A DNA stretch of 64,000 bases. Origin: SAR324 cluster bacterium REDSEA-S27_B3 (GTDB lineage: Bacteria; SAR324; NAC60-12). The notes under the pieces were generated by a model. The model searched no databases. It was not told the DNA's origin and saw only the letters and a program-made list of their open reading frames with translations. The position numbers and the translations under genes are program-made. The first letter of the stretch is position 1; the number at the start of each line of letters is the position of its first letter. Shown in pieces: positions 1 through 64,000 of the stretch. The stretch covers positions 44,714 to 108,713 of the forward strand of contig LUQO01000013.1 of the NCBI GenBank assembly GCA_001627865.1, in the 5' to 3' direction.

Positions 1-2721
1 AATGGCGGTGAATTCATTTCCTGACAAAATATTTTCAACCAGCTTGGTCAGCACATTTTTTGGTCCAAATTCTATAAAGATTCTACCACCATCCTTGTGA
101 ATATTTTCAATTTCTTCACGGAAACGCACTGAATTGAGAATGTGTGTTTCCAGCTGTTTTTGAATTGCTTTTGCGGTGGAAGGATATGCTTTTGCACTGG
201 AGTTGGAATATACGGGAATTTTTGCTTTGTTGAATTTAACCTCACGGATGGCTTTAGCAAACGGTTTTTGCGCATGACCCACCAGTGGAGTATGAAACGC
301 GGCTGATACAGGCAGTTTTACAACAGTGTATTTTTTTTCTTTCAGCGCGTCATGTGCTTTCAGAATTGCTTCGGTTGGTCCGGCAAGTACGACCTGTTTT
401 TTTGAGTTCAGATTTGCCATCACTACTTCTGGAAAATCTGCAATATCTACTTCCAGCTTTTCCACTTTGCCCATCACAGCCAGCATGCTTCCGGCATCAA
501 AATTCGGATCATCCGGAGCAGCCATTGCCTGTCCCCTTGCATAGGCAAGTTTGTAATAGTCATCTTCGGCAATTACTCCCGCTGCCAAAAGCGCAGTCAA
601 TTCACCAAAACTGTGACCGGCCGCAAAATCAACTTCAAGTCCTGTATCAGTGAGTACGCGGAACAAGCCGGCGCTGATTGCTCCAATCGCGGGCTGTGCG
701 TTTTCGGTGAATTGGAGTTGTGATTCCTGTTCTTCAAGCTCTCCATCATTAAAAACTGAAATCGGAAAAACTAAATCAGAAAGAGGTTTAGGTGCTGCTC
801 CTGATTTTTTGTTTGATTCAGTGAAAAGTTCATCAAGTGCAGTAAAGGGTTGTGCCATGGAAGGGAAGTTGAACAATAATTCCCTTCCCATGTTCATATA
901 CTGTGAACCCTGTCCGGAAAAGAGTGCTACAATTTTTCCTTTTGTCTCCATCGCCTTTTCCCGGTAAACAATGCCTTTTACATTCCACTCTGTCTGGTCT
1001 GCTTTGCTTTCAAGGGTAGAGATGGCCTGTCCCAGCATTTCCACTGTGTTCTCCAGGGATTCGGTCACGAATCCCAGCCGGGCGTGTTTTTTGGGAATTG
1101 ATTTTTCTCCTGAGCTTTTTATCAGCTGACGATGTCTTTTTTCAGCGCCTTCTGTCTCCAGTTCTGCCAGCAGATCCTGGCAAGCTTTATCCAGCTCTTT
1201 TGGTGTCGGCGCTGAAACAAAAACGGTATGGGGCGTTTTGTGCAGTCTGTATTGTGACGAATGTGCGGCTTGAAATTCTTCAAGTACATAATGAAAATTT
1301 GTACCGCCAAAACCAAATGAACTTACGCCGGCACGTCTTGGCTCTCCATTTGTAATCCATGGACGCGGTTCAGTGTTAAGGTAGAAGGGAGTTTTTTCGA
1401 TTCCCAGCTTATCGCTCGGACAGTCGATATTAATTGAAGGAGGGAGTATCTTGTGGTGAAGTGCAAGTGCGGCTTTGATCAGTCCGGCGATTCCAGCGGC
1501 TGCTTTTGTGTGACCAATCTGGGATTTGATGCTGCCCAAGGCAATATGCTGGAAATTCGGATAACCTGATTTTGCGGCTTTATTTTCGGTGAAAACTTCT
1601 TTCAATCCTTCAAATTCAGCCAAATCTCCCGCGTCAGTTCCGGTACCGTGCGCCTCCAGCAGACCTATGCTGAGAGGTTCTGTGTTCGCATCCTGGTATG
1701 CCTTACGCAGGGCCTTTGCCTGTCCTCCGGAACGCGGGGCATAGATGCTTTTGAATTTTCCGTCGCTTGATGCTCCAATACCTTTTATTTGTGCATAAAT
1801 GCGATCACCGTCACGTTCAGCGTCTTCCAGCCGTTTTAGTACAACCATACCCAGCCCTTCACCAATCATTACTCCACCGGAATCCTGATCAAATGGTCTT
1901 GGATTTTCGCCGCTGGTGAAAGCCGGTGTTTTGCTGAAACACATATACATCATCGGAGAATTATCTGCGTCAACACCTCCGGTAATCATCATGTCTGCAC
2001 GGTATTCCAGCAAATCGCTGATTGCCATTTTCATTGCGCTCAATGAGCTGGCACAGGCCGCGTCAACAGTGCAGTTTGTTCCCCCAAGGTTCAGGCGGTT
2101 GGCGATGCGTCCCGCGATCACGTTCCCCAGCATTCCCGGAAAAGAATTTTCTTCCCAGGGTATATAGGCTTTTTTAATCTTTTCTACAATTTGCTTTGTG
2201 TCGCTTTCCGAAAGTCCACAGCGCAGCAATACTTTTTCCCATACCGGATACTGAAGTCTGGAAGTAAGTGATCCCAGCAGTTTCATTCCCGCGGTTACGC
2301 CAAGAATAACACCTGTTCCATCAAGCACTTCATTTTCTGCCTCACCATAGCCTGCGTCTTCCATTGCGGATTTTGCCACCAGCAGTCCCAGCAGTTGTGT
2401 GACTTCTGTCACCTCAAGGATATTGGGCGGAATGCCGAATTCCATCGGATTAAAATCAATATCCGGTATAAATCCGCCTCTTTTGCAATATGTTTTGTCC
2501 GGAGCGTCTGCATCAAGATCGTAGTAATCTTCGATATTCCAGCGGGACTCAGGCACATCGATGATGCTGTCAATTTTGTTGATGATATTATCCCAGTATT
2601 GATGCAGATTTGGTGCATCCGGAAACAATGCGGACATGCCCACAACCGCAATCGGACGGTTGGCCATTCTTGCGTTCAACATGTGTTGTGATTCTGTCAG
2701 TCGGGAAGATTTGGCGGTCAT
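1..2721 (-). CDS. Type I polyketide/PUFA-synthase-like protein, N-terminal KS-AT didomain (5' part only; gene continues beyond window start)
   Basis: Minus-strand translation from ATG at 2721 gives MTAKSS...PIAVVGMSALFPDAP (PfaA/PKS-like N-terminus), KS active-site motif TVDAACASSL (rc of ~2045-2075), and acyltransferase GHSFGE motif further downstream. No stop before position 1, hence absent from the ORF track. Plus-strand ORFs 285-2691 are antisense artefacts. Confidence 0.8.
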   Translation of the reverse strand, partial: MTAKSSRLTESQHMLNARMANRPIAVVGMSALFPDAPNLHQYWDNIINKIDSIIDVPESRWNIEDYYDLDADAPDKTYCKRGGFIPDIDFNPMEFGIPPNILEVTEVTQLLGLLVAKSAMEDAGYGEAENEVLDGTGVILGVTAGMKLLGSLTSRLQYPVWEKVLLRCGLSESDTKQIVEKIKKAYIPWEENSFPGMLGNVIAGRIANRLNLGGTNCTVDAACASSLSAMKMAISDLLEYRADMMITGGVDADNSPMMYMCFSKTPAFTSGENPRPFDQDSGGVMIGEGLGMVVLKRLEDAERDGDRIYAQIKGIGASSDGKFKSIYAPRSGGQAKALRKAYQDANTEPLSIGLLEAHGTGTDAGDLAEFEGLKEVFTENKAAKSGYPNFQHIALGSIKSQIGHTKAAAGIAGLIKAALALHHKILPPSINIDCPSDKLGIEKTPFYLNTEPRPWITNGEPRRAGVSSFGFGGTNFHYVLEEFQAAHSSQYRLHKTPHTVFVSAPTPKELDKACQDLLAELETEGAEKRHRQLIKSSGEKSIPKKHARLGFVTESLENTVEMLGQAISTLESKADQTEWNVKGIVYREKAMETKGKIVALFSGQGSQYMNMGRELLFNFPSMAQPFTALDELFTESNKKSGAAPKPLSDLVFPISVFNDGELEEQESQLQFTENAQPAIGAISAGLFRVLTDTGLEVDFAAGHSFGELTALLAAGVIAEDDYYKLAYARGQAMAAPDDPNFDAGSMLAVMGKVEKLEVDIADFPEVVMANLNSKKQVVLAGPTEAILKAHDALKEKKYTVVKLPVSAAFHTPLVGHAQKPFAKAIREVKFNKAKIPVYSNSSAKAYPSTAKAIQKQLETHILNSVRFREEIENIHKDGGRIFIEFGPKNVLTKLVENILSGNEFTAI

Positions 2722-3018
2722 GCGTTTTCAGCGCCGAAGTCTTTTATTTTAGTTTTAAGTTGTGGGGCAGCAAAAAATTAATTGACTTCAAAATGTGCAG
2801 CCTTAGAGTGATATCAGACTCAGGTGCTTTACACCTTCAAACTTTATGCCTTTAGATACTTTAATAAAGCAAATTAACATTATATTATAGCGCATGAGGA
2901 GGGAATTTTGCAAGCTCTCCGTGAAAACAAGGTCTGAACAAAACTGAAGATATAAAATAATCTTGTAACTGAATTCAAAAAGATTTATTTTTTAATATCC
3001 CTCAGAAGCTGTTTGTGT

Positions 3019-3094
3019 TCCCCAATAGCTCAGTTGGTAGAGCAGATGACTGTTAATCATCGGGTCGCTGGTTCGAGTCCGGCTTGGGGAGCCA
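3019..3094 (+). tRNA. tRNA-Asn (anticodon GTT)
   Basis: 76-nt cloverleaf: acceptor TCCCCAA/TTGGGGA, D-arm GCTC-AGTTGGTA-GAGC, anticodon stem GATGA/TCATC with loop CTGTTAA (GTT), T-arm GCTGG-TTCGAGT-CCGGC, 3' GCCA. Confidence 0.85.
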
Positions 3095-3472
3095 GCAATT
3101 GCAAGCAATTGGTGGAAAGGCCTTTTAAATTTTCCCTTCCATGTGCCAATCCAGTGCCAGTTGGATTTAAGTTTTTATATCCACAATAAGCCTTACGCAA
3201 GTATAAGCCTTATACATTTAAGGCCTTATCGCCAATGTCCCTTCAGGGATCGCATTGCACAAAAGATCATTAATTCCATGATGAAAGGCAGCATACAAAA
3301 GAGCATGATGGCAATTTTACTTGGTGAAATAAATAATTGACTTCATAATAATAATATAGCGGAAAAGGTACCTGTAGAATGAGGCTGGTTGCTGAACATC
3401 AATTAGAAAATAAAAAAATATTGATCCAGTATTTCCTTGGTATGACAATAATTATTCCTAAAAAAGAAATAT

Positions 3473-3985
3473 ATGACACTTTGGACAAATGATATTTTTC
3501 AAGTTTTGGTTAACCACCATGTCCGTCAAGTGGCTTATGTCCCAGATGCTGGGCATTCCCATCTCATTAATCGATGCGGTCAGTACGGTGAAATGGTATC
3601 AGTGCCTTTGACGACTGAAGAAGAGGGGATTGCCTTATTGGCAGGAGCCTGGCTTGGGGGAGATCGAGGTGTGCTTCTGATGCAAAGCAGTGGAGTGGGA
3701 AATTGCCTCAACATGTTTTCCTTAACGCGAACCTGCAGCATGCCTTTACTGATGTTAGTGACCATGCGTGGAGAATGTGGAGAGTTCAATCCTTGGCAGG
3801 TTCCTATGGGACAAAATACAGAAAAATTATTGAAAGCTGCTGATATTGTAACCTTTTATGTTGATAAAAGCAATCGATTGGGAGAGTCGACAGAGGCAGC
3901 AGCACGTATGGTCTTCGAAGGTCCTGCTGCCGCTGCTGTTTTGATATCACAGCGTATTCTTGGCAAAAAAACATTTATGGAATAA
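3473..3985 (+). CDS. TPP-dependent sulfopyruvate/phosphonopyruvate decarboxylase, alpha (N-terminal pyrimidine-binding) subunit-like
   Basis: 170-aa ORF with ComD/Ppd-like N-terminal half; stop TAA at 3983-3985 immediately followed by the partner gene. Confidence 0.55.
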   Translation: MTLWTNDIFQVLVNHHVRQVAYVPDAGHSHLINRCGQYGEMVSVPLTTEEEGIALLAGAWLGGDRGVLLMQSSGVGNCLNMFSLTRTCSMPLLMLVTMRGECGEFNPWQVPMGQNTEKLLKAADIVTFYVDKSNRLGESTEAAARMVFEGPAAAAVLISQRILGKKTFME

Positions 3986-3986
3986 A

Positions 3987-4595
3987 ATGGATCTGGATCG
4001 CAGTAATTATTATTCACTTCGTCGTCGTGAAGTTGTCAAAATACTACTCGATCAGCGTGACTCAGGCATGCTGATTGTTGCTGGATTGGGTGCACCTACA
4101 TGGGATGTAACAGCGGCAGGTGATGAGCCACTAAATTTTCCTTTGTGGGGAGCTATGGGAGGTGCAGTTTCGATTGGATTAGGCCTTGCGATAGCCCAAC
4201 CCACCAGGAGGATTTTAGTCATTACTGGTGATGGAGAGATGCTAATGGGGCTTGGGTCGCTTGCAACAGTCTCTATTCAAAGTCCATCCAACTTGGCAAT
4301 TTTGGTACTTGACAATGAACGTTATGGAGAAACCGGCATGCAGGCTACACACACAGCAGGCAATGTAGATTTAGCTGCTGTTGCTCGAGCAACAGGTTTT
4401 TCTGAGAGCCACAACATTGCTGACAAAAAAACATTCAGATCATTGTTACCACAAATCCAAAACGGTGAGGGGCCTTTATTTTTCAATGTAAAAGTCCGTG
4501 CAGAAAATCTCCCCCTCGTACTTCCACCAAAAGACGGAGCTTTTCTCAAAGATCGTTTCCGTGTCGCCTTATTTGGGTCGGATGCAGTCCGTTAA
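3987..4595 (+). CDS. TPP-dependent sulfopyruvate/phosphonopyruvate decarboxylase, beta (TPP-binding) subunit-like
   Basis: TPP-binding motif GDGEMLMG...LDNERYGETG. Start ATG at 3987 chosen directly after the alpha-subunit stop; longer ORF from 3960 overlaps. Confidence 0.55.
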   Translation: MDLDRSNYYSLRRREVVKILLDQRDSGMLIVAGLGAPTWDVTAAGDEPLNFPLWGAMGGAVSIGLGLAIAQPTRRILVITGDGEMLMGLGSLATVSIQSPSNLAILVLDNERYGETGMQATHTAGNVDLAAVARATGFSESHNIADKKTFRSLLPQIQNGEGPLFFNVKVRAENLPLVLPPKDGAFLKDRFRVALFGSDAVR

Positions 4596-4908
4596 TCAAT
4601 ATTTCAAAATTTTAAAGTTCCTCTTCCTGGAGATGTGTATGTTGACGTACTACTGGAGGAACGACTATCATTTTCTCATTTATTCAGATTTTGAAGGCAT
4701 AGGGCCCTAATTTCACTCGGCTATTTTATGCGTAATATTGCTGCTTAGAGCATGCCCCCTCAATGATTATAATCGCTGATAGTAACTCATCTCTTTCGAT
4801 ATAAGCGGTTCTGATAAAAAGCTCACCAGATGCGGGATTAAAAGTACGCCTAGCGTGTAACACACGCCTACTATCAACACCGTAAACGTCTTGTGGCAAT
4901 CATGAAAG

Positions 4909-5514
4909 ATGGCAAATTCCACTTCCAAAAAAATACAAAAGAGTAGAAACTTTCGCATGCTTACTCGCAGACATTTATTACAAAAAAGCGCGATCAGTGG
5001 GATTACTTTATTAGCATTTGAAAATTGTCTTGCATCTCAACTGATTCCTGCGGCACCAGAAGGGCTGGGTCATTCCTTTGAATTTTTAACTCCTTATGAT
5101 CGGGGTATATTATCAAAACTCACTCCAGTTATTCTTGCTGAAGCGCTACCCAAATCCACAGAGGAAAGTGGACAAGCAATCAAGGAAGTAATTGTGGGCT
5201 GGGATAATGCTGTCAGCGGATTGCCTACGTTGACTCAAAAGGAAATACGGAAGTTATTTTCAGTGCTGGATTCTAATTTTATTTTCTCTTTAACACCTCG
5301 TTTACTCACTGGGGTCCCTGAGGCTTGGAACGATCCAAGTGAAATAGAAGATTTTTTATATAGCTGGTATATCAGTGATCCGGAAAGTTTGATCACAGGA
5401 AATGAGCTTCGTATCGGATACATGGGGTTGGTCGAATTAACGATGGCAGTATGGTATGGTAACCCACGTTCCTGGGACTTTTGCGGTTATGCAGGTCCAC
5501 CTGATTTGTTGTAG
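4909..5514 (+). CDS. Small Tat-signal subunit of a two-component GMC-type dehydrogenase (gluconate 2-dehydrogenase subunit 3-like)
   Basis: N-terminal twin-arginine-like segment TRRHLLQKSAISGITLLA; directly upstream of the flavoprotein subunit. Confidence 0.45.
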   Translation: MANSTSKKIQKSRNFRMLTRRHLLQKSAISGITLLAFENCLASQLIPAAPEGLGHSFEFLTPYDRGILSKLTPVILAEALPKSTEESGQAIKEVIVGWDNAVSGLPTLTQKEIRKLFSVLDSNFIFSLTPRLLTGVPEAWNDPSEIEDFLYSWYISDPESLITGNELRIGYMGLVELTMAVWYGNPRSWDFCGYAGPPDLL

Positions 5515-5539
5515 CTCATTTTTTTGGCTGATATTGGAC

Positions 5540-7153
5540 ATGAACAATTTAAATGAAATAATACACGATTTTGTTGCAGAGGGTTTTCAGCGGGGCTGGA
5601 AACATATTGATGCGTCTCAAATTGCTGCGGATCAAACACTTGAGGCAGATGTAGTGATTGCCGGTTCTGGAGCTGGAGGTGGTAACGCTGCAGAAATACT
5701 GGCTCAAGCAGGATTGAACGTAATAATTGTGGAAGAAGGGCCTTTGCAAACTTCCCGTGATTTTCACATGAAAGAAGACGAAGCATACTCAAAACTTTAT
5801 CAGGAATCAGCCAGTCGATACACTAAGGATCGGGGCATAAAAATTTTTCAGGGGAGGATGGTCGGAGGAGGTACAGGTATCAACTGGACTACCAGCTTTC
5901 GCACACCAGCTTCCACACTCAATTTTTGGACCAAAGAAATGGGTGTTAAAGGATTTTCTGAAGATGAAATGCGCCCTTGGTTTGAATGGGTTGAGAAACG
6001 ATACAATATTCGGTCCTGGATAGTTGCTCCCAACGCAAACAACAATGCTCTTGAAAAAGGCTGTGCAAAACAGGGTATCAGTTGGGGAAAAATAAGGCGA
6101 AATGTCATGGGATGTCTTAACCTGGGATATTGCGGTACAGGATGCCCAGTCAATGCAAAACAATCCACTCTGGTCACGACTATTCCCGGTGCATTAAAAG
6201 GGGGGGCAACTCTCATCTCAAAAGCCAGAGCCGAAACTTTTGAACTAAAAAACGATAAAATTGAAGTTATGACATGCCGATCAATGACTCCACTTGGTAA
6301 TGCTCCGGCAAAACATTCCATAAATATTAAAGCCAGGCATTATGTGTTGGCCGCAGGAGGAATTGGTAGTCCTGCAATTTTGATGCGCTCTGAAAACAAA
6401 ATATTGAATCCCTATGGCTTAGTTGGGAAACGGACATTTCTGCATCCGGTCAATGTTTCAGGAGCCATCATGCCATATCCTGTCAATGGGGAATATGGAG
6501 CTCCTCAAACAAGTTATTCAAACCATTACATTGAGACGCGTCTTGACAACAAAAAGTCTGGTTTTAGCCTCGAATGCCCGCCTTTGCAGCCAATGTTAGT
6601 TGCGACTAATTTGGAAGGACATGGAAAAGTACATGCTGAAATCATGAGGCAACGGCCTTTTCTGCAAGTATTGATTGCCCTTCAGCGTGACGGATTCCAT
6701 CCAGAGAGCATTGGAGGAAGTGTTTACCTGAAAACCGACGGCACTCCTGGTTTGGATTATAAAGTTTCCGGCTACGTTTGGAAAGGGATTAGAGATGCTT
6801 TTCTGGTAATGGCAGAAATTCAATTTGCAGCGGGAGCCAAAGCTGTTTCTCCTGTTCACAGGGACGCCACACTTTACTACAGCCTCAATAAAGTTAAAAA
6901 GGCGATTGAAACTTTACCTATGGAAATTTTGAAAGCCAGATTGTTTTCAGCACATGTAATGGGCGGTTGTTCTATGGGAGAAGACACCACCAAATCTGTG
7001 GTTAATTCAAAAGGGCGTCATCATGAAGTGGAGAATCTCTCAGTTTTTGATGGTTCTGTGTTTCCAACATCGATTGCCGCTAATCCGATGGAATCGATTT
7101 TTGCAACAACTGCCAAATTTGCAACAGAACTTGCAAAAAACTTGGTTAGTTAG
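5540..7153 (+). CDS. GMC-family FAD-dependent oxidoreductase, flavoprotein subunit
   Basis: Rossmann FAD motif VVIAGSGAGGGNAAEILAQAG; GMC C-terminal region. Start moved to ATG 5540 (MNNLNEIIHDF) to avoid overlap with the upstream subunit. Confidence 0.75.
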   Translation: MNNLNEIIHDFVAEGFQRGWKHIDASQIAADQTLEADVVIAGSGAGGGNAAEILAQAGLNVIIVEEGPLQTSRDFHMKEDEAYSKLYQESASRYTKDRGIKIFQGRMVGGGTGINWTTSFRTPASTLNFWTKEMGVKGFSEDEMRPWFEWVEKRYNIRSWIVAPNANNNALEKGCAKQGISWGKIRRNVMGCLNLGYCGTGCPVNAKQSTLVTTIPGALKGGATLISKARAETFELKNDKIEVMTCRSMTPLGNAPAKHSINIKARHYVLAAGGIGSPAILMRSENKILNPYGLVGKRTFLHPVNVSGAIMPYPVNGEYGAPQTSYSNHYIETRLDNKKSGFSLECPPLQPMLVATNLEGHGKVHAEIMRQRPFLQVLIALQRDGFHPESIGGSVYLKTDGTPGLDYKVSGYVWKGIRDAFLVMAEIQFAAGAKAVSPVHRDATLYYSLNKVKKAIETLPMEILKARLFSAHVMGGCSMGEDTTKSVVNSKGRHHEVENLSVFDGSVFPTSIAANPMESIFATTAKFATELAKNLVS

Positions 7154-7281
7154 ATTCACTTTGGAATCAAATCAAATATAAAAAAACAAGTCACAAGAAA
7201 CGCACTTTTGAATTATTCACAAAACTATAATCAGCAAATTAAATTGTTCTTTGCCTGATTATTGTCGTTTCCCCATTCCAA

Positions 7282-7542
7282 TTAAATATCAGGACATCCT
7301 TCAAGTTTCACAATGGTATGGCCGACTGCTTGAATCTGTTTTTCCACCTCAGGTTTTGCTGTCTCAGTATGACAATATTCACAGCTGTCCATTGAATCTG
7401 AAGATTCTCCGATTTTTTCCAGAAAGTCCCTGGCATAACGAGAAGCATCTTCCTTGTCTCCTCCTGTGGGGAGCAGTACATCAAAATGGATTTCTTCTCC
7501 TTTTTTTGAGCTGGCATAAGTATCAAATACATCTATTTTCAT
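7282..7542 (-). CDS. Small conserved hypothetical protein with Cys-rich metal-binding-like motifs
   Basis: 86-aa ORF starting MKIDVFDTYASSKKGEEIHFDVLLPTGG..., preceded by AGGAGA RBS (rc of 7549-7554). The longer 221-aa track ORF would overlap the plus-strand membrane gene, so it is trimmed. Confidence 0.4.
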   Translation of the reverse strand: MKIDVFDTYASSKKGEEIHFDVLLPTGGDKEDASRYARDFLEKIGESSDSMDSCEYCHTETAKPEVEKQIQAVGHTIVKLEGCPDI

Positions 7543-7665
7543 AGCGACTCTCCTGATATATTGGTAAGAAATTAATTTTTCTAATGTAGCGCATCCGGAC
7601 TGTTCAGTTTCAGGCAGCATTCGATGTGCGGTTTGTATTGAGGAATATAGCATAGTGTCGAATAA

Positions 7666-8466
7666 ATGTTCAAAATTAATCATTTGCTGACACAATTCAG
7701 AGAAGGCATTATTAACCCTAATATATTTTTGTTGCTTATTTCCACAGGCATTACAGTATTGGTTTTGGTGCTGATGACGCCTGCCGCGCAGAATCCTGTA
7801 TATCACAACTTTGCTGACCAGAAGATGTATTTTGGTGTGCAGCACTTTTGGAATGTAATGACTAATATTCCATTTCTTGTGCTTGGCATGGCTGGTTTGA
7901 TCAAAATCCACAAAAGGGATCTTCCCGGAAAGCTCCACGGACTGCACGCGGCATACATCACATTCTACTCCGGGCTGATTCTGATCGCGTTCGGATCAGG
8001 TTACTATCATCTGAATCCATCCAGTTCCACCCTTGTATGGGACAGAATGGCCATTACGGTTTCTTTCATGTCGTTTTTTGTACTGGTTGTGGGAGAATCA
8101 ATTTCAACAAAAACTTCCGCTAAACTTTTGCTCCCTCTGCTGCTGCTTGGATCAGCATCAGTTGTCTATTGGCACATTACTGAAAAGCTTGGTGCAGGCG
8201 ATCTGAGACTTTACGGATTAGTTCAGTTTTTGCCGATGCTGTTGATACCTTTGATGCTGATCTTTTATGGGTCAAGCCTTTCCGGGAAAATATGGATTTT
8301 TTCGATACTTTTGGTTTATGCTGCAGCCAAGATCACGGAAATTTACGATCACCAGATCTATGAATGGATTGGTTTCAGCGGACATTCATTAAAGCATCTT
8401 ATTGCTGCGTGTGGAGCATTCATCTTTCATAAATCACTTGATATACGGCAACCACACAGACATTAA
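7666..8466 (+). CDS. Polytopic membrane protein, ceramidase-like (alkaline ceramidase/PAQR-like fold suspected)
   Basis: About 7 hydrophobic segments; YHLNPSSSTLVWDRMAIT His/Asp motif reminiscent of the ceramidase family. True start may be downstream (e.g. the MTPAAQNP Met near 7774). Confidence 0.4.
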   Translation: MFKINHLLTQFREGIINPNIFLLLISTGITVLVLVLMTPAAQNPVYHNFADQKMYFGVQHFWNVMTNIPFLVLGMAGLIKIHKRDLPGKLHGLHAAYITFYSGLILIAFGSGYYHLNPSSSTLVWDRMAITVSFMSFFVLVVGESISTKTSAKLLLPLLLLGSASVVYWHITEKLGAGDLRLYGLVQFLPMLLIPLMLIFYGSSLSGKIWIFSILLVYAAAKITEIYDHQIYEWIGFSGHSLKHLIAACGAFIFHKSLDIRQPHRH

Positions 8467-8848
8467 TTTAAAGATGTTCATAATAGAATTTTACTAACAA
8501 AAGGGGACTATTTATGGCTATTCAAAGATTAGATCATGTCAACATCTGTACCTCGAGGTGCATGATCCAAATGGTGTTAAGCTCGAGCTGAATTTTAAGT
8601 TTTGACAGGTATTTCAAACCAAATCAGTATAGGTCATATTCAAATATTTATTGATACAGCGCAAAGGAACTGATAAATTTACCACTTTATAATATTGGGA
8701 AATTTATCCTAGACATAATGCAGGATTCTTTTAAGCCAGTTATTAGAAGTAATTATTCAGGCCACTTTTCAGGCCGATTTAGAGTAAACAGGAAATGAAC
8801 GTCTGTTAATCGCATGCGGTCAGAAAAGATGAAGCTGTAAACAGTATG

Positions 8849-8891
8849 AATGACCATCACGTTTGTCATTCCCGCTTTCGCGAGAATGACA
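8849..8891. repeat. Intergenic palindromic element GAATGAC...GTCATTC-CCGCTTTCGCG-AGAATGACA
   Basis: Overlapping inverted repeats seen directly in sequence upstream of lbpA1. Related GTCATTCC-/-GGAATGAC motifs recur at 44.58-44.71 kb and 59.17 kb. Confidence 0.35.
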
Positions 8892-8919
8892 ACTAATTAC
8901 AAAATCACCAAATAAAAAC

Positions 8920-9351
8920 ATGGCATACAATTTCCCGGAACATCTGTATTTTGAAAAGAAGCATCACGTGTGGTGCCTTCCGGAAACAAACCCTCTGATC
9001 CGGATCGGTATTGATCCGCTGGGGCTCTCTTCCCTCGGAGAACTAGCCTACCTTTCGCTGAATCCGCAGGGAAGCGAAGTACGCAAGGGACAGCCGTTGG
9101 GTATGCTGGAAGCTTCAAAAATGACCGGCGAGTTGATTGCGCCTGTAAGCGGAAAAATTGTTGATCGAAATCAGGCGGTGCTGGAAAATCCTTTAGGGGT
9201 AAATGAGGATCCTTATGGAACCGGCTGGCTGGTACTGCTTGAAAGTGAGAGCTGGAAGGAAGATTCAAAGCAGCTGATTACCGGTCAGGAGGTAGAGGAA
9301 TGGTCACAGGATGAACTCCGGAGATATCGTCAGCAGGGGTGGATTGACTGA
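8920..9351 (+). CDS. lbpA: GcvH-like lipoate-binding protein (LbpA-type, copy 1)
   Basis: Aligns with glycine-cleavage H protein; the lipoyl-lysine motif EASKMTGEL corresponds to ESVKAAS. First gene of the ligase/radical-SAM block. Confidence 0.7.
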   Translation: MAYNFPEHLYFEKKHHVWCLPETNPLIRIGIDPLGLSSLGELAYLSLNPQGSEVRKGQPLGMLEASKMTGELIAPVSGKIVDRNQAVLENPLGVNEDPYGTGWLVLLESESWKEDSKQLITGQEVEEWSQDELRRYRQQGWID

Positions 9352-10481
9352 TGCGGTGGCGTTATCTAAGTGAAGACGGGGTATCCGACAGCTTCGGGCT
9401 TGCTGTTGACGAAGCAATGGCTATACGTGTTGGGGAGAAACTTTCACCTCCCATACTGCACCTCTACACCTATCGTTCCCACAGCGCCCTCGTTGGGCGT
9501 TTCCAGCGAATTGAAAATGAATTGAATCTTGATTTCTGTACACAACAGGAAATGTCCGTCAACCGTCGCCCCACCGGAGGCGGAGCAATCATGATGGGAG
9601 ATGACCAGCTCGGGGTGGCCTTGATGCTCAGGGAATGGAACGGATGCAGCACTCCCCGTGAACTGATGCTGAGCTTTGCCGCTGCTCTTAGTGAAGGACT
9701 CCGGAACTTTGGCATTGAAGCCCGGTTTCGCGGCAAGAACGATCTGGAAGTCGCGGGACGCAAAATCGGTGGTTTAGGTATCCACAGCAATGCATCCGGA
9801 GGATTTCTGCTGCACTGCTCACTTCTGGTGGATCTCGATGTGCCTTTGATGCTTAATGCCTTAAATGTTCCTGTGGAAAAACTGGAAGCCAGACAATTAA
9901 AGAGCATCGCCGGCAGAATCACTACAGTGCGCAGTGAGCTAAATGTGGACACATCACTGGACGAGGTACGTGATACAATTAAAAATGCATTTGCTTCGCA
10001 TTTCGGAATTGAGTTCGAGGAGAGCTGCTATTGTCCGGAGGAGAAAAAAGCGATTGCCAAAATGGAATCCTCAAAATACCTGAATCCGGAATGGATCTTC
10101 CAGAAAGTGGAGGTTCCGGATTTATCTGGAGAAGCCAGACAGATGACTCCCGGGGGGCTGCTTGATGTCAGGGTTACCATGGCAGGACGTCAGCTCAAGG
10201 CCGTTTTCCTGGGAGGAGATTTCTTCGCGGGAGAATCGGCAGTGGCAGATATAGAAGGCAGATTACGCTGGCATTCCAGTGACGCGAAAAAAATCCGCAA
10301 AACACTTGAGGTCATATATGCTGAACGGGAAGAGGAGCTTGCATTCCTTCCGCTGGATGGTGTCTGTGAAGTAATCAGTAAAGCTGTGGAAGCAGCCAGT
10401 GCTGTTACACAGGGCAACACCACTGCATACGGGTGTTTTGTCAATCCGGAAACAAATGATGCTGAACCTGTCCATCCCTGA
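9351..10481 (+). CDS. Lipoate(octanoate)-protein ligase, LplA family (sLpl(AB)-like)
   Basis: BPL/LplA catalytic-domain motifs RRPTGGGAIMMGDD and GRKIGGLG (conserved Lys). Start overlaps lbpA1 stop (TGATG). Confidence 0.75.
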   Translation: MRWRYLSEDGVSDSFGLAVDEAMAIRVGEKLSPPILHLYTYRSHSALVGRFQRIENELNLDFCTQQEMSVNRRPTGGGAIMMGDDQLGVALMLREWNGCSTPRELMLSFAAALSEGLRNFGIEARFRGKNDLEVAGRKIGGLGIHSNASGGFLLHCSLLVDLDVPLMLNALNVPVEKLEARQLKSIAGRITTVRSELNVDTSLDEVRDTIKNAFASHFGIEFEESCYCPEEKKAIAKMESSKYLNPEWIFQKVEVPDLSGEARQMTPGGLLDVRVTMAGRQLKAVFLGGDFFAGESAVADIEGRLRWHSSDAKKIRKTLEVIYAEREEELAFLPLDGVCEVISKAVEAASAVTQGNTTAYGCFVNPETNDAEPVHP

Positions 10482-11445
10482 AATCATTCCTCAAGCTCCG
10501 ATTCCGCCGGTATTGAAAGAAGGTCTGGAAATTCGCAGAAAGCATTTTCCGGATACCATTCGTTTTCATAATCCGGGATTAAGACGGCACCGCACCTCAG
10601 AGATCAGCTGTCAGCAGGTCCAGGAATTTGTTTCCATAAGTTTGACAGGAACACGATGCGCGCTTGACTGCAAGCACTGCGGAACCACTGTGCTTAGGGG
10701 AATGAGCGATCTTTCCAGGCACAATCAAAACCTGTTTGAACTTTGCTCAGAATTAGCAGGCAGGGGAACACGAGGGATACTTATTTCCGGAGGATGTGAC
10801 CGGCAGGGCAGGGTTCCGATACTGTCCCATCTTCCTGAGTTGATCAGGGTTCGAGAGGAGCTGGGTATGACCATCAGGGTCCACCCCGGACTGGCAGATG
10901 AGGAAACAGCCGCGGGACTTGCCGAACTTGATATCGACGGTGCAATGGTGGATATCATTGGCGATAACCGAACAATTCGTGAAGTTTATCACCTTGATGC
11001 TGACACCGAAGATTATGACTCCGCAATGGAACGCCTCAGCCGTCACGGTGTTCCGTTGGTACCCCATATCATCCTGGGGCTTCATTTTGGAAAAATGCTG
11101 GGGGAATGGAAGGCCCTTGAGATGACGGCAAAGTATCCGCTCAAGCTGCTTGTGCTGGTAATTCTTATGCCGCTGAACGGAACAGAAATGCAGAACGTCA
11201 GTCCGCCTTCTCTGGAGGAAATTGGGGATTTTTTTAATAATGCACGAAAGGCGCTTCCGCAAACAGAAATCATGCTCGGCTGTGCCAGGCCGCTCGGCCA
11301 TATCAAAAAGCAGGTTGACCGTCTGGCCATCGATGCCGGTCTGAACGGTATCGCATTTCCAGCGGATGGCACTCTTTCCTACGCGCGGCAGCGTGGACTT
11401 GAACCTGAGATAATTAATGCTTGCTGCGGAGTTAACTGGAATTGA
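10456..11445 (+). CDS. Radical SAM protein, LipS1/LipS2-type lipoyl synthase component
   Basis: CX3CX2C motif CALDCKHC near N-terminus. Start set at ATG 10456 (MMLNLSIPE) to minimise overlap with the ligase gene. Confidence 0.7.
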   Translation: MMLNLSIPEIIPQAPIPPVLKEGLEIRRKHFPDTIRFHNPGLRRHRTSEISCQQVQEFVSISLTGTRCALDCKHCGTTVLRGMSDLSRHNQNLFELCSELAGRGTRGILISGGCDRQGRVPILSHLPELIRVREELGMTIRVHPGLADEETAAGLAELDIDGAMVDIIGDNRTIREVYHLDADTEDYDSAMERLSRHGVPLVPHIILGLHFGKMLGEWKALEMTAKYPLKLLVLVILMPLNGTEMQNVSPPSLEEIGDFFNNARKALPQTEIMLGCARPLGHIKKQVDRLAIDAGLNGIAFPADGTLSYARQRGLEPEIINACCGVNWN

Positions 11446-11503
11446 AAATAAACCTTATGATAAAAGTAAAACGTGAGGTAAAACAAACCGTAAATGATTT
11501 AAT

Positions 11504-12613
11504 ATGAACACTCATTCTGCTAGTGAAGTTAAATTGGACGAAGCATCCCGCATCAGCCCGGATTATGTGCGCATCAGCATGGCGGCAGCCATCGAGCTGG
11601 GACTCAAGCCGGGGCGTATTAACGGATGCAGCTGTAACTGCATAAACTTGCTGCAGAATTATCCTCAGGGATGTTATGCCAATTGTACCTATTGCGGACT
11701 GGCCAGGGAACGTCCCGGAGCGGCGCAAGATAACTCCTTCATCCGCGTGGGCTGGCCTCTATTCCCAACCGATCTGGTCGCGGAAAAAATTGCTGAACTT
11801 GAGAACAGGAAGGGGGTAGGGCGTGTCTGTGTGGCACAGGTACAGGATCATCGTGCAAACAGGGACCTGGTTGATATGACTTCAAGAGTACGTCGTAAGT
11901 CTCCGGAAGTTCCTATTTCTGCGCTTGTAACGGCCACCCTGCTCAACGATGACTGGCTGTCGCGAATAAAGGATGCCGGGGCGGACATCATTGGGGTGGG
12001 GCTGGACGCCGCTTCGGAAGAACTTTTCTATAGTACCAGAGGAAAGGGTACTAAAGGGCCTCATGAGTGGAAGAAGCACTGGAGGATCATACGCAAGGCC
12101 CGTGAGATGTTTGGTCCGATGAAAGTCAACTGCCACCTGATATTAGGACTGGGTGAAACTGACAGGGATTTGGTTGAGATGTTTCACTTGCTAAAGTCTG
12201 AACAGATAGCAGCTTACCTCTTTTCCTTCAATCCGGAACCGGGAACTGTGATGGAATGTGCCCCAAGGATTCAAATCGCCAGAACCCGCAGGATTCAGCT
12301 GGTAAAGAATTTGATTGAAGAGCACGACCTTCTGGAATCCGCGTTAGAATTCGATGAATCCGGGGCCATCAGAACGATTGATGCTCCAAGGGAACTGCTG
12401 GAACGTGTTACCCAAAATGGATTAGCATTCATGACAGACGGTTGTCCGGATCGGCAGGGTGAAATGGCCTGCAACCGGCCCTATGGTTCCTACCGTCCCG
12501 GTGAGGAATTCCGCGACTATCCATTCCTTCCGAAAGATGAAGACCTGAGAGTGATCCGTGTTGAAATGAAGCTCAATGAGGTCGTCAAACCGACCGAAAG
12601 CGCAGTTGCCTGA
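11504..12613 (+). CDS. Radical SAM protein, LipS1/LipS2-type lipoyl synthase component (second paralog)
   Basis: CX3CX2C motif CYANCTYC plus additional N-terminal cysteines (CSCNC), consistent with an auxiliary cluster. Tandem with the first radical-SAM gene. Confidence 0.7.
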   Translation: MNTHSASEVKLDEASRISPDYVRISMAAAIELGLKPGRINGCSCNCINLLQNYPQGCYANCTYCGLARERPGAAQDNSFIRVGWPLFPTDLVAEKIAELENRKGVGRVCVAQVQDHRANRDLVDMTSRVRRKSPEVPISALVTATLLNDDWLSRIKDAGADIIGVGLDAASEELFYSTRGKGTKGPHEWKKHWRIIRKAREMFGPMKVNCHLILGLGETDRDLVEMFHLLKSEQIAAYLFSFNPEPGTVMECAPRIQIARTRRIQLVKNLIEEHDLLESALEFDESGAIRTIDAPRELLERVTQNGLAFMTDGCPDRQGEMACNRPYGSYRPGEEFRDYPFLPKDEDLRVIRVEMKLNEVVKPTESAVA

Positions 12614-13568
12614 ATCTTCAATCAGGCTGATCCGTGCCGGTCGTCTGGAACCGGGACTTACGCAGGGGCTGTATCACAGCCTGGCGAGGGGGATGACTGA
12701 ATCTTCTGATGACACAATCACCCTCTGCAGTCCCTCATCACCTTATCTTTGCATCGGTTACCACCAGGTTCTTGAATCGGTGCTGGACATTAATGTTTGC
12801 CGGGAACTGAACCTGCCCATCCTGCGCCGGCATCTCGGTGGAGGAACGACCTACCTCGACAGCAACCAGATTTTCTACCAGTGCATCTTCCACAACAGCA
12901 GAGTTCCAGCGCGAACCGATTTGGTTTACCAGATGATGCTTGGTGCACCAGTGCTGTTACTGAACCGGATGGGACTCCGAGGGAGACTGCGCGCGGTGAA
13001 TGAAGTGGAAGCTAACTCAGTACGTGTTGCGGGAATTGGCGGCGGACGTGTGGGGGAGGCGATGGTCGTGGTTGGTAATCTCCTGCTGGATTTTGACTAC
13101 AATGTCATGAGCCGTGTCTGGAAAACTCCTGATCCTTTATTCCGAAAACTTGCTCAGGAAACCATGCAGGAACGTGTCGGCACACTGAACCGTATGGGCA
13201 TTTCGCAGACACATGAATCCATTGATCTGCTTCTGGCAAAAGCTTTCACGGACAGCCTTGAACGTTCTCTTGAGGAATCAGAACCGGAAAAACATGAAAT
13301 AGAAGCTGCGGAAGAAACCGCCCGCGATCTTGCCTCGCATGAATTCCTCTCACTGCACCGTCCCTCAGGCTCCGTGCTGCCCATGAAATCCCTTAAAATT
13401 TCAGCGGATGTTTTTATACATCAGCGTCGTGTCTGCTTAGATGATCAGCAGCTGGATGTGGCCGTCCGCGCAGATAATGGCATCATCACTGATTTGAAAA
13501 CCGACACAAAGCAATCAAAGAAATTAAGGGAACTTATGATGGGTACTTCCTTGTCAGAGTGGAATTAA
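12576..13568 (+). CDS. Second LplA/BPL-family paralog (possibly non-catalytic or octanoyltransferase-like)
   Basis: RRHLGGGTTYLD motif of the BPL_LplA_LipB domain. The GRKI-Gly lysine position appears as SVRVAGIGGG (no Lys). Start uncertain: ATG 12576 overlaps upstream gene by 38 nt; TTG 12608 is an alternative. Confidence 0.5.
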   Translation: MRSSNRPKAQLPESSIRLIRAGRLEPGLTQGLYHSLARGMTESSDDTITLCSPSSPYLCIGYHQVLESVLDINVCRELNLPILRRHLGGGTTYLDSNQIFYQCIFHNSRVPARTDLVYQMMLGAPVLLLNRMGLRGRLRAVNEVEANSVRVAGIGGGRVGEAMVVVGNLLLDFDYNVMSRVWKTPDPLFRKLAQETMQERVGTLNRMGISQTHESIDLLLAKAFTDSLERSLEESEPEKHEIEAAEETARDLASHEFLSLHRPSGSVLPMKSLKISADVFIHQRRVCLDDQQLDVAVRADNGIITDLKTDTKQSKKLRELMMGTSLSEWN

Positions 13569-13823
13569 AACAAGCCTGGAGAAGTTACTGAGCCAGTCTG
13601 GACATAAACTTACAAATTCAGCTGGCCATATCGGTAAAGAACGAAGGAGATGTTTCGCTCCTTTTGTATCTGGTATATAGATTGGAAAGAGAATTTGTGA
13701 TTGATATTTACGGTGTTAAACTGGGAATGATTTTTTCAGCCAAAAAAGCTTTGTCAGCTCATATTTGTTTCATGCAGAATTCGTGATTCCTCGGAAGACA
13801 ACTGAGTAATCTGAAAGGCATCT

Positions 13824-15548
13824 ATGTCAAGGTCAGGTCTTTTGCTGTTCGTGATCGTTTCAGTTACTGTGCTGTCGGTGATTGTCTGGTTTGTCGGCGA
13901 TTCAAAAGCAGAATTTGGATCTGTATGGAATAACTGGAGACCGTTAGGAAAGTCGGCGAATTTTGAAGTCCGCTATCGAGCGCAAATTCAACCGCAGAAA
14001 GGTGCGAAAACTTCATTATTAATTACCGCGACTTCTGATCTGCACGGAACACTTACTTCAACCCGCTTGCTACAACGAACACGACCTGGGGGACTGCTTC
14101 ATCTGGCAGCAATCCTGAAAAAATTGCGAGAAGCACATCCGGAACTGATTATGCTTGATGCCGGAGACACACTTCAAGGCGATCCCTCCAGTTATTATTT
14201 CAGTCATGTTGCGCCTGAATATTCCAGGCCGCTTCCTGTAATTGAAGTTATGAACCATTTAAAATATGACGCACTTGCTCTTGGCAACCATGATTTTGAA
14301 CCACCTATCAGAATATTAAAACAGAACATCGTGCAATCTCGTTTCACCTGGCTTGCGGCTAATGTTAGAATTCAAAAGGCCAGCAACCCTCTCTTTCCAC
14401 CATACAAAGTATTTGAAAGGGCTGGAGTACGTGTTGGAGTCATTGGCATGATCACTCCCGGAGTTCCCCTATGGATTGATCAGGAAAAACACAAAGGACT
14501 TATATTTGATGACATGCTTGAAACCGCAAAGAGATGGGTAAAAGTATTGAGGGAAAAGGAAAAAATCGATTTTTTGATTGGCTTATTTCACAGCGGGGAC
14601 AACACAGGTTACGATCTGAAAATTGCTGCGGAGAGAAATTTACCCCCTCCAAATGCAGCGGGAATGATTGCGGATTATTTGCCGGAGTTTGATCTGATTA
14701 TTTCGGGACACGCACACAGGCTAAGTCCCAATCGCCGCACTGTCTATCTGAAAGGCCACCAGACCCCACTGATTTCTCCCGGAACCAGGGCTCAGGGACT
14801 TAGCACAGTTAAAGTCAATTTCAGGGAACACTCAGGACATTGGAAAGTATCCGGAATGATTTATGATTACATAAAGGCAGAAGCGCTTCCAGATAAGTTA
14901 TTGATGTTAATAATTGAACCTCGTTTGAAAGAGGTGGAAAAATATTTGAGTCAGAAAACATCATTATTATTAAGAAGATTTCCTCGGAAGAAAGAACTGC
15001 TTGCGTGTGGAGCAGACCTATCTCACGCTGTACTCAAAGATTCAGCTGAGGCAACACATTCATTGCTTCCATTTTGGAGGCATTGGGGGAAACTGCCGAA
15101 AAGTGATCTTGGCAAGCCTCTTCTGCGGGAACATTTTTTTCGCTTGCTGCCTTATGATAATACTTTGGTGCAGGTTGGTCTTTATGGCAGACAGATAGAA
15201 ATTTTGCTGGAACCCTACCGACGGCGTCAGCTAGGACGATACGCGCGAAGCAGCACGGTTCTTGCTCCGGGAGGTATTGTTGCTGAGCCGGACAGAACCC
15301 AGAATGATCAAAAACTTCTGTTATCAACAATGAATGGAAAGCAGCTGAAACAAGAAAAAATTTATCCGGTCTGGATGACAAATTATCACTGGAATGGAGG
15401 CGGAGGCACGGCAGCCAAAGCACTGTTGAATCAGTCACAATTGTTAAGCTCTAATGCTGTTCATCTGCGGGAACAGATTTTTCAGCATCTCAGCAATCCA
15501 TCAGTAATGCTGCCTGAAAACTGCAGTTCATTTCTAAGTTTACCCTGA
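13824..15548 (+). CDS. Membrane-anchored 5'-nucleotidase/metallophosphoesterase family protein (UshA/SoxB superfamily)
   Basis: N-terminal TM helix. Metallophosphatase motifs TSDLHG, DAGDTLQG, GNHDFE. Confidence 0.65.
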   Translation: MSRSGLLLFVIVSVTVLSVIVWFVGDSKAEFGSVWNNWRPLGKSANFEVRYRAQIQPQKGAKTSLLITATSDLHGTLTSTRLLQRTRPGGLLHLAAILKKLREAHPELIMLDAGDTLQGDPSSYYFSHVAPEYSRPLPVIEVMNHLKYDALALGNHDFEPPIRILKQNIVQSRFTWLAANVRIQKASNPLFPPYKVFERAGVRVGVIGMITPGVPLWIDQEKHKGLIFDDMLETAKRWVKVLREKEKIDFLIGLFHSGDNTGYDLKIAAERNLPPPNAAGMIADYLPEFDLIISGHAHRLSPNRRTVYLKGHQTPLISPGTRAQGLSTVKVNFREHSGHWKVSGMIYDYIKAEALPDKLLMLIIEPRLKEVEKYLSQKTSLLLRRFPRKKELLACGADLSHAVLKDSAEATHSLLPFWRHWGKLPKSDLGKPLLREHFFRLLPYDNTLVQVGLYGRQIEILLEPYRRRQLGRYARSSTVLAPGGIVAEPDRTQNDQKLLLSTMNGKQLKQEKIYPVWMTNYHWNGGGGTAAKALLNQSQLLSSNAVHLREQIFQHLSNPSVMLPENCSSFLSLP

Positions 15549-15633
15549 TGATGTTACTTTCATTTTTCATTGGCTGGAAAGTATGAAGAAAATATATTAA
15601 CATTTGCAATGTAAGCTGACACAAAGGAGTAAA

Positions 15634-15933
15634 ATGGCTGTAGCAGAAAAAGGAGTCTATATATATGCAAATCTGCTGGACATAAATAAGGACGGCAGAA
15701 TAGATATGATTTCCTTCCTTGATCCTCAGGGACGTGGCATTGCTGTGGCAGTTGACCGCGAAAGCAACGGTTTAATGGATCAGATTCACGTTTTTCAGGA
15801 TGTGACGGGGGACGGGAAACTTGACATGGATGATAAACTTCTGATTGAACGTGAGGCAATAAAACTATTCAAACAGAAAGACTTGAAAGAGGGGCAGCTG
15901 AAGCTTTTTATTGAAGATGCCGGTTACGGCTGA
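15634..15933 (+). CDS. Small EF-hand-like calcium-binding protein
   Basis: RBS AAAGGAG 8 nt upstream of ATG 15634. Two EF-hand-like loops, DINKDGRIDM and DVTGDGKLDMDD. Confidence 0.4.
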   Translation: MAVAEKGVYIYANLLDINKDGRIDMISFLDPQGRGIAVAVDRESNGLMDQIHVFQDVTGDGKLDMDDKLLIEREAIKLFKQKDLKEGQLKLFIEDAGYG

Positions 15934-15938
15934 ACTAT

Positions 15939-16292
15939 TCAGTCAGCAGTTTTGCCGAATGTGGGGATATTGGCCCGTGAAGGCAAGTGGGTTACATAGC
16001 ACCCCGCCGGTGCCGGACGGTACGTTTTCTCTTTGCACTTATCTTTCTGGTTGAATTTTCGCCTGAGACGATAATTGGTTATCTGCATTGCCCTGTAAAG
16101 CTTTTTGCTCATTATGAAATGATGTTTGCGGTTACAGTCGCTGATTTTAAAGTAGTCTGTGTAGCGTCTGCATTCATTTGCCTCCGGAAGTTTTTCATAA
16201 ACATAAACTTTCTGTTCAGAACATCCTGACAGAACAATTGCACCCAGCAAAACAGTAATCATTAATAAATTTAATGTTCGAAGGAATTTCAT
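15939..16292 (-). CDS. Hypothetical lipoprotein
   Basis: Signal peptide with lipobox LSGC; no recognisable domain. Confidence 0.35.
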   Translation of the reverse strand: MKFLRTLNLLMITVLLGAIVLSGCSEQKVYVYEKLPEANECRRYTDYFKISDCNRKHHFIMSKKLYRAMQITNYRLRRKFNQKDKCKEKTYRPAPAGCYVTHLPSRANIPTFGKTAD

Positions 16293-16634
16293 TTTGTACT
16301 GTTGGAATCTGCTGACAGAGCATTTATTTTCATACTGGGAAACTGAATGAGGGCTGATAATTTAAATGTCATTCTGCATAACATGTCACATAATCCTGAT
16401 GACTGGAAACTTGACAAATATCATGCCTTACACAAAAGTGGTGTAAAGATCTGGATTGGCAATGGTTTATACAGCTACCATATTGAAAAACCTGAATATC
16501 AGGAGTTGGGTTTGATTGAGCGTTTCAGGCTGCATAAACAAATAAAACTGCTGACTGATAATAATTGCTCTGCATCCTGAATGAATCCGCAGAACTCAAA
16601 TCTCGCAACAGTTCATACCTTGGATTAAAACTGA

Positions 16635-18047
16635 TTATTTTTCTGCGGCACACCTGAAACCAACGTTATTGAAGGTGCTTGTAGGCAGGGCATCGCGTCG
16701 CATGGCACTGCGTAAATATTCCGGCGGATCATTCCATGAGCCTCCGCGCATCACCCTGTATTTGCCCATTTCAGGGCCTTGCGGATTTGTGGCATTGTCA
16801 GTTTTATATACTCCGAACCAGTCAAAGACCCATTCCCAGGCATTCCCATGGATGTCGAAAAGTCCATTAGGATTGCTCAGTTTTTGCGCGGTCGTGTGAA
16901 CTAGTCCTCCGGAGTTTTCACGAAACCATCCGTAATCAGGCAAAAATTCAACGCCGCCTTCAATTGAATATTTTCCCTCAATTCCTGCTTTTGCAGCCAT
17001 TTCCCACTCGGCCTCAGAAGCCAGTCTTTTGCCGACAAAGCTGCAGTAATGCCGTGCCGCGTACCAGGAAACATGTGTGACAGGTTTCAGCTCACTCCTT
17101 AATTCAGGCATTAGGTCATCCTGCCAGTTACGCAGATAATTGCCGTCATGATATTTACGAGGGAATGTGCTTTTCCGCAGAAAAGGGTGTTTTGCCACAA
17201 CCTGTAAAAACTGGTAATTTGTAACTTCACATTTGTCTATCCAGAACTCGTCCACCTCCACTTGATGAACAGGACGTTCAGATGGGAGTCCGTCATCACT
17301 TCCCATGTTAAATTTTCCGGGATCAATCAATATCATTTCAGGGTTTTCAGCTTTTTTGCTGCCGTCTTCAACAAAGCCGCATAGTGTTTCCAAATCTTTT
17401 TTTTCAATAGTGGAAAGTACTTGTTCTTCCGGAAACAATTTTTTTTCCAGATTTTGCAGCAGGTATTTGTATGTGTTTAGTATTTCGCGGTCGAAATTTG
17501 TAACACGTTTGATCATCTTGCGTTCATCGTATCCGCATCTGAATTTATCCTTAAGACAATTCAGCTTTTGCCTGATCCAGACACGTACTGCATCTCTGGC
17601 CCTTTGTCTTTCTATTTCGTGCAGTAATTCTTTTTCAGCATTCAGATAAACTTTTTCAAACAGAGAAGTGTTTATAAGGCTGCTTTTTGCCAGCTCCACT
17701 AGCGCGTCATAATCTTTACAGAATTTTGTTTGATCCTCCGGAACAGCAATTCCATAAGTTCTGTTGCGGGAACAGGCTTTTGTTTCAACTTTGCGGTTGA
17801 TTCCAAGTTTTTCCGCGAACACACGGTAGCGCAGTTCCGAGATTGCGTGCATCAGAGGGTAGCGCTCTCCTTTAATGGTAAATCCGATGAAATCTGAAAT
17901 TGCACCTTGCTGAAACTCTTTTACCATTTTTTGAAAACTCTGCATTTCAGCCCAGACGAAATGGAAGCTCAGCAAAATTCCCAGCGCAAAGAGAGCCACT
18001 GTGAATCTTCTGGGGCTTATTGAAAACTTTTTGATTAATAATTTCAT
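16635..18047 (-). CDS. Formylglycine-generating-enzyme (FGE-sulfatase) domain protein with ~220-aa N-terminal extension
   Basis: C-terminal half carries FGE/SUMF1/EgtB-like motifs (GSDDG...RPVHQV, HVSWYAARHYC, RVMRGGSW). N-terminal signal/TM segment. Confidence 0.7.
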   Translation of the reverse strand: MKLLIKKFSISPRRFTVALFALGILLSFHFVWAEMQSFQKMVKEFQQGAISDFIGFTIKGERYPLMHAISELRYRVFAEKLGINRKVETKACSRNRTYGIAVPEDQTKFCKDYDALVELAKSSLINTSLFEKVYLNAEKELLHEIERQRARDAVRVWIRQKLNCLKDKFRCGYDERKMIKRVTNFDREILNTYKYLLQNLEKKLFPEEQVLSTIEKKDLETLCGFVEDGSKKAENPEMILIDPGKFNMGSDDGLPSERPVHQVEVDEFWIDKCEVTNYQFLQVVAKHPFLRKSTFPRKYHDGNYLRNWQDDLMPELRSELKPVTHVSWYAARHYCSFVGKRLASEAEWEMAAKAGIEGKYSIEGGVEFLPDYGWFRENSGGLVHTTAQKLSNPNGLFDIHGNAWEWVFDWFGVYKTDNATNPQGPEMGKYRVMRGGSWNDPPEYLRSAMRRDALPTSTFNNVGFRCAAEK

Positions 18048-18216
18048 GAGACTGTTTGTCTGAAAAAAAACTGGAAGCTCAGCAGAAACAAAGTAAAATT
18101 AAAGGTTGCCGAACCTTCCCTGAAGACAGTTAAACAGCAAAGCAATCGATATTCCATCTCTGACGCCAAACCATATTGGGTTTCATTTTCTACTCATTTA
18201 GTACAATTGTAAATTC

Positions 18217-19566
18217 ATGGTTTCATTCACTTTTGAAAAAACAGGCTGGCTAAATCGCTACTTGTTATATCGAGCCTCAACACCTTTTGAGCCTACAGAG
18301 CCTTACCGCAAGTTAGCAGCAGGCAAAATCGGCGAAAAAAGTTTTGATGACTGCCTGTACGCGGAGGTCAAGGAAAACGGGATGTTGCTTGGCTGTCCGG
18401 TAATAACTATGTCTGTAAAAGATCTGGCAAAGAAGCTGGATTTTCCAGATCAGAGAGGTGGAACGGTTCTGCTTTACCTGGAAACACTTTTCTCTGTTGC
18501 AATGATCGAAAATCAAACCCTGACCTCAGCAGCTCAAAATGATTCCTCAGACACATATCAACTACGACTGTTGAATGTTGTAATGCTGGTTTTGAAATAT
18601 CATTTTCCTCACAGCTACTACCGCATACCGCAGGACGTGCCTCTTACGGAATTACTTGAGCAGAATGAATCCCTGAATGGAGCATTGAGCCAGCTGGAAG
18701 AAGCTATAATTGATTATGTGACCCTGCAGGGCTATTCTTCGCTGGGCAACCGCCAGAATATTTTCAGTTTTTCCAAACTCTATTTTTTCCTGCTCTGGGC
18801 CAGAGAAAAGAGCAGGAATGATGCTGCCGGGCCTGCCAGATATATTGAAATGGATAAGCAGCTCCGGGAAGAAATGATAATCGCTTTTGCTGCGCTGATT
18901 TGGGCAGATGATCATGTTGACAGCACAGAACAGCAGGTTTTTGAAAAATACATTGATCAAACCGGTCTGGAGGAATCCAAGAAGAATCAACTTGCCAGAC
19001 AATTTCTTAAACCGGTAAAGACAGCAGATGTTACATGTTCCTTTACGGCTTCTGTTATCAGCGGTTATTTGATTGAGCAGTTGATTTTGCTTTCGTTGAT
19101 TGACAACCAGGAGGCTTGGCAGGAACGAGAACTGATAGAAAACATTTCAAACAAGCTGGGACTTTCCTTTGAGGATCTGGAAGAATTATATTTCTCTGTA
19201 GCAGAATTTTTTTCTGTTCATAATGAGCGCCTTGAGTTCCTGAAAAACAACGCTGCCGCTCAGCAGTTTCAGGATTATATGAATGATAAGGTTGTTAAGC
19301 TGGTTAAAAAAAATGTGGACAATATTATGCAGGAAATTGAGGAAACCAAAGAGCTTTCTGAGTTGCTGGTTAAAGCAACCACCACACCGCTTACCAAAGA
19401 AGAAAAACAAAAAGTACAGGATCAGTTAATGGATATTGCCAAGTCAATTCCGGCCCTTGCTATTTTTGCTCTTCCAGGCGGTGGCATTCTTTTACCCATC
19501 CTTATCAAAGTCCTGCCCTTCAACATCCTTCCCAGTTCATTCCAGGAAGAGCCGACTACCAATTAA
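18217..19566 (+). CDS. Hypothetical protein (TerB-like middle region suspected; C-terminal hydrophobic PGGG segment)
   Basis: 449-aa ORF, no strong family signature. Lys/Glu-rich helical region. Confidence 0.4.
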   Translation: MVSFTFEKTGWLNRYLLYRASTPFEPTEPYRKLAAGKIGEKSFDDCLYAEVKENGMLLGCPVITMSVKDLAKKLDFPDQRGGTVLLYLETLFSVAMIENQTLTSAAQNDSSDTYQLRLLNVVMLVLKYHFPHSYYRIPQDVPLTELLEQNESLNGALSQLEEAIIDYVTLQGYSSLGNRQNIFSFSKLYFFLLWAREKSRNDAAGPARYIEMDKQLREEMIIAFAALIWADDHVDSTEQQVFEKYIDQTGLEESKKNQLARQFLKPVKTADVTCSFTASVISGYLIEQLILLSLIDNQEAWQERELIENISNKLGLSFEDLEELYFSVAEFFSVHNERLEFLKNNAAAQQFQDYMNDKVVKLVKKNVDNIMQEIEETKELSELLVKATTTPLTKEEKQKVQDQLMDIAKSIPALAIFALPGGGILLPILIKVLPFNILPSSFQEEPTTN

Positions 19567-19577
19567 TTATTAATCTG

Positions 19578-20870
19578 ATGACTCCTCGTTTTTGGTTTCT
19601 GGTTTACAATCTGTTCTTTCTGCCTCTTCTTGCAGGAGTCATCAAAATACTGGCACCATTTAAGCGGAATATAAAAGACAGCCTTGAGCAAAGAGAAGGC
19701 CTGTGGGAACGGCTGGAAAACGCTGTTTCAAAGCGTGACTGGCAAAAGCAGCTTCTTTGGTTTCATGTTGCCAGCGCCGGCGAGTTGCTTCAGGCACAGC
19801 CTTTAATCGATCGCTGCTCGGCACAGGGATCAGAATGTGTATTAACCTACAGCTCAGTAAATGCCTTCCATTGGCTTCAGCGTCCTGGACAAACAGAAAC
19901 AAAGCATTTGCTTTCAGCAGAATTTTTGCCGCTGGATCTGATCAGGAACGTTCGCCGTTTACTGGCCTTGCTGCAGCCGTCTCGTCTGGTCTGGGTAAGT
20001 TATGATTTATGGCCAAATTTAGTCTGGGAAGCAGACCGGCAGAAAATCCCTCAATCACTGGTTTCCGGTATTGTTCATGCTGACTCTTGGAGGACTACTA
20101 ACTTTGCTGGACGTTCTTTTTATCATTCGCTTTATCAATGCCTTGATCATATTTTAACTGTTTCTGAAGCAGACCGACGCAGGGTACTTTCCTCGATTCC
20201 GGAGCATCCTTATGTTGAAGTGATGGGAGACACCCGCTGTGACAGTGTTTTAGAACGCAGGAATACTTTTCAGATACCTGAACTTCCCAGGAAGGCACAG
20301 GAAGGATTGGTTTTTGCCGCGGGAAGCACATGGCCCCAGGATGAAAAATGCGTGTTCCCAGGGCTGAAGGAAGCACTTGGAAAGTATCCGGAATTGTTTT
20401 TGATTATTGCTCCGCATGAGCCCACCGAAGAACATCTGAAAAATGCAGAAAATTATTTTGCCGGCATTCAGATGGTACGCTGGTCAAATGTTTCAAGTGC
20501 CGAAGAACAGGTCAGAATCCTGCTGATTGACAAGGTTGGTATTCTGGCTGCGCTGTATCATCATGCAGAAATGGCATACGTGGGGGGAGCATTTACTACC
20601 GGAGTACATAATATACTGGAGCCCGCAGCCATGGGCGCGGCAATTGCCTTTGGTCCTAAACACAGCAATTCTATGGAAGGACTACAAATGCTTGAACAAA
20701 AGCTGGCTGCCTGTGTGAAAAATTCCGGCGAATTTCGCGAATGGCTGTTTGATCTGCTGGGTGACAGGAAGCATTGTGAACAATTGGGAAAGCGCTCCCG
20801 GGAGTTTGTTGAAGCCCAGTCCGGAGCATCAGAGCGATGTGTTCCATTACTGGTGGGTGATCTGTACTAA
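19578..20870 (+). CDS. waaA: 3-deoxy-D-manno-octulosonic acid (Kdo) transferase
   Basis: WFHVASAGE motif (WIHAASVGE in KdtA), glycosyltransferase C-terminal domain, ~430 aa. Confidence 0.75.
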   Translation: MTPRFWFLVYNLFFLPLLAGVIKILAPFKRNIKDSLEQREGLWERLENAVSKRDWQKQLLWFHVASAGELLQAQPLIDRCSAQGSECVLTYSSVNAFHWLQRPGQTETKHLLSAEFLPLDLIRNVRRLLALLQPSRLVWVSYDLWPNLVWEADRQKIPQSLVSGIVHADSWRTTNFAGRSFYHSLYQCLDHILTVSEADRRRVLSSIPEHPYVEVMGDTRCDSVLERRNTFQIPELPRKAQEGLVFAAGSTWPQDEKCVFPGLKEALGKYPELFLIIAPHEPTEEHLKNAENYFAGIQMVRWSNVSSAEEQVRILLIDKVGILAALYHHAEMAYVGGAFTTGVHNILEPAAMGAAIAFGPKHSNSMEGLQMLEQKLAACVKNSGEFREWLFDLLGDRKHCEQLGKRSREFVEAQSGASERCVPLLVGDLY

Positions 20871-20881
20871 GATTGTCTGAT

Positions 20882-21688
20882 TTATGCTTCGCCATACAAA
20901 TTATCAGAAGCGTCCCACATTCTTCTGCACAGCACCAACGCCCCAACCTTGTCTGCACCTGCATCCAGCAGGCAGCGTGCCGCCGCATTCAGTGTGGAAC
21001 CGGTTGTCATTACATCATCCAGCAGCAAAATGCTGCGGTTCTGCACTTCCGGTGAAGCAGCGAAGGCGTTATCCAGATTGACAAGTCTTTCTGCCAATGG
21101 CAGCTCTGTTTGAGGTCGGGTGGCCCGTGTGCGTCTAAGCCAATGCGGAAAAATCGGATGAGTGTATTCTACCAGGTTTTTGCTGAAGTGATGTGTCAGC
21201 AGCAGAGACTGGTTAAACCCCCGTTTCCTCAGACGTGAGGAGTGCAGGGGAATAGGGACAACGGAATCATATTTTTCCAGCCAGTTGTTGTTTTGAAAGT
21301 TAAGCGCTAAAAGCCTCCCCAGCAAGGGAGCAAGGTGTTCCTGCCCATAAAACTTCAATCGCAGAATCCAGTCACGTATTAGATCCGTATATTCAAAACC
21401 GCTGCGGGATTCATATAAATCCCAGACTTCTTCCATACATTCTGAACATCGCAGGCGATCCGGTTCCGCTGTTCGATTGCCGCACTGCCGGCAATGATAC
21501 TGAGAATCCATCCATGGAAGTTCTTTCAGGCAAGACAGACATAGAAATGGTGAAGCAGGATCATGATACGTTTTACCTCCCAGCACTCCACCGCATTTCC
21601 AGCAAAGTGACGGGAGCAGCTGACGAATCCACTGTTTCCATACCGACGGAGGGAAAGGATGACGCAGAGATTGAACAAATTCATCCAT
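20882..21688 (-). CDS. ComF/GntX-family phosphoribosyltransferase-domain protein
   Basis: N-terminal double zinc ribbon (CWKCG...CLSC...CRQCG...CSEC) and C-terminal PRTase motif LLLDDVMTTGSTL. Confidence 0.7.
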   Translation of the reverse strand: MDEFVQSLRHPFPPSVWKQWIRQLLPSLCWKCGGVLGGKTYHDPASPFLCLSCLKELPWMDSQYHCRQCGNRTAEPDRLRCSECMEEVWDLYESRSGFEYTDLIRDWILRLKFYGQEHLAPLLGRLLALNFQNNNWLEKYDSVVPIPLHSSRLRKRGFNQSLLLTHHFSKNLVEYTHPIFPHWLRRTRATRPQTELPLAERLVNLDNAFAASPEVQNRSILLLDDVMTTGSTLNAAARCLLDAGADKVGALVLCRRMWDASDNLYGEA

Positions 21689-21769
21689 TAATGATGCTGG
21701 TGAAATATCAGTAACTACTTTTGCAGACTGAATTATATCTTTTGTAATAAGCTTATGATGAGATTGTGC

Positions 21770-22321
21770 CTATAGTAAGTTGACCATAAAACCATGTGCT
21801 TCTAAACTGCCTTCGTTTTTTAAGTGATGTGGAAGGTCTGTGTGGTAACGCAATGTTTCTCCAGCACAAATTGACTGTAATTCATCACCAATTTTGACTG
21901 TCAGATTTCCGGAACAGAGAGTAATACTTTCCAGGCTTCCCTTTCCATGTGATTCTGAATCAAGTTCAGCGCTGGGCTCCGCGTTAAATTCGTACCACTG
22001 CACAGAAGAAACAGTGTCTAGTGTGCCCAGAATTCTCAGCCGGAATCCATTGTCTTCACTTGTCACCTCCGGAGTGGCGTTCCTGCTTAGTTTTTCAAAG
22101 CAGGTTGTTCCTCCTTTAACAGCGAGAACATTTTCCAGAGGACTTTCAAGTGCTTTGGTGATTCGCCAGATTGTGGCTAAAGTCGGATTACTGAGATCTC
22201 GTTCAATCTGTGAGAGAATTGATTTTGATACTCCTGATTTAGCAGCAAGTTGATCAAGAGTAAAATTGTGCTCCTGTCTCAGACGCTGAATTTCCTGGCC
22301 GACTTTAGGTGGTGATTCCAT
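21770..22321 (-). CDS. XRE-family HTH transcriptional regulator with C-terminal cupin domain
   Basis: HTH_XRE segment LDQLAAKSGVSKSILSQIERD plus cupin-like C-terminus. Start trimmed to internal Met (MESPPKVGQ) because the N-terminal extension of the track ORF is low-complexity and overlaps a promoter-like site. Confidence 0.6.
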   Translation of the reverse strand: MESPPKVGQEIQRLRQEHNFTLDQLAAKSGVSKSILSQIERDLSNPTLATIWRITKALESPLENVLAVKGGTTCFEKLSRNATPEVTSEDNGFRLRILGTLDTVSSVQWYEFNAEPSAELDSESHGKGSLESITLCSGNLTVKIGDELQSICAGETLRYHTDLPHHLKNEGSLEAHGFMVNLL

Positions 22322-22409
22322 TTCTGCATTACTTGTTTGATTTTCCTGATAATATAAGCGTAACAGATAATACTTGAAAAGTTTACTCAATAGATTTAAA
22401 AGGAAATGT

Positions 22410-22438
22410 TTTGACAAAATAGAAAGTCCTAGCTATTG
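22410..22438 (+). promoter_or_regulatory. Sigma70-like promoter candidate upstream of tusA / sHdr operon (TTGACA-17 bp-TATTGT)
   Basis: TTGACA at 22410-22415, 17-bp spacer, TATTGT at 22433-22438, ~100 nt upstream of tusA ATG. In the divergent intergenic region shared with the XRE-cupin regulator. Confidence 0.3.
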
Positions 22439-22534
22439 TTAACGGTTATGTGATTACATCAAAAAGGGACACTTTTTTCTACAAAAGGAAATCCCATACC
22501 ATGTTTGGCGTCTCAACCCTTTAAGGTAATAGCT

Positions 22535-22771
22535 ATGAGCGACGTTACGTTTGATTCTGAACTTGATTGCAGGGGCCTGAACTGCCCGCTGCCCATCCTC
22601 AAAACTAAGAAAGCTGTTGATAAACTTCCTTCAGGGCAGATTTTGAAAATGATGGCCACAGACCCCGGCTCGGTAAGTGATGTTACATCATGGGTAAAAC
22701 GGACAGGAAATGAATTGCTCACACATACAGAACAGGACGGTGAACATTCTTTCTTTATTCGCAAGCAGTAA
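22535..22771 (+). CDS. tusA: TusA-family sulfur-carrier protein
   Basis: CPxP motif GLNCPLPI. 79 aa from ATG 22535 (MSDVTF). Confidence 0.75.
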   Translation: MSDVTFDSELDCRGLNCPLPILKTKKAVDKLPSGQILKMMATDPGSVSDVTSWVKRTGNELLTHTEQDGEHSFFIRKQ

Positions 22772-23028
22772 CCATCCAGGTATCCAGGATTCAAGACATA
22801 AAAACCCCTCAGGATAATCTAAATATAAGCATTGAATTATCAAGGGGACAGGATTGGTATGCAGTTTTTTCCTGCGCTTATCTTATCATGTGTGTAGGGA
22901 CTGCAAGATGGGAATAGTTAAAGTGCCTGGAAAATGATCAGGGTACCGAATGATTTTACAGAAATCAAACTTACTGTGTTTGAGCTGTTGATCTTGTAAT
23001 TATCCGCAAAACAAACAAAAAATGAAGA

Positions 23029-23403
23029 ATGGCTGATGAAGAAAAAATGACTGTGTTCGTGACTTCAGGTCCGGAAACTCCACAGCGGTGTGCGACACCG
23101 TTTTACATGGCTAACATTGCTGCAGCCATGGATAATGAGGCGGAAATGATCTTTCAAATCGATGGAGTGCTGCTGATGAAGAAAGGTATCGCGGAAAATC
23201 TTATGGCCAAGGAAGGAGGAAAACCGATTATTGACTTCATCCGTGAAGCCAAGGAGGCAGGAGTCGAGATGCGGGTTTGTTCTGCTGCGCTGCAGCTTCA
23301 CGAAATGACCGAGGATGATTTGATAGAGGAGTGCGACGGTGTGGTCGGCGCGGCTTACATGGTAGATGTAGGAATGGAAAGCGGAATAGTTCTTAACTAC
23401 TGA
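23029..23403 (+). CDS. dsrE3: DsrE/DsrF-family sulfurtransferase (DsrE3-type)
   Basis: DsrE-fold protein with conserved Cys region RVCSAAL; positioned between tusA and lbpA2 as in sHdr clusters. Confidence 0.7.
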   Translation: MADEEKMTVFVTSGPETPQRCATPFYMANIAAAMDNEAEMIFQIDGVLLMKKGIAENLMAKEGGKPIIDFIREAKEAGVEMRVCSAALQLHEMTEDDLIEECDGVVGAAYMVDVGMESGIVLNY

Positions 23404-23417
23404 CTGCGGAGAGTTGT

Positions 23418-23879
23418 ATGACCGAAATCAACAGCTGCCTGCTTCCGGATGAGTTGCAGTATCACATCGAGTTCAACGTCTGGCTCAAGGATAATGGAGA
23501 TGGAACATTTGATCTCGGCATGACCGACATCGCCCAGTCAATGGCGGGTTCAGTAATCCACTGCCGAGCAAAAGCGGTGGGCAAGAATGTCAAAAAAGGA
23601 AAAAGTGTTGCTACAGTGGAAAGCGGCAAATGGGTTGGTCCGGTCAAAACTCCCCTGACTGCGGAAATCATTGCCTGCAACGAAAGCATTGAAGCTGATG
23701 CTACCATCCTTAACAAAAGTCCCTACAAACAGGGCTGGATCGTACGACTCAAGCCCACCAACTTAGACGAGGAACAAGGCGAACTGGTTTCCGGAGACGC
23801 AGCAGTGGAGGGATTCAGAGGCTACATGGCCGAGAAGGAGTTCTCAAGTTGTATCCATTGTGAAGGCTTTGACAGTTAG
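23418..23879 (+). CDS. lbpA: GcvH-like lipoate-binding protein (LbpA-type, copy 2)
   Basis: Lipoyl-lysine motif TVESGKWVGPV aligned to GcvH ESVKA; ~150 aa. Immediately upstream of shdrC1. Confidence 0.7.
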   Translation: MTEINSCLLPDELQYHIEFNVWLKDNGDGTFDLGMTDIAQSMAGSVIHCRAKAVGKNVKKGKSVATVESGKWVGPVKTPLTAEIIACNESIEADATILNKSPYKQGWIVRLKPTNLDEEQGELVSGDAAVEGFRGYMAEKEFSSCIHCEGFDS

Positions 23880-23913
23880 CATCAGGAAATGATCATCAAG
23901 GAACTGACTTAGC

Positions 23914-24642
23914 ATGTCCATCTATGCTGACGCAAAATACAGTGAAGTACCTGTGGAAACAAAACAGGCACTGTTTGATGAAGTCAAAGCCGATATGCGC
24001 TATGAACACCAGCTTTACGGCTGTTACGAATGCGGTATATGTGTTGCTGCCTGTCCCTCGGCACGCTTCTATGATTTCAGTCCGCGGGTATTTGCTCAGG
24101 TCATGGCCCGTGAGGATGTTGATACATTTTACGAACTGTTAAATGACAGTGTCTGGGACTGCTCTCAGTGCTTTTCATGTACACGTTGTCCTAGGCAGAA
24201 CAATCCGGGTGCTGTCATCACCATTATGCGCGAGGTAGCGGTTAATCACGGTCTACAGTCCGCCAAGGAGGCGCTCAAGTCTTACAGCCGCATCATCTAC
24301 AAGATCATGTCCACCGGTACCCAGGTGGCACCTGACATGCTGCAGCCTGATTTCTTTCCGGATTGGGGTCCAGACGTAAAGCAGGTGTCTGAGAACCTCG
24401 ATGTATGGCGCAGGTGTGTTCCTCCGGAAACGATGCACACCACGGAACTGGCGTGGGACGTCAGCGAAAAAACCCGACTCGAGCTTTACATGATATGGAA
24501 ACTCACCGGCAACCTGGAAATGATCGAAAAAATCGATGAAGGTATCTTCATGATCCTCGAGGAGGTGATGGAGGAACTGCTGGAAGAGAATGGATACGAC
24601 ATTGACGATTTTGAGAACCTGCTTGAGGAGGACGAAGAATGA
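23914..24642 (+). CDS. shdrC1: HdrC-like iron-sulfur protein (sHdrC1)
   Basis: Two ferredoxin-type cysteine clusters (CYECGICVAACP, CSQCFSCTRCP). Confidence 0.75.
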   Translation: MSIYADAKYSEVPVETKQALFDEVKADMRYEHQLYGCYECGICVAACPSARFYDFSPRVFAQVMAREDVDTFYELLNDSVWDCSQCFSCTRCPRQNNPGAVITIMREVAVNHGLQSAKEALKSYSRIIYKIMSTGTQVAPDMLQPDFFPDWGPDVKQVSENLDVWRRCVPPETMHTTELAWDVSEKTRLELYMIWKLTGNLEMIEKIDEGIFMILEEVMEELLEENGYDIDDFENLLEEDEE

Positions 24643-24699
24643 TTTCAAATGCCTTAATTCAAAAATCAAAAACGGTTTCATCAAAATAAAGGAGATACT

Positions 24700-25902
24700 A
24701 TGCAGCAGACTTCCGCAGATAAGGTCTTTAACCCGCCAACGCTTTCATCTCGTGAATTCAAACGGGATAATCCTCCACCCACTGAGGATTACCGGGAGAA
24801 GCTATTCGAGTTGGAGAAGGCCGGTGAACTTGAAGTCCAAAGGGTTCCGGAGCCTTATGTGGAATTGGAAACCAAATACGGGAGAATCAAGAAAATACCC
24901 TATCAGATGACCTGGCATCACAAGTCATGCGGCCAATGCGGTCACATTCCGGGATACTCTACAGCCATTTTCTGGTTAAACCGGAAGCTCGGATTCGACT
25001 ACCATGACCCTCGTGATCAGACTTCCTGCACAGCCTGGAATTACTATGCGTCTTCAACATCTAACTCTGCGGCTCAGGCCGGTATCGCGGTGCGGAATTT
25101 TTCCCAGGCTAAAATCGACGGATACTTCCCAGTTATCCATTGCGGAACGAGTTACGGACATTACAAGGAAACCCGGGAGCAGCTACTACACTATCCTGTT
25201 CTGCGCAGGCAGGTGCGCAAGATTATGGACCGCCTCAAGATGCCCTTTGTGTTTCCCGAGGAAATTGTGCATTACTCGGAATGGGTGCACGCTATGCGAG
25301 ACCGGATTGCGGAGATGCAGGTACTCGATCTCAGTAATGTAACCGTCACCGTCCACCCGGCCTGCCATTACCATAAGCTGGTAGTTGAAGACGCTGTCTA
25401 TGATCGGGATCTTTTCGACGGGCAGCGGACGGCTGTCATCAGCGGACTGGTCGAGGCTCTGGGGGCCAGGGTGGGAGACTACTCAACCTGGCATGACTGC
25501 TGTGGTTTTGGGTTCCGGCACATTTTAGTCAGCCGAGACTTTTCCCGTTCATTCGCTACTACAAGAAAGATTGAGCGTATGAAAGAGGAAGTAAATCCAG
25601 ATGTTACCCTTACACATGATACCGGTTGTGTAACTACATTGGACAAAAGCCAATTTGCCGCTCAGGCTCATAAACGCAACGTAGGTATTCCAGTGATGTC
25701 TGACGCCCAGTTTGCGGCTCTGGCTATGGGTGCACATCCATACATTGTCTGTCAGCTTCACTGGCATGGTGTCGATATGAAACCTCTACTTGAAAAAATG
25801 GGAATTGATCATAAAAAGGCATGGGCCGAGTTCGAAGTCCAGGCAGAAAGAATTAAAGCCGGTGAAATCGAATATATAAGCTGGGAGGAAGCAGATGCCT
25901 GA
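24700..25902 (+). CDS. shdrB1: HdrB-like protein with CCG domains (sHdrB1)
   Basis: Cysteine-rich CCG-type motifs including WHDCCGFGF; ~400 aa. Confidence 0.75.
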   Translation: MQQTSADKVFNPPTLSSREFKRDNPPPTEDYREKLFELEKAGELEVQRVPEPYVELETKYGRIKKIPYQMTWHHKSCGQCGHIPGYSTAIFWLNRKLGFDYHDPRDQTSCTAWNYYASSTSNSAAQAGIAVRNFSQAKIDGYFPVIHCGTSYGHYKETREQLLHYPVLRRQVRKIMDRLKMPFVFPEEIVHYSEWVHAMRDRIAEMQVLDLSNVTVTVHPACHYHKLVVEDAVYDRDLFDGQRTAVISGLVEALGARVGDYSTWHDCCGFGFRHILVSRDFSRSFATTRKIERMKEEVNPDVTLTHDTGCVTTLDKSQFAAQAHKRNVGIPVMSDAQFAALAMGAHPYIVCQLHWHGVDMKPLLEKMGIDHKKAWAEFEVQAERIKAGEIEYISWEEADA

Positions 25903-26953
25903 AAATCCTGTACTGGTGATTGGAGGAGGACCGGCAGGTCTCGAAGCCGCCCGAGGGGTGGCAGACCTGGGCTATCATGTTAAACTTGTTGAAAAGGCCG
26001 AGCGACTGGGAGGAATGCCGATCCTTGCGGATTATGCTGCACTAACGCCGAACATGGTGAATGCTGAGGAAGCTATGGGAGAGATGGTCCAGCGCATCGA
26101 AAATGATGAGCTGATCGATATTCGGACTTCCACGGAAGTGATCCGGGCCTCCGGTTCTGCCCCTGCTCTCGAGATTGGTTTGAATGGGCCTGGAGGAGAG
26201 GAGGATATTCAGACTGGTGGAGTTATCGTGGCAACAGGATTCCAGCATTTCGATCCAGGCAAGGAAACACAGATGTACGGGTATTACGAATTTGACGACG
26301 TGATCACCCTCGTTGATACCGAAAGGATGCTCAAAGCAGGAAAATTCGTGAGACCCTCAACCGGAGAAGCGCCGAAACAGGTTTGCTTCATTCAGTGTGT
26401 TGGCAGCCGTGACCGTCAGATCGGTAACCCGTGGTGCTCAAAAGTCTGTTGCGGAATCGCCACAAAGGAAGCCATTGAAATTCGTCAACTGATACCTGAT
26501 TGTAGAGTGTTCATCTTCTACATTGACATGCGTATGTATGGGTTCTGGGAAGATGAAATCTACTGGAAAGCCCAGGAGAAATACAAGGTGAACTTCATCC
26601 GCGGGATTGTTACCGAGATCACCAAGCGTGGTGATCAGGTAGTGGTCAAGGGGGAGGATACGACCATGGGAAGACCGGTAGAGGTGCCTATGGACGTGGT
26701 CATTCTTTCTATTGGAATGGAGCCCAGCGAGGGGACGAAGAAGATGGGAGAACTGTTTCAACTGCCGTCGACCCATGGTTTCATAGAAAGCATCGGTGGA
26801 GCTTTAAACACAGTAGTAACAAGCGTACCGGGAATATTTGTAGCGGGTGCTGCAGCCGGTCCGGCGGACCTGGAGGACTCTGTTTCCATGGGTGGCGCAG
26901 CAGCGATGAAGGCGGCTGCCTTTCTTCGAAAGGCCAACCTGCGGGTTGCGTAA
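25895..26953 (+). CDS. shdrA: HdrA-like FAD/4Fe-4S flavoprotein (sHdrA)
   Basis: FAD Rossmann motif VIGGGPAGLEAA and HdrA signature CFIQCVGSRDRQIGNPWCSKVCC. Confidence 0.8.
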   Translation: MPENPVLVIGGGPAGLEAARGVADLGYHVKLVEKAERLGGMPILADYAALTPNMVNAEEAMGEMVQRIENDELIDIRTSTEVIRASGSAPALEIGLNGPGGEEDIQTGGVIVATGFQHFDPGKETQMYGYYEFDDVITLVDTERMLKAGKFVRPSTGEAPKQVCFIQCVGSRDRQIGNPWCSKVCCGIATKEAIEIRQLIPDCRVFIFYIDMRMYGFWEDEIYWKAQEKYKVNFIRGIVTEITKRGDQVVVKGEDTTMGRPVEVPMDVVILSIGMEPSEGTKKMGELFQLPSTHGFIESIGGALNTVVTSVPGIFVAGAAAGPADLEDSVSMGGAAAMKAAAFLRKANLRVA

Positions 26954-27705
26954 TGCTTTTTGATTCGCTGACGCTTGAAGAAGTCGTCGATTCCGAATCA
27001 GCCCTGGAATTCATGAAGGAAGCCACAAAGCTGGCCAGTTCTGCTGACCTGGAGGACCTCTCCGAGCGGGTTTCGCTCAAGGCGGAATGCTTCAATAAGT
27101 ATCTGAACCCGACAAGCGTGGAAGAACTGAAGGAGGAGCAGTTTGACCAGATCGTTCGTTTGATTTTTTCAATAGGACGCAAATCGAAGCGCCTGATCGC
27201 TGCCAACGGGTTCGAAAACCTTCGCGTCAGGATCAGTGAGCTACTGCATGGTGATGCACCTGTTGAGGAGCGCTTCAACGTTTTTGTCAAAGGTGTTGAA
27301 GGTGTTGAGGAAAAAATGCGGATTAACTTTGCCGGAGAACTGCTACATTTCTCAATGCCTGAGCGTTACTGGCTCTGGACAAACTGGATCTGGGATCCAG
27401 ATAACAACACGGGAGCTCTGCCATTGGTGGTTCAGGAGGAAGTTGATTTGCTTGGAGACACTCAGGGTGAGACGTATCTGAGGGTAGGCAAGGCGATGGC
27501 TTACGTGAACAAGGTTGGAAACGAGCGAGGTTATTCCCGAGTGGGTCATGGAACTTATGGGATCGATGTCTTCTTGGCCTGTGTTTACGCAGTGTACATG
27601 TACACGGTTTTCAGAGTAAAGCTGTCTGATGAATTCAACCGAATTCTTCCGGAACTGCCTGAACTGACGCGCCGCGTGCTTGGAGTGCAAAAATTAGAAT
27701 TGTAA
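26953..27705 (+). CDS. Hypothetical protein of the sHdr operon (sHdrH position)
   Basis: 250-aa ORF between hdrA-like and fused hdrC/B-like gene, translationally coupled (ATG overlaps upstream stop). Confidence 0.5.
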   Translation: MLFDSLTLEEVVDSESALEFMKEATKLASSADLEDLSERVSLKAECFNKYLNPTSVEELKEEQFDQIVRLIFSIGRKSKRLIAANGFENLRVRISELLHGDAPVEERFNVFVKGVEGVEEKMRINFAGELLHFSMPERYWLWTNWIWDPDNNTGALPLVVQEEVDLLGDTQGETYLRVGKAMAYVNKVGNERGYSRVGHGTYGIDVFLACVYAVYMYTVFRVKLSDEFNRILPELPELTRRVLGVQKLEL

Positions 27706-27708
27706 GTT

Positions 27709-28995
27709 ATGTCTGAACACAAATACGAAAAGTTTACGGAGAAGGAAGAGGCAGTTGTAGAGGGGATTGATATTTCCGGAATCTGGAACAGGATGTATGA
27801 GCCTCGGGAGCTTACGGAATATGATCTGACTTACATGGATAAGGTCACAGAAACTCCGGGCGCCGAATCGATGGGATGGTGCTATCAATGCGCCCAGTGT
27901 GTGGGTGTCTGCCCGGTGGATCATGTAGGCAGTTATGGCCCGCGTAAGCTTTTCCGTAAGCTTCAGACTGGGACTAACCTATTCGAAAGCGATGATCTCT
28001 GGCTATGCACAACCTGCATGAACTGCCTACGTGTTTGTCCGAAGGAAGTTGACATGATGAAGATCATGCCTGCTGTCCGGGAACAGGTTGTGCTCGAAGG
28101 AACCCTTCCGGGTGAACTCCAGGAAATGCTCCAGAACGTGTCCGAGTACGGAAACCCGATGGGCGAATCACCACGCAAGCGAGTGCGCTGGACAAAGGAC
28201 CTTGAGCAACCACCGAGAGATCTGTCGAAGGAAGACGGTTCAGAGTCGGTGGAGGTGCTTTGGTATGTCAGTGATTACTACGCCTACCACGGCCGTGGTC
28301 AGGACGCTGCGCGTGCTTTGACCCGGGTATTTAATCGTCTGGAAGTGGATTTCGGTATACTGGGTACTCTGGAAAAATGCGATGGTGATTCCCAGCGTCT
28401 TGTTGGTGAAACTGGACTGTTTGAGGAATTGGCCCAGCACAACGATGAACAATTTCAAAAATACAAACACGGCACCCTCGTTGTCACTGATCCGCACGCG
28501 TTTAACGCCTTCAAAAATCATTATCCGAAAGTGACAGGCAACGAATACCGGGTCGTGCATTACACACAGTACCTGAGCAATAGGCTGAAGGAACTTAAAC
28601 CACTGCTGGTTAAGCCTTACGAGAAAAAACTGACGTTTCATGATCCTTGCTACCTTGGCCGTCACAATGGTGAATATCAGGCACCGCGCGATCTGGTTGT
28701 CGCGATTCCCGGTGCGGAATTTATGGAGATGTACCGCTGCCGGGAACAGAGCTACTGCTGCGGAGGCGGAGGAGGGGGGATGTGGCTTGACGGGGTATCA
28801 GCAGATCACACTCGTGAACGCCTGTCGGAAAACCGTGTCCGTGAAGCCGTAGAAATCGGAGCTGAGGTACTAGTTGTTTGCTGTCCTTATGAGGTGTCCC
28901 GCTTCGAGGATGCAGTAAAATCAACAGACAATGAGGGAAAACTTGAAGTTCGTGACATTGCTGAAATCCTGGATTACTGTATGGATGGGGTTTAG
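27709..28995 (+). CDS. Fused HdrC/HdrB (HdrD-like) iron-sulfur CCG-domain protein (sHdrB3-type of type II sHdr clusters)
   Basis: N-terminal 2x[4Fe-4S] motifs (CYQCAQCVGVCP, CTTCMNCLRVCP) followed by CCG domains (CYLGRHNG..., CCGGGGGGMWL). Confidence 0.7.
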   Translation: MSEHKYEKFTEKEEAVVEGIDISGIWNRMYEPRELTEYDLTYMDKVTETPGAESMGWCYQCAQCVGVCPVDHVGSYGPRKLFRKLQTGTNLFESDDLWLCTTCMNCLRVCPKEVDMMKIMPAVREQVVLEGTLPGELQEMLQNVSEYGNPMGESPRKRVRWTKDLEQPPRDLSKEDGSESVEVLWYVSDYYAYHGRGQDAARALTRVFNRLEVDFGILGTLEKCDGDSQRLVGETGLFEELAQHNDEQFQKYKHGTLVVTDPHAFNAFKNHYPKVTGNEYRVVHYTQYLSNRLKELKPLLVKPYEKKLTFHDPCYLGRHNGEYQAPRDLVVAIPGAEFMEMYRCREQSYCCGGGGGGMWLDGVSADHTRERLSENRVREAVEIGAEVLVVCCPYEVSRFEDAVKSTDNEGKLEVRDIAEILDYCMDGV

Positions 28996-29001
28996 GACAA
29001 A

Positions 29002-29679
29002 GTGCACAGACTGATAAAGTTTGTAGAAAACCCCCTTCTGAACAAACATCTGGAGCGTCAGGCTACTAGTCTGGAAATGGGATTTCTGGATCCATCATCG
29101 GAAGACTTTGAGGAAGCCCCTCAAATAATTGTCGCTGAACTGGAACACTCTCAAGCAATAAACAGGATCATTGACTGGAAGCGTCGCTGGCCGGAATGTT
29201 ATGTGGCCTTATCCGTCAGTGAGCTGGATAGAGAACGATGGATTGCAGCAGAAAGTGCTGGTGCGGATCTGGTAGCCAACCGTGGAGCTTTGCCACGGCT
29301 ATTGCGTGACAAGATGAAACTGCTTCAGCAGGGAGATTCACTGACGAAACAAAAGCTGAGGTTAAAGGCCAAGGCTGTTGTCAATTCTGGTGACGGTTTG
29401 GTAGGACGGCTTCCTGATTCACCGGAAGATCCGATTGCGGTGTTTCGTATGGGAAACCAACTCTGTGCCGTCCGGGATGTTTGTCCGCATGCAGGGTTTT
29501 CTCTTGCGGACGGAGTGTTTGATCCGGTTTCAGGTAGCATTACCTGTCCAGAGCACGGCAGCCGCTTCCAGGTATGTACCGGAGAAAGACTGCGGGGACC
29601 GGCGGATTATCCCTTGAGGATCTATCCGGCATTAAGTGAGCAGGAAGAGATCTGGGTGGAAATTGAACAGGAAGCATGA
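29002..29679 (+). CDS. Two-domain protein with C-terminal Rieske [2Fe-2S] domain
   Basis: Rieske boxes CPHAG...(17 aa)...CPEHGSRF in the last ~100 aa. The ~120-aa N-terminal domain has no recognisable family. Co-directional and 6 nt after the shdrB3 stop. Confidence 0.6.
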   Translation: MHRLIKFVENPLLNKHLERQATSLEMGFLDPSSEDFEEAPQIIVAELEHSQAINRIIDWKRRWPECYVALSVSELDRERWIAAESAGADLVANRGALPRLLRDKMKLLQQGDSLTKQKLRLKAKAVVNSGDGLVGRLPDSPEDPIAVFRMGNQLCAVRDVCPHAGFSLADGVFDPVSGSITCPEHGSRFQVCTGERLRGPADYPLRIYPALSEQEEIWVEIEQEA

Positions 29680-29956
29680 TGAAACTTCCTGAAACAAAAA
29701 ACATGGTGCATGAAATGGGAACAATCCAGCTCAGTATTCAAATGATCCTTGAAGACTGCGGGATGGGGATTCCATTGAACTGGACTTGGCAGGCGTGCAA
29801 AATAGTGAACACAGTTCGTTCATCAAAGCAGTTTGCATCCCTGAGTCGAGCCGAACTTAAAGGCCTGGGGCAGCTCTTCAGGAAACGTATTGTTGCAGAT
29901 AGTTTTCGAAGGAGAAGAGAAACATTTTTATGCAAATGGAACTTGATAAGGTACAT

Positions 29957-30700
29957 ATGAAAGTTGCAGTTCTACTGAAACAGGTGCCTGACCTGGCTGA
30001 GGAACTTGAGGTCGATGAAAGTGGCAAGGCTTTGGATACGGAATACATCAAATTTCGGCTGAACGAGTATGACGAGCATGCTCTTGAAGAGGCAGTATGT
30101 CTCAAGGAGGCCGGTCAGGCTACGGAGATTGTTGCTTTTGCGCTTGATGGTGAAGAGGTGGACAAAGCGCTGTTTTCCGCCATGGCAAAAGGTGCAGACA
30201 AAGCGGTCAAGCTTACCGGACCAGAAGTTGAAGGGAGCAGACAGGCAGCAGCTCTTTTTGCAGAAACCTTGGGTATGGATTATGACCTGATCATGACCGG
30301 AGTGCAGTCGGTGGACGATCGTGATGGTATGATGGGGCCCATGCTTTCCTCGATGCTCAAGGTTCCATGCGTCAGTGTTGTCACCCGAGTCGAGGGCAAG
30401 GAATCCAGCGTGACTGTCCATAAGGAATATTTCGGAGGTTTGATGGCTGCCTTTGATGTACAACTTCCGGCAGTACTCGGGATCCAGGCTGCAAGACAAA
30501 CTCCGCGTTATGCACCTGTGAGCAAGGTTCGTCAGATTCAGCAATCTGCCATCATTGAGGAAAAATCTGCCAGCGGGGTTTCGGGCTCGGCCACAAGCAA
30601 GGTGACTACCATGGCACCACCGACCAAAACCGGAGGGGCAAAGATACTAGGTTCAGTTGATGAGCTGATGGAATTACTGAAGAAAAAAGGGGTCGCATGA
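29957..30700 (+). CDS. etfB: Electron transfer flavoprotein beta subunit
   Basis: MKVAVLLKQVPD N-terminus typical of EtfB. Start set at internal ATG 29957 with AAGG RBS. Confidence 0.8.
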   Translation: MKVAVLLKQVPDLAEELEVDESGKALDTEYIKFRLNEYDEHALEEAVCLKEAGQATEIVAFALDGEEVDKALFSAMAKGADKAVKLTGPEVEGSRQAAALFAETLGMDYDLIMTGVQSVDDRDGMMGPMLSSMLKVPCVSVVTRVEGKESSVTVHKEYFGGLMAAFDVQLPAVLGIQAARQTPRYAPVSKVRQIQQSAIIEEKSASGVSGSATSKVTTMAPPTKTGGAKILGSVDELMELLKKKGVA

Positions 30701-30734
30701 AAAAAATCAAATTCATACACAAAAAGGGTTAAAC

Positions 30735-31670
30735 ATGGGAAACGTACTGGTAATTACAGAACATATGAAAGGTGAGTTTCAGGACATTAGTTTTGAGATG
30801 TTGGGACAGGCTCGCAAACTGTCCACCGGAGGTAGTTGCAGTGCACTCGTGTATGGATCGATGAAGGATCGCTCATCAGAACTTGGCGCTGCTGACCGTG
30901 TACTTTGTGTTGGAGGAAGTGATGATTTTAATCCTGAAACTTATGCCAGTGCCGCACTTCAAATAATACAATCCGAATTCCCTGATCTTGTTTTGGTGGG
31001 ATCGACTTCTATGGGGATAGATCTCGCTCCAGTATTGGGAGTCTCGCTTGACCTTCCTATAATTTCCTATTGTTCCTGCATTGAAATTTCAGGTGACAAC
31101 TTCGAATTCACGAGCCAGCTTTATTCAGGCAAGATGGATGTCAAGTCGACTGCGCCGAAAGCAGTGGCAATGGTGCTGGCAGGATCCTTTTCTGCTGAGG
31201 ATGGAAAATCAGGTGGTTCTGCAAGTGTTGAGAATGTGACAGCAGACTTTGGAGTCGGAAGAGTGCAGTTCAAGGAACTGATCGAACCCGAAGCTGCCGA
31301 AGTGGACATTACCCAGAGCGACATCTTAGTTGCGGTTGGTCGTGGAATCGGTGGCAAAGACGACATCGAAGTGGCACAGGAACTGGCTAAAAACCTTAAC
31401 GCAGATCTGGCCTGTTCAAGACCTGTTGTTGATGCGGGATGGTTGCCCAAATCCTGTCAGGTCGGTAAGTCTGGACTTAAGGTAAACCCTAAAGTATACA
31501 TTGCCCTCGGAATCTCAGGTGCTCCGGAACACCTTGAAGGGATGAAGGATGTCTCAACCATCATTGCAATCAACACTGATAAGAATGCTCCGATTTTTGA
31601 TGTTGCTCATTACGGAATGACGGGAGACCTCTTTGACATCTGTGAAGAACTGGAGGATTCTCTTTCCTAG
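30735..31670 (+). CDS. etfA: Electron transfer flavoprotein alpha subunit
   Basis: EtfA FAD-binding C-terminal motifs (VGRGIG, SRPVVDAGW, IALGISGAPEHLEGM). Confidence 0.8.
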   Translation: MGNVLVITEHMKGEFQDISFEMLGQARKLSTGGSCSALVYGSMKDRSSELGAADRVLCVGGSDDFNPETYASAALQIIQSEFPDLVLVGSTSMGIDLAPVLGVSLDLPIISYCSCIEISGDNFEFTSQLYSGKMDVKSTAPKAVAMVLAGSFSAEDGKSGGSASVENVTADFGVGRVQFKELIEPEAAEVDITQSDILVAVGRGIGGKDDIEVAQELAKNLNADLACSRPVVDAGWLPKSCQVGKSGLKVNPKVYIALGISGAPEHLEGMKDVSTIIAINTDKNAPIFDVAHYGMTGDLFDICEELEDSLS

Positions 31671-31714
31671 TACAAAATCATGTGAATTTCCTGAATCCTT
31701 GACTCAAAGGAAGC

Positions 31715-33742
31715 ATGCTCAGTTCAACTGAACAAATTGCCTTCGTTCTTCTGGTGCTGGTCTGTGGGGGGGTGGCGTTCCAGGGTTTTAGGAGAATCTT
31801 TGTTATTGTTTCTCAGGGAAAGCCTTCTTACCGGACCGATGAGTTTCTATCGAGGCTGATCAAGGCCCTCATCGAGGTTGGTCTGCAGAAACCGCTCTTC
31901 AAGTCCCGACCGATTGTCAGTCTTTTCCACGCCTTCATCTTTTTTGGATTCAGTTTCTACTTGCTGGTCAATTTCAATGACCTGCTGGAGGCCTACGTCT
32001 CGGGGTGGACTACCATCGATAGCTCCCATCCTGTGGCGTTGGGATTTAATCTTTTTTCCGATCTGTTCAGTATCCTGGTTTTGATAGGAATAATTTATTT
32101 CCTCATTCGTCGTTTCATAGGCAAGCCCAGGGTTTTTGAATTCAATAGAAACGTCAAACTACAGACTAAAGTAGTGGGAGGAGGGATTCGTAGGGATTCT
32201 CTGATCGTTGGGATCTTCATCATCCTCCATGTTGGATCACGTTGGTTGGGGACTGCTTTTCATTTGGCGGAGCGGGAAACTACAGAATGGTCTTTACCCA
32301 CGGCAAGCTTGGTGGCACCGTTATTTTTTGGCTGGAGCGGTTTGGAAACAGGAATCCATGTCACCTGGTGGCTTGCAATGGGCTTGATTGTCTTTTTCCT
32401 TCCTTATTTTCCAAGAAGCAAACACATTCACATTTTCCTGGCTCCTCTGAATCTTGCTTTTACCAATCGTGAGGCCAAAGGCAAACTTCTTGACCCAGTG
32501 GATGGGTCCAATCCTGGTGCGGCAACCCTGGATGAACTTCCCTGGAAACAAGTCTTTGATTCCTATGCCTGCATCATGTGCACACGCTGCCATGAGGTCT
32601 GCCCTGCGCATCAGTCTGGGACGCCATTGAGTCCTTCCGCACTGGAAATCAATAAACGTTATTTTATCAACCAGCATGTTTCCGGATTGGCAAAAGGAAG
32701 TACCAAACTGGATTTGCTGAAGGATGCAATTTCAGAAGACGCGGTCTGGTCCTGCACCACCTGTATGGCCTGTGTGGAAGTCTGTCCGGTTGGCAATGAA
32801 CCGATGCAGGACATTCTCCAGATCCGCCGGAAACTGGTATTCGATGCACGGATGCCGGATGAACTTTCGGACGCCCTTCGCAGCCTTGATGAACAGGGTA
32901 ATTCTTTTGGAGAGTCCTCACGAAAACGTACACGCTGGACCAGGGAACTGAACTTCGAGATAAAAGATGCTTCCAAGGAATCGGTGGAATACCTCTGGTT
33001 TGTTGGCGATTTTGCATCCTTCAACCAGAATTGTGTGGAAAATACAAGAAGGGTGGCAGAGGTTCTCAATGAGGCTGGTGTTGATTTCGGAATCCTCATG
33101 AAAGAAGAGAAATCGGCTGGAAACGATGCCCGTAGGGTTGGAGAGGAAGGTCTGTTTGATGCGCTCGCGGAAGAGAACATCAAGACCCTCGAGAATTGTG
33201 ATTTCCAGCATATCCTGACTACTGATCCTCATACCTATAATACTCTGTTAAACGAGTATCCTTCAAAGGGTGGAGTTTATTCGGTGAAGCATTATTCAAC
33301 GCTGCTGCTGGAACTGATTCTATCGGGGAGGATCAAAATCATCAAACCTCTCAAAATCAAAGGCACCTATCATGACCCCTGTTACCTTGGACGATACAAT
33401 GGAATATTCGATGCCCCGCGTGAAGTGATGCAGCATTGTGGAGTTGAACTCCTTGAGATGCCCCGAAACCGAATCAATTCCTTCTGTTGTGGTGCAGGCG
33501 GAGGACAGGTCTGGTTAAAGGAACATGAGGAAATGAAGCAACGTCCCAGTGAAAATCGGATTGAGGAGGCCCTTCTACTCAATGTCGAATATTTCACTGT
33601 AGCATGTCCCAAAGATATGACTATGTATTCTGATGCCGTCAAGACCTCTGGTAACGAAGAGAAGATGGTAGTACGTGATTTGATTGACTATGTCTTTGAA
33701 GCAATGGATCTGCCGGAAGACTCAAGAAAATCAATCGAGTAA
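31715..33742 (+). CDS. Membrane-anchored HdrD/DsrK-like FeS oxidoreductase (Etf:quinone oxidoreductase EMO-like; N-terminal HdrE/NarI-like TM domain)
   Basis: 5-6 N-terminal TM helices with conserved His, then 2x[4Fe-4S] (CIMCTRCHEVCP, CTTCMACVEVCP) and CCG domains (CYLGRYNG, CCGAGGGQVWL). Confidence 0.7.
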   Translation: MLSSTEQIAFVLLVLVCGGVAFQGFRRIFVIVSQGKPSYRTDEFLSRLIKALIEVGLQKPLFKSRPIVSLFHAFIFFGFSFYLLVNFNDLLEAYVSGWTTIDSSHPVALGFNLFSDLFSILVLIGIIYFLIRRFIGKPRVFEFNRNVKLQTKVVGGGIRRDSLIVGIFIILHVGSRWLGTAFHLAERETTEWSLPTASLVAPLFFGWSGLETGIHVTWWLAMGLIVFFLPYFPRSKHIHIFLAPLNLAFTNREAKGKLLDPVDGSNPGAATLDELPWKQVFDSYACIMCTRCHEVCPAHQSGTPLSPSALEINKRYFINQHVSGLAKGSTKLDLLKDAISEDAVWSCTTCMACVEVCPVGNEPMQDILQIRRKLVFDARMPDELSDALRSLDEQGNSFGESSRKRTRWTRELNFEIKDASKESVEYLWFVGDFASFNQNCVENTRRVAEVLNEAGVDFGILMKEEKSAGNDARRVGEEGLFDALAEENIKTLENCDFQHILTTDPHTYNTLLNEYPSKGGVYSVKHYSTLLLELILSGRIKIIKPLKIKGTYHDPCYLGRYNGIFDAPREVMQHCGVELLEMPRNRINSFCCGAGGGQVWLKEHEEMKQRPSENRIEEALLLNVEYFTVACPKDMTMYSDAVKTSGNEEKMVVRDLIDYVFEAMDLPEDSRKSIE

Positions 33743-33880
33743 AAAAGGATTAAGACTTTTCTATAAATTGGCTTGATAAAATCAGCTACTCTGATAAAAA
33801 TATCACTATCTTTAAATGTTTTTGTTTCTAACAATTGAGCTAAATAAAGTACTTGAGTGAACTAAAGTAAAGAAAAGGTA

Positions 33881-35086
33881 ATGTTATTAGATACAACTGC
33901 AGAGGAGCCTTACAGCATAAAAGCGGCTTTCTGCAACGGCTATGAAAGGCTGTTCGATCGGCAATGGCCTATCTGGATTGGAGGGTTACTACTGGGAATG
34001 GGGAATGTGCTCCTGTTTGCCTTTGATAGACCCTGGACCGTCTCAAACGGTGTGAGAAACTGGGGTGACTGGTTTTTCAACCAAATCGGTGTAATTCAGA
34101 TGAATGTCCTTCCTCCAACTCTTTTTACCAGTTCAGTACTGTGTTTCGGAATGATCATCGGATCACTGGTGGCAGCATTGCTTGGCAGGCAGTTCCGGGT
34201 TCGTATGGCGCCAGCCAGGGAATTGTTCAAGGGGCTGCTCGGCGGAGTACTGATGGGAATCGGGGCTTCCCTCGCTTTCGGCTGCAATATAGGAGGTTTT
34301 TTTAGTGCAATCAGCGCACTGTCAATGGCAGGCGTGGTCATGATGGTCGGATTGATGGTAGGAGCATTTGTCGGGTTGAAACTGCTCATCTGGGAGATAG
34401 AGTATCTCCCAGCAACTTCCTGGGGGGTGCGACAAGTACCGAACAGGGATGACATGTCGGGTGTACCGAGTAGAGCCCAGCCAATTTCAGGGTTATTGGT
34501 TTTGCTGCTGTGTATCATTGTGATCTTCACTTACGATTCCTTTGATTATTCCGTAAGCGGCGGATTTATGCTCTTTGGACTGCTTGTAGGCATCGTCATG
34601 CAGCGTACACGCTTCTGCTTTGTAAGGGCTTTCAGAGACCCTTTCATGACGGGTGATGCGGAAGCTACTAAAGCAGTTGCACTTGCGGTCATCATCAGCG
34701 TAACCGGGTTCACAATCCTGAAATGGACGGATTTGAGGTCCTGGGATGTTTCTGTATTACCAGGTTTTTGGATTGGCAGTCTGATGGGTGGTATCATCTT
34801 CGGGATTGGAATGTCCCTTAGTGGTGGTTGTGCATCGGGTACTATCTGGCGGGCTGGAGAGGGACAGGTTAAACTCTGGGTCACACTTGTCACGTTTGCA
34901 CTGAGTACGTCCTACTTCAGGGACTGGCTAGTTGCTAGTGGATTGAGGGCTAAACTTGGAACTGAGCTTTTTTTGCCTGATGTTATTGGTTGGAAGATGG
35001 CACTAATCATCATTATTGCCATAATGTTATTTTGGTACTTGATGGCAGTTTGGAATGAAGTCAGCAAAAAATTGGTGGTGGTATAA
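33881..35086 (+). CDS. YeeE/YedE-family membrane protein (putative thiosulfate/sulfur-compound transporter)
   Basis: Two-repeat polytopic protein with conserved GCNIGG and GGCASG cysteine motifs typical of YeeE/YedE (TsuA-like). Confidence 0.7.
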   Translation: MLLDTTAEEPYSIKAAFCNGYERLFDRQWPIWIGGLLLGMGNVLLFAFDRPWTVSNGVRNWGDWFFNQIGVIQMNVLPPTLFTSSVLCFGMIIGSLVAALLGRQFRVRMAPARELFKGLLGGVLMGIGASLAFGCNIGGFFSAISALSMAGVVMMVGLMVGAFVGLKLLIWEIEYLPATSWGVRQVPNRDDMSGVPSRAQPISGLLVLLLCIIVIFTYDSFDYSVSGGFMLFGLLVGIVMQRTRFCFVRAFRDPFMTGDAEATKAVALAVIISVTGFTILKWTDLRSWDVSVLPGFWIGSLMGGIIFGIGMSLSGGCASGTIWRAGEGQVKLWVTLVTFALSTSYFRDWLVASGLRAKLGTELFLPDVIGWKMALIIIIAIMLFWYLMAVWNEVSKKLVVV

Positions 35087-35320
35087 AATTTTGGAATGAG
35101 GCTAGGAGACAAAACAATTTCCCAAGAAGGGCTCAACCGAATTGGGTAAAGGAAGGAGTCGAAAGCGAACCGTTAATTAAAACACAAAAGGAGGTAGTCA
35201 TGAAAAAATAGATTATTTATTGTATGTTATATAATTGGCGGAATTGTCCGCTGAGTCTCCTCCCTGGTTTTGAAGTGGGAAGAGTAAGAATCATTAATTG
35301 ACATTTATAAGGAGAAAGTT

Positions 35321-36625
35321 ATGAAAAATAATTCAATTCTATTGGTAGCATTTGCGTTCTTAGCTGGAATAATTTCAGGATGTGTAACTACTGGCGGAGC
35401 AAAATTTGGAGCACCATCAAAAGGCATGAGTCCTGCGGAATATGAGTCTTTGGTTAGGCTGGACCCACAGAATACAATGAAGGCAAATTTTTCTGTAGTT
35501 AAAGGAATGGATGGATATTTCCTTATTGATAACCAAGGTGAAAGTACTATTTCGGTTGTAGACTATAATAAAGGGGAGACAATCAAAAAAATTAAGTTAA
35601 GTGACCCTCCTGGCACCTCTTTTAAACCCGCAGGGAATCATCACATTTTTGTAATTCCTGGCGGAAGATATGCTTGGTCTTCGCAGCGATATGAAAAAGA
35701 TGTAATGTGGACTATAGATTTAACAACCCATGAGGTAGTTGATACTTTCAGATTAAGTATGGGAGGTAAAACAATAAAAGCACCCTTGCATATTGGATTT
35801 GCATACAAATCCCCTTTGGCGGTAACAGGTAATATCTTAGATAAAAAAAATGGATATCTTACTTTTTTGAGAACCGACACTCGCCGTCCTTCCCACATAG
35901 TTGATCTGAGTTGTTCAGGAGCTAGGGACGCAATGTTCACATTCGATGACTCAAAAGTTTTTACTACTTGCCAGCAGGAACCAAAGGGGGCTTCGATTGT
36001 TGACGTAAGTGGAAGAAAAGAAATCAAATTTATTCCTATAAAGGGAGGGAGAGCTGGAGGAATGACTCCCGACGGGAAATATTTTCTAGTTGGAGCCTCA
36101 AAGGCAGTTGTCCTAATTGATACTGCTACAAATGAAATTCACAAAACCATCAAAGTTCCTGGTGGTGGAGGTAATTTCACTTGTCTTCCAGATGGATCAA
36201 AGTGCTATGCAGGTTTAAGGAAAGACAATTCAGTCGGAGTAATTGATATGGCGAGTCTTGAACTGATTAAAGTCATAAAAACCGGTAAAAACGGTAACCG
36301 ACTCTACTTAAATCCTGCAAATCCCAGATACGGAATTTTTACTAATGAATCTGGTAAATCGGAAACTGTATCTGTAATTGATACCCAGAATGATGTTAAG
36401 ATCATTGATATAGAGACAGGTCTGAAACCTCATAATGTTGCTTTTAATCCAGAAGGAACACGAGCAATTATTTCAACTCCAAAGGAAGAAGTAGCAACTC
36501 TTGTTGATACATCATCATCAGATCCTACTAAGTGGGAAATAATTACCACAGACATTGATTCGGGTATAGAAAATAACGGCGTGCGCTGGGTACCTAGTCC
36601 AAGTGCTATAATAGCTGCAATGTAA
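35321..36625 (+). CDS. Lipoprotein with YVTN-type beta-propeller repeats
   Basis: Lipobox LAGIISGC. Repeated ~40-aa units with D/N-x-S-V-I-D motifs. Low GC relative to upstream operon. Confidence 0.5.
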   Translation: MKNNSILLVAFAFLAGIISGCVTTGGAKFGAPSKGMSPAEYESLVRLDPQNTMKANFSVVKGMDGYFLIDNQGESTISVVDYNKGETIKKIKLSDPPGTSFKPAGNHHIFVIPGGRYAWSSQRYEKDVMWTIDLTTHEVVDTFRLSMGGKTIKAPLHIGFAYKSPLAVTGNILDKKNGYLTFLRTDTRRPSHIVDLSCSGARDAMFTFDDSKVFTTCQQEPKGASIVDVSGRKEIKFIPIKGGRAGGMTPDGKYFLVGASKAVVLIDTATNEIHKTIKVPGGGGNFTCLPDGSKCYAGLRKDNSVGVIDMASLELIKVIKTGKNGNRLYLNPANPRYGIFTNESGKSETVSVIDTQNDVKIIDIETGLKPHNVAFNPEGTRAIISTPKEEVATLVDTSSSDPTKWEIITTDIDSGIENNGVRWVPSPSAIIAAM

Positions 36626-36819
36626 GGATTTGAATCTAAAGATGATCAAATAATGCAAATTGCTGCATCAGAGTAGAATAATATAGCTGGTGGTCGAAAT
36701 TTTATAAATAGATTTTTCGGCCACCAATTTTAATGTGTCTTTCTGCTCTAGATAAATTATTTGTTTATTAGCAAATAAAATATTTGCTCTAATTTTAATT
36801 CACAGTCTAGGAGAATTGA

Positions 36820-37287
36820 ATGAAAAATATAGAAAATTTTTCAAGAAGGAAATTTCTTAACTATACGATGGTTGGAGGGCTGACAATTCCTCTCCTATCA
36901 GTAATTCCTTCATCAAATGACGCACATGGCGCAGTTTTTCAAACCCCAAAAGATTTAGAAAATTTGACGGAATTAGAAAGAATCCATTTGCCTAAAATAT
37001 CATTGCCACCAGTTGTTGAAGATGGTGCTAGTGCATCAATAGTTTGTAGTGTTGACCATCCAATGGATGAAGACCACTACATAAAAAGTATTCAAATTAT
37101 GAATTTTGCAGATCCTATTGTTATAAAAGGAAAATTTTTCCTTACCCCTGTTAACGGAGAAGCATATTTAAGTACTCAAATTCGTCTATCTGGAGGTGAA
37201 GGAACAGTTTGGGTAATAGCAGAGTGCAACAAGCACGGTAAATGGGCAGCAAGTAAAAAAGTGACTGTAGCAGCTGGAGGGTGTTAA
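36820..37287 (+). CDS. soxY: SoxY-like sulfur-carrier protein
   Basis: Tat signal SRRKFLNYTMVGG, SoxY-like core, C-terminal swinging-arm Cys (KKVTVAAGGC-stop; canonical GGCGG truncated to GGC). Confidence 0.65.
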   Translation: MKNIENFSRRKFLNYTMVGGLTIPLLSVIPSSNDAHGAVFQTPKDLENLTELERIHLPKISLPPVVEDGASASIVCSVDHPMDEDHYIKSIQIMNFADPIVIKGKFFLTPVNGEAYLSTQIRLSGGEGTVWVIAECNKHGKWAASKKVTVAAGGC

Positions 37288-37288
37288 A

Positions 37289-38905
37289 GTGTGGGACAGC
37301 TCTGATTGGGCAAAAACTTTTTTATTCAAAGTTTATTTTGCAAGTGTTTTTTTATTATTATTGCTAACTAATGCAGCTAACTTATTAGCTTCTGCAACTG
37401 AACAAATCAGGATAATCACTACAAACGATATACACGCCTATTTAAAGCCAATATATTATCGCTACCTTGATGACATAAAACCCTGGGGTAAAGTATCTCG
37501 TGAAGGGGACTACGTCAATAAGGCCAAAATAGAAGGAAAAATCGGTGGGATGGCACATGTTGCATCCATGATCAAAAAATTAAAAGCAGAGAAACCAGGT
37601 AAAAATCTCCTGTTTGATGCTGGTGATACCTTGCATGGTGGAGGGATTACTTTTTTTGACAAGGGCGTTGCAATGGTTAAGATAATGAACGCTATCGGAT
37701 ATGATGCAATGGTTCCAGGGAATTGGGAATTCTTCTATAAAAATGATCATTTCCTTGATCTTATTGACAAGGCTAACTTTCCGGTAATTGCCTACAATCT
37801 TACTGACAAAGAATGGGAAGAACCAGCGCTTGATCAGTATATTATCCGTAAAGTAGGACAACTAAAAGTTGCTATAGTTGGCTATACTTATCCTTGGACA
37901 GCCCTAACATCAGCAATTACTGGGGCTGCTAAATGGTACAAGTTTGGTATCAAAGAAGATGAAGCTCGGGATTTATTAGCGGGAATAAGAAAAAAGGAAG
38001 ATCCGGACCTGGTAGTTTTCATTTCTCATGGAGGGTTCGGTCTTGATCAAAAATTTGCTAAAAGAGTGGATGGAATTGATGTCATGCTAAGTGGACACAC
38101 ACACGATGAAGTACTGGACCCTGTAGTATGGAATGATACACTGGTCTTTCAGGGTGGTGCCCATGGGAAATATGTAGTGAGTTTGGATTTGGAAATAAAA
38201 GACAAAAAAATTATTGATTTTGAGTATCGGCTTAATAAGGTTATGCAGAATAGGATTGATCCAGATCCTGAGGTTTCAAAATTAATAGAGGATGCATACC
38301 TGCCATATGAGGCAGAATTATCAAAAATCATAGGCAAGTCAGAAGTTTTAATGCATCGACGAGACTTTTGGCAGAGTACAGTCGGTAACTTGATCACAGA
38401 TGCAATGAGGGAAATCCAGAAAACAGACGTTGCTTTTTTTCCTGCTTGGCGTTTTGGAGCCTCGGTATTACCGGGAAAGATAACCAAGGAGGATTTATAT
38501 AATGTTATTCCGACAGAAGGCCATATTTTTACCTTTTCAATGAGGGGAAAAGAGATAAAAAATCTCCTTGAAAACATTTTAAGTTCAGTAGTAAACAAAG
38601 ATCCATATATCAGGGTGGGTGGTGATATGATTCGATTTTCTGGAATGAAAATTCTATGTGATCTTGCAAAGCCTGCCGGCAAAAGAGTTTTAAGAATAAA
38701 TATAGGAGGAGAAGAATTTTCCGAGGAAAAAGTTTTCAGTGTTGCTTCTGCTCATACAAGATTTCAGAATAACCCTCTATTTGGTGCAACTCATGTAAAG
38801 GATACCGGCAAAATGATTGTAGAAGAATTAATCAACTACATCGAGAGAAAATCTATCATAAAATCAACCTTGGATGACAGAATCAAAGTATTAGCTTTTG
38901 AGTAA
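37289..38905 (+). CDS. soxB: SoxB-like dinuclear-metal 5'-nucleotidase-family sulfate thiohydrolase
   Basis: Signal peptide. Motifs NDIHAY, DAGDTLHGG, GNWEF; C-terminal 5'-NT substrate-binding domain. Located between soxY and soxZ. GTG start overlapping soxY stop. Confidence 0.6.
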   Translation: MWDSSDWAKTFLFKVYFASVFLLLLLTNAANLLASATEQIRIITTNDIHAYLKPIYYRYLDDIKPWGKVSREGDYVNKAKIEGKIGGMAHVASMIKKLKAEKPGKNLLFDAGDTLHGGGITFFDKGVAMVKIMNAIGYDAMVPGNWEFFYKNDHFLDLIDKANFPVIAYNLTDKEWEEPALDQYIIRKVGQLKVAIVGYTYPWTALTSAITGAAKWYKFGIKEDEARDLLAGIRKKEDPDLVVFISHGGFGLDQKFAKRVDGIDVMLSGHTHDEVLDPVVWNDTLVFQGGAHGKYVVSLDLEIKDKKIIDFEYRLNKVMQNRIDPDPEVSKLIEDAYLPYEAELSKIIGKSEVLMHRRDFWQSTVGNLITDAMREIQKTDVAFFPAWRFGASVLPGKITKEDLYNVIPTEGHIFTFSMRGKEIKNLLENILSSVVNKDPYIRVGGDMIRFSGMKILCDLAKPAGKRVLRINIGGEEFSEEKVFSVASAHTRFQNNPLFGATHVKDTGKMIVEELINYIERKSIIKSTLDDRIKVLAFE

Positions 38906-38946
38906 ATGAATACCACTGGCTTAAACATTTTAAATCGAGAAGAAGA

Positions 38947-39300
38947 ATGGCAGAAAAGATAAAGCCCCCTCGCATAAGAGTTTCCAGACGTATCAAAAAA
39001 AATAAGGTTTTCAAGGTGAAGGTTAAGTTTGACCACCCTTCATTCACAGGACTGGCAATGGCTGACGATACAACAGAGCCCGTTTTTAACAGAGCAAAGC
39101 CTGTAACTTTCATTAGAAATATGCTTGTATACTATGGAGATGAACTTGTCAGTCGTTTAAGTTTATCTTCAGGTATTGCAGATGATCCACTATTTACATT
39201 TAAATTAAAAGCTACTAAGGAAGCACCAGTAAAGATTGTTTTCATAGATAATTTTGGTAAAAGATGGGAAGCTTCCAAAGAAATAAAATTTAAAGGCTAA
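38947..39300 (+). CDS. soxZ: SoxZ-like protein
   Basis: Aligns to SoxZ pattern (IKPPRIRVS / KPRVKVP; VKFDHPSFTG; IVFIDNFGKRWE). 117 aa. Confidence 0.7.
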   Translation: MAEKIKPPRIRVSRRIKKNKVFKVKVKFDHPSFTGLAMADDTTEPVFNRAKPVTFIRNMLVYYGDELVSRLSLSSGIADDPLFTFKLKATKEAPVKIVFIDNFGKRWEASKEIKFKG

Positions 39301-39347
39301 AAGCAATTCATTTAGCCATTTGCTAACCAATAAAAAAATAGTTTATC

Positions 39348-40055
39348 ATGAAGAAATTTTCACAGATTTTTGTGATTTCTTACTGTTTTTCTTTTTTCTT
39401 GTTCCAGACAATTTTTGCTGGAACAGTGGTAGATAAGTTTAAAATTGAGGGAATAATTTCTATTGCGAGTACAAAAGCATTACAGTCTGAGCTTCTAAAA
39501 AAGCTTGATATTAAAATTTTAGATTTAAACCTGAAAAAAACTGATTCTGGATGGCCTGTTCTAAGAATTGAATATGATCCGGATATTATTTCGAAAAACA
39601 AAATTGAAACTGTTATTGGTGAAATAGAAGACCCGGCTGGACACAAGTATAAAGTTCATAAAGGGCCACTGATTGCTAATGCAAATCTTATAGATGAAGA
39701 GAATCAAGCAATGACGATATTAGGTGATATGACTATGGATTTAAAACAAGTTAATAATCCGACAGTCGATTTTGATTCTTCTATCAAACGCGGAAAGGAC
39801 GTGTTTATAAAAAACTGTGCTAAGTGCCATGGGTTGAATGGGAATGGATATGGAGTAGTTGCCCACGGATTTGCAACTTGGCCAAGACAGTTATGGGCTT
39901 GGTATAAAGCAGATAGTGCGGCTGATAGCTACTTGTATTGGATAATTGAAAATGGCAAATCAGATATGCCTCCGTGGGGACTTGTTCTTTCGGAGGATGT
40001 AAGATGGGATTTAATAAATTATATTAAAACAATAAAAAAACCTGAAGAAAATTAA
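39348..40055 (+). CDS. Monoheme c-type cytochrome (SoxX/SoxA-like)
   Basis: Signal peptide, single CAKCH heme-binding motif, downstream Met/Pro-rich region (SDMPPWG). Confidence 0.55.
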   Translation: MKKFSQIFVISYCFSFFLFQTIFAGTVVDKFKIEGIISIASTKALQSELLKKLDIKILDLNLKKTDSGWPVLRIEYDPDIISKNKIETVIGEIEDPAGHKYKVHKGPLIANANLIDEENQAMTILGDMTMDLKQVNNPTVDFDSSIKRGKDVFIKNCAKCHGLNGNGYGVVAHGFATWPRQLWAWYKADSAADSYLYWIIENGKSDMPPWGLVLSEDVRWDLINYIKTIKKPEEN

Positions 40056-40109
40056 TAATTAATATCCATAAATTGTTAAAAGCTTTATGAAACCATAATA
40101 ATCTCCAAT

Positions 40110-40532
40110 ATGGACGTTTCAGAGGATATTGTAACAAGAAATTTTTCTGGAATGAACTTTGATGAGGTGCTTGAATACTTAATTCAAGAAGTTAAAGCCC
40201 GAAACTATCTTATTACTCGTATAAACAATATTGATAATATACATGACCGTCTTAATGGAGATGCTGAAAACAAGGTAAGATTCAAATTTTACAAAATTGT
40301 GGAATTTTGTAACTTGGAAAGTTGCAGCCAGCTGATTTCCACTGACCTCACAGCGGGTGTATTTATGCCTGTGAAATTTGCAGTCTATCAAGCAGATAAC
40401 AAAGAACAAGTTTTTGTCTCATTTTTAAAACCCACCGCTTTTGCCAGTATTTTCAATTCTGAAAGAATGATGAGAATTGCAGAAATATTAGAAAAAGACA
40501 TGTATGAAATTCTTGATGAAATTATTTTCTAG
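40110..40532 (+). CDS. DUF302-family protein
   Basis: ~140 aa with DUF302-like pattern; the family commonly accompanies sox genes. Confidence 0.5.
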   Translation: MDVSEDIVTRNFSGMNFDEVLEYLIQEVKARNYLITRINNIDNIHDRLNGDAENKVRFKFYKIVEFCNLESCSQLISTDLTAGVFMPVKFAVYQADNKEQVFVSFLKPTAFASIFNSERMMRIAEILEKDMYEILDEIIF

Positions 40533-41127
40533 ATGTGGATTATCTTTTTTAATAGCTTTTCCAATATTAGTTAATTCTCAAATTTTTCCCCCTCTTAACG
40601 CCCATCAAAAAGCTAACTCAGGAGCAAAAATAATCCCCGGGGGAGATTTTACACTAAGATCTGCCGATGGGCCTTTGTCTCTGAAGGATCTACGCGGAAA
40701 GGTGGTCATATTGTTTTTTGGGTACACCTCCTGTGCGGACGTTTGTCCGATATCACTGGCAACGATCGCCAATGTATTTTCAAAGTTGACACACGTTGAG
40801 CTAAAACGGATTCGATCACTTTTCATCAGTCTTGATCCTGAGCGGGATACTCCGGAAAGACTCAGGAAATTCACAGGCTATTTTCATCCAAATATTGTGG
40901 GAGTTACAGGAATCCCGGAGGTAGTGGCCGATGTTGCTCAAAAGTATGGTGTCGAAATGGAAAAGAATGAGTCAAACAATTCGTCCTTGGGCTACACGAT
41001 TTCGCATACAACAAATATTATTGTCGTCGGTACTGATGGAGAAATCAGCAAAACATTCCCGCACGATATTGATGGGAGACCTCTTTTGCATCAAATTAAA
41101 AGTCTTTTGAAGATCAAACAATCGTAA
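40504..41127 (+). CDS. SCO1/SenC-family copper chaperone / thiol-disulfide oxidoreductase
   Basis: CxxxCP motif FGYTSCADVCP, thioredoxin fold, N-terminal signal/anchor. Confidence 0.7.
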   Translation: MKFLMKLFSRCGLSFLIAFPILVNSQIFPPLNAHQKANSGAKIIPGGDFTLRSADGPLSLKDLRGKVVILFFGYTSCADVCPISLATIANVFSKLTHVELKRIRSLFISLDPERDTPERLRKFTGYFHPNIVGVTGIPEVVADVAQKYGVEMEKNESNNSSLGYTISHTTNIIVVGTDGEISKTFPHDIDGRPLLHQIKSLLKIKQS

Positions 41128-42762
41128 GTGTCCCTGATTCCAATCATGCATAGCTTTACCGCGTACCAGTGGTACTCGGCAACTCCTAAATGTCTGGTAT
41201 ATTTCTTAACGGCACTGATCATCCTGATACCTCATGCTACAGCGTTTGAGCATGAAGGGTCATCGGTAAATTTCCAGGAGTACAGCCGCGATGTAATCAG
41301 GAAAAACAGAGAGAAAAACAAGCCGTATTTTCTCCTTTTTGCCGCTCAGTGGTGTCACTGGTGTGACGTTTTCAATGAAGAAACGCTGAGCAGGAAAAAA
41401 GTGTATACCTACCTGCGAAATCATTTCACGAACATTTTCATAGACGCAGATATCCATAGCTCTGCCTACCGCAAATACAAGGCGACAGGTGTGCCTTTTA
41501 CTGTATTTTTAAATCCTGACGGTTCCCTCTATTACAAGTATGCTGGAACGCTTTATGCGGACGAATTCCTTGAGGTAATCCAGGATGTCCATAAAAATAT
41601 TTCCGAAAACAGATCTGTGGATGGGGAAGAAAATTCTCAAATAGAGTATGTCCCCCCTGCTAAACTTAAAAAAGCCGACCTGGTGAAATTACGTGAAATG
41701 TTCCACCAGGGAATTCTAGACAACTTTGACTTGAAAGAATATGGCCTTGGTACGGGTGAAAAATCCATACTTCATCAAACCTTTCTATACCTTTTACATT
41801 CTTTGAGAGGAACCGACAGGAAAGATGCCATTCGATGGATCACCAGGACTCTGGAAAAAGCAGTTGAGCATATTTACGATCCGGTCGAAGGGGGATTTTT
41901 CCGGTATGCTGAAAAAAAGGACTGGCAAATACCACACTATGAAAAAATGGCTGACCTGAATGCCGGCGCTGTTATGATTATGTATGAAATCAACAGGCAA
42001 AGTCCCTCTCCTGATTTGAAAAAAGCTGCAGATAAAACCGTGCAATATTTGACTTCGACATTGTTTGAACCGAATATAGGCTCTTTTTTGAGTTTCCAGG
42101 AAGCAGATACTTCATACTATTTTCTGAGTGGTGATCACCGCAAGCATGAGCATCGGCCCAATGTTGTAGAAAAGGTTTTTACCGACCGACTTGCAAAAAC
42201 TCTTGTTTATCTGATAGATGTGCTCGACTACACCACACGGAATTCACTGGAGGAGAAGGTAACCCAGTCTCTTGATTTTATGGCAGAAATGATTCTCAAT
42301 AATGATCAGCTATACCATTACTATTCTATTTCAGAAAGGCAGTGGCTTCGCAGCGGCAGTCTGCCCGACTACGCCTATTCTGCGACACTGTTTCTCAAAG
42401 CAGCAACAAAATTTCAAAGCAATCATTACCATGAGGTTGCCATGAAGATTCTACGGCTGTCAAAGGCAAGGTTCCACGACGCAGAAAAACGGATCTTTTT
42501 CGATCCATCTATGGACAGTTTAGATGATGTAGAGTATCTCATGGAGATGAACGGGCTGTTTGCCCAAATGATGTTAGACATGGAAATGATCCAGTGGACA
42601 AACGATGATCATCGAAACCAAACAGAACCGATGATAACCTATTTTTCTGCAATGGAAGAGTTGCTTGAAGACCAAATTTGGGATGCTGAAAACTGGAAGT
42701 TTGCTGAGCGTTATGTACCTTACTTGAAAGCTGTTGACAAATTCCTTGCTTCCAGGGAGTAA
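41128..42762 (+). CDS. Thioredoxin-domain protein (DUF255/YyaL-like) with (alpha/alpha)6-barrel-like C-terminal region
   Basis: N-terminal TM, thioredoxin motif AAQWCHWCDVF, long C-terminal domain. Confidence 0.55.
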   Translation: MSLIPIMHSFTAYQWYSATPKCLVYFLTALIILIPHATAFEHEGSSVNFQEYSRDVIRKNREKNKPYFLLFAAQWCHWCDVFNEETLSRKKVYTYLRNHFTNIFIDADIHSSAYRKYKATGVPFTVFLNPDGSLYYKYAGTLYADEFLEVIQDVHKNISENRSVDGEENSQIEYVPPAKLKKADLVKLREMFHQGILDNFDLKEYGLGTGEKSILHQTFLYLLHSLRGTDRKDAIRWITRTLEKAVEHIYDPVEGGFFRYAEKKDWQIPHYEKMADLNAGAVMIMYEINRQSPSPDLKKAADKTVQYLTSTLFEPNIGSFLSFQEADTSYYFLSGDHRKHEHRPNVVEKVFTDRLAKTLVYLIDVLDYTTRNSLEEKVTQSLDFMAEMILNNDQLYHYYSISERQWLRSGSLPDYAYSATLFLKAATKFQSNHYHEVAMKILRLSKARFHDAEKRIFFDPSMDSLDDVEYLMEMNGLFAQMMLDMEMIQWTNDDHRNQTEPMITYFSAMEELLEDQIWDAENWKFAERYVPYLKAVDKFLASRE

Positions 42763-43135
42763 ACATGTATTGCATTTTCGACGTGAATATCTAAAGACCT
42801 GCGATTATTTTGATAATTCTATTCAGTATTTATTAATGCTGAACCTGATTTAACCTCAGATTTTTTTCTTGCAAAAAAAGTGTATAGTGATATATTCGAT
42901 ATATCGGATTATTGTTTAATATAATAAACAAGTTTAAATTTTTACTCAAAATTCACTGAATTTGAATGGTAACCACTAGTATGTTTGGGTTCTTATGCTA
43001 AACCAGAACGTCATAAGATCTACTGCTTCGTCCGGAATGACAAGCCTAAGTAAGTAATTTCAGTATCTTATGGTAACCCGTGAGCCAAATAATACACAGA
43101 ATAATTTAAAGATTAAGTCAGAAATAAGGAGAGTT

Positions 43136-43423
43136 ATGGGAGTATTGATTGAAATACCTTCTGCATTAAAACAATATGTAAACAACCAGGATGAGGTCGA
43201 AGTTGACGGCAGCTCAGTTGAAGAGGCATTAGATTCTTTATGCACACAATTCATTGAACTCAAACCAAACCTGTTTGATGAAAATGGCATAGTCAGAAAT
43301 TTCATCAATGTCTATCTCAATGATGATGACATTCGCTATGCTGATGGCATGAAGAGTACTGTTAAGGACGGAGACAGCATTCAGATTGTCCCTTCAGTAG
43401 CGGGAGGATCTGTATACAGCTAA
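43136..43423 (+). CDS. MoaD/ThiS/CysO-family ubiquitin-like sulfur-carrier protein with C-terminal extension after GlyGly
   Basis: RBS AAGGAGAG upstream of ATG 43136. Beta-grasp-like sequence ending ...IQIVPSVAGG-SVYS-stop. Four residues after GG imply proteolytic maturation. Confidence 0.6.
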   Translation: MGVLIEIPSALKQYVNNQDEVEVDGSSVEEALDSLCTQFIELKPNLFDENGIVRNFINVYLNDDDIRYADGMKSTVKDGDSIQIVPSVAGGSVYS

Positions 43424-43434
43424 AAAAGGGCAAA

Positions 43435-44170
43435 ATGACTTTAAATAATGAGGAAATCAACCGCTACAGCCGGCACCTGACTTTGCCTGAAGTCGGCATG
43501 GGGGGTCAGTTGAAGTTGAAAGAGGCCAAAGTACTGATGATTGGAGCCGGGGGTCTGGGATCGCCATTGGGAATGTATCTGGGTGCTGTGGGAATCGGGA
43601 AACTCGGGTTAGTTGATTTCGATGTAGTTGATCACACAAATTTGCACAGACAGATAGCGCATGCCGCGTCTGATGAGGGCCGGCCTAAAGTTCATTCTCT
43701 ATGCGACACAATTCTAGCGGGTAATTCCAATATTGAAGTTGAGGTGCATAATATTCGCCTTGAGCGTGAAAACGTTCTGGAACTGTTCGGGCAATATGAC
43801 ATCATTGCTGACGGATCCGATAATTTTGAGACTCGATACCTGATCAATGACGCGGCATATTTTACTAAAAAGCCGCTTGTATCTGCTTCAATTTTTCGCT
43901 TCCAGGGACAGATAACAATCTTTGATCCTGAGTCCGGAGGGCCATGTTACCGGTGTCTCTACTCAGAACCTCCTCCTGCCGCACTGGTTCCAAGTTGAGC
44001 AGTTGCGGGAGTCCTGGGCGTGCTCCCGGGAGTTGTTGGACTGATACAGGCCACAGAAGTAATTAAGCTGATTCTGGAGAATGGAGTTCCCCTTATGGGA
44101 CGCTTGCTCTTGTATGACGCCATGAAGATGAATTTCAAAGAGGTACGTGTCTGCAGTACAGGAAGAATTT
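43435..44170 (+). CDS. MoeB/ThiF/MoeZ-type E1-like adenylyltransferase with in-frame TGA (candidate selenocysteine) at the conserved Cys position
   Basis: Nucleotide-binding motif GAGGLGSP. CxxC (PCYRCL). ORF stops at TGA 43996-43998, but the same frame continues with AVAGVLGVLPGVVGLIQATEVIKL... which aligns to MoeB TCVEAGVMAPLIGVIGSLQAMEAIKML. The TGA occupies the Cys187(MoeB)/Cys184(ThiF) position. Confidence 0.55.
43996..44028 (+). promoter_or_regulatory. Candidate SECIS-like hairpin immediately downstream of the in-frame UGA
   Basis: 7-nt spacer after UGA, then 6-bp GC-rich stem CGGGAG (44006-44011) / CTCCCG (44023-44028) with 11-nt loop UCCUGGGCGUG carrying GG/GU ~18-22 nt after UGA. 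Confidence 0.35.
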
Positions 44171-44497
44171 GACGAGGACTCATTTGAGCTTTCCCCCCTG
44201 GAATTCAAAACTGCGCTTGAGCAGGACCTTGGAGCAGTGCTGATTGATGTTCGAGAACAATATGAATGGGACATCTGCTACATTGACGGCGCAAGGTTGT
44301 TGCCAACCAGCAGTTTTGATCCCTCAACCAGCGGACTGGATACGGAAACACCGATATATTTATATTGCTACAAAGGTCAGCGTTCAATGACAGCTTTGAA
44401 GGAACTCTGGAACGCCGGTTACAAAAATCTTAAAAACCTGAAGGGTGGCATTGATCTCTGGGCGGAAGAAGTTGATCCGGATATGCCGCAATATTAA
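44147..44497 (+). CDS. Rhodanese-domain sulfurtransferase (MoeZ-type C-terminal domain, here in +1 frame relative to the E1 gene)
   Basis: Rhodanese motifs LIDVREQYEWDICYIDGA and active-site Cys loop CYKGQRS. GTG start at 44147 overlaps the E1 3' end by 24 nt. Upstream residues in this frame match the MoeZ linker. Confidence 0.6.
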   Translation: MSAVQEEFDEDSFELSPLEFKTALEQDLGAVLIDVREQYEWDICYIDGARLLPTSSFDPSTSGLDTETPIYLYCYKGQRSMTALKELWNAGYKNLKNLKGGIDLWAEEVDPDMPQY

Positions 44498-44577
44498 TCC
44501 TGAAAAAGTCAACGTTCAGACAGCAAAATCTCAATGGCTATCAAAATAATGCTTCTGTTCCTCGTATAGGTTGAGGA

Positions 44578-44716
44578 CCATTGTCATCCCGGACTTGATC
44601 CGGGATCCAGATTCATGATAAAGCCTTCTCTGGACTTGATCCGGGTTTAACACCGTATTTGAAGCATTTCCACTGGATTCCGGGACTGCGCTTTGCTTCG
44701 CCCGGAATGACATCCG
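44578..44716. repeat. Repeat-rich intergenic region: hairpin TCCCGGA-cttga-TCCGGGA, direct 14-nt repeat GGACTTGATCCGGG (x2) and hairpin TTCCGGG-N16-CCCGGAATGACATC
   Basis: Seen directly in sequence between the rhodanese stop and the JAMM-PLP start. Shares GTCAT(T)CCCGG / CCCGGAATGAC arms with elements at 8.86 kb and 59.17 kb. Confidence 0.4.
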
Positions 44717-44804
44717 AGGCAGTTATTATGACCTTTTACTTCATTATCATCAATTAGTAATAGTTTTTTTGAATGTTATATTCATCGGGAAAAAACTGAG
44801 TTAA

Positions 44805-47060
44805 ATGGAGATCCCGGAAAATATATTAACAGAGTGTCATGAGTACGGAGTAGCAGCTTATCCGGAAGAGACCTGTGGCTTTATCATAGGAAATCGGGAA
44901 GTTCCGGATTCGCTTGAGACTGTATTGCCGATGCGCAATATCATGAATGATCTGCATGAGAAGGATCCGGCGCAGTATCCGCGTACCGCCCGTGACGGAT
45001 ATGTGATTGATCCGCTGGAGCAATTGAAACTTGAACGTTCCCTTAAAAAAGAAGGGAAGGAAATTAAAGTAATTTATCACAGTCATCCGGATGTTGGGGC
45101 TTATTTCTCAGCAAAAGACAAGGAAGACGCGCTGTGGAACGGGAAGGCGCGTTATCCCGGTGTAAGTTTTCTGGTCTGCGGAACAACCGATGGAAAACCT
45201 GATGGGGCTATTATTGCGGACTTTAATCAGGACAGCGGAGATTTTGATATAACTCCGGTTACTGTCAATTCATCTGCAGCGTCCGGGGGTCTTGTAGGTG
45301 GCACTTTTGGAATTACCGGAATCCTGCCCACCATTGATTTCATTCATGAGTGGAAAAATGGAAATCGTGAACTGCAGTACGGATATTTTCGTTTTGTTAA
45401 CCACCAGCACATCAAAGACCTGCATGCAGAGTTGTGTTCCCGTTCAGGAGCAAGGTACGCGCTCACTTACTGTTCCGGAAGCGCCGCTCTATTTGAACTG
45501 TTGATTTATCTGCGTGAATCCCTCCCAAATATAAATCTTTATTTTTCCTCCAATTCAGCTCTTTCTGCTGACGGAATCCAGAGCCTTGAAATTTCGTGTA
45601 AATCGCTTGATCTGAAAAATCTGATTGATCCGGAGTTGCTGTCCGCAAAGAACGGAGATGTTTTGCTGTTGGCGATGGAAGCTCCGGAATTATTTGTAAA
45701 AGAAAATTCAGAATGGCTGGCAAAATTAAAACGCCAGAGGGTGACAGTTATTTTTTACTCCTCAAATCTGCAGGCTTCTGATCAGTGGCCAGTCGGACTT
45801 ACTTTCTGGATATCTGCAATCAGCAGTCCGGAAACAGCTACAAAACATTCCGGAATTGAAGGCGGAGTAATCCTCAGCAACGCGGACCGGCAGATTGCTG
45901 AATTGACTGAGACACGCAAACGTAACGGTTCTGTTCTGTCCGCCCGCAATGCCGCGGTTTTGCTCAAAATGCTGAAGGAAGAAGATACAGATTTGCATGA
46001 CATTGCCAAACTTTCCGGAATTAACAAAACCTGGGAACTTTCAAATCCGGAGCAGAAGATTACAGAAAAGTTATGTGAATGGGAACATGCCACAGCCGGT
46101 TTTTTATTTCCTTCAGGCATGTCGGCAGTTCATTCCGTGATGAATCTTCTGCGTAAAAAAAGCAAAAACCAGGTTATCGTGATCGGTTTAATGTACAGCG
46201 ACAGCTACAACCTGCTGATGAGTCCGGGACGATCATCCAGATGGGAGGCTGAATTTGTCGGGCTGGATGAACTGGAGAAGTTAGATCAGATTATTTCTGA
46301 GAATACCGCAATGATTGTCACTGAAACAATAACAAATCCTCTTGTGGAGGTACCAGATTTAAACAGGATCGGAGATATTGCTTCGGCGCATGAAGTGCCG
46401 TTTGTTGTTGATAACACGATTGCCTCTCCGGTAAATTGCCAGCCAATAGACTACGGAGCGGATTATGTAATTCACAGCACCACCAAATATCTGAGCGGCA
46501 GCAATGATCACGCTGGTGGAGTTGTGCTGGCAAAAAATTCACGGAACGCTTCCGCAATCGAGAATTTCCGACGCTGCTGGGGACTGAGGTTATCTCCTTT
46601 AGAGTCAACAGTTCTCTGGGAATGCATGCAGGACTTTGCTGAACGGATGGCTCGGTTTAACTCAAACTGCACTGCCGTGGCTGATTTCCTGTCTGAGCAT
46701 GCAGCAGTTGATATGGTTTACCATCCATCTCAAAGTTCTCATTCTTCATATTTCACTGCAAAAAAACTGCTCAGCGGAAATGGAGGAGTGGTCAGTTTCA
46801 CTCTGAAGGACGAAAGTGAAAATGCTTTGAAGATATTCCATGACAAAGAATTTTCTTCAATAATCAAGGCACCGTCAATTGGTTCAAATCAAACCTTGAT
46901 TTGTCCGTACCCAATGCTGACACACTATTTTGACACTGATGAAGATCTCAGGGAAATCAAGCTGCCTCGTCACCTGATCCGTGTCTCTGTGGGCTGCGAA
47001 ACAGAAATTGAGGGGATATTAACTGATTTAGACTGCGCGCTGAAAAGGACTATTCAGTAA
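44805..47060 (+). CDS. Fusion protein: N-terminal JAMM/MPN+ metalloprotease (Mec+/HcyD/QbsD-like), central degenerate PLP-like region, C-terminal Cys/Met-metabolism PLP-dependent enzyme (MetY/CGS-like sulfhydrylase)
   Basis: JAMM motif HSHPDVGAYFSAKD with upstream EETCGFIIG. C-terminal domain with PLP-lysine motif HSTTKYLSGSNDHAGG and typical end LIRVSVGCE. Central ~250 aa faintly resemble a second aminotransferase-fold fragment. Confidence 0.7.
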   Translation: MEIPENILTECHEYGVAAYPEETCGFIIGNREVPDSLETVLPMRNIMNDLHEKDPAQYPRTARDGYVIDPLEQLKLERSLKKEGKEIKVIYHSHPDVGAYFSAKDKEDALWNGKARYPGVSFLVCGTTDGKPDGAIIADFNQDSGDFDITPVTVNSSAASGGLVGGTFGITGILPTIDFIHEWKNGNRELQYGYFRFVNHQHIKDLHAELCSRSGARYALTYCSGSAALFELLIYLRESLPNINLYFSSNSALSADGIQSLEISCKSLDLKNLIDPELLSAKNGDVLLLAMEAPELFVKENSEWLAKLKRQRVTVIFYSSNLQASDQWPVGLTFWISAISSPETATKHSGIEGGVILSNADRQIAELTETRKRNGSVLSARNAAVLLKMLKEEDTDLHDIAKLSGINKTWELSNPEQKITEKLCEWEHATAGFLFPSGMSAVHSVMNLLRKKSKNQVIVIGLMYSDSYNLLMSPGRSSRWEAEFVGLDELEKLDQIISENTAMIVTETITNPLVEVPDLNRIGDIASAHEVPFVVDNTIASPVNCQPIDYGADYVIHSTTKYLSGSNDHAGGVVLAKNSRNASAIENFRRCWGLRLSPLESTVLWECMQDFAERMARFNSNCTAVADFLSEHAAVDMVYHPSQSSHSSYFTAKKLLSGNGGVVSFTLKDESENALKIFHDKEFSSIIKAPSIGSNQTLICPYPMLTHYFDTDEDLREIKLPRHLIRVSVGCETEIEGILTDLDCALKRTIQ

Positions 47061-47340
47061 CATAATCAACCACGATGGAACCGGAACATAGATTCCGCAT
47101 GGTTTCAAGAACAGGTAAATGGTTAGGATGTTCGGCGTAGGCAGTCAAGCCTTCCTTATCATCAAAATGTGTGGTAAGCACAAAATCATAGGAGCGTTCC
47201 GATTCCTTGAAATCCACACCAACCTCAATATAGCGTAAAGATTCAACCTTTCCTTCCAGACTCCTCAAAGTAGAAACCGCGTGATCCATATTTTCCGAGG
47301 TTTTTTCTTTGAGTTTGAACATTACAATATGCTTGACCAT
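47050..47340 (-). CDS. Dabb-type stress-responsive alpha+beta barrel protein
   Basis: 96 aa, MVKHIVMFKLKE...YAEHPNHL pattern typical of Dabb/YciI-like proteins. Confidence 0.5.
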   Translation of the reverse strand: MVKHIVMFKLKEKTSENMDHAVSTLRSLEGKVESLRYIEVGVDFKESERSYDFVLTTHFDDKEGLTAYAEHPNHLPVLETMRNLCSGSIVVDYVTE

Positions 47341-47347
47341 ATTTCTC

Positions 47348-48580
47348 CTATGTTTCCAAGATAAGTCTGTGATAGCGCTTTTTGCCTGCTCTCAGCAGAA
47401 TTTGCTGATCCTGCAAATCAGTTTCTTCAAGACAGAAGTCCGGATCATCAATGCGTTGATTGTTAACATATACTCCGCCCTGTGACTGTAATCGACGGGC
47501 TTCGCCTTTTGATTTGCAGAGACCTGTTTCCATAAAAATATCAAAAATTCCAAGTCCTGCTGAAAAACGCGAGGAATCAATTGTGGTGCTGGGTACATTT
47601 GATTTGCCCGCGTCACCTGCTGATGCGCTTTCGGAAAAAAGTGACTCTGCCGCCTGTTGAGCCTGACTTGCTTTTTCACTGCCATGAACAATTGCGGTTG
47701 TTTCAAAAGCCAGCCGCTGTTTGGCCTGCCGTATGTCTGCTCCCCGGAGTTTACCGAGTTCCCTCACTTCAGCCATCGGCAGGAAAGTAAACAAGGCCAG
47801 GAATCTTTCTACGTCATCATCTTCCGTGTTGATCCAGTACTGGTAATATTCGTAAGGAGAGGTACGTTTTGGATCAAGCCAGACTGCGCCCTTTTCCGTT
47901 TTCCCCATTTTTTTTCCGGATGATGTAGTCAGCAGCGGATATGTCCAGCCGAAGGCATCCTTGCGTTCAACGCGGCGTATCAAATCTGTTCCTGAAATGA
48001 TATTTGCCCACTGGTCATCACCGCCCATCTGCAGAACACAGCCGTAGCGTCTGTTCAGCTCCAGGAAATCATAAGCCTGCAGAAGCTGATAATTGAATTC
48101 AAGAAAACTCAGTCCGGTGTCAAACCTTACCTTGTAAGTCTCAAATGAAAGCATACGGTTAACCGAAAAATGCCGTCCGATGTCACGCAGGAAATCGATG
48201 TAATTCAAATCGCGCAGCCATTCAGAGTTGTTCACAAGCACGGCATCTTGACTGAAGTCCAGGAAACGCTCAAATTGGGGGAGCATCCCTTCAATATTTG
48301 ATTGCAGCTGCTCTTCTGTCAGCATCTTGCGAATCTCTGTTTTACCGCTCGGATCACCGATCATAGCGGTTCCGCCGCCCATCAGTGCGATTATTCTGTG
48401 TCCTCCTCTCTGCATGTGTGCCAGTCCCATCAGCGGGATCAGATGTCCTACATGCATTGAGTCCGCCGTGGGATCGAATCCAATGTAACAGCAAATCCGG
48501 TCTTTTTTCAGACATTCTGCCAGCTCATCCGGATGAGTACTTTGTTGATAAAAGCCACGATCTTTGAGTTCTTCCAGCAT
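47348..48580 (-). CDS. tyrS: Tyrosyl-tRNA synthetase
   Basis: Class I motifs HVGHLIP (HIGH) and KMGKTE (KMSKS-like), C-terminal S4 domain. 410 aa. Confidence 0.85.
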   Translation of the reverse strand: MLEELKDRGFYQQSTHPDELAECLKKDRICCYIGFDPTADSMHVGHLIPLMGLAHMQRGGHRIIALMGGGTAMIGDPSGKTEIRKMLTEEQLQSNIEGMLPQFERFLDFSQDAVLVNNSEWLRDLNYIDFLRDIGRHFSVNRMLSFETYKVRFDTGLSFLEFNYQLLQAYDFLELNRRYGCVLQMGGDDQWANIISGTDLIRRVERKDAFGWTYPLLTTSSGKKMGKTEKGAVWLDPKRTSPYEYYQYWINTEDDDVERFLALFTFLPMAEVRELGKLRGADIRQAKQRLAFETTAIVHGSEKASQAQQAAESLFSESASAGDAGKSNVPSTTIDSSRFSAGLGIFDIFMETGLCKSKGEARRLQSQGGVYVNNQRIDDPDFCLEETDLQDQQILLRAGKKRYHRLILET

Positions 48581-48585
48581 GATAA

Positions 48586-49188
48586 TCAGTTATCAATTGT
48601 GTGACGTCCGGAAAAGGCTTCCATCAGTGTTATATCATCTACATATTCCAAGTCTCCTCCGGCGGGAATCCCGCAGGCAAGACGTGTAATGTTGGAGATT
48701 TTTGCAGAAAATTCATGCTGCAGAAACAGAGCAGTTGCCTCGCCCTTTACTGTTGGATTTGTTGCCAGAATCAATTCGTTGATCTCATTGTCGTTTATTC
48801 TGTTGCGCAGTTTTGCCAGATTGAGCTGCTGAGGACCAATGCCGTCAAGGGGTGAGATTGCACCCATTAAAACGTGGTACACACCCTTGAAAACGCCGCT
48901 CTTTTCGATGGGAAAGATATTATTCGGCTGTTCCACCACGCACAGCTGTTTTTGGTCACGTCCGGAGTGTGTGCATATCGCGCATGGATCGATGTCCGTG
49001 AATCCGGAACATACTGAACAAAAACGGATTTTTTCCTTGACCTGTGTGAGGGCATCTGTCAGATTTTGTGTTTCTTCAGGCGTGTAGCGGAGAATACTCA
49101 AGGCCAGGCGCTGCGCGGTTTTGCGGCCGACACCAGGAAAACGTGAAAACTCGTCAATCAGCCGTTCCAGAGCGGCAGGAATCTGCAT
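48586..49188 (-). CDS. recR: Recombination protein RecR
   Basis: HhH N-terminus (FPGVGRKTAQRLA), C4 zinc finger (CSVCSG...CAIC), Toprim domain. 200 aa. Confidence 0.85.
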   Translation of the reverse strand: MQIPAALERLIDEFSRFPGVGRKTAQRLALSILRYTPEETQNLTDALTQVKEKIRFCSVCSGFTDIDPCAICTHSGRDQKQLCVVEQPNNIFPIEKSGVFKGVYHVLMGAISPLDGIGPQQLNLAKLRNRINDNEINELILATNPTVKGEATALFLQHEFSAKISNITRLACGIPAGGDLEYVDDITLMEAFSGRHTIDN

Positions 49189-49194
49189 GAGGAA

Positions 49195-49713
49195 TCAGGA
49201 CTCTACTTCAGGGAAATGCAGATCAGGCTGGCGTGCTTCCGTAAGAATCAATCCCAGAGGATCAAGAATTTTTAAATCCATATCCAGCGACTTCTCATCC
49301 CATTCATCCTGATAAGGACTGACAATGCCGCCGGCTATATTTTCCAGCCTCTTCCTGTATTCTTTTTCCGCGGCTTGCAGGTTTTCCAGCATTCCTATTC
49401 CTTTTTTTGCAAGAGGCTTGATAAATCCGGGGATTTTGGTTTCCCTGAACAATTCATCCAATCGTTTCGAATTACGCAGGGAGATGGTGTATTCGGCACG
49501 CACATCAATATGTATCTCTTCTTCTTCCACCAAAGTACCGCATTTTTTGTGTACTCTGCCGTCAGGCATTGCCACTTCTGAATATTCAAGGGTATTGCAT
49601 TTAGGACAATGCAGCCAGACTATCCACCCTGGAATCGGCGCGTTACGTGCTTCGTCTTCTTTCCTGGCACGGCGGTCGGCGAGGTTTATGACTTTTGCAG
49701 TAGTGTTACTCAT
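49195..49713 (-). CDS. Hypothetical protein with zinc-ribbon-like CxxC...C motif
   Basis: 172 aa, CPKCN...KCGT. Not YbaB-like despite position upstream of recR. Confidence 0.4.
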   Translation of the reverse strand: MSNTTAKVINLADRRARKEDEARNAPIPGWIVWLHCPKCNTLEYSEVAMPDGRVHKKCGTLVEEEEIHIDVRAEYTISLRNSKRLDELFRETKIPGFIKPLAKKGIGMLENLQAAEKEYRKRLENIAGGIVSPYQDEWDEKSLDMDLKILDPLGLILTEARQPDLHFPEVES

Positions 49714-50153
49714 CTTGAGAATTGATGCGCGTCTTCACGTGTAACAACTGAGGTAAACAGTATAATCCATGATTGCGGGTAATGCTTAATTCTCACTTAT
49801 TTTATATATTTTGTCAAAGTATTTAATAATCAGTAAACACAGTTGAAGCTAAGAAAATAACACAAATTTACAGCGTACTACAGCCGGAAAATGACAATGT
49901 TATAAACATAAGCAAATGTATGAAAACAGCTCTTCATTTCTTAATCAACAAGGGACATTGTCAAAACATCGTTTTTTTCTTGACAGGTATCTGCTGATGT
50001 TATATCTTCGACCACATTATAGTCTGCGATCTACGAGTTTATTGTCTGTAAAAAAAGATTGCGATCGAATTGATAATTAATGTTGAGCATTGTGACTGCA
50101 TTGACTTTCTTACTGATTGAAATTTCTCATAAACAAAAATTAAGGAGTAAAAG

Positions 50154-50507
50154 ATGAAAAATGTATTGTTGATTTTAGTAGTTTTATGTTTTAGTCTTGC
50201 CATGGTGTCCTGCGCCAAAACTTATTCAAAAATTGTAAATTCCAAAGTAACCAATCTGACCATTGAAAACTCCTCCGCTACTGATTCAAAAATTGATGAT
50301 TCTACAATTGAAGACTCATCAGTTAAAAAATCGACAGTTACCAAATCAAAAATTACAGATGCATCAAAAATACTTAGTAATTCAGTGATTGAAAATTCAA
50401 CAATCATTAATTCAACAATCTCAAATTCAACCATCAAAAATCAGACAATTGAAAATCAGACGATTACCAATTCAACAGTAATTAAAACCGAATCAAAGGC
50501 AGAATAG
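50154..50507 (+). CDS. Lipoprotein with low-complexity Ser/Thr/Asn-rich short tandem repeats
   Basis: RBS AAGGAG. Lipobox MVSC. Repeated (V/I)xNS(T/K) units (ENSTIINSTISNSTIKNQTIENQTITNSTV). Confidence 0.4.
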   Translation: MKNVLLILVVLCFSLAMVSCAKTYSKIVNSKVTNLTIENSSATDSKIDDSTIEDSSVKKSTVTKSKITDASKILSNSVIENSTIINSTISNSTIKNQTIENQTITNSTVIKTESKAE

Positions 50508-50743
50508 TAAATAATTTACCCTCCAAACAGACAAAATCCTGAACCTCCCCAAACATGTGAGAATGATTTAAATTCTCACATGGATTCTTTTTAACTCCCT
50601 CATCAAGCTCATGGGCGCTGAAAACTGTCGTTAGAAGCACGTCTCTCTTATTGATATTTTTTCAATAAATTCCATTTCCTGACATTATCATTGACTGTTG
50701 CGGCAACGCAGGATTTAATGGAAACTGTATTAAGGGAGTAATT

Positions 50744-51142
50744 ATGGATATGCCTGTAGGAGATAACAGACCTGAAGCGCCCAGAAATGTGCTGGGTGAG
50801 CCAATGGTAAGCTGCTGTGAAGATCCATTGACAGGTTTTTACAGAAACGGGAGGTGTGATACCGGACCTGATGACCTGGGACTTCACACGGTATGTGTTC
50901 AGGCAACAGATGAATTTCTGGAATATTCCATGTCAGTTGGCAACGATCTTAGCACACCGATGACGGAATTCGGTTTCCCTGGCCTGAAGGAAGGCGACCG
51001 CTGGTGTTTGTGCCTGTCACGCTGGAAGCAGGCCTACGATGCCGGGAAAGCGCCGCGGGTATTTCTGGCTTCAACTCATGAAGCATCTCTTGAAATGGTA
51101 CCACTGGAAGTTTTTCTGGAATATGCCATCGATGTGAATTGA
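50744..51142 (+). CDS. DUF2237-family protein
   Basis: Conserved Cys pattern (CCEDPLTGFYRNGRCDTGPDD...HTVCV...WCLC). Confidence 0.5.
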   Translation: MDMPVGDNRPEAPRNVLGEPMVSCCEDPLTGFYRNGRCDTGPDDLGLHTVCVQATDEFLEYSMSVGNDLSTPMTEFGFPGLKEGDRWCLCLSRWKQAYDAGKAPRVFLASTHEASLEMVPLEVFLEYAIDVN

Positions 51143-51293
51143 CTCAGTACAGCTGCATTTTCACTGGCTTGTCCTTCCAAAAAAATTTCTTTCCATACCT
51201 GTAAGTTATAATTGACATTTATAATAATTGGTGTTAAGTCTGAGATATAACTGAACCATCCCAGGTGACTGGGATTTTAGCATCAAGGAAAAG

Positions 51294-52046
51294 ATGGAAA
51301 AGATATTACACATAACACTGGTTTCATTTATTTGGCTGACAATATTTTCCTGCGCGAAAATTGACAACTACTCCGAAACAGCAAATGCTTCCCTGACAAA
51401 GCAAGTCTGGTCTTTTGCATATGACTTTTTGAATGAAGCAGCGCTGGAGTCTGCAGACAAACAAATTATATCAGCACAAAAAACCGGCGAAGCTGGCGGA
51501 AATACTCAATCCGATACAAATCGCATTTTACTTGTAAAACGCGATTCATCCGGAACCAAAGAGTGGATAAAAGAGCTGGGAATCTCTGATGAAGAATCCG
51601 GAATATCCATGTCAGTGGATTCTTCAGAAAATATCTATGTGACAGGATATTCCGGACAAGAACATGAGGCGAATAAAAACCAAGGACAATTTGAGGTCTT
51701 CCTTACCAAGTATAATTCCTCCGGAACCAAAGAATGGACAAAACAGTTGGGCAATTCCGAGACTGAGTATGGGGCAGGATTGACCGTGGATTCTGCTGAT
51801 AACATTTACGTAACCGGATTTGGAGAAGAGAATACATTACTGGCAAAATACGACCCTTCCGGAACAAAACAATGGACAAAACAGTTGGTTTCGTCATCAC
51901 CTGATTTTGCATGGGACGTGACTGTGGATTCAGCTGACAAAATCTATGTGACAGGATTTTCCGAGGCCAGCCTTATGGGGGACTTAAACCGGCAGCATGA
52001 TGAAATCCTTTTGTTGAAATTCAATTCGGACGGCATGAAACTATAA
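51294..52046 (+). CDS. Lipoprotein with SBBP-type beta-propeller repeats
   Basis: Lipobox IFSC. Repeated GTKEWTKQLG...D..NIYVTG units. Confidence 0.5.
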   Translation: MEKILHITLVSFIWLTIFSCAKIDNYSETANASLTKQVWSFAYDFLNEAALESADKQIISAQKTGEAGGNTQSDTNRILLVKRDSSGTKEWIKELGISDEESGISMSVDSSENIYVTGYSGQEHEANKNQGQFEVFLTKYNSSGTKEWTKQLGNSETEYGAGLTVDSADNIYVTGFGEENTLLAKYDPSGTKQWTKQLVSSSPDFAWDVTVDSADKIYVTGFSEASLMGDLNRQHDEILLLKFNSDGMKL

Positions 52047-52168
52047 GCATCACTTTCTGCTTCTTTCCTCAAACTCTATTCCCTCTTCTCTGATTGAAGT
52101 CCAATTTTTCACATGCATATAAATCACACATACTAATTTCTCATTACACCAAGCAAAACAGGTAAAAA

Positions 52169-52672
52169 ATGTCGGATAATCATGAAATGGAATTTGTAAT
52201 TGGTGTAGGATGGTATGAAGGAGAATACAAGCACGGAAAATTTGACGGTAAGGGGTCATTCAATTTTTCTGACGGCAGAAGGTATGAAGGCGAATTCAAA
52301 AATGGTGAAAAACACGGCAAAGGAACATTCACTTTTCCTGACGGCAGAAAATATGTTGGTGAATGGAAAAATGGTAAAAGAAACGGTTTTGGAACAGTCA
52401 CTTCATCTGAAGGATACAAATATGTGGGAGAATTCAGGAATGGGAAATGGGACGGCAAGGGCACTTTCACCGCCGCGGACGGAATGAAGTATGTGGGGGA
52501 ATTCAAGCATGGAAAAAATAATGGTTATGGAACACTCACTTTTCCTGATGGAGAAATGTGGGATGGTGAATTCAGAGAGGATAAACCCTGGAACACCACG
52601 CACCATGACAAAGATGGAAATATCTTTGGAAAATACGTTGATGGAAAATGGAACAGCGCGGATCCAAACTAA
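52169..52672 (+). CDS. MORN-repeat protein (family member 1)
   Basis: Six YxGEFKxGKxxGxGT MORN units, then the family C-terminal motif DKPWNTT.HDKDGNIFGKYVDGKWN. Confidence 0.6.
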   Translation: MSDNHEMEFVIGVGWYEGEYKHGKFDGKGSFNFSDGRRYEGEFKNGEKHGKGTFTFPDGRKYVGEWKNGKRNGFGTVTSSEGYKYVGEFRNGKWDGKGTFTAADGMKYVGEFKHGKNNGYGTLTFPDGEMWDGEFREDKPWNTTHHDKDGNIFGKYVDGKWNSADPN

Positions 52673-52903
52673 TGAAACATAATATCAAGACAGAGTGCGG
52701 CAAAGAAAAATATGAAAAACTTTCAAAACGCAAAGGTTTTTTCAACAGGCTGCGCTTTTATTGGTTTGTTTTGATTGGCTCAATAATGGATTTTGGGAAA
52801 GAGAATGCAGTCTGTAAAGAATAAAATTTGTCTTAGGAAGAATTAACTTTTGTTGCAAAACAATTCTGTAAACCGCCAGCATTTGTCAAATTAAAAGTAT
52901 GTT

Positions 52904-53308
52904 ATGAAAAAATTTCTATTTGCATTCAACATTTTGCTGATCATTTTATTTACTGGATGCGGGGACAAGGGTGAATATGTCGGAGACCTGATAAACGAAG
53001 TGCCTGATGGAAAAGGAGTAATGACTTATGAGGATGGATCAAAGTATGATGGCGAATGGCAGGAAGGGAAAAGATTCGGCAAAGGCACCTTAACTTATGA
53101 AGATGGAGCAAAGTACGAAGGTGAATGGAAAGAGGGTGAAATGGAAGGAAAAGGCACATACACCTGGTCAAATGGCGATAAGTATGAAGGTGAATGGAAG
53201 CAGGGCAAAAAACATGGTCAGGGGACAATTCTGTATAAAGATGGAAGCAAGCTGGAGGGAGAGTTCAGGGATGGCAGTCCCTGGAATACAACACTTTACG
53301 ACAAGTGA
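52904..53308 (+). CDS. MORN-repeat lipoprotein (family member 2)
   Basis: Lipobox FTGC, four MORN units, C-terminal SPWNTTLYDK. Confidence 0.6.
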   Translation: MKKFLFAFNILLIILFTGCGDKGEYVGDLINEVPDGKGVMTYEDGSKYDGEWQEGKRFGKGTLTYEDGAKYEGEWKEGEMEGKGTYTWSNGDKYEGEWKQGKKHGQGTILYKDGSKLEGEFRDGSPWNTTLYDK

Positions 53309-53371
53309 AGCAAAATCATCGCATAGAAAATCAGACTCTGCATATCAACATTTACAGGTTTTCTCATCAAT

Positions 53372-54454
53372 ATGAGAAATCATCTCTTCATCACTTTATC
53401 CTGCCTGCTTTTCAGCTCAACCCTGTTTGCCCAGCAAACCGGTATACTCTATCAATGGGAAACCTCTCCCGGCAAAACCTGGAAAACATTTGGAGATCAG
53501 GACGCGCAGCTGAAATACGAAGGTGAAATAAAAAATGGCATACCTGAGGGATTGGGCGTGTCTTCGTTCCATGGCACAACTTATCTTGGTCAATGGCAGA
53601 ATGGAAAAAAACACGGAAGGGGAACATACACCTCTTCTTTTGGAATAAGGTACACAGGAGAATTCAAGCAGGGCAGACGGGACGGGAAAGGAACACTGAC
53701 ATCGCCAGACGGAGAGAAATATGTGGGCGGATTCAAGGATGGCAAGCGGGACGGACAGGGGATCTTCACTTCACCTGATGGAGAAAAGTATGTAGGGGAA
53801 TTCAGGCAGGGCAAATATCATGGACAGGGGACTTTTACCTGGTCAGATGGGACACAGTATATAGGTGTTTTCAGGAAAGGACTTCAAGCCGGTGAGGGAA
53901 CATTAACTTATGGAAAAGGGGAAACAGAAGGCGACAGATATGAAGGCGAATTCAAGGAGGGCAGAAAACATGGCCAGGGGACCTACATTTCTGCTGATGG
54001 CAGAAAATATGTTGGGGAGTGGATAGAGAGCAAACATGATGTCCATGTAATCCTCTCACTTCCAGATGGAGATAAATATACAGGCGGATGGAAAGCAGGC
54101 AGGCTGCATGGCCAGGGGACTTACTATTTCTCAGACGGTGCCATTTACCAGGGTGAGTTCAAAGATGGGAAACGACATGGCCGGGGAACAAATACATGGG
54201 CAGATGGAAGTAAATATGATGGAGAATGGCTGGGTGGTAAAAGGCATGGTCATGGAGTTTTCAGCTGGGCTGATGGTGAAAGCTATATGGGTGAATGGAA
54301 AGATGGTAAGTATAATGGCCAGGGAACTTACACTTTAGCAGACGGCAGAAAAGGAGTGGGTGAGTTCAGAGATGATAAACCGTGGAACATCACGAATTAT
54401 GACAGCTTCGGGCATGAGATAGGCAGCTGGGTTGAAGGTGAAAAAAAGTATTAA
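53372..54454 (+). CDS. MORN-repeat secreted protein (family member 3)
   Basis: Signal peptide, ~12 MORN units, C-terminal DKPWNITNYDSFGHEIGSWVEGEKKY. Confidence 0.65.
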   Translation: MRNHLFITLSCLLFSSTLFAQQTGILYQWETSPGKTWKTFGDQDAQLKYEGEIKNGIPEGLGVSSFHGTTYLGQWQNGKKHGRGTYTSSFGIRYTGEFKQGRRDGKGTLTSPDGEKYVGGFKDGKRDGQGIFTSPDGEKYVGEFRQGKYHGQGTFTWSDGTQYIGVFRKGLQAGEGTLTYGKGETEGDRYEGEFKEGRKHGQGTYISADGRKYVGEWIESKHDVHVILSLPDGDKYTGGWKAGRLHGQGTYYFSDGAIYQGEFKDGKRHGRGTNTWADGSKYDGEWLGGKRHGHGVFSWADGESYMGEWKDGKYNGQGTYTLADGRKGVGEFRDDKPWNITNYDSFGHEIGSWVEGEKKY

Positions 54455-54899
54455 TTGGCCTGAAAAAATAAAAAAATCAGGCACGGTTTTACTGATTATT
54501 TCTTTCGGACTGTTCCTGATTTCCTGCGGGACTGAAAGCAGCACTTCAGAAAGCAGCGCCACTGAAAGTTCCGCCTACAGTGACAATGGCACAACATTCA
54601 AAGTTACAGTAAGCTCATACAAATATTACATAGATGGATCTATGCAGACGTCATTGACCTTGAAACAGGGCTACACCTATTATTTTGACGCGACTGATTC
54701 AACAACCGATAATCATCCTTTATTTATCGGCACAACTTCAGCTGGAGGAAGCTATACTTATGAATATACTTCCGGAGTGACAAAAAGCCGTACCACAACA
54801 GAGACTTTAACCTTCATTGTTCCTTCAGACGCACCGTCGACTCTTTATTATAATTGCGGGAGTCACACCCTGATGGGCGGTATAATAAACATCATGTAG
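54432..54899 (+). CDS. Cupredoxin-like (type-1 copper site-like) lipoprotein
   Basis: Lipobox LISC, Ser/Thr-rich linker, C-terminal YYNCGSHTLMGG resembling the Cys-x2-His-x2-Met blue-copper loop, with upstream His (DNHPLF). Confidence 0.4.
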   Translation: MKVKKSINWPEKIKKSGTVLLIISFGLFLISCGTESSTSESSATESSAYSDNGTTFKVTVSSYKYYIDGSMQTSLTLKQGYTYYFDATDSTTDNHPLFIGTTSAGGSYTYEYTSGVTKSRTTTETLTFIVPSDAPSTLYYNCGSHTLMGGIINIM

Positions 54900-55022
54900 C
54901 CAGGTACCTTCTTTGTTTAAGTTCGGACTTCTATTCAAATGCCCGCAACTTGCCTGATTCTTGAAATACACAGCATGATAGTATATGTTAGGCAAAAATA
55001 ATCCAACCACTCAGGAAATATT

Positions 55023-55931
55023 ATGAAAAAAATTTTACTACTCTTCATTTGCCTCATTTATTTTACTTTTCCTCTGTTTGCTCAGTCAAATGCGTCCCAT
55101 GTCATTTACCGTTGGAATAATGGAACGAAGTATGTTGGAGAATGGAAGAATGGCAAAATGCACGGTCACGGTACATACACTTATGGAATCGGGGTCGGAG
55201 AAGGAGACAGGTATGTGGGTGAATACAGCAATGGAATCAGAAATGGTAAGGGAACCTACACCTGGTACAATGGAGACAGTTATACCGGAGAATTCAAGGG
55301 TGATTTACCAAATGGTCTGGGAACATATACATTCTCAGATGGTAGAAAGTACGTCGGAGGATGGCAGGATGGTAAAAGGGAAGGACACGGGACATACACA
55401 TTTCCTGATGGTGCCAGGTACGTAGGCGCATGGAAGAATGGATTGAGAAACGGCCATGGCACATTTACCTGGTCTGATGGCGAGAATTACGATGGAAACT
55501 GGAAAGATGGTAAAATGGAAGGTCATGGAACCTACACTTTTAACAGCGGCTCAAAGTATTTCGGTGAATGGCATGATGGCAAATGGGGAGGTCAAGGCAG
55601 ATTCACCTGGTTCAGCGGTGAAAAGTACGCAGGAAACTGGAAGGAAGGCAAGAGAAATGGTCAGGGAACACTCAACTGGCAAGGTGGTGATAAGTACGAG
55701 GGTGACTGGAAAGACGGAAAAAGGGCAGGACAGGGGACCCTCAATTATTCTGATGGAAGTATGTATCAAGGGGAATGGTTGGATGGAACATTGAATGGTC
55801 TGGGTACATTCACTTCCTTCGATGGAAGAAAATGGGTTGGTGAATTCAGGAATGACCAACCGTGGAATCTTACACTCTATGATAAATCAGGCAAAGTAAT
55901 CGAAAAGTGGTTTAACGGCAAGAAACAGTAA
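55023..55931 (+). CDS. MORN-repeat secreted protein (family member 4)
   Basis: Signal peptide, ~11 MORN units, C-terminal NDQPWNLTLYDKSGKVIEKWFNGKKQ. Confidence 0.65.
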   Translation: MKKILLLFICLIYFTFPLFAQSNASHVIYRWNNGTKYVGEWKNGKMHGHGTYTYGIGVGEGDRYVGEYSNGIRNGKGTYTWYNGDSYTGEFKGDLPNGLGTYTFSDGRKYVGGWQDGKREGHGTYTFPDGARYVGAWKNGLRNGHGTFTWSDGENYDGNWKDGKMEGHGTYTFNSGSKYFGEWHDGKWGGQGRFTWFSGEKYAGNWKEGKRNGQGTLNWQGGDKYEGDWKDGKRAGQGTLNYSDGSMYQGEWLDGTLNGLGTFTSFDGRKWVGEFRNDQPWNLTLYDKSGKVIEKWFNGKKQ

Positions 55932-55957
55932 TTCAATTCATTAATACCTCTTAGTTG

Positions 55958-56032
55958 CCCTCACCTCGACACTTCCTTTACTCTAACCCTCTCCCAGGGG
56001 GAGAGGGGGGACCGAATGCGGTGGGTGAGGGG
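55958..56032. repeat. Nested palindromic element CCCTCACC...CCCTCTCCC-aggg-GGAGAGGGG...GGTGAGGGG
   Basis: Inner perfect inverted repeat (ccctctccc/gggagaggg) nested in outer inverted repeat (ccctcacc/ggtgaggg), 27 nt after a MORN gene stop. A second copy sits at 59941-60016. Confidence 0.4.
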
Positions 56033-56553
56033 AAGATAACAATCCTCAGTCTCTGCATCCCGGAACAAACCCCAGGCAAAACACCAGGCACACTGCCGCA
56101 AGCCTCAAAGTATTTAACAAAAACAGCACAATCAGGAACATCCCATGCATAAACGGATTTAAGTCCTGATAAGAGAATAATCCAACCATTGCGGGGGAAT
56201 ATGCAAGTTGCAGATAAAAATGAATCAAATATGGACCCTAGAGTTTGTCCTAACTGTGGCGAGTCCTGTGAAAAAGAATATGAAACTGTTTTTGTTAACG
56301 GTCAGGAATACTGTGTTTGCTGTAATTCCAATATAGAACCGTGCTTTACAGAAGATGGTGTCACTGAGGAAATTTTCAGCGATGCTGGAGGAAATGAAAA
56401 CGTTTTCGCGGATTTTTTCGAAGAGCGGAGATTTCTCAATCCACAGTGATTTACTGCCTCCAACCTCCTGATTCAGCTTCCATTTAGTCTTTTTGGCATT
56501 TTCATTGCTGTTATTATATTTATCCACTTAAGTAACAGTTTATGGAGGTATCA

Positions 56554-56694
56554 TGAAAAATACAGAATGCATAATTTGTGGCGATCAGGTCATCAATCCA
56601 CTGCAAAAGCAGCAGTCTAAAAGACTGTATTGTTCTGAGAGGTGCGAACGTATTCCGTCTGTATTTCAGAAATGGAATGAATTCCAGGTCTGAT
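56554..56694 (+). CDS. Small zinc-ribbon protein (YacG-like C4 pattern), 46 aa
   Basis: RBS GGAGGT 5 nt upstream of ATG. MKNTECIICGDQV...LYCSERCERIP. Below the ORF-track length cutoff. Confidence 0.25.
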
Positions 56695-56869
56695 TGATCA
56701 GCTGATTAATTGCTTCAGATCTTCCCGGTAATAAAGTCCGCAAAAAAAATCCCTTTCAGTTTTGTTTATTGTTTAACTTTGCCGGAATAATAATGTCTTG
56801 TTATCACCTTCTGTATCTGATCAACTTTACAGAAAACATCTCTTAAAGTAATTCTTTCGGAGCATAGCA

Positions 56870-57481
56870 ATGATTGTCCTTATAATTGGAATTGTTATTT
56901 TCTTAGGTGTTCATTTAATCCCTCTCACAGACCTAAGAAATTCATTGATTGCAAGCATGGGGGAGAAAAAATACCAGGGCCTGTTTGCATTAATTTCTTT
57001 AGTCGGATTAGTAATCATTATCTATGGTTTCAGACAGATTGATGACTGCAATCCGATGATGGCAGATTGTGATACAGATAACATATTTCTCTGGGAGCCA
57101 TTTGCATACAGCAGGGAAATATCATTTCTTTTAATGCCGTTCAGCATAATTTTTATTGCTGCTTCATTAGTTCAATCAAATCTTACCAGGATCCTGCGTC
57201 ATCCAATGCTGATTGGTGTTTTAATCTGGTCATTTTGTCATTTACTTTCTAATGGTGATTTAAGATCAATCATTTTATTTGCGTCTTTAGGCGTGTATTC
57301 AATCATAGATATTATATACACCAGGAAAGCTGCTCCGCCTGCAATCAGTTTTCCTGCTTCAAAAGACGCGATGGTCATTGCTTCCGGCTTAATTGCTTAT
57401 TCTGTTTTACTGTATTTTCACCAATATGTTTCAGGAGAGCAGATAGTTGAAAAAAACAATTTGTTCTTTTTCCTGCCGTAG
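56870..57481 (+). CDS. Polytopic membrane protein (NnrU-like family suspected)
   Basis: ~6 TM helices, 203 aa, no soluble domain. Confidence 0.4.
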   Translation: MIVLIIGIVIFLGVHLIPLTDLRNSLIASMGEKKYQGLFALISLVGLVIIIYGFRQIDDCNPMMADCDTDNIFLWEPFAYSREISFLLMPFSIIFIAASLVQSNLTRILRHPMLIGVLIWSFCHLLSNGDLRSIILFASLGVYSIIDIIYTRKAAPPAISFPASKDAMVIASGLIAYSVLLYFHQYVSGEQIVEKNNLFFFLP

Positions 57482-57557
57482 TAATTCACAATCTATCCCC
57501 ATTTCTTGTAAAATCTACAAGATTATGGTATATCATGGGTTCTCCTGATCTAATTTT

Positions 57558-58718
57558 TTGGCGAATCCCATGAAATATATACTCCTCACATTTACATTTC
57601 TTTTTCTGTTATCCCCTCTCTTTGGCCAGTCCGAAGAGAGTATTCAGTTTGAAACATTTTATCAGGAAGCGAAAACCGACAATTCCGGAGATGCCACTAA
57701 ACAGGAGCTTAAACCTGAACAGGAAAAACTTCCTGAAACTGAACCTGACACAGAACCGGGTCCGTTGTCTGATCCGGATCCTTCCCCGCTGACAATTACA
57801 GAACCTGAGGTTTTGCTTGATCCAACAGCTGATGCAGAACCTGAGCCTGTTGCCGGACCACAGCCGGAGCAAACACCTGTCGAGGAACCTCTAATAGTAA
57901 CTGACACGGAAGCTGAATCTGAAAAGGATTCCGGAAAATCGGAATCTTCACCGCAACAATCCGGGAATGAATCTGAAGCTGCGCCAGAGGAAAAACGGCA
58001 TGGAGCTTTGTTTTACCGTCAGCAGAATGGCGCCTGGGGATGGTATGAATATGGAGATGAAGACAAGGATGGTAAATATGTGGGAGACATTGTAAATATG
58101 AAACCAAACGGTTACGGAACATTTGTTTATGGTAAAGGGAAATGGGAGGGAGACAAGTACGAAGGACAGTGGAATGATGGTGAATATCATGGGCAGGGCA
58201 TTTTCATTAGCGAAAGCGGGCAGAAGTTCAAGGGTGAATGGCAGCACAGTGTTCCCTGGAACATTACCGGTTACGACAAATTTGGGAAAATAATCAAAAA
58301 GTATAGAAATGGCGTACAGGTATTTGTCCGGAAAAAAACTGTGTCAGCGAAGAAATCTGTGGTTAAAAAAAGAACAAGAGGAATACTTTACAGGGAAGTC
58401 CCTCGTTCAAAATGGGAGCGCGGAGGGAAAAAGTGGATGAGTAACGGTGACGAAAAAATTCATGGGAAATATGAAGGAGACATATTGGACGGTCTTCCGG
58501 ACGGATATGGTACGTACACCTGGTACAATGTGGAAAAATATGAAGGAGAATTCAAGAGAGGTTTTTTCCATGGTCAGGGAAAATTTACCTACCTGAGTGG
58601 ACTTACCGTGGAAGGCGAATTCAGGAAACAAAGGGAATGGAACACCATGCGCGTTGAAGAAAACGGGGAGGCTTCCGGAAAGTACGTCAATGGCAGATAC
58701 TATCCTTTGAAACCCTGA
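57558..58718 (+). CDS. MORN-repeat secreted protein with Pro/Glu-rich linker (family member 5)
   Basis: Signal peptide. Acidic P/E-rich low-complexity segment. Two MORN blocks, each ending with the PWN(I)T...YDKFGK..KKY motif. Confidence 0.6.
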   Translation: MANPMKYILLTFTFLFLLSPLFGQSEESIQFETFYQEAKTDNSGDATKQELKPEQEKLPETEPDTEPGPLSDPDPSPLTITEPEVLLDPTADAEPEPVAGPQPEQTPVEEPLIVTDTEAESEKDSGKSESSPQQSGNESEAAPEEKRHGALFYRQQNGAWGWYEYGDEDKDGKYVGDIVNMKPNGYGTFVYGKGKWEGDKYEGQWNDGEYHGQGIFISESGQKFKGEWQHSVPWNITGYDKFGKIIKKYRNGVQVFVRKKTVSAKKSVVKKRTRGILYREVPRSKWERGGKKWMSNGDEKIHGKYEGDILDGLPDGYGTYTWYNVEKYEGEFKRGFFHGQGKFTYLSGLTVEGEFRKQREWNTMRVEENGEASGKYVNGRYYPLKP

Positions 58719-58740
58719 AAACAGAGTCGCTTCCTGCTAT

Positions 58741-59124
58741 TTACGTTTTCATCATTTGCGACGAATGATGATGCTTGATTGGATTTTCACTCAGGGGGTC
58801 GATCAGAAAAGTAAATCTTGCAGGGACTTTTTTATCAGCACCTAAATAGAAAAAATATTTTCCTGTAAGTATAAATATATTCTCACTGACTTCATCTTCA
58901 AGAATAGAGTCATGCTGCAGCTCGACTGACGCTTTTTGTTCTTCAATAACTTTCTCAAAATATTCTTTTATCTGTTTTTGTTCTGAAAGTATTTCTACAG
59001 AAAAAGTTGGCATCATCACACAGCTTTTGTGATAGAGCCTCAATATACCCGATAAATTCCCCTCATTCAGATACTGATTCCAGCTGTGCAGTACTTCTAT
59101 TGTTTTAAACTTCACAATGTTCAT
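58741..59124 (-). CDS. NTF2-like (SnoaL/DUF4440-type) domain protein
   Basis: 127 aa with cone-shaped alpha+beta barrel sequence pattern; weak assignment. Confidence 0.4.
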   Translation of the reverse strand: MNIVKFKTIEVLHSWNQYLNEGNLSGILRLYHKSCVMMPTFSVEILSEQKQIKEYFEKVIEEQKASVELQHDSILEDEVSENIFILTGKYFFYLGADKKVPARFTFLIDPLSENPIKHHHSSQMMKT

Positions 59125-59168
59125 TTTCTAAATTGTTTCTTGATTCTGGCTTTTTGATTTAAAAAAAT

Positions 59169-59193
59169 GTCATTCCTGCGTAAGCGGGAATCC
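59169..59193. repeat. Weak palindromic GTCATTCC-TGCGTAAGC-GGGAATCC element
   Basis: Shares GTCATTCC / GGGAATC arms with repeats at 8.86 and 44.6-44.7 kb. Confidence 0.25.
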
Positions 59194-59940
59194 AGAGAAA
59201 TAATATTTGGAGATCACAAATTGTGATCTCCTATTCTGAAGATATTATGAAGCTAATGTATCTGCTAATTACCTTAACAGTACAAGGACGTGCGATGCTG
59301 ATCAAGAACTTTACGAGAAGATTACTACTTTTGTTCAGGAAAACTATTGAACCATTTCAGTTGTATCAGGAGATCATTAAAGTATTTGACCTGGATTTGG
59401 GGGCCATTTCATATTTCTCCACGTTTCACAAGCCATCATCATGCGTGATATTCCACTCAGCACAAATTTCTTGATCCTCATTGGCAGTTGCCATGTAGCC
59501 TTCTTTTAATATTTGCTTCTGATCAATCTCACGGACACGAATTAGTTTTCCCTTATAGCATTCGTAATGAACTCGGATTTGTTGGAGAATTCATACAATG
59601 GTTGTTTTAAATCTGCAGGAAGTGTGATATTAAGTCGAAAACTACTCATAATTCCCTTTATTGCAATTATTAGTATCCATGCTAATTATCCCCAAATGTT
59701 CTTAAACTTCAAGAAAAAACATGATTATGAAATCGACCATAGGTCAAGGACAATTTTTATGCAGATTGAAGGTGTTATATTTTGACTTTAACTGAATTAA
59801 TCATTCTGCTTTTATTAGCAAAATCAGTTTCAGACACCTCTAAGGTAAAATCCTCTGTTATTGTAAAATACCAGAAAAGGTGATATATATTTGGTGCACA
59901 TTATAGTCTTTCTAAATAAGGTTGATACATCTCCCGTTTA

Positions 59941-60016
59941 ACCCTCACCCCAACCCTCTCCCCGTGGGAGAGGGGGCCGCGATACCATAGCGAAGACGAA
60001 AGTGCAGTTGGTGAGG
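59941..60016. repeat. Nested palindromic element CCCTCACC-ccaa-CCCTCTCCCC-gtgg-GAGAGGGGG...GGTGAGGG (second copy)
   Basis: Same architecture as 55958-56032; ~65 nt upstream of the last MORN gene start. Confidence 0.4.
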
Positions 60017-60079
60017 GATGAGGAAACAAGACGCACAAAAGTTATTTAGGATCACTATAACGAACCATCAGTCAGCCAA

Positions 60080-61486
60080 ATGAAACACTTACTCATTATT
60101 TCTCTCCTGCTATTTCCTTTTACATTGTTCGCGCAGTCCAGGGAAACAGGAGACTTGTACCAATATAAAACTCCCTCAGGATATGTCTGGAAAACATTTG
60201 GAAAAGATAAAGTTCAGCCAAAATATGAAGGTGAGGTCACAGATGGAGCCCCGGACGGATTCGGTGTTTTGTCGTACCCATTTTCTTATGGCATTAGCGT
60301 AGTTGGTGAATGGAAGGCCGGCAAGGAGTGGTACACTGAACATTACAACAAGGAAGGAACACTGCTAGGAAAGTATGTCGATGGGAAATGGCTATTGATG
60401 TGGGGAGTTTTGTTTTATCGTTCCAAGGATGTGGAAGTCGAAGGATGGTATGAGAATGGTGATGAGAAAACGGAGAGGAAATATATTGGTGATGTAACAG
60501 ATTGGAAACCAAATGGTCAGGGAACAGAAACTTCACCTGATGGAGAGAAGTATGAAGGAGAATGGAAAGATGGGAAAAAACAAGGTCAGGGGAAACATAC
60601 TGAAGCTGATGGCTCAAAGTATCTAGGCGAATTTGTGGAGGGCAAAAGAAATGGATATGGCACTTTCACTTCATCTGCCGGTTCAAATTATGTAGGGAAA
60701 TGGAAAGATGGAGAAAAAAACGGTCAGGGGATCTTAACTTTAGCAGGCGGTTCAAAGTATGTAGGCGAATTCCTGGATGGCAAAAGAAATGGTCATGGAA
60801 CCTTTACCTGGCCTGATGGTGGAAAATATGAAGGAGAATGGAATGATGGGCTATTTCATGGTCGGGGAACAGTCACTTTAGCTGATGGAGAGAAGTATGA
60901 AGGAGAATGGAATAGTGGTGAAAAACATGGTCAGGGGACATACTCTTTTCTTGATGGGAGCAAGTACATGGGCGAGTTCCAGGGGAATGAACCCTGGAAT
61001 GTAACGTTTTACGACAAAGATCTTAATATCATCTGGAAGATGGTGAATGGAAAACAGGTTGATGATGTTTATATAGAAAAAAGTTTAAAAAATTTATTGA
61101 GCACAAATAATGGTGTAATGAAAAGTTGTTGGGGAATGGATTTGTTAAAATCTGATCAGACTTTATTCATCAAGCTGGATAAAAACAAAAAAGTGATTGG
61201 AGGTTATGTATTTGAGATATTGAAAAAATATGAAAATGTTACCGGCATTAAAATTAAATTTAAAATGGAAGAAAAATTTAAACATTGTCTGAAGAAAATG
61301 AAAAATGGTACAAATGATGTGATGGCAGGACTGCTTGAAAAAGGAGATAGAAATACTTATATGGATTATTATTACTGGGATGACGAAAATGAAGATCAAT
61401 TTAAACAAATTGTAATCTCGAAAAAAAGCCCATTTGCCAAAAATAGACATGAACTGAAAACATCATTGTATTTCATGAAGAATTAA
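60080..61486 (+). CDS. MORN-repeat secreted protein with distinct Lys-rich C-terminal domain (family member 6)
   Basis: Signal peptide, ~8 MORN units, conserved NEPWNVTFYDKDLNII motif, then ~150-aa non-MORN C-terminal extension. Confidence 0.6.
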   Translation: MKHLLIISLLLFPFTLFAQSRETGDLYQYKTPSGYVWKTFGKDKVQPKYEGEVTDGAPDGFGVLSYPFSYGISVVGEWKAGKEWYTEHYNKEGTLLGKYVDGKWLLMWGVLFYRSKDVEVEGWYENGDEKTERKYIGDVTDWKPNGQGTETSPDGEKYEGEWKDGKKQGQGKHTEADGSKYLGEFVEGKRNGYGTFTSSAGSNYVGKWKDGEKNGQGILTLAGGSKYVGEFLDGKRNGHGTFTWPDGGKYEGEWNDGLFHGRGTVTLADGEKYEGEWNSGEKHGQGTYSFLDGSKYMGEFQGNEPWNVTFYDKDLNIIWKMVNGKQVDDVYIEKSLKNLLSTNNGVMKSCWGMDLLKSDQTLFIKLDKNKKVIGGYVFEILKKYENVTGIKIKFKMEEKFKHCLKKMKNGTNDVMAGLLEKGDRNTYMDYYYWDDENEDQFKQIVISKKSPFAKNRHELKTSLYFMKN

Positions 61487-61634
61487 ACACCCCTGCTGCA
61501 TTCTGATTCCCATTCCTCGGTGGTTCTGATCACTCTCTATATAATGATTTTCTTGACTTAGTGACTTTTTAATTTCTGATTTGAAGGAAATTACTAAAAT
61601 ACATCCATCCGTGATTACGAATTATGAGTGAATA

Positions 61635-62939
61635 ATGAGCACGGGATTTCTAGAGCAGTTTGCCGAATGGGCAGCAAATAACCGGCTGAGCTGTCCATCA
61701 AAAGCTATAGAAGAAGCCCGACTTGCTTACATAGATACAATTGCCTGTATCATTGCAGGACAAGACCAGCCGCTTTCCACAAAAATACATCAATTAAACC
61801 AGTCGCTGCATTCTGAAAGTTCTGTGATGGGAACAGCAATGCTGTATGCCTGTCAGGCGGGAATCCTCGATTATGATGATTACGAGTCCGCTGGTTCTTC
61901 GCACCCCTCTGCTCCCATTATTGCCGCTGTGTTGGCATTTCTTGAGCAAAAAAAATTCACTGTTCAACAAGTATTAGAGGCATGGATTGCCGGCTATGAA
62001 ATCATAGTCAGAATGGGACAGTCACTGGGATACGATCACTATGAAAAAGGCTGGCATTCAACATCAACATTGGGCTCAATTGCGGCATCGGTTGCCATCG
62101 GACGCCTTATTAACTTATCTCCTCAAGAAATGCTCCGTGCAATGTCGCTGGCATCAAGTTCCTCAGCAGGCATGAAATTGCAGTTTGGCACAGAAGCAAA
62201 AGTTGTACATGAAGGACTCGCGGCGCAAGCAGGCATACAGGCAGCGCTGTTGGCACATCAGCGCGTCAGGGCTTATCCTGATTTTTATGATGGCCCTGAT
62301 GGATTTCGAATCCTGTATGGAACAAAAAACAGCAAACCGTTAAATCAATTAATCTCATCCATCACATTGGGGCATGGGAGCATTGACTTCCAGGCTATCC
62401 GTAAACCCTGGCCAGCATGTGCTTACACACAAAGAATTATAGAAGCAGGAGAAAAACTGCATCATCAGATTTCTTCATTAGCAGAGATTGCTCATGTGAT
62501 TATTAATATCCCGGAGCCGTGGATGAAGGTTGTTCGTTTTCATCGTCCCACCAGTGATGGCGAGGCCAGGTTCTCCAGCACATATTGTGTAATGATGGCC
62601 ATTCGTTCCGGAGCACTCGGCCCTGCAGATTTTACCAATGAAATTTTTCTCGATCCTGAGCGTCTGAAGCTGACCGATCTTGCCAGGGTGGAATCATTCC
62701 CTGTTACAAAAGGCTTTACTGAAATGAGCCCAGCTTTTCCTGATACGGTCACAATAGTGTTGAAAAATGGAGAAACAATCAGCGAAAATATTGGCCATGT
62801 AATGGGGGGAAAAGAGCGCCCCATGACCGCAGATGATTTAAAGCTAAAGTTTGAAAAATGCTCTAAAAACCTGAGTATGTTCGATCAAATATTGAATGCT
62901 GATTTATCTTCTGATGCGCAAAGTGTTTTGAGTTTTTAA
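61635..62939 (+). CDS. MmgE/PrpD-family protein (2-methylcitrate dehydratase-like)
   Basis: N-terminal EEARLAYIDTIACIIAG and overall 434-aa MmgE/PrpD architecture. Confidence 0.7.
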   Translation: MSTGFLEQFAEWAANNRLSCPSKAIEEARLAYIDTIACIIAGQDQPLSTKIHQLNQSLHSESSVMGTAMLYACQAGILDYDDYESAGSSHPSAPIIAAVLAFLEQKKFTVQQVLEAWIAGYEIIVRMGQSLGYDHYEKGWHSTSTLGSIAASVAIGRLINLSPQEMLRAMSLASSSSAGMKLQFGTEAKVVHEGLAAQAGIQAALLAHQRVRAYPDFYDGPDGFRILYGTKNSKPLNQLISSITLGHGSIDFQAIRKPWPACAYTQRIIEAGEKLHHQISSLAEIAHVIINIPEPWMKVVRFHRPTSDGEARFSSTYCVMMAIRSGALGPADFTNEIFLDPERLKLTDLARVESFPVTKGFTEMSPAFPDTVTIVLKNGETISENIGHVMGGKERPMTADDLKLKFEKCSKNLSMFDQILNADLSSDAQSVLSF

Positions 62940-62995
62940 GAATCTCATCCCATGTTATTGATAGCAGGTTTTCCAGCAAGTAAGGACAGGAATAA

Positions 62996-64000
62996 ATGGA
63001 TACCGATCCCATCTTAACTATTGATAAAAAATTCTATATCGACAGCCAGCTCTACGAAAAGGAGAAGGAAGCGATAATGATGAAAACCTGGCAATTTGCC
63101 GGTCATAGTTCAAAGCTGTCCGAACCTGGAGACTACTTTACTTTTGAAATTGCGGGGCAGCCGCTGTTTTGTATTAAAGGTACTGATAATGAGATCAGCT
63201 GTTTCTATAATGTCTGCCGACACCGCGCCCATGAACTGCTGAAAGGCGAAGGCAATTGCAAGAGAGCATCTAATTTAATTGTCTGCCCTTATCATGGCTG
63301 GTCCTATAATTTTGATGGCACATTTAAGTCAGGCCCTAACTTTAAAGTGGTTCCCAATCCGGATTTAGATAAATTGTGTTTGACTAAGGTGCGGCTGGAG
63401 AACTTCCTGGGATTTCTCTTTGTTAATCTTGATACTGATTCTAAACCAATGGATGAATGGTTTCCTCAAGTGCGTGAAGAGCTTAGTGATTTTGTTCCGT
63501 TTATTAATCAACTCAAACCAATTAAATGGGTGGAAACCCCCGAGAAATGTAACTGGAAAGTTTCGGTGGAAAATTATTCGGAGTGCTACCATTGCTCTAT
63601 TATTCATAAAACTTTTTCTAAAGGCATCATAAAACCGGCTACTTATAACATTATGCCTCAAGGAAATTGCCTTCGTCACACCACGGAATGCCAGAACCTG
63701 GAACGGATGAGCTATCCGATTGATTTAGAGTCAAACTCTCATGCCGGGGAATATTCTTCCTGGTATTTATGGCCATTATTTTCCTTTCAGGTTTACCCCG
63801 GTAATGTCCTTAATACCTATCATTGGAGGGTGATAGACGTTGAAAACATCACAGTGTGGCGCGGCTGGTACACCATTGACGGTCAACCCTCCGAAATCAT
63901 TGAGAAACTTGCCGTTCAGGACAGAGAAACCACCGTGGAAGAAGATATAGGATTAGTGGAGTCTGTGCAGCGTGGCTTAAAGAGCAAAGGATATGATCAG
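62996..64000 (+). CDS. Rieske non-heme iron oxygenase alpha subunit-like protein (3' end beyond window)
   Basis: Rieske boxes CRHRAHEL...(~19 aa)...CPYHGWSY and downstream mononuclear-iron region. No stop before window end. Confidence 0.7.
   Translation, partial: MDTDPILTIDKKFYIDSQLYEKEKEAIMMKTWQFAGHSSKLSEPGDYFTFEIAGQPLFCIKGTDNEISCFYNVCRHRAHELLKGEGNCKRASNLIVCPYHGWSYNFDGTFKSGPNFKVVPNPDLDKLCLTKVRLENFLGFLFVNLDTDSKPMDEWFPQVREELSDFVPFINQLKPIKWVETPEKCNWKVSVENYSECYHCSIIHKTFSKGIIKPATYNIMPQGNCLRHTTECQNLERMSYPIDLESNSHAGEYSSWYLWPLFSFQVYPGNVLNTYHWRVIDVENITVWRGWYTIDGQPSEIIEKLAVQDRETTVEEDIGLVESVQRGLKSKGYDQ

Follow-up and report, generated by a model that had tools for sequence, protein, structure and literature searches.

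A sulfur-carrier operon in SAR324

The window, which is the whole 64,000-nucleotide stretch analysed here from the SAR324 cluster bacterium REDSEA-S27_B3, carries four genes of note, all of them on the plus strand, as are all features described below, and all located where the original prediction had placed them. These are a CysO/ThiS-type ubiquitin-like sulfur carrier (43136–43423; 95 aa; Pfam ThiS, 6.4e-11), a MoeZ/ThiF-type E1 adenylyltransferase read through an in-frame TGA (43435–44172; 245 codons; Pfam ThiF, 1.7e-57), a rhodanese domain ORF with a GTG start (44147–44497; 116 aa; Pfam Rhodanese, 1.6e-16) and a 751-aa JAMM::X::PLP protein with Pfam matches at both ends (44805–47060). The operon adjoins a sulfur-oxidation island in the lineage of the window. 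Neither a homoserine acyltransferase or kinase nor a SAM or SAH riboswitch was found in this region or in 20 related loci. The route had been predicted to be self-contained, which it is not, since the operon has no homoserine- or serine-activating enzyme.

Among solved structures, the carrier is closest to 4n6e_B (2e-17), followed by M. tuberculosis CysO (3dwg_C, 1.6e-14), and the alignment is full-length up to the GlyGly motif. Its translation confirms the predicted ending ...VAGG-SVYS, in which the GlyGly (43403–43408) is masked by a four-residue tail (SVYS, 43409–43420) that precedes the stop codon. Among the carrier orthologues, the tail after the GlyGly varies in length from 0 to 7 aa. 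The proposal that the JAMM domain unmasks the GlyGly fits the tailed carriers, but some orthologues end at the GlyGly itself, and trimming can therefore not be the sole conserved role of the JAMM domain.

The E1-rhodanese gene, its TGA codon and a 95-nt deletion

The E1 ORF is interrupted by a TGA (43996–43998) exactly where the catalytic cysteine of the E1 is expected (VPS-U-AVAGVLG). A codon comparison showed this TGA to be conserved in 55 related SAR324 loci; it is present in 23 genome or contig loci, not counting the window, and in 31 loci from metagenomes, whereas the outgroups have TGC or TGT (5 + 14 loci). The frame downstream of the TGA stays open for approximately 198 codons in every relative, and read-through yields a 385-aa MoeZ-type E1-rhodanese, intact versions of which are found in loci L002–L006. 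Thus, both of the predicted domains are present, but they are encoded by a single TGA-containing gene in every relative rather than by two genes. Among the NCBIfam models, the E1 is closest to MoeZ and MoeB, although its MoeZ score of 437.6 bits is below the cut-off of 647. The active-site loop of the rhodanese reads CYKGQRS.

The codon comparison suggests that the TGA is a probable selenocysteine codon. A candidate bacterial SECIS hairpin (44012–44031), with a stem of 6–7 bp and the hexaloop CGUGCU, places a GU at +25/+26 from the U of the UGA. The third positions of codons +5 to +9 after the TGA are 88–100% conserved, as compared to approximately 33–60% in most nearby four-fold-degenerate codons, and the proposed pairing holds in 90.7% of cells versus 73.6% for the single-sequence MFE alternative. 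No double compensatory changes were seen in the candidate stem across the aligned relatives, an Rfam search gave no match at the candidate, and the fold z-score around it is -0.32. As a point against, two SAR324 single-cell genomes have been listed as “orphan SelD” (PMC5029168). A “MoeB” selenoprotein family with a PF00899 E1 domain and a single in-frame UGA has been predicted from ocean samples, in the portions of the surveys that concern it (PMC1088965, PMC2398784, PMC13188914). The E1 in the window fits this description, and we identify the putative selenoprotein of the operon with this already-predicted marine family, a match made to the published description and not to the entry sequences. 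The same portions of the surveys give no operon context or partner proteins, whereas the SAR324 E1 is tied to an operon with a carrier and a JAMM::double-PLP protein.

In the window itself, alignment to loci L005 and L006 revealed a 95-nt deletion in the E1-rhodanese gene (junction at 44154–44155), which takes out the segment RKDPEC(A/S)LCG...PGTE, and with it the second CxxC zinc motif of the E1, and shifts the frame. The E1 therefore ends at 44172 (...VRVCSTGRI and stop), and the rhodanese, which is the C-terminal E1 domain in the relatives, is read in the +1 frame, with an overlap of 26 nt with the end of the E1. Both CxxC motifs are required for MoeB activity, and the deletion, if real, should cripple carrier activation in this genome. 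It is possible, though we do not expect it, that the system is decaying or inactive here, in which case no thiocarboxylate would be made because the second CxxC is destroyed and the rhodanese is unlinked, or else that the deletion arose as an artefact during assembly of an intact operon. The deletion occurs in none of the other approximately 55 loci, which include relatives with identities of 95% (E1-rhodanese) and 98% (fusion protein, as in L005, which has no deletion), and the deletion-specific 116-aa product is present on 2 contigs as compared to 3 for the identical 751-aa protein. Against both of these options, the genes for the carrier and the 751-aa protein are undamaged, with 98–99% identity to their relatives, and a sequence identical to the deletion allele is present in a public metagenome-assembled genome (GCA_001628555.1), although this may derive from the same assembly.

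A JAMM protease fused to a two-lobed PLP enzyme

The predicted fusion was recovered in the domain search, which placed Prok-JAB (1.4e-16) and Cys_Met_Meta_PP (4.4e-79) in one 751-aa protein, and both of the motifs that had been quoted for it, HSHPDVGAYFSAKD and HSTTKYLSGSNDHAGG, were found. The JAMM/MPN+ metalloprotease domain covers residues 1–155 (44805–45269; Pfam match at residues 5–127), and its best solved relative is 2kcq (4.7e-11). The motif is complete, as predicted, with E21/E22, H92, H94, S102 and D105 invariant in 32 homologues.

The C-terminal domain (residues 406–751 and the stop codon, 46020–47060) matches PF01053 at residues 414–747. The residues S437-G438-M439, Y464, D536, S558, K561, S694 and R726 are invariant in the 32 homologues, from which we conclude that this is a fold type I PLP domain of the gamma-family with a predicted catalytic set that is complete in its general features. 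The assignment to the sulfhydrylases stood only in part: the general gamma-family residues (K561, D536, Y464, R726) are all present, but none of the NCBIfam equivalog cut-offs for MetY, MetZ, MetB, MetC or MGL was reached, and the MetY insertion of approximately 32 aa is absent, so that “sulfhydrylase” is a putative label drawn from the context. The best NCBIfam scores were obtained for PRK08574 (206 bits, cut-off 477) and TIGR01326 (196 bits, cut-off 495). Sequence matches in the PDB were to CGL, CGS and MGL, down to 2e-44 at approximately 30% identity, and the top Foldseek neighbors, with a TM-score to target of about 0.8, likewise include lyases.

The region of approximately 250 aa between the two domains, originally described as a pseudo-domain, does exist, but we recast it as an internal duplicate of the PLP domain that belongs to a wider, JAMM-less family. 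Residues 160–405 (45282–46019) comprise a conserved N-segment and a catalytically dead large domain, together a degenerate copy of approximately 245 aa in which the Lys and Asp are lost, with Y318 and S341 at the positions of D536 and K561 in the catalytic copy. A comparison of residues 196–404 with residues 409–622 in hhalign gave a probability of 94% (E 1.3e-7), and PF01053 matches the central region on its own (E 5.3e-5, profile positions 37–245). Structure prediction likewise returned a Cys/Met-type PLP fold: when the region was modeled with AF2 (pLDDT 78), the best matches were to MGL, CalE6 and W. succinogenes MetY (E ~1e-9, TM 0.62–0.65). The model of the entire protein has a moderate pLDDT of 74.9, and the surroundings of the Y-x-R segment are disordered. 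The motif G193-Y194-x-R196 is invariant in the central lobe, also in the JAMM-less family, whereas the catalytic copy has no Y-x-R. As judged from these patterns, the dead lobe most likely stands in for the second subunit of the canonical dimer, forming an intramolecular pseudo-heterodimer whose single active site could receive Tyr194 and Arg196 from this lobe. A structural analogy, in an unrelated family with an unrelated reaction, is offered by the single-chain glycine decarboxylase P-protein, a fold type I PLP enzyme in which tandem duplication has produced a pseudo-dimer with one PLP-binding half.

We surveyed 77 loci for the organization of the JAMM and double-PLP units and found the two fused in 34 of these, with an E1 in all 19 fused loci that have at least 2.5 kb of upstream sequence. 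A JAMM-less double-PLP unit of approximately 560–610 aa is present in SAR324, Spirochaetia and Marinimicrobia, where its neighbors are a standalone JAMM, ThiS/E1-rhodanese, CysM-like genes, MetY or MetH. In three SAR324 loci (L121–L123) the JAMM and double-PLP genes are separate but adjacent within one ThiS-E1-rhodanese operon, and in L046 a standalone JAMM lies directly upstream of a 590-aa double-PLP gene. A regulator with ArsR-HTH and SAM-methyltransferase domains and MetH follow directly downstream in L046 and L047, and a true MetY is located about 1 kb upstream in 7 loci. In approximately 12 non-SAR324 loci, the double-PLP gene has as its neighbors a CysM-like PALP, a JAMM and a ThiS::ThiF::rhodanese fusion. 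Locus L020 has ThiS, E1(TGA)-rhodanese and a standalone JAMM near a true MetY, with no double-PLP gene within the 8.2 kb examined, and no carrier system was found within the flanks of TL4 and several JAMM-less loci. The MetH and MetY neighbors appear to link the double-PLP unit to methionine, although an adjacent MetY would make a second homocysteine synthase look redundant.

A putative thiocarboxylate route to homocysteine

The predicted sulfur route through carrier, E1, JAMM and PLP enzyme agrees with the homology and the comparative context, once the two-gene E1/rhodanese, the self-containment and the sulfhydrylase identity have been corrected. On balance, we lean toward the hypothesis that the operon encodes a SAR324 pathway in which a protein thiocarboxylate supplies the sulfur of an amino acid, most likely homocysteine. 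With a similarly modest preference, we read the fused protein as a thiocarboxylate-dependent homocysteine synthase joined to the hydrolase of its own adduct, with a putative substrate. The JAMM domain would cut the tail off the carrier and expose the GlyGly, the E1 would adenylate the carrier C-terminus, and sulfane sulfur on the rhodanese cysteine would turn the adenylated carrier into a thiocarboxylate, with selenocysteine 188 of the E1 either accepting the acyl group as nucleophile (selenoester) or resolving an acyl-persulfide. The PLP domain would convert an activated homoserine (O-acetyl, O-succinyl or O-phospho) to a vinylglycine or aminoacrylate-type PLP intermediate, onto which the carrier thiocarboxylate would add. 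After an S-to-N acyl shift, the fused JAMM would hydrolyze the carrier-homocysteine amide, freeing homocysteine and recycling the carrier, and the fusion would thus join the maker of the adduct to its cleaver.

It is unlikely that the product is instead cysteine, formed from O-acetyl- or O-phospho-serine in a beta-replacement with the carrier thiocarboxylate and released by the JAMM as by Mec+, with the PLP domain as a fold type I stand-in for CysM. In favor of this reading, the carrier shows its greatest similarity to CysO proteins, a CysM-like gene is missing from the SAR324 operon, and OAH_OAS_sulfhy ranks second among the NCBIfam subfamily models that match the PLP domain. However, the genes in the neighborhood are MetH, MetY and a SahR-like regulator rather than cysteine genes, the Cys_Met_Meta_PP family is mostly gamma-specific, and the non-SAR324 carrier operons already have a CysM-like PALP beside the double-PLP gene, which suggests that the latter probably has a job other than that of CysM.

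Nor do we consider it probable that the PLP domain acts on the donor side, as a CGL/MGL-like C-S lyase or desulfhydrase that draws on cysteine, cystine or homocysteine to load the rhodanese with sulfide or persulfide, while the thiocarboxylate serves another purpose, such as the thiolation of a cofactor or tRNA, and the JAMM only matures the carrier. The PDB matches to cystathionine gamma-lyases, a cystathionine gamma-synthase and methionine gamma-lyases, the lack of an acceptor-activating gene in the operon and the neighboring sulfur-oxidation island are consistent with such a role. Yet identity in these matches is only about 30% and the PLP domain stays below the lyase equivalog cut-offs, the fusion or adjacency of the JAMM across lineages is hard to square with a sulfur donor, the JAMM is kept even where the carrier is tail-free, and the MetH, MetY and CysM-like contexts favor amino-acid synthesis. 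Least probable is a SAMP/Urm1-type conjugation and deconjugation system formed by carrier, E1 and JAMM, with the PLP enzyme as target or regulated partner: the NCBIfam SAMP1 model matches the carrier (60.7 bits, cut-off 60), but the UbaA model for the SAMP-activating E1 (319 bits, cut-off 450) and the desampylase model for the standalone JAMMs of L020 and L046 (46.4 and 41.9 bits, cut-off 130) score far below their cut-offs, the rhodanese domain of the E1 is dedicated to sulfur transfer, E2- and E3-like genes are absent, and the association with sulfur amino-acid enzymes is steady.

The proposed homocysteine route resembles several known systems. In W. succinogenes (HcyS/HcyF/HcyD/MetY), the C-terminal extension of the carrier is reportedly cut off by a JAMM protease and homocysteine is made. 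The tailed carrier, the JAMM protease and a Cys/Met-family PLP enzyme, in SAR324 a putative user of the carrier thiocarboxylate, are shared, and in the SAR324-clade locus L020 such parts are encoded by separate genes, one of them a true MetY. In contrast to W. succinogenes MetY, which takes sulfur from the carrier thiocarboxylate (PMC8191291), the SAR324 PLP domain is below the equivalog cut-offs, has no insertion of approximately 32 aa and has a dead second lobe and a JAMM fusion. The SAR324 E1 also has a rhodanese, which the HcyF-type operons do not in the section of PMC1779556 that covers them. The M. tuberculosis CysO/MoeZ/Mec+/CysM pathway shares the CysO-type carrier, the rhodanese domain at the C-terminus of the E1, a JAMM hydrolase that releases the amino acid from its adduct with the carrier and a PLP enzyme for which the thiocarboxylate serves as nucleophile, the last two roles being predicted ones in SAR324. 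However, CysM is of fold type II, whereas the SAR324 enzyme is of fold type I, internally duplicated and fused to the JAMM, and SAR324 differs furthermore by the TGA in place of the E1 cysteine codon, the carrier tail after the GlyGly and probably the homocysteine product. The Streptomyces MetO/MoeZ/Mec/MetM pathway starts from O-phosphohomoserine (GapMind 2026 preprint) and likewise combines a carrier, MoeZ, a Mec-type JAMM and a PLP homocysteine synthase, but MetM is threonine-synthase-like (fold type II), and neither fusion nor selenocysteine is reported there.

The core trio of ThiS, JAB and E1-rhodanese is the same as in the ThiS/MoaD neighborhoods of Iyer, Burroughs and Aravind (2006; PMC1779556, rows 4b–4e), which include variants with cysteine synthase or O-acetylhomoserine sulfhydrylase. 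The passages of that paper on these neighborhoods describe neither a JAB::PLP fusion nor an internally duplicated PLP enzyme, both of which SAR324 has. Thiocarboxylate chemistry is already known elsewhere in bacteria, but in SAR324 the predicted trimming protease is fused to an uncharacterized two-lobed PLP enzyme.

The carrier operon and its fused hydrolase-PLP protein

The operon consists of four open reading frames, all on the forward strand within 43136-47060. A ThiS-family beta-grasp carrier of 95 amino acids with a good Shine-Dalgarno sequence (43136-43423; Pfam ThiS 6.4e-11, above the gathering score) is followed by a ThiF-type E1 starting at 43435 (Pfam ThiF 1.7e-57), a rhodanese reading frame at 44147-44497 (Pfam Rhodanese 1.6e-16) and, beyond a spacer of 307 nt (44498-44804), the gene for a 751-aa fusion protein at 44805-47060. 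The JAMM and PLP motifs quoted in the original prediction are both present in this protein, and a domain search assigned residues 5-127 to Prok-JAB (1.4e-16) and residues 414-747 to Cys_Met_Meta_PP (4.4e-79); the observation stands because the domain matches far exceed chance.

The carrier ends with VAGG and the four-residue tail SVYS, as originally described, and its closest solved relatives are CysO-type proteins aligned over the full length (4n6e_B, 2e-17; M. tuberculosis CysO 3dwg_C, 1.6e-14). The GG is invariant in the carrier orthologues and the tail that follows it is 0 to 7 amino acids long, a variation that fits a removable pro-sequence. Judging from its sequence, the carrier in the window would require prior processing of the tail to expose the GG for adenylation. 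Since some orthologues have no tail at all, the JAMM domain must have a conserved role beyond trimming.

The carrier-E1-rhodanese unit is flanked by a 19-nt direct repeat, TGCTTCG(T/C)CCGGAATGACA, at 43024-43042 and 44694-44712 (two matches compared to 0.02 expected by chance), and two exact copies of GGACTTGATCCGGG are located inside the spacer. The spacer has the same length in L005, an intact close relative, and is about 60 nt long in more distant relatives. The repeats around the carrier unit and the spacer are possibly a small repeat element.

Forty-six cluster representatives of the 751-aa protein, 44-99% identical to the query, contain at least one of its two domains. Both Pfam domains were identified in 43 of these, including 42 full-length proteins (750-785 aa) and one partial sequence of 672 aa; the remaining three are one-domain fragments. 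The named sources of the fusion representatives are SAR324 cluster bacterium or Deltaproteobacteria bacterium TL4, and 8256 nt of the window are matched exactly by a contig of GCA_001628555.1. The JAMM domain, which is similar to bacterial Mov34/MPN proteins (2kcq), has the complete metal-binding motif that was originally claimed for it, with E21/E22, H92, H94, S102 and D105 invariant in 32 aligned members. In the genomes, it occurs together with a ThiS-like carrier and an E1.

The C-terminal PLP domain (residues 406-751), here called the catalytic copy, matches PF01053 with 266 bits against a gathering score of 27. It contains the Schiff-base lysine K561, the PLP-N1 aspartate D536, the ring-stacking tyrosine Y464, the phosphate loop and the carboxylate-binding arginine R726, and residues S437-G438-M439, Y464, D536, S558, K561, S694 and R726 are invariant among the 32 aligned members. 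The domain, which the original prediction assigned to the sulfhydrylase class, has the general catalytic residues of the gamma-family, but the equivalog cut-offs for MetY, CGS, CGL, CBL, MGL and MetZ were all missed. The score for the MetY equivalog TIGR01326 is 196 bits, compared to a cut-off of 495 bits and 571-709 bits for true MetY neighbours, and the MetY insertion of about 32 aa is absent. Of the CGS, CGL, CBL, MGL and MetZ models in NCBIfam, the best reached 206 of the 477 bits needed and the others fell far below; P0206, a homolog without the JAMM domain, is likewise below the NCBIfam equivalog cut-offs. The nearest solved structures of the PLP domain include lyases.

The degenerate, fold-like region of about 250 aa noted between the two domains can now be assigned. 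Sequence comparison and structural modelling indicate that it is a duplicated N-segment and large PLP domain, with the C-terminal small domain missing, because three lines of evidence agree: a profile-profile comparison within the family (hhalign, residues 196-404 against 409-622; 94% probability, E 1.3e-7, 207 columns), a match of the central region alone to positions 37-245 of PF01053 (E 5.3e-5, under the gathering score) and a fold search with an AlphaFold model of the region (pLDDT 78, pTM 0.78), for which the best matches are methionine gamma-lyase, CalE6 and MetY of W. succinogenes (E ~1e-9, TM 0.62-0.65). The hhalign match to a two-sequence MetY profile is weak (probability 11%), and the homology of the lobe therefore rests on the intra-family comparison, Pfam and the fold search.

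The central lobe (residues 160-405) is predicted to be catalytically dead, because Y318 and S341 replace D536 and K561 of the active copy. It retains an invariant G193-Y194-x-R196 followed by N199, which we take to be the Y-x-R...N(PT) segment that reaches into the active site of the partner subunit in this enzyme family. The catalytic copy starts just past the Y-x-R segment and has TWELSNPE in its place. One hypothesis is that the dead lobe stands in for the partner subunit, which would generate an intramolecular pseudo-heterodimer with one active site. The full-length AlphaFold model has a pLDDT of 74.9 and a pTM of 0.70, with the Y-x-R segment modelled at low confidence.

An in-frame TGA codon in the E1-rhodanese gene

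The E1 reading frame, which contains the Gly-rich nucleotide-binding loop IGAGGLGS, stops at a TGA codon at 43996-43998 in the context VPS-TGA-AVAGVLGVLPG, and this codon sits exactly at the conserved cysteine position of the MoeB/ThiF-type E1s. In the relatives, read-through produces an E1 of 385 aa that has another CxxC motif (EC(A/S/V)LCG), the second, and an in-frame C-terminal rhodanese, which is the MoeZ-type architecture. With U replaced by C, the intact E1 of L005 passed the MoeB subfamily model PRK05690 (288.6 bits, cut-off 266), and did not reach the NCBIfam MoeZ equivalog (437.6 bits, cut-off 647).

TGA occupies the cysteine codon in 23 related loci with E1 identities down to 58%, consisting of 20 species-representative SAR324-clade genome contigs (L007-L024, L030 and L006) and three metagenome contigs, and in 31 further metagenome loci. 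The codon is TGC in five outgroups from the Chthoniobacterales, the Chloroflexi and others, and TGC or TGT in 14 non-SAR324 loci. In total, TGA is found in the window and 54 related loci, TGC or TGT in 19 outgroup loci, and the frame past the TGA stays open. Third positions of codons +5 to +9 after the TGA are 88-100% conserved, compared to roughly 33-60% for most other nearby four-fold-degenerate codons. These codons can fold as a hairpin of 6-7 bp with the loop CGUGCU and GU at +25/+26 from the UGA; its pairs form in 90.7% of the cells from 20 distinct sequences, which are too conserved for compensatory changes. On these grounds, the E1 TGA reads as a probable selenocysteine codon and the downstream hairpin is a probable SECIS.

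The helix with minimum free energy in a single-sequence fold after the UGA was rejected, being paired in just 73.6% of the orthologue cells, and the 23-29/36-42 helix was preferred; the z-score of the single-sequence fold is uninformative (-0.32). An Rfam scan of 42700-47400 in E-value mode detected no SECIS, riboswitch or other credible RNA. No tRNA-Sec was found by a search of the window and 34 loci, and SelA, SelB, SelD and tRNA-Sec were seen neither in the window nor in the fetched loci. Two SAR324 single-cell genomes were once listed with SelD only (PMC5029168). Sargasso Sea and GOS data had already led to the prediction of a "MoeB" selenoprotein family (PMC1088965, PMC2398784), which a 2026 review continues to list (PMC13188914). 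Three SAR324-clade genomes (L022-L024) encode a TGA-containing E1-rhodanese with no detectable carrier or JAMM/double-PLP neighbours, so the selenoprotein E1 also occurs apart from this operon.

Compared with L005, in which the fusion protein is 98% identical, and L006, the window is missing 95 nt between 44154 and 44155. The first CxxC motif of the E1 (CYRC) is present and the second, which along with the first occurs in all relatives examined, is deleted. Because the deletion also causes a frameshift, the E1 terminates at 44172; the rhodanese lies in the +1 frame, separate from the E1, with a poorly spaced GTG as its sole start codon and its active-site loop CYKGQRS intact. Both domains of the original prediction are thus present, but the rhodanese is fused in frame to the E1 as a single gene in the relatives and is separated from it in the window by the deletion. 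Since the deletion is absent from all of the roughly 55 other loci compared, and the deletion-specific 116-aa product occurs on two contigs compared to three for the identical 751-aa protein, we consider it to be a strain-level lesion or else an artefact of the assembly.

The double-PLP family and its genomic neighbourhoods

The HMMER search was exhaustive over 1.84 billion representatives. About 25 representatives of 545-606 aa without the JAMM domain match residues ~160-750 at 35-45% identity, and no true single-domain relative exceeds ~36% identity. The dead lobe and the catalytic copy thus make up a double-PLP unit, with or without a fused JAMM domain, in which the Y-x-R, Lys and Asp residues are invariant in 20 JAMM-less members too. 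The taxa include SAR324, Lambdaproteobacteria, Spirochaetia and Marinimicrobia, and the sources annotate the family just as "PLP-dependent transferase" or "cystathionine beta-lyase/gamma-synthase." Several candidate relatives were rejected. Three apparent single-domain relatives with 46-47% identity (P0062, P0070 and P0085) are truncated gene calls starting inside the central lobe, and P0047, the nearest single-domain relative in a word-indexed search, is an ordinary MetY beside MetX/MetW and uninformative on the fusion. Longer relatives of 715-935 aa (P0093-P0096, P0107 and P0127) are unrelated, being either tandems of two intact PLP domains or PALP+PLP fusions.

We fetched 80 metagenome loci and four others and scored the neighbours by phmmer. 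A double-PLP reading frame is contained in 77 loci and is fused to JAMM in 34 of these; all 19 fused loci with at least 2.5 kb of upstream sequence encode an E1. Among the unfused loci, 19 extend for at least 2.5 kb to either side, and in nine of these JAMM, ThiS or E1 is found in the flank. Two SAR324 loci (L121 and L123) contain, in order, an HTH-cupin regulator, the carrier, the E1(TGA)-rhodanese, a separate JAMM gene and the double-PLP gene, and two shorter contigs (L120 and L122) have a separate JAMM gene directly upstream of the double-PLP gene. The separate-JAMM operon in SAR324 looks like a precursor state of the fusion. In L046, a standalone JAMM and the double-PLP gene are followed by an ArsR-HTH/SAM-methyltransferase regulator and MetH, and the downstream genes are the same in L047. 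A bona fide MetY is located about 1 kb upstream in seven loci (TIGR01326, 591-600 bits for a cut-off of 495), and the MetY in L108 scores 709 bits with PRK08134 (cut-off 636).

The double-PLP gene adjoins a carrier::E1::rhodanese fusion with a TGC or TGT cysteine codon in about a dozen non-SAR324 loci, where JAMM and a CysM-like PALP complete the convergent operon if the contig is long enough. In L043 (9886-12712, reverse strand), as in about a dozen comparable loci, the carrier is fused to its own E1 in a ThiS::ThiF::rhodanese protein of 474 aa that has a Cys codon; its gene belongs to an operon with JAMM and CysM-like genes, and a double-PLP gene without JAMM is convergent with this operon. 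A 620-aa JAB::ThiF::rhodanese triple fusion in L041 (6001-9823), followed by a PALP gene of the CysK/CysM-type fold and a Hexapep gene, is another fusion state of a carrier-dependent system, and the SAR324-clade genome L020 has ThiS, E1(TGA)-rhodanese and a standalone JAMM near a true MetY. Thus, JAMM is found repeatedly in fusion with, or next to, components of these pathways. In L019, from the SAR324 genome FRAM18_bin343, the fusion gene (5165-7472) is split into two reading frames (5165-5884 and 5925-7472), pointing to a frameshift, stop codon or sequencing error.

Several other features of the window were recorded. A sulfur-oxidation island of about 20.7 kb (22418-43135) lies between an HTH_3 regulator (21770-22417, reverse strand) and the carrier gene. 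It encodes DsrE, a GcvH-like lipoate-binding protein, sHdr-like CCG/Fer4/FAD subunits, Rieske, ETF alpha and beta, an HdrD-like protein, a YeeE-type sulfur transporter, SoxY, SoxB-like and SoxZ proteins, cytochrome c, DUF302, SCO1 and a DUF255 thioredoxin-like protein. The island looks as if it has been inserted in the sub-lineage of the window, because in other SAR324 contigs (L002-L004) the same upstream block of FGE-sulfatase, LETM1-like, Kdo-transferase-like and HTH regulator genes directly abuts the carrier gene. The GC content is 0.49 at 23-35 kb versus 0.38 at 35-42.8 kb. Two lipoate-protein-ligase-like and two radical-SAM genes, followed by a second SoxB-like metallophosphoesterase/5'-nucleotidase (13824-15548), are located at 9351-15548, and this set resembles the lipoylation machinery accompanying sHdr systems. 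On the reverse strand, a gene for a 96-aa Dabb (stress-responsive alpha/beta barrel) protein (47050-47340) is convergent with the fusion gene and overlaps its end by 11 nt; most SAR324 loci have the same neighbour, with TyrRS and RecR after it. MORN-repeat proteins are encoded within 53372-61486 (53372-54454, 55023-55931, 57558-58718 and 60080-61486).

Proposed reaction and implications

In the CysO/CysM/Mec+ and HcyS/MetY/HcyD systems, a JAMM protein hydrolyses the carrier-amino-acid amide after an S-to-N acyl shift. By analogy, the carrier-amino-acid amide formed by the PLP synthase would be the substrate hydrolysed by the JAMM domain, and a fusion of JAMM with a PLP synthase is the architecture to be expected where one enzyme acts on what the other produces. 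The fusion would then provide independent, Rosetta-stone support for a JAMM hydrolase and a PLP synthase acting on the same carrier adduct. The putative selenocysteine Sec188 of the E1 would probably form an acyl-enzyme intermediate or resolve an acyl-persulfide. The sequences establish domain identities, residue conservation, the alternation of TGA and Cys codons and gene linkage, and we infer every chemical step.

We lean, cautiously, toward a thiocarboxylate-dependent homocysteine or cysteine synthase, and our caution is due to the evidence that counts against it. The PLP domain scores below every NCBIfam equivalog cut-off and lacks the MetY insertion, and its nearest structures include lyases; a donor-side lyase is the main alternative. 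In some genomes, the neighbouring MetY could point to a different, non-redundant reaction. Furthermore, no homoserine-activating gene was found nearby, no SAM/SAH riboswitch was detected by Rfam gathering scans of 20 related loci, and some loci, such as that of TL4, have no carrier genes in their flanks. For the synthase, cysteine is the main sub-variant, but we favor homocysteine as the probable product because of the MetH, MetY and SahR-like contexts and because carrier operons outside SAR324 contain a separate CysM-like gene.

Previous work (PMC8191291; a GapMind preprint) establishes that thiocarboxylate pathways to homocysteine and cysteine exist, and ThiS+JAB+E1-rhodanese neighbourhoods are already described in PMC1779556. 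The pathway logic and the MoeB selenoprotein are already known or predicted. Our literature searches returned nothing relevant on a JAMM-PLP fusion or on methionine synthesis in SAR324. The JAMM::dead-PLP::PLP fusion, the double-PLP family with its link to carrier systems, and the Sec-E1 as a member of this SAR324 operon appear to be undescribed in the literature searched.

Few thiocarboxylate routes to cysteine or homocysteine have so far been characterised, and the widespread, unnamed double-PLP subfamily is likely mis-scored by pathway-reconstruction tools as missing or transsulfuration enzymes. The operon context for the marine "MoeB" selenoprotein makes the role of the active-site Cys/Sec in the E1 experimentally approachable. 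A bolder hypothesis, which we regard as rather unlikely, is that the double-PLP proteins are a distinct, uncharacterised class of gamma-family PLP enzymes, obligate intramolecular pseudo-heterodimers with a single active site that take sulfur from protein thiocarboxylates instead of free sulfide, and that in SAR324, a very abundant lineage of the dark ocean, where they are fused to the hydrolase and a Sec E1 forms a selenoester, they provide the main route to homocysteine. If true, SAR324 would assimilate sulfane sulfur from lithotrophic sulfur oxidation without a pool of free sulfide. Since SAR324 bacteria are uncultured and abundant, the way in which they synthesize methionine bears on models of their metabolism.

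Follow-up and report, generated by a model that had tools for sequence, protein, structure and literature searches.

A gene for a sulfur-carrier-activating E1 enzyme lies on the forward strand of the window (the whole 64-kb stretch of DNA analysed here), between genes for a ThiS/MoaD-like sulfur-carrier protein and a JAB-PLP fusion. As described in an earlier, sequence-only reading of this DNA, the open reading frame from 43435 meets a TGA at 43996-43998, and the same frame is then open for 57 codons, up to a further TGA at 44170-44172. The features of the locus are:

43070..43423, forward strand: ThiS/MoaD-like sulfur-carrier protein, ending in ...IVPSVAGG followed by a 4-residue tail, SVYS (Pfam ThiS, E = 6.4e-11)
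43435..43995, forward strand: E1 adenylation domain, codons 1-187 (Pfam ThiF), with the first CxxC as C171-Y-R-C174
43996..43998, forward strand: in-frame UGA, putative selenocysteine codon (residue 188), at the position of MoeB Cys187 and of the Uba4 catalytic Cys; predicted peptide across it LVPS-U-AVAGVLGVLPGVVGLIQATEVIK
43999..44150, forward strand: continuation of the E1 domain, codons 189-239, aligning with MoeB and Uba4 up to a deletion junction
44013..44030, forward strand: conserved SECIS-like hairpin, CCUGGG (44013-44018), loop CGUGCU (44019-44024), CCCGGG (44025-44030)
44147..44497, forward strand: rhodanese domain with the loop C-Y-K-G-Q-R-S (Pfam Rhodanese, E = 1.6e-16), here in the +1 frame
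44150..44151, forward strand: junction of a 95-nt deletion with a +1 frame change; the lost residues, ...RKDPECTLCGKHPTVTELIDYREFCDIQLPGT..., include the zinc ligands of the second CxxC and the linker from E1 to rhodanese
44170..44172, forward strand: TGA closing the E1 frame in the deleted allele, after the out-of-frame tail CSTGRI
44805..47060, forward strand: JAB/MPN+ metalloprotease domain (HSHPDVGAYFSAKD motif) fused to a PLP enzyme of Cys/Met metabolism, 751 residues

Residues 11-239 of the read-through product match Pfam ThiF (E = 1.3e-74), and the nucleotide-binding GxGxxG motif can be read from the translation as IGAGGLG. The claim that the stop occupies the position of the catalytic cysteine is borne out by alignment with E. 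coli MoeB, in which the TGA falls opposite Cys187 (phmmer against 1jw9_B, counted from the alignment row; CxxC at residues 172 and 175). It likewise falls opposite the cysteine of Chaetomium Uba4 that is a lysine in chains 6yuc_D and 6z6s_DDD. The exact 187-residue product that precedes the TGA is found in 86 index blocks of the contig collection, and the NCBI nr entry MBS1256777.1, 'putative MoeZ', is this truncated product. The gene is a member of a family of MoeZ-type E1-rhodanese proteins from the SAR324 lineage, 385-386 residues long, whose E1 crossover loop has UGA as the codon of the catalytic cysteine. Comparative sequence evidence strongly supports recoding of this UGA at the catalytic cysteine of a sulfur-carrier E1, most likely as selenocysteine: as set out below, the Cys-to-Sec exchange proposed earlier is backed by a conserved TGA, purifying selection downstream of it, Cys in distant homologs, and a constrained hairpin present only in TGA forms.

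Alignment to otherwise near-identical contigs (L008, L009, L011, L014, L017 and L001) defines the deletion in the window copy. Because these 95 nt are missing between 44150 and 44151, the rhodanese domain lies in the +1 frame and only a remnant of the E1 frame is left past the UGA, 57 codons compared with 197 in intact orthologs. The rhodanese domain is fused in frame to the E1, and both CxxC motifs are present, in all TGA-form orthologs except the window genotype, which retains C171-x-x-C174 and has lost the second motif (C-T-L-C in L009). The deletion is carried only by the window and by L007 (GCA_001628555.1, contig LULR01000061.1), which are 100% identical over 6.5 kb, and the resulting 116-residue ORF is encoded by 2 contigs only, versus at least 86 index blocks that hold the N-terminal part of 187 residues. 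A programmed +1 frameshift at 44150 was rejected as an explanation, as the shift is a private 95-nt deletion that is absent from >99%-identical contigs. Both the rhodanese domain and the deletion had been overlooked in the earlier reading.

Since the deletion is private and disrupts the frame, the enzyme encoded by the window allele may be non-functional. Probably this copy has been crippled or split, unless the deletion arose in assembly. We put the chances of such an artefact a little below even, namely that the gap is an assembly or consensus error of one MAG and that the organism has an intact, 385-residue Sec-E1-rhodanese gene. The presence of the deletion in two contigs only (the one read, L007/L127, is identical to the window, and one comes from the Red Sea MAG GCA_001628555.1) and the intact gene in >99%-identical contigs of other samples and sister MAGs (GCA_001627795.1, GCA_018263475.1) fit such an error. 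However, the junction, read directly, has no repeat or microhomology that would make an assembler collapse the sequence, the deletion is found in contigs of two sizes (42.7 kb and 50-200 kb), and low-frequency deletion alleles that are real are common in populations.

The sequence-only reading had raised the question of whether orthologs carry Cys or TGA at this codon. Relatives at 58-99% protein identity keep the TGA at the same codon, in 42 loci with 24 distinct sequences (SAR324 and related MAGs and SAGs), while 77 more distant homologs have TGC or TGT at the aligned codon. Among the TGA set are 5 contigs of JGI metagenomes and 21 species representatives of GTDB, the latter being SAR324 MAGs and SAGs. 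In all members but the window genotype, the TGA is the only internal stop in an E1-rhodanese frame of 385-386 residues. Across orthologs, dN/dS for codons 189-245 is 0.03-0.22, with pS at 0.4-0.8. Immediately past the UGA, at codons 189-192, the first and second positions are essentially fixed, except at codon 190, which alternates between V and E, and in one divergent sequence, and the third positions are near saturation (1.4-1.7 bits). As synonymous sites are near saturation, the orthologs are not copies of a single sequence. On these comparative grounds, the alignments show that the UGA is read through in frame and is conserved across a deep clade.

Downstream of the UGA, the RNAalifold consensus contains a helix at 44013-44018/44025-44030 that starts 14 nt past the UGA (18-23/30-35 counted from the U of UGA) and that can be lengthened in the window sequence by a U44012-A44031 pair; the lower stem beneath it is not conserved. 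Among the 24 distinct Sec forms, the six core pairs make up 144 cells, of which 142 hold standard pairs, and changes in these pairs are mostly pair-keeping (six of U-G to U-A, two of C-G to U-G and one of G-C to G-U). No double compensatory change occurs in the helix across these sequences, so the support for the hairpin is one of conservation, not covariation. Third-position entropy in Sec forms averages 0.34 bit in the hairpin core versus 1.51 in the flanks; in Cys forms encoding the same GVLGVLPG peptide, it is 1.44 in the core versus 1.52 in the flanks. The complete helix is present in 22 of 24 Sec forms versus 2 of 76 Cys forms (Fisher p = 1e-17, not corrected for phylogeny, and overstating independence because the Sec forms are one related clade), and a 17-nt core string in 20 of 24 versus 0 of 76. 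The conserved motif occurs once in the 64-kb window. Single-sequence folding energy is no better than that of shuffled sequences (z = -0.79, and -1.84 to +0.61), and no Rfam family matches the hairpin, with a permissive threshold on 43950-44100 giving noise only.

A different hairpin had been put forward in the sequence-only reading, with a 6-bp stem (CGGGAG 44006-44011/CUCCCG 44023-44028) and an 11-nt loop. It can form, and is the minimum free energy structure in a 71-nt context, but it is not conserved: only 71.5% of its cells pair across the 24 distinct orthologs, with pairs 12-32 and 15-29 broken in 19/24 and 16/24 sequences, and it was rejected as the SECIS. The conserved hairpin overlaps it in a different register. 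As judged from the alignments, CCUGGG-CGUGCU-CCCGGG is under nucleotide-level constraint, and only in TGA forms.

This hairpin would act as a bacterial SECIS to which SelB binds together with its Sec-tRNA(Sec), in which case selenocysteine would be inserted at the UGA. It resembles the SECIS of E. coli fdhF in that the stem-loop forms inside the coding region, close to the UGA on its 3′ side. The fdhF helix starts about 11 nt after the UGA, compared with 14 nt here, and the G-U of its small apical loop is G23-U24, compared with nt 25-26 from the U of UGA here. Unlike the fdhF type, the SAR324 element has a helix of only 6-7 bp, no evident bulged U, no conserved lower stem, and no match in Rfam.

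The genes that would serve such decoding are not found in the DNA at hand: selA, selB, selD and tRNA-Sec are absent from the 64-kb window (tRNA scan, Rfam, and Pfam on ORFs treated as genes), selA, selB and selD from the fetched related loci, and tRNA-Sec from 25 related loci. A scan of the window for long in-frame extensions past TGA found no other selenoprotein gene; a frame with several TGAs at 1837-2700 was discarded as the antisense strand of a PKS-like gene. Reassignment of TGA in the genetic code was also rejected, as TGA closes 17 of the 59 ORFs treated as genes in the window, and their frames run on only briefly past it. In a 2016 survey, two SAR324 single-cell genomes were classed as 'orphan SelD', having SelD without SelA, SelB or a selenoprotein gene (PMC5029168). 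This listing is all that we found in the literature on SAR324 and selenium. The two single-cell assemblies are presumably incomplete.

These observations bear on how the UGA is read. We think it unlikely that a near-cognate or suppressor tRNA (Trp, Cys or Arg) reads it, stimulated by the hairpin and without SelB or selenocysteine. A UGA at a catalytic Cys is the classic Sec/Cys pairing, the hairpin has a bacterial-SECIS-like geometry by the comparison with fdhF (a small apical loop with GU about 22 nt after the UGA), and elsewhere in the window TGA works efficiently as a normal stop, all of which argue against such read-through. The orphan-SelD class of the two SAR324 SAGs speaks for it, but the SelD that these genomes do have speaks against it (PMC5029168), as does the earlier description of the same family as a selenoprotein with a predicted SECIS (PMC1088965).

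Quite improbable, even when taken jointly with its milder version, is the reading that SAR324 may lack canonical SelA and SelB, as the 2016 listing would suggest, and that the deeply conserved UGA and its frozen 18-nt hairpin are then decoded non-canonically. This would involve either a different Sec-insertion system or SelD-dependent chemistry on the read-through residue. In the milder version, Sec may be ancestral in the E1 clade, with one sub-clade having gone back to Cys (NJ tree), and the E1 may use a selenoester or selenosulfide intermediate in protein-thiocarboxylate formation.

We consider it very improbable that the gene is truly split into two polypeptides, with termination at the UGA and a restart at GUG 44020-44022 (27 nt downstream) from a GGAG-like Shine-Dalgarno sequence, the conserved nucleotides then being a restart signal rather than a SECIS. 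Gene callers do annotate a downstream ORF of 190 or 193 residues, a GGGAG stands 8 nt upstream of the GUG in the window, and the third-position G of that GUG is invariant. However, the codons from UGA to GUG (A-V/E-A-G-V-L-G) are conserved as amino acids while their third positions are free, which implies that they are translated, and on this protein-level selection the restart was rejected. Moreover, the Shine-Dalgarno-like positions vary (GGGAG, AGGTG, CGGCG and others), whereas third positions in the spacer and after the GUG, needless for a restart, are fixed and mutually paired. A split would also lose the catalytic residue exactly where homologs have Cys, and the reading frame is unbroken across the 24 sequences. 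Finally, there is next to no probability that the TGA is a nonsense mutation in a decaying pseudogene, the alternative named in the sequence-only reading: a second lesion in the window copy (the 95-nt frameshifting deletion) and a public annotation that ends the product at 187 residues would suit it, but for the TGA it is already refuted, on sequence comparison, by conservation of the codon in 42 loci (24 distinct sequences, 58-99% identity, with another stop or frameshift in none but the window genotype) and by purifying selection past it (dN/dS 0.03-0.22), and only one genotype (2 contigs) has the deletion.

Under the preferred reading of a selenocysteine-containing E1, the neighbouring genes point to its role. 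The carrier at 43070..43423 also matches the NCBIfam SAMP1 and MoaD families; other gene callers place its start at 43136. In 15 orthologous loci, its C-terminus reads IVPS[VI]AGG followed by a non-conserved tail of 0-7 residues. In 36 TGA-form loci, the E1 is preceded by a ThiS-like carrier, the JAB-PLP fusion lies downstream of it in SAR324 TGA-form loci, and the arrangement of a carrier with a masked GG end and a JAB-PLP fusion beside the E1 is kept in 35 TGA-form loci. The fusion matches Pfam Prok-JAB (E = 1.4e-16) and Cys_Met_Meta_PP (E = 4.4e-79), and the NCBIfam cystathionine gamma-synthase and O-acetylhomoserine sulfhydrylase models that it hits all score below their cut-offs. From these domains, the JAB-PLP fusion is likely both to use up the carrier thiocarboxylate and to process the tail of the carrier, and the gene context suggests thiocarboxylate-dependent Cys/Met synthesis rather than molybdopterin synthesis.

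In such a pathway, the variable tail of the carrier would be trimmed by the JAB domain, after which the exposed C-terminal Gly-Gly would be adenylated by the E1. By analogy with homologs, Sec188 would either attack the acyl-adenylate or resolve an acyl-persulfide formed with the Cys persulfide of the rhodanese domain, in both cases yielding the carrier thiocarboxylate. Subsequently, the fused JAB-PLP enzyme would use the thiocarboxylate to make homocysteine or cysteine. Known systems of this kind are found in M. tuberculosis, where MoeZ (Rv3206c), an E1 fused to a rhodanese, works with CysO, Mec+ and CysM, and in Wolinella succinogenes (HcyS/HcyF/HcyD/MetY); both combine an E1, a ThiS-like carrier with a masked GG end, a JAB/MPN+ protease and a PLP sulfhydrylase. 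The proposed pathway resembles both, and in SAR324 as in these sets, the E1 adjoins a ThiS-like carrier with extra residues that mask its GG end. SAR324 differs from them in having Sec for the E1 loop Cys and in the fusion of the JAB domain to the PLP enzyme (751 residues). Among the Cys-form homologs fetched, the gene order is mostly JAB, ThiS, E1. As a whole, the explanation that we favor, with good but not full confidence, is a Sec-containing E1-rhodanese of SAR324, decoded with a SECIS-like hairpin, that makes a carrier thiocarboxylate for Cys/Met synthesis.

A 'Molybdopterin biosynthesis MoeB' selenoprotein family was described from the Sargasso Sea in 2005 by Zhang, Fomenko and Gladyshev (PMC1088965), was found again in the GOS data in 2008 (PMC2398784), and is listed in reviews of 2022 and 2026 (PMC9312934, PMC13188914). 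A Sec E1 family is thus already known. Beyond naming the family, these papers give only counts of sequences and infer a link with molybdopterin synthesis. Matched by description, the SAR324 Sec E1 and the 2005 proteins are very probably the same gene family: both are ThiF/MoeB proteins (COG0476, PF00899) of the open ocean, with one in-frame UGA, Cys homologs, and a predicted stem-loop directly downstream. Added here are the SAR324 lineage, the MoeZ-type E1-rhodanese fusion, the location of Sec at MoeB Cys187/Uba4 Cys, a defined SECIS core, and a neighbourhood that points to Cys/Met thiocarboxylate chemistry, not Moco.

The value of these results is mostly corrective and contextual, and they describe no new kind of system. 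The 2005 Sargasso 'MoeB' family would become a MoeZ-type carrier-activating enzyme that stands beside a ThiS-like protein and a JAB-PLP fusion. For SAR324, which is abundant in the dark ocean and had been listed as 'orphan SelD', decoding of Sec is very probable. Current annotation splits the gene into two ORFs in dozens of SAR324 assemblies, with the product cut at 187 residues (e.g. MBS1256777.1), and reconstructions of sulfur or Cys/Met metabolism in SAR324 will misread it.

Among solved structures, the best match is Uba4/MOCS3 (6yub, 6yuc, 6z6s; E = 5e-56). This protein is likewise a two-domain E1-rhodanese, and the Sec lies opposite the Cys whose replacement by Lys served to trap Urm1; it differs in being eukaryotic, in having Cys instead of Sec, and in its roles, which are tRNA thiolation, urmylation and Moco synthesis. 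An E1 with a natural Sec in place of the loop Cys would be a useful probe of the debated role of this residue in MoeB, ThiF and Uba4. With its Sec replaced by Cys, an intact ortholog scores under the NCBIfam equivalog cut-off of MoeZ NF005902 (435.6 vs 647) and under the cut-off of MoeB NF006444 (PRK08762; 440.5 vs 449), and passes only the MoeB subfamily model NF004281 (288.7 vs 266).

The E1 locus of the window and its immediate surroundings comprise the following features:

41128-42762, immediately before the cluster: DUF255/thioredoxin-like protein (WCHWC motif)
Upstream of the E1 gene: ThiS/MoaD-like protein (Pfam, NCBIfam)
43435 to TGA 43996-43998: E1 ORF (translation)
44013-44018, 44019-44024 and 44025-44030: conserved hairpin, CCUGGG, loop CGUGCU and CCCGGG (RNAalifold consensus)
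44147-44497, +1 frame: C-terminal rhodanese domain (Pfam, E = 1.6e-16)
44805-47060, downstream of the E1 gene: fusion of a JAB/MPN+ protease domain and a Cys/Met-metabolism PLP enzyme (751 residues)

Translation confirms that the E1 ORF stops at TGA 43996-43998 and that its frame then runs on for 57 more codons, until TGA 44170-44172. The Pfam ThiF match spans residues 11-239 of the read-through product (E = 1.3e-74). In phmmer alignments, the stop falls on Cys187 of E. coli MoeB (1jw9_B; counted from the alignment row, with CxxC at residues 172 and 175) and on the Cys changed to Lys in chains 6yuc_D and 6z6s_DDD of Chaetomium Uba4, so the sequence-only reading had placed it correctly. What that reading overlooked was the rhodanese domain in the +1 frame and a 95-nt deletion. 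Full-length homologs are single E1-rhodanese proteins of 383-390 residues, and alignment of the window with contigs encoding the identical 187-residue N-terminal part puts the deletion between 44150 and 44151, where it costs the protein its second CxxC zinc motif and the linker joining the domains. Its carriers are the window and locus L007 (GCA_001628555.1, contig LULR01000061.1), and the two share 100% identity across 6.5 kb. In the gene index, the resulting 116-residue rhodanese ORF occurs in 2 contigs only and the 187-residue N-terminal part in 86 blocks; >99%-identical contigs from other samples and sister MAGs lack the deletion. The gene family as a whole thus does not share the deletion, which is either private to this allele or an artefact of assembly, and the window allele is probably non-functional or mis-assembled.

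The TGA itself is far more widespread. Among the matches listed in a protein search, ~40 clusters that are 80-99% identical share this codon as their end point, each stopping after 187 residues (up to 203 where the N-terminal extension is longer). In ortholog DNA drawn from the gene index, GTDB species representatives and JGI metagenomes, 42 loci (24 distinct sequences), with protein identities as low as 58%, have TGA at this codon, and 77 more distant homologs (Cys forms) have TGC or TGT. Among the TGA loci are 5 metagenome contigs and 21 species-level representatives, the latter bearing the names SAR324, 'Deltaproteobacteria bacterium' or 'Lambdaproteobacteria' and including two single-cell genomes. 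Apart from the window genotype (window, L007/L127), every one keeps a frame of 385-386 codons that a single internal stop interrupts. Codons downstream of the TGA show dN/dS of 0.03-0.22, with synonymous sites near saturation, and in the four codons right after the TGA first and second positions are essentially fixed while third positions vary freely, the exceptions being codon 190, which alternates between V and E, and a single divergent sequence. This pattern implies that ribosomes read through the UGA. A nonsense mutation, the alternative offered by the earlier reading, is thus ruled out by conservation in 24 distinct sequences and by purifying selection downstream. Reassignment of the code is rejected since TGA is the ordinary stop of 17/59 window ORFs treated as genes.

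Read-through is accompanied by a conserved RNA element (nucleotides numbered from the U of UGA). Entropy in these 24 TGA sequences is 0-0.5 bit at the third-codon positions nt 18, 21, 24, 27 and 30, and nt 33 is G or A only, against 1.2-1.8 bits at flanking third positions (means, core 0.34 vs flanks 1.51); the same sites in 76 distinct Cys forms whose peptide is likewise GV(L)G(V/I)LPG give 1.44 vs 1.52. The six core pairs show standard pairing in 142/144 cells, and most core changes preserve pairing (U-G to U-A six times, C-G to U-G twice, G-C to G-U once); the pair tally and RNAalifold found no double compensatory changes in these 24 sequences. The complete helix is present in 22/24 Sec forms (those with TGA) vs 2/76 Cys forms (Fisher p = 1e-17, with no correction for phylogeny), and the 17-nt core string in 20/24 and 0/76, respectively. 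With its helix starting 14 nt past the UGA and a small loop carrying G-U at nt 25-26, the hairpin is similar in geometry to the SECIS of E. coli fdhF. Single-sequence folding was not better than shuffles, and no Rfam model matched the hairpin. The stem originally proposed, 44006-44011/44023-44028, does exist in the window lineage, but it is not conserved as a SECIS: most orthologs disrupt two of its six pairs (71.5% of cells pair).

Conservation of the TGA, Cys in distant homologs, selection for read-through and the Sec-form-specific hairpin together support the Sec reading, and at the family level the UGA very likely encodes Sec. Neither selA, selB, selD nor tRNA-Sec lies within the 64-kb window, and no tRNA genes were found in 25 related loci. 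Two single-cell genomes of SAR324 appear as 'orphan SelD' in a 2016 survey, with SelA, SelB and selenoprotein genes not found in those assemblies (PMC5029168). This was the sole link between SAR324 and selenium that we found in the literature, and the listing implies that SelD is present in the lineage. Both assemblies are presumably incomplete.

The system is already known. The selenoprotein family 'Molybdopterin biosynthesis MoeB protein' was first reported in 2005 from 11 Sargasso Sea sequences, together with a predicted SECIS (PMC1088965). It was found again in the 2008 GOS data with 19 sequences (PMC2398784) and is listed in 2022 and 2026 reviews (PMC9312934, PMC13188914), and the window gene is very probably a member of it. 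Added here are SAR324 as host lineage, the exact catalytic position of Sec, the conserved SECIS core, the carrier-protein context, a tree with a Cys sub-clade, and the private deletion in the window copy. In databases the gene appears as a 187-residue ORF (MBS1256777.1 in NCBI nr, 'putative adenylyltransferase/sulfurtransferase MoeZ') and a separate one of 190 or 193 residues, and the best 120 database matches include no full-length selenoprotein annotation. An intact ortholog scores just under the NCBIfam MoeB equivalog cut-off (440.5 vs 449) and far under that of MoeZ (435.6 vs 647), passing only one MoeB subfamily model among the MoeB/MoeZ-type cut-offs.

In a neighbour-joining tree (no support values), a Cys sub-clade falls within the Sec forms and leaves these paraphyletic, a pattern that would fit one Sec gain and a later reversion to Cys. 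The Cys forms joined with the SAR324 Sec forms are P0024, P0029, P0030 'Deltaproteobacteria bacterium TL4', P0040 and P0041. Outside this clade branch L035, L048, L049 and L050, so that Sec may be ancestral, with one reversion. These are GC-rich contigs (one Deltaproteobacteria-labelled MAG and three JGI metagenome contigs) whose TGA forms have 58-60% identity to the window and an identical 17-nt hairpin core; no ThiS or JAB-PLP neighbours lie within the fetched flanks of L035, L049 and L050. A mosaic E1 occurs at L030:3001-4158 (FRAM18_bin343, 843-kb contig): its N- and C-terminal parts match the SAR324 family, residues ~98 to ~190 derive from a different E1 lineage (...GAVPT-TGA-GEAGVLG), and the TGA codon and hairpin core are kept, which suggests recombination with a second, putatively Sec-containing E1 paralog.

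The trio ThiS-like, E1 and JAB-PLP is kept in 35 TGA-form loci; in Cys-form relatives the order is mostly JAB, ThiS, E1. Orthologous carriers end in IVPS[VI]AGG plus a tail of 0-7 residues that is not conserved. By analogy with CysO/MoeZ/Mec+/CysM of M. tuberculosis and HcyS/HcyF/HcyD/MetY of Wolinella, JAB would first trim this tail, after which E1 would adenylate the carrier. A rhodanese persulfide would supply the sulfur, Sec188 may form or resolve an acyl intermediate, and the PLP enzyme would consume the thiocarboxylate to yield homocysteine or cysteine. This carrier-protein context argues against a role in Moco. Residues ~130-410 of the fusion, from JAB to the Pfam-matched PLP part, have no family assignment. 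The DUF255/thioredoxin-like protein matched the NCBIfam model for selenoprotein TsoB weakly and at domain level (52.6 bits vs a cut-off of 805) and was rejected as a selenoprotein, being a CxxC protein in the window.

Elsewhere, a large sulfur-oxidation gene set occupies 8920-13568 and 23029-40532, and a truncated ORF the left end:

Sulfur-oxidation set, part 1: two GCV_H-like lipoate-binding proteins, two LplA-like ligases, two radical-SAM proteins, DsrE
Part 2: HdrA/B/C-like Fer4/CCG/Pyr_redox proteins, Rieske protein, ETF alpha and beta
Part 3: Sulf_transp transporter, SoxY, SoxB-like protein, SoxZ, cytochrome c, DUF302, SCO1
1-2870, minus strand: N-terminal part of a large ketosynthase-acyltransferase (PKS or PUFA-synthase-like) ORF running off the left end, MANRPIAVVGMSALFPDAPN...

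The set looks like an sHdr-LbpA type system with a partial Sox system. In the intact ortholog contig L001, an FGE-sulfatase/LETM1/Kdo-transferase/HTH block directly adjoins the ThiS-E1 genes, so ~20 kb of the window (23-43 kb) is missing from L001. The ketosynthase-acyltransferase ORF explains why no ORF is listed at 1-2870 and accounts for a spurious plus-strand open frame with multiple TGA codons there. At 52169-61486, at least seven MORN-repeat protein genes form a run with an interspersed NnrU gene.
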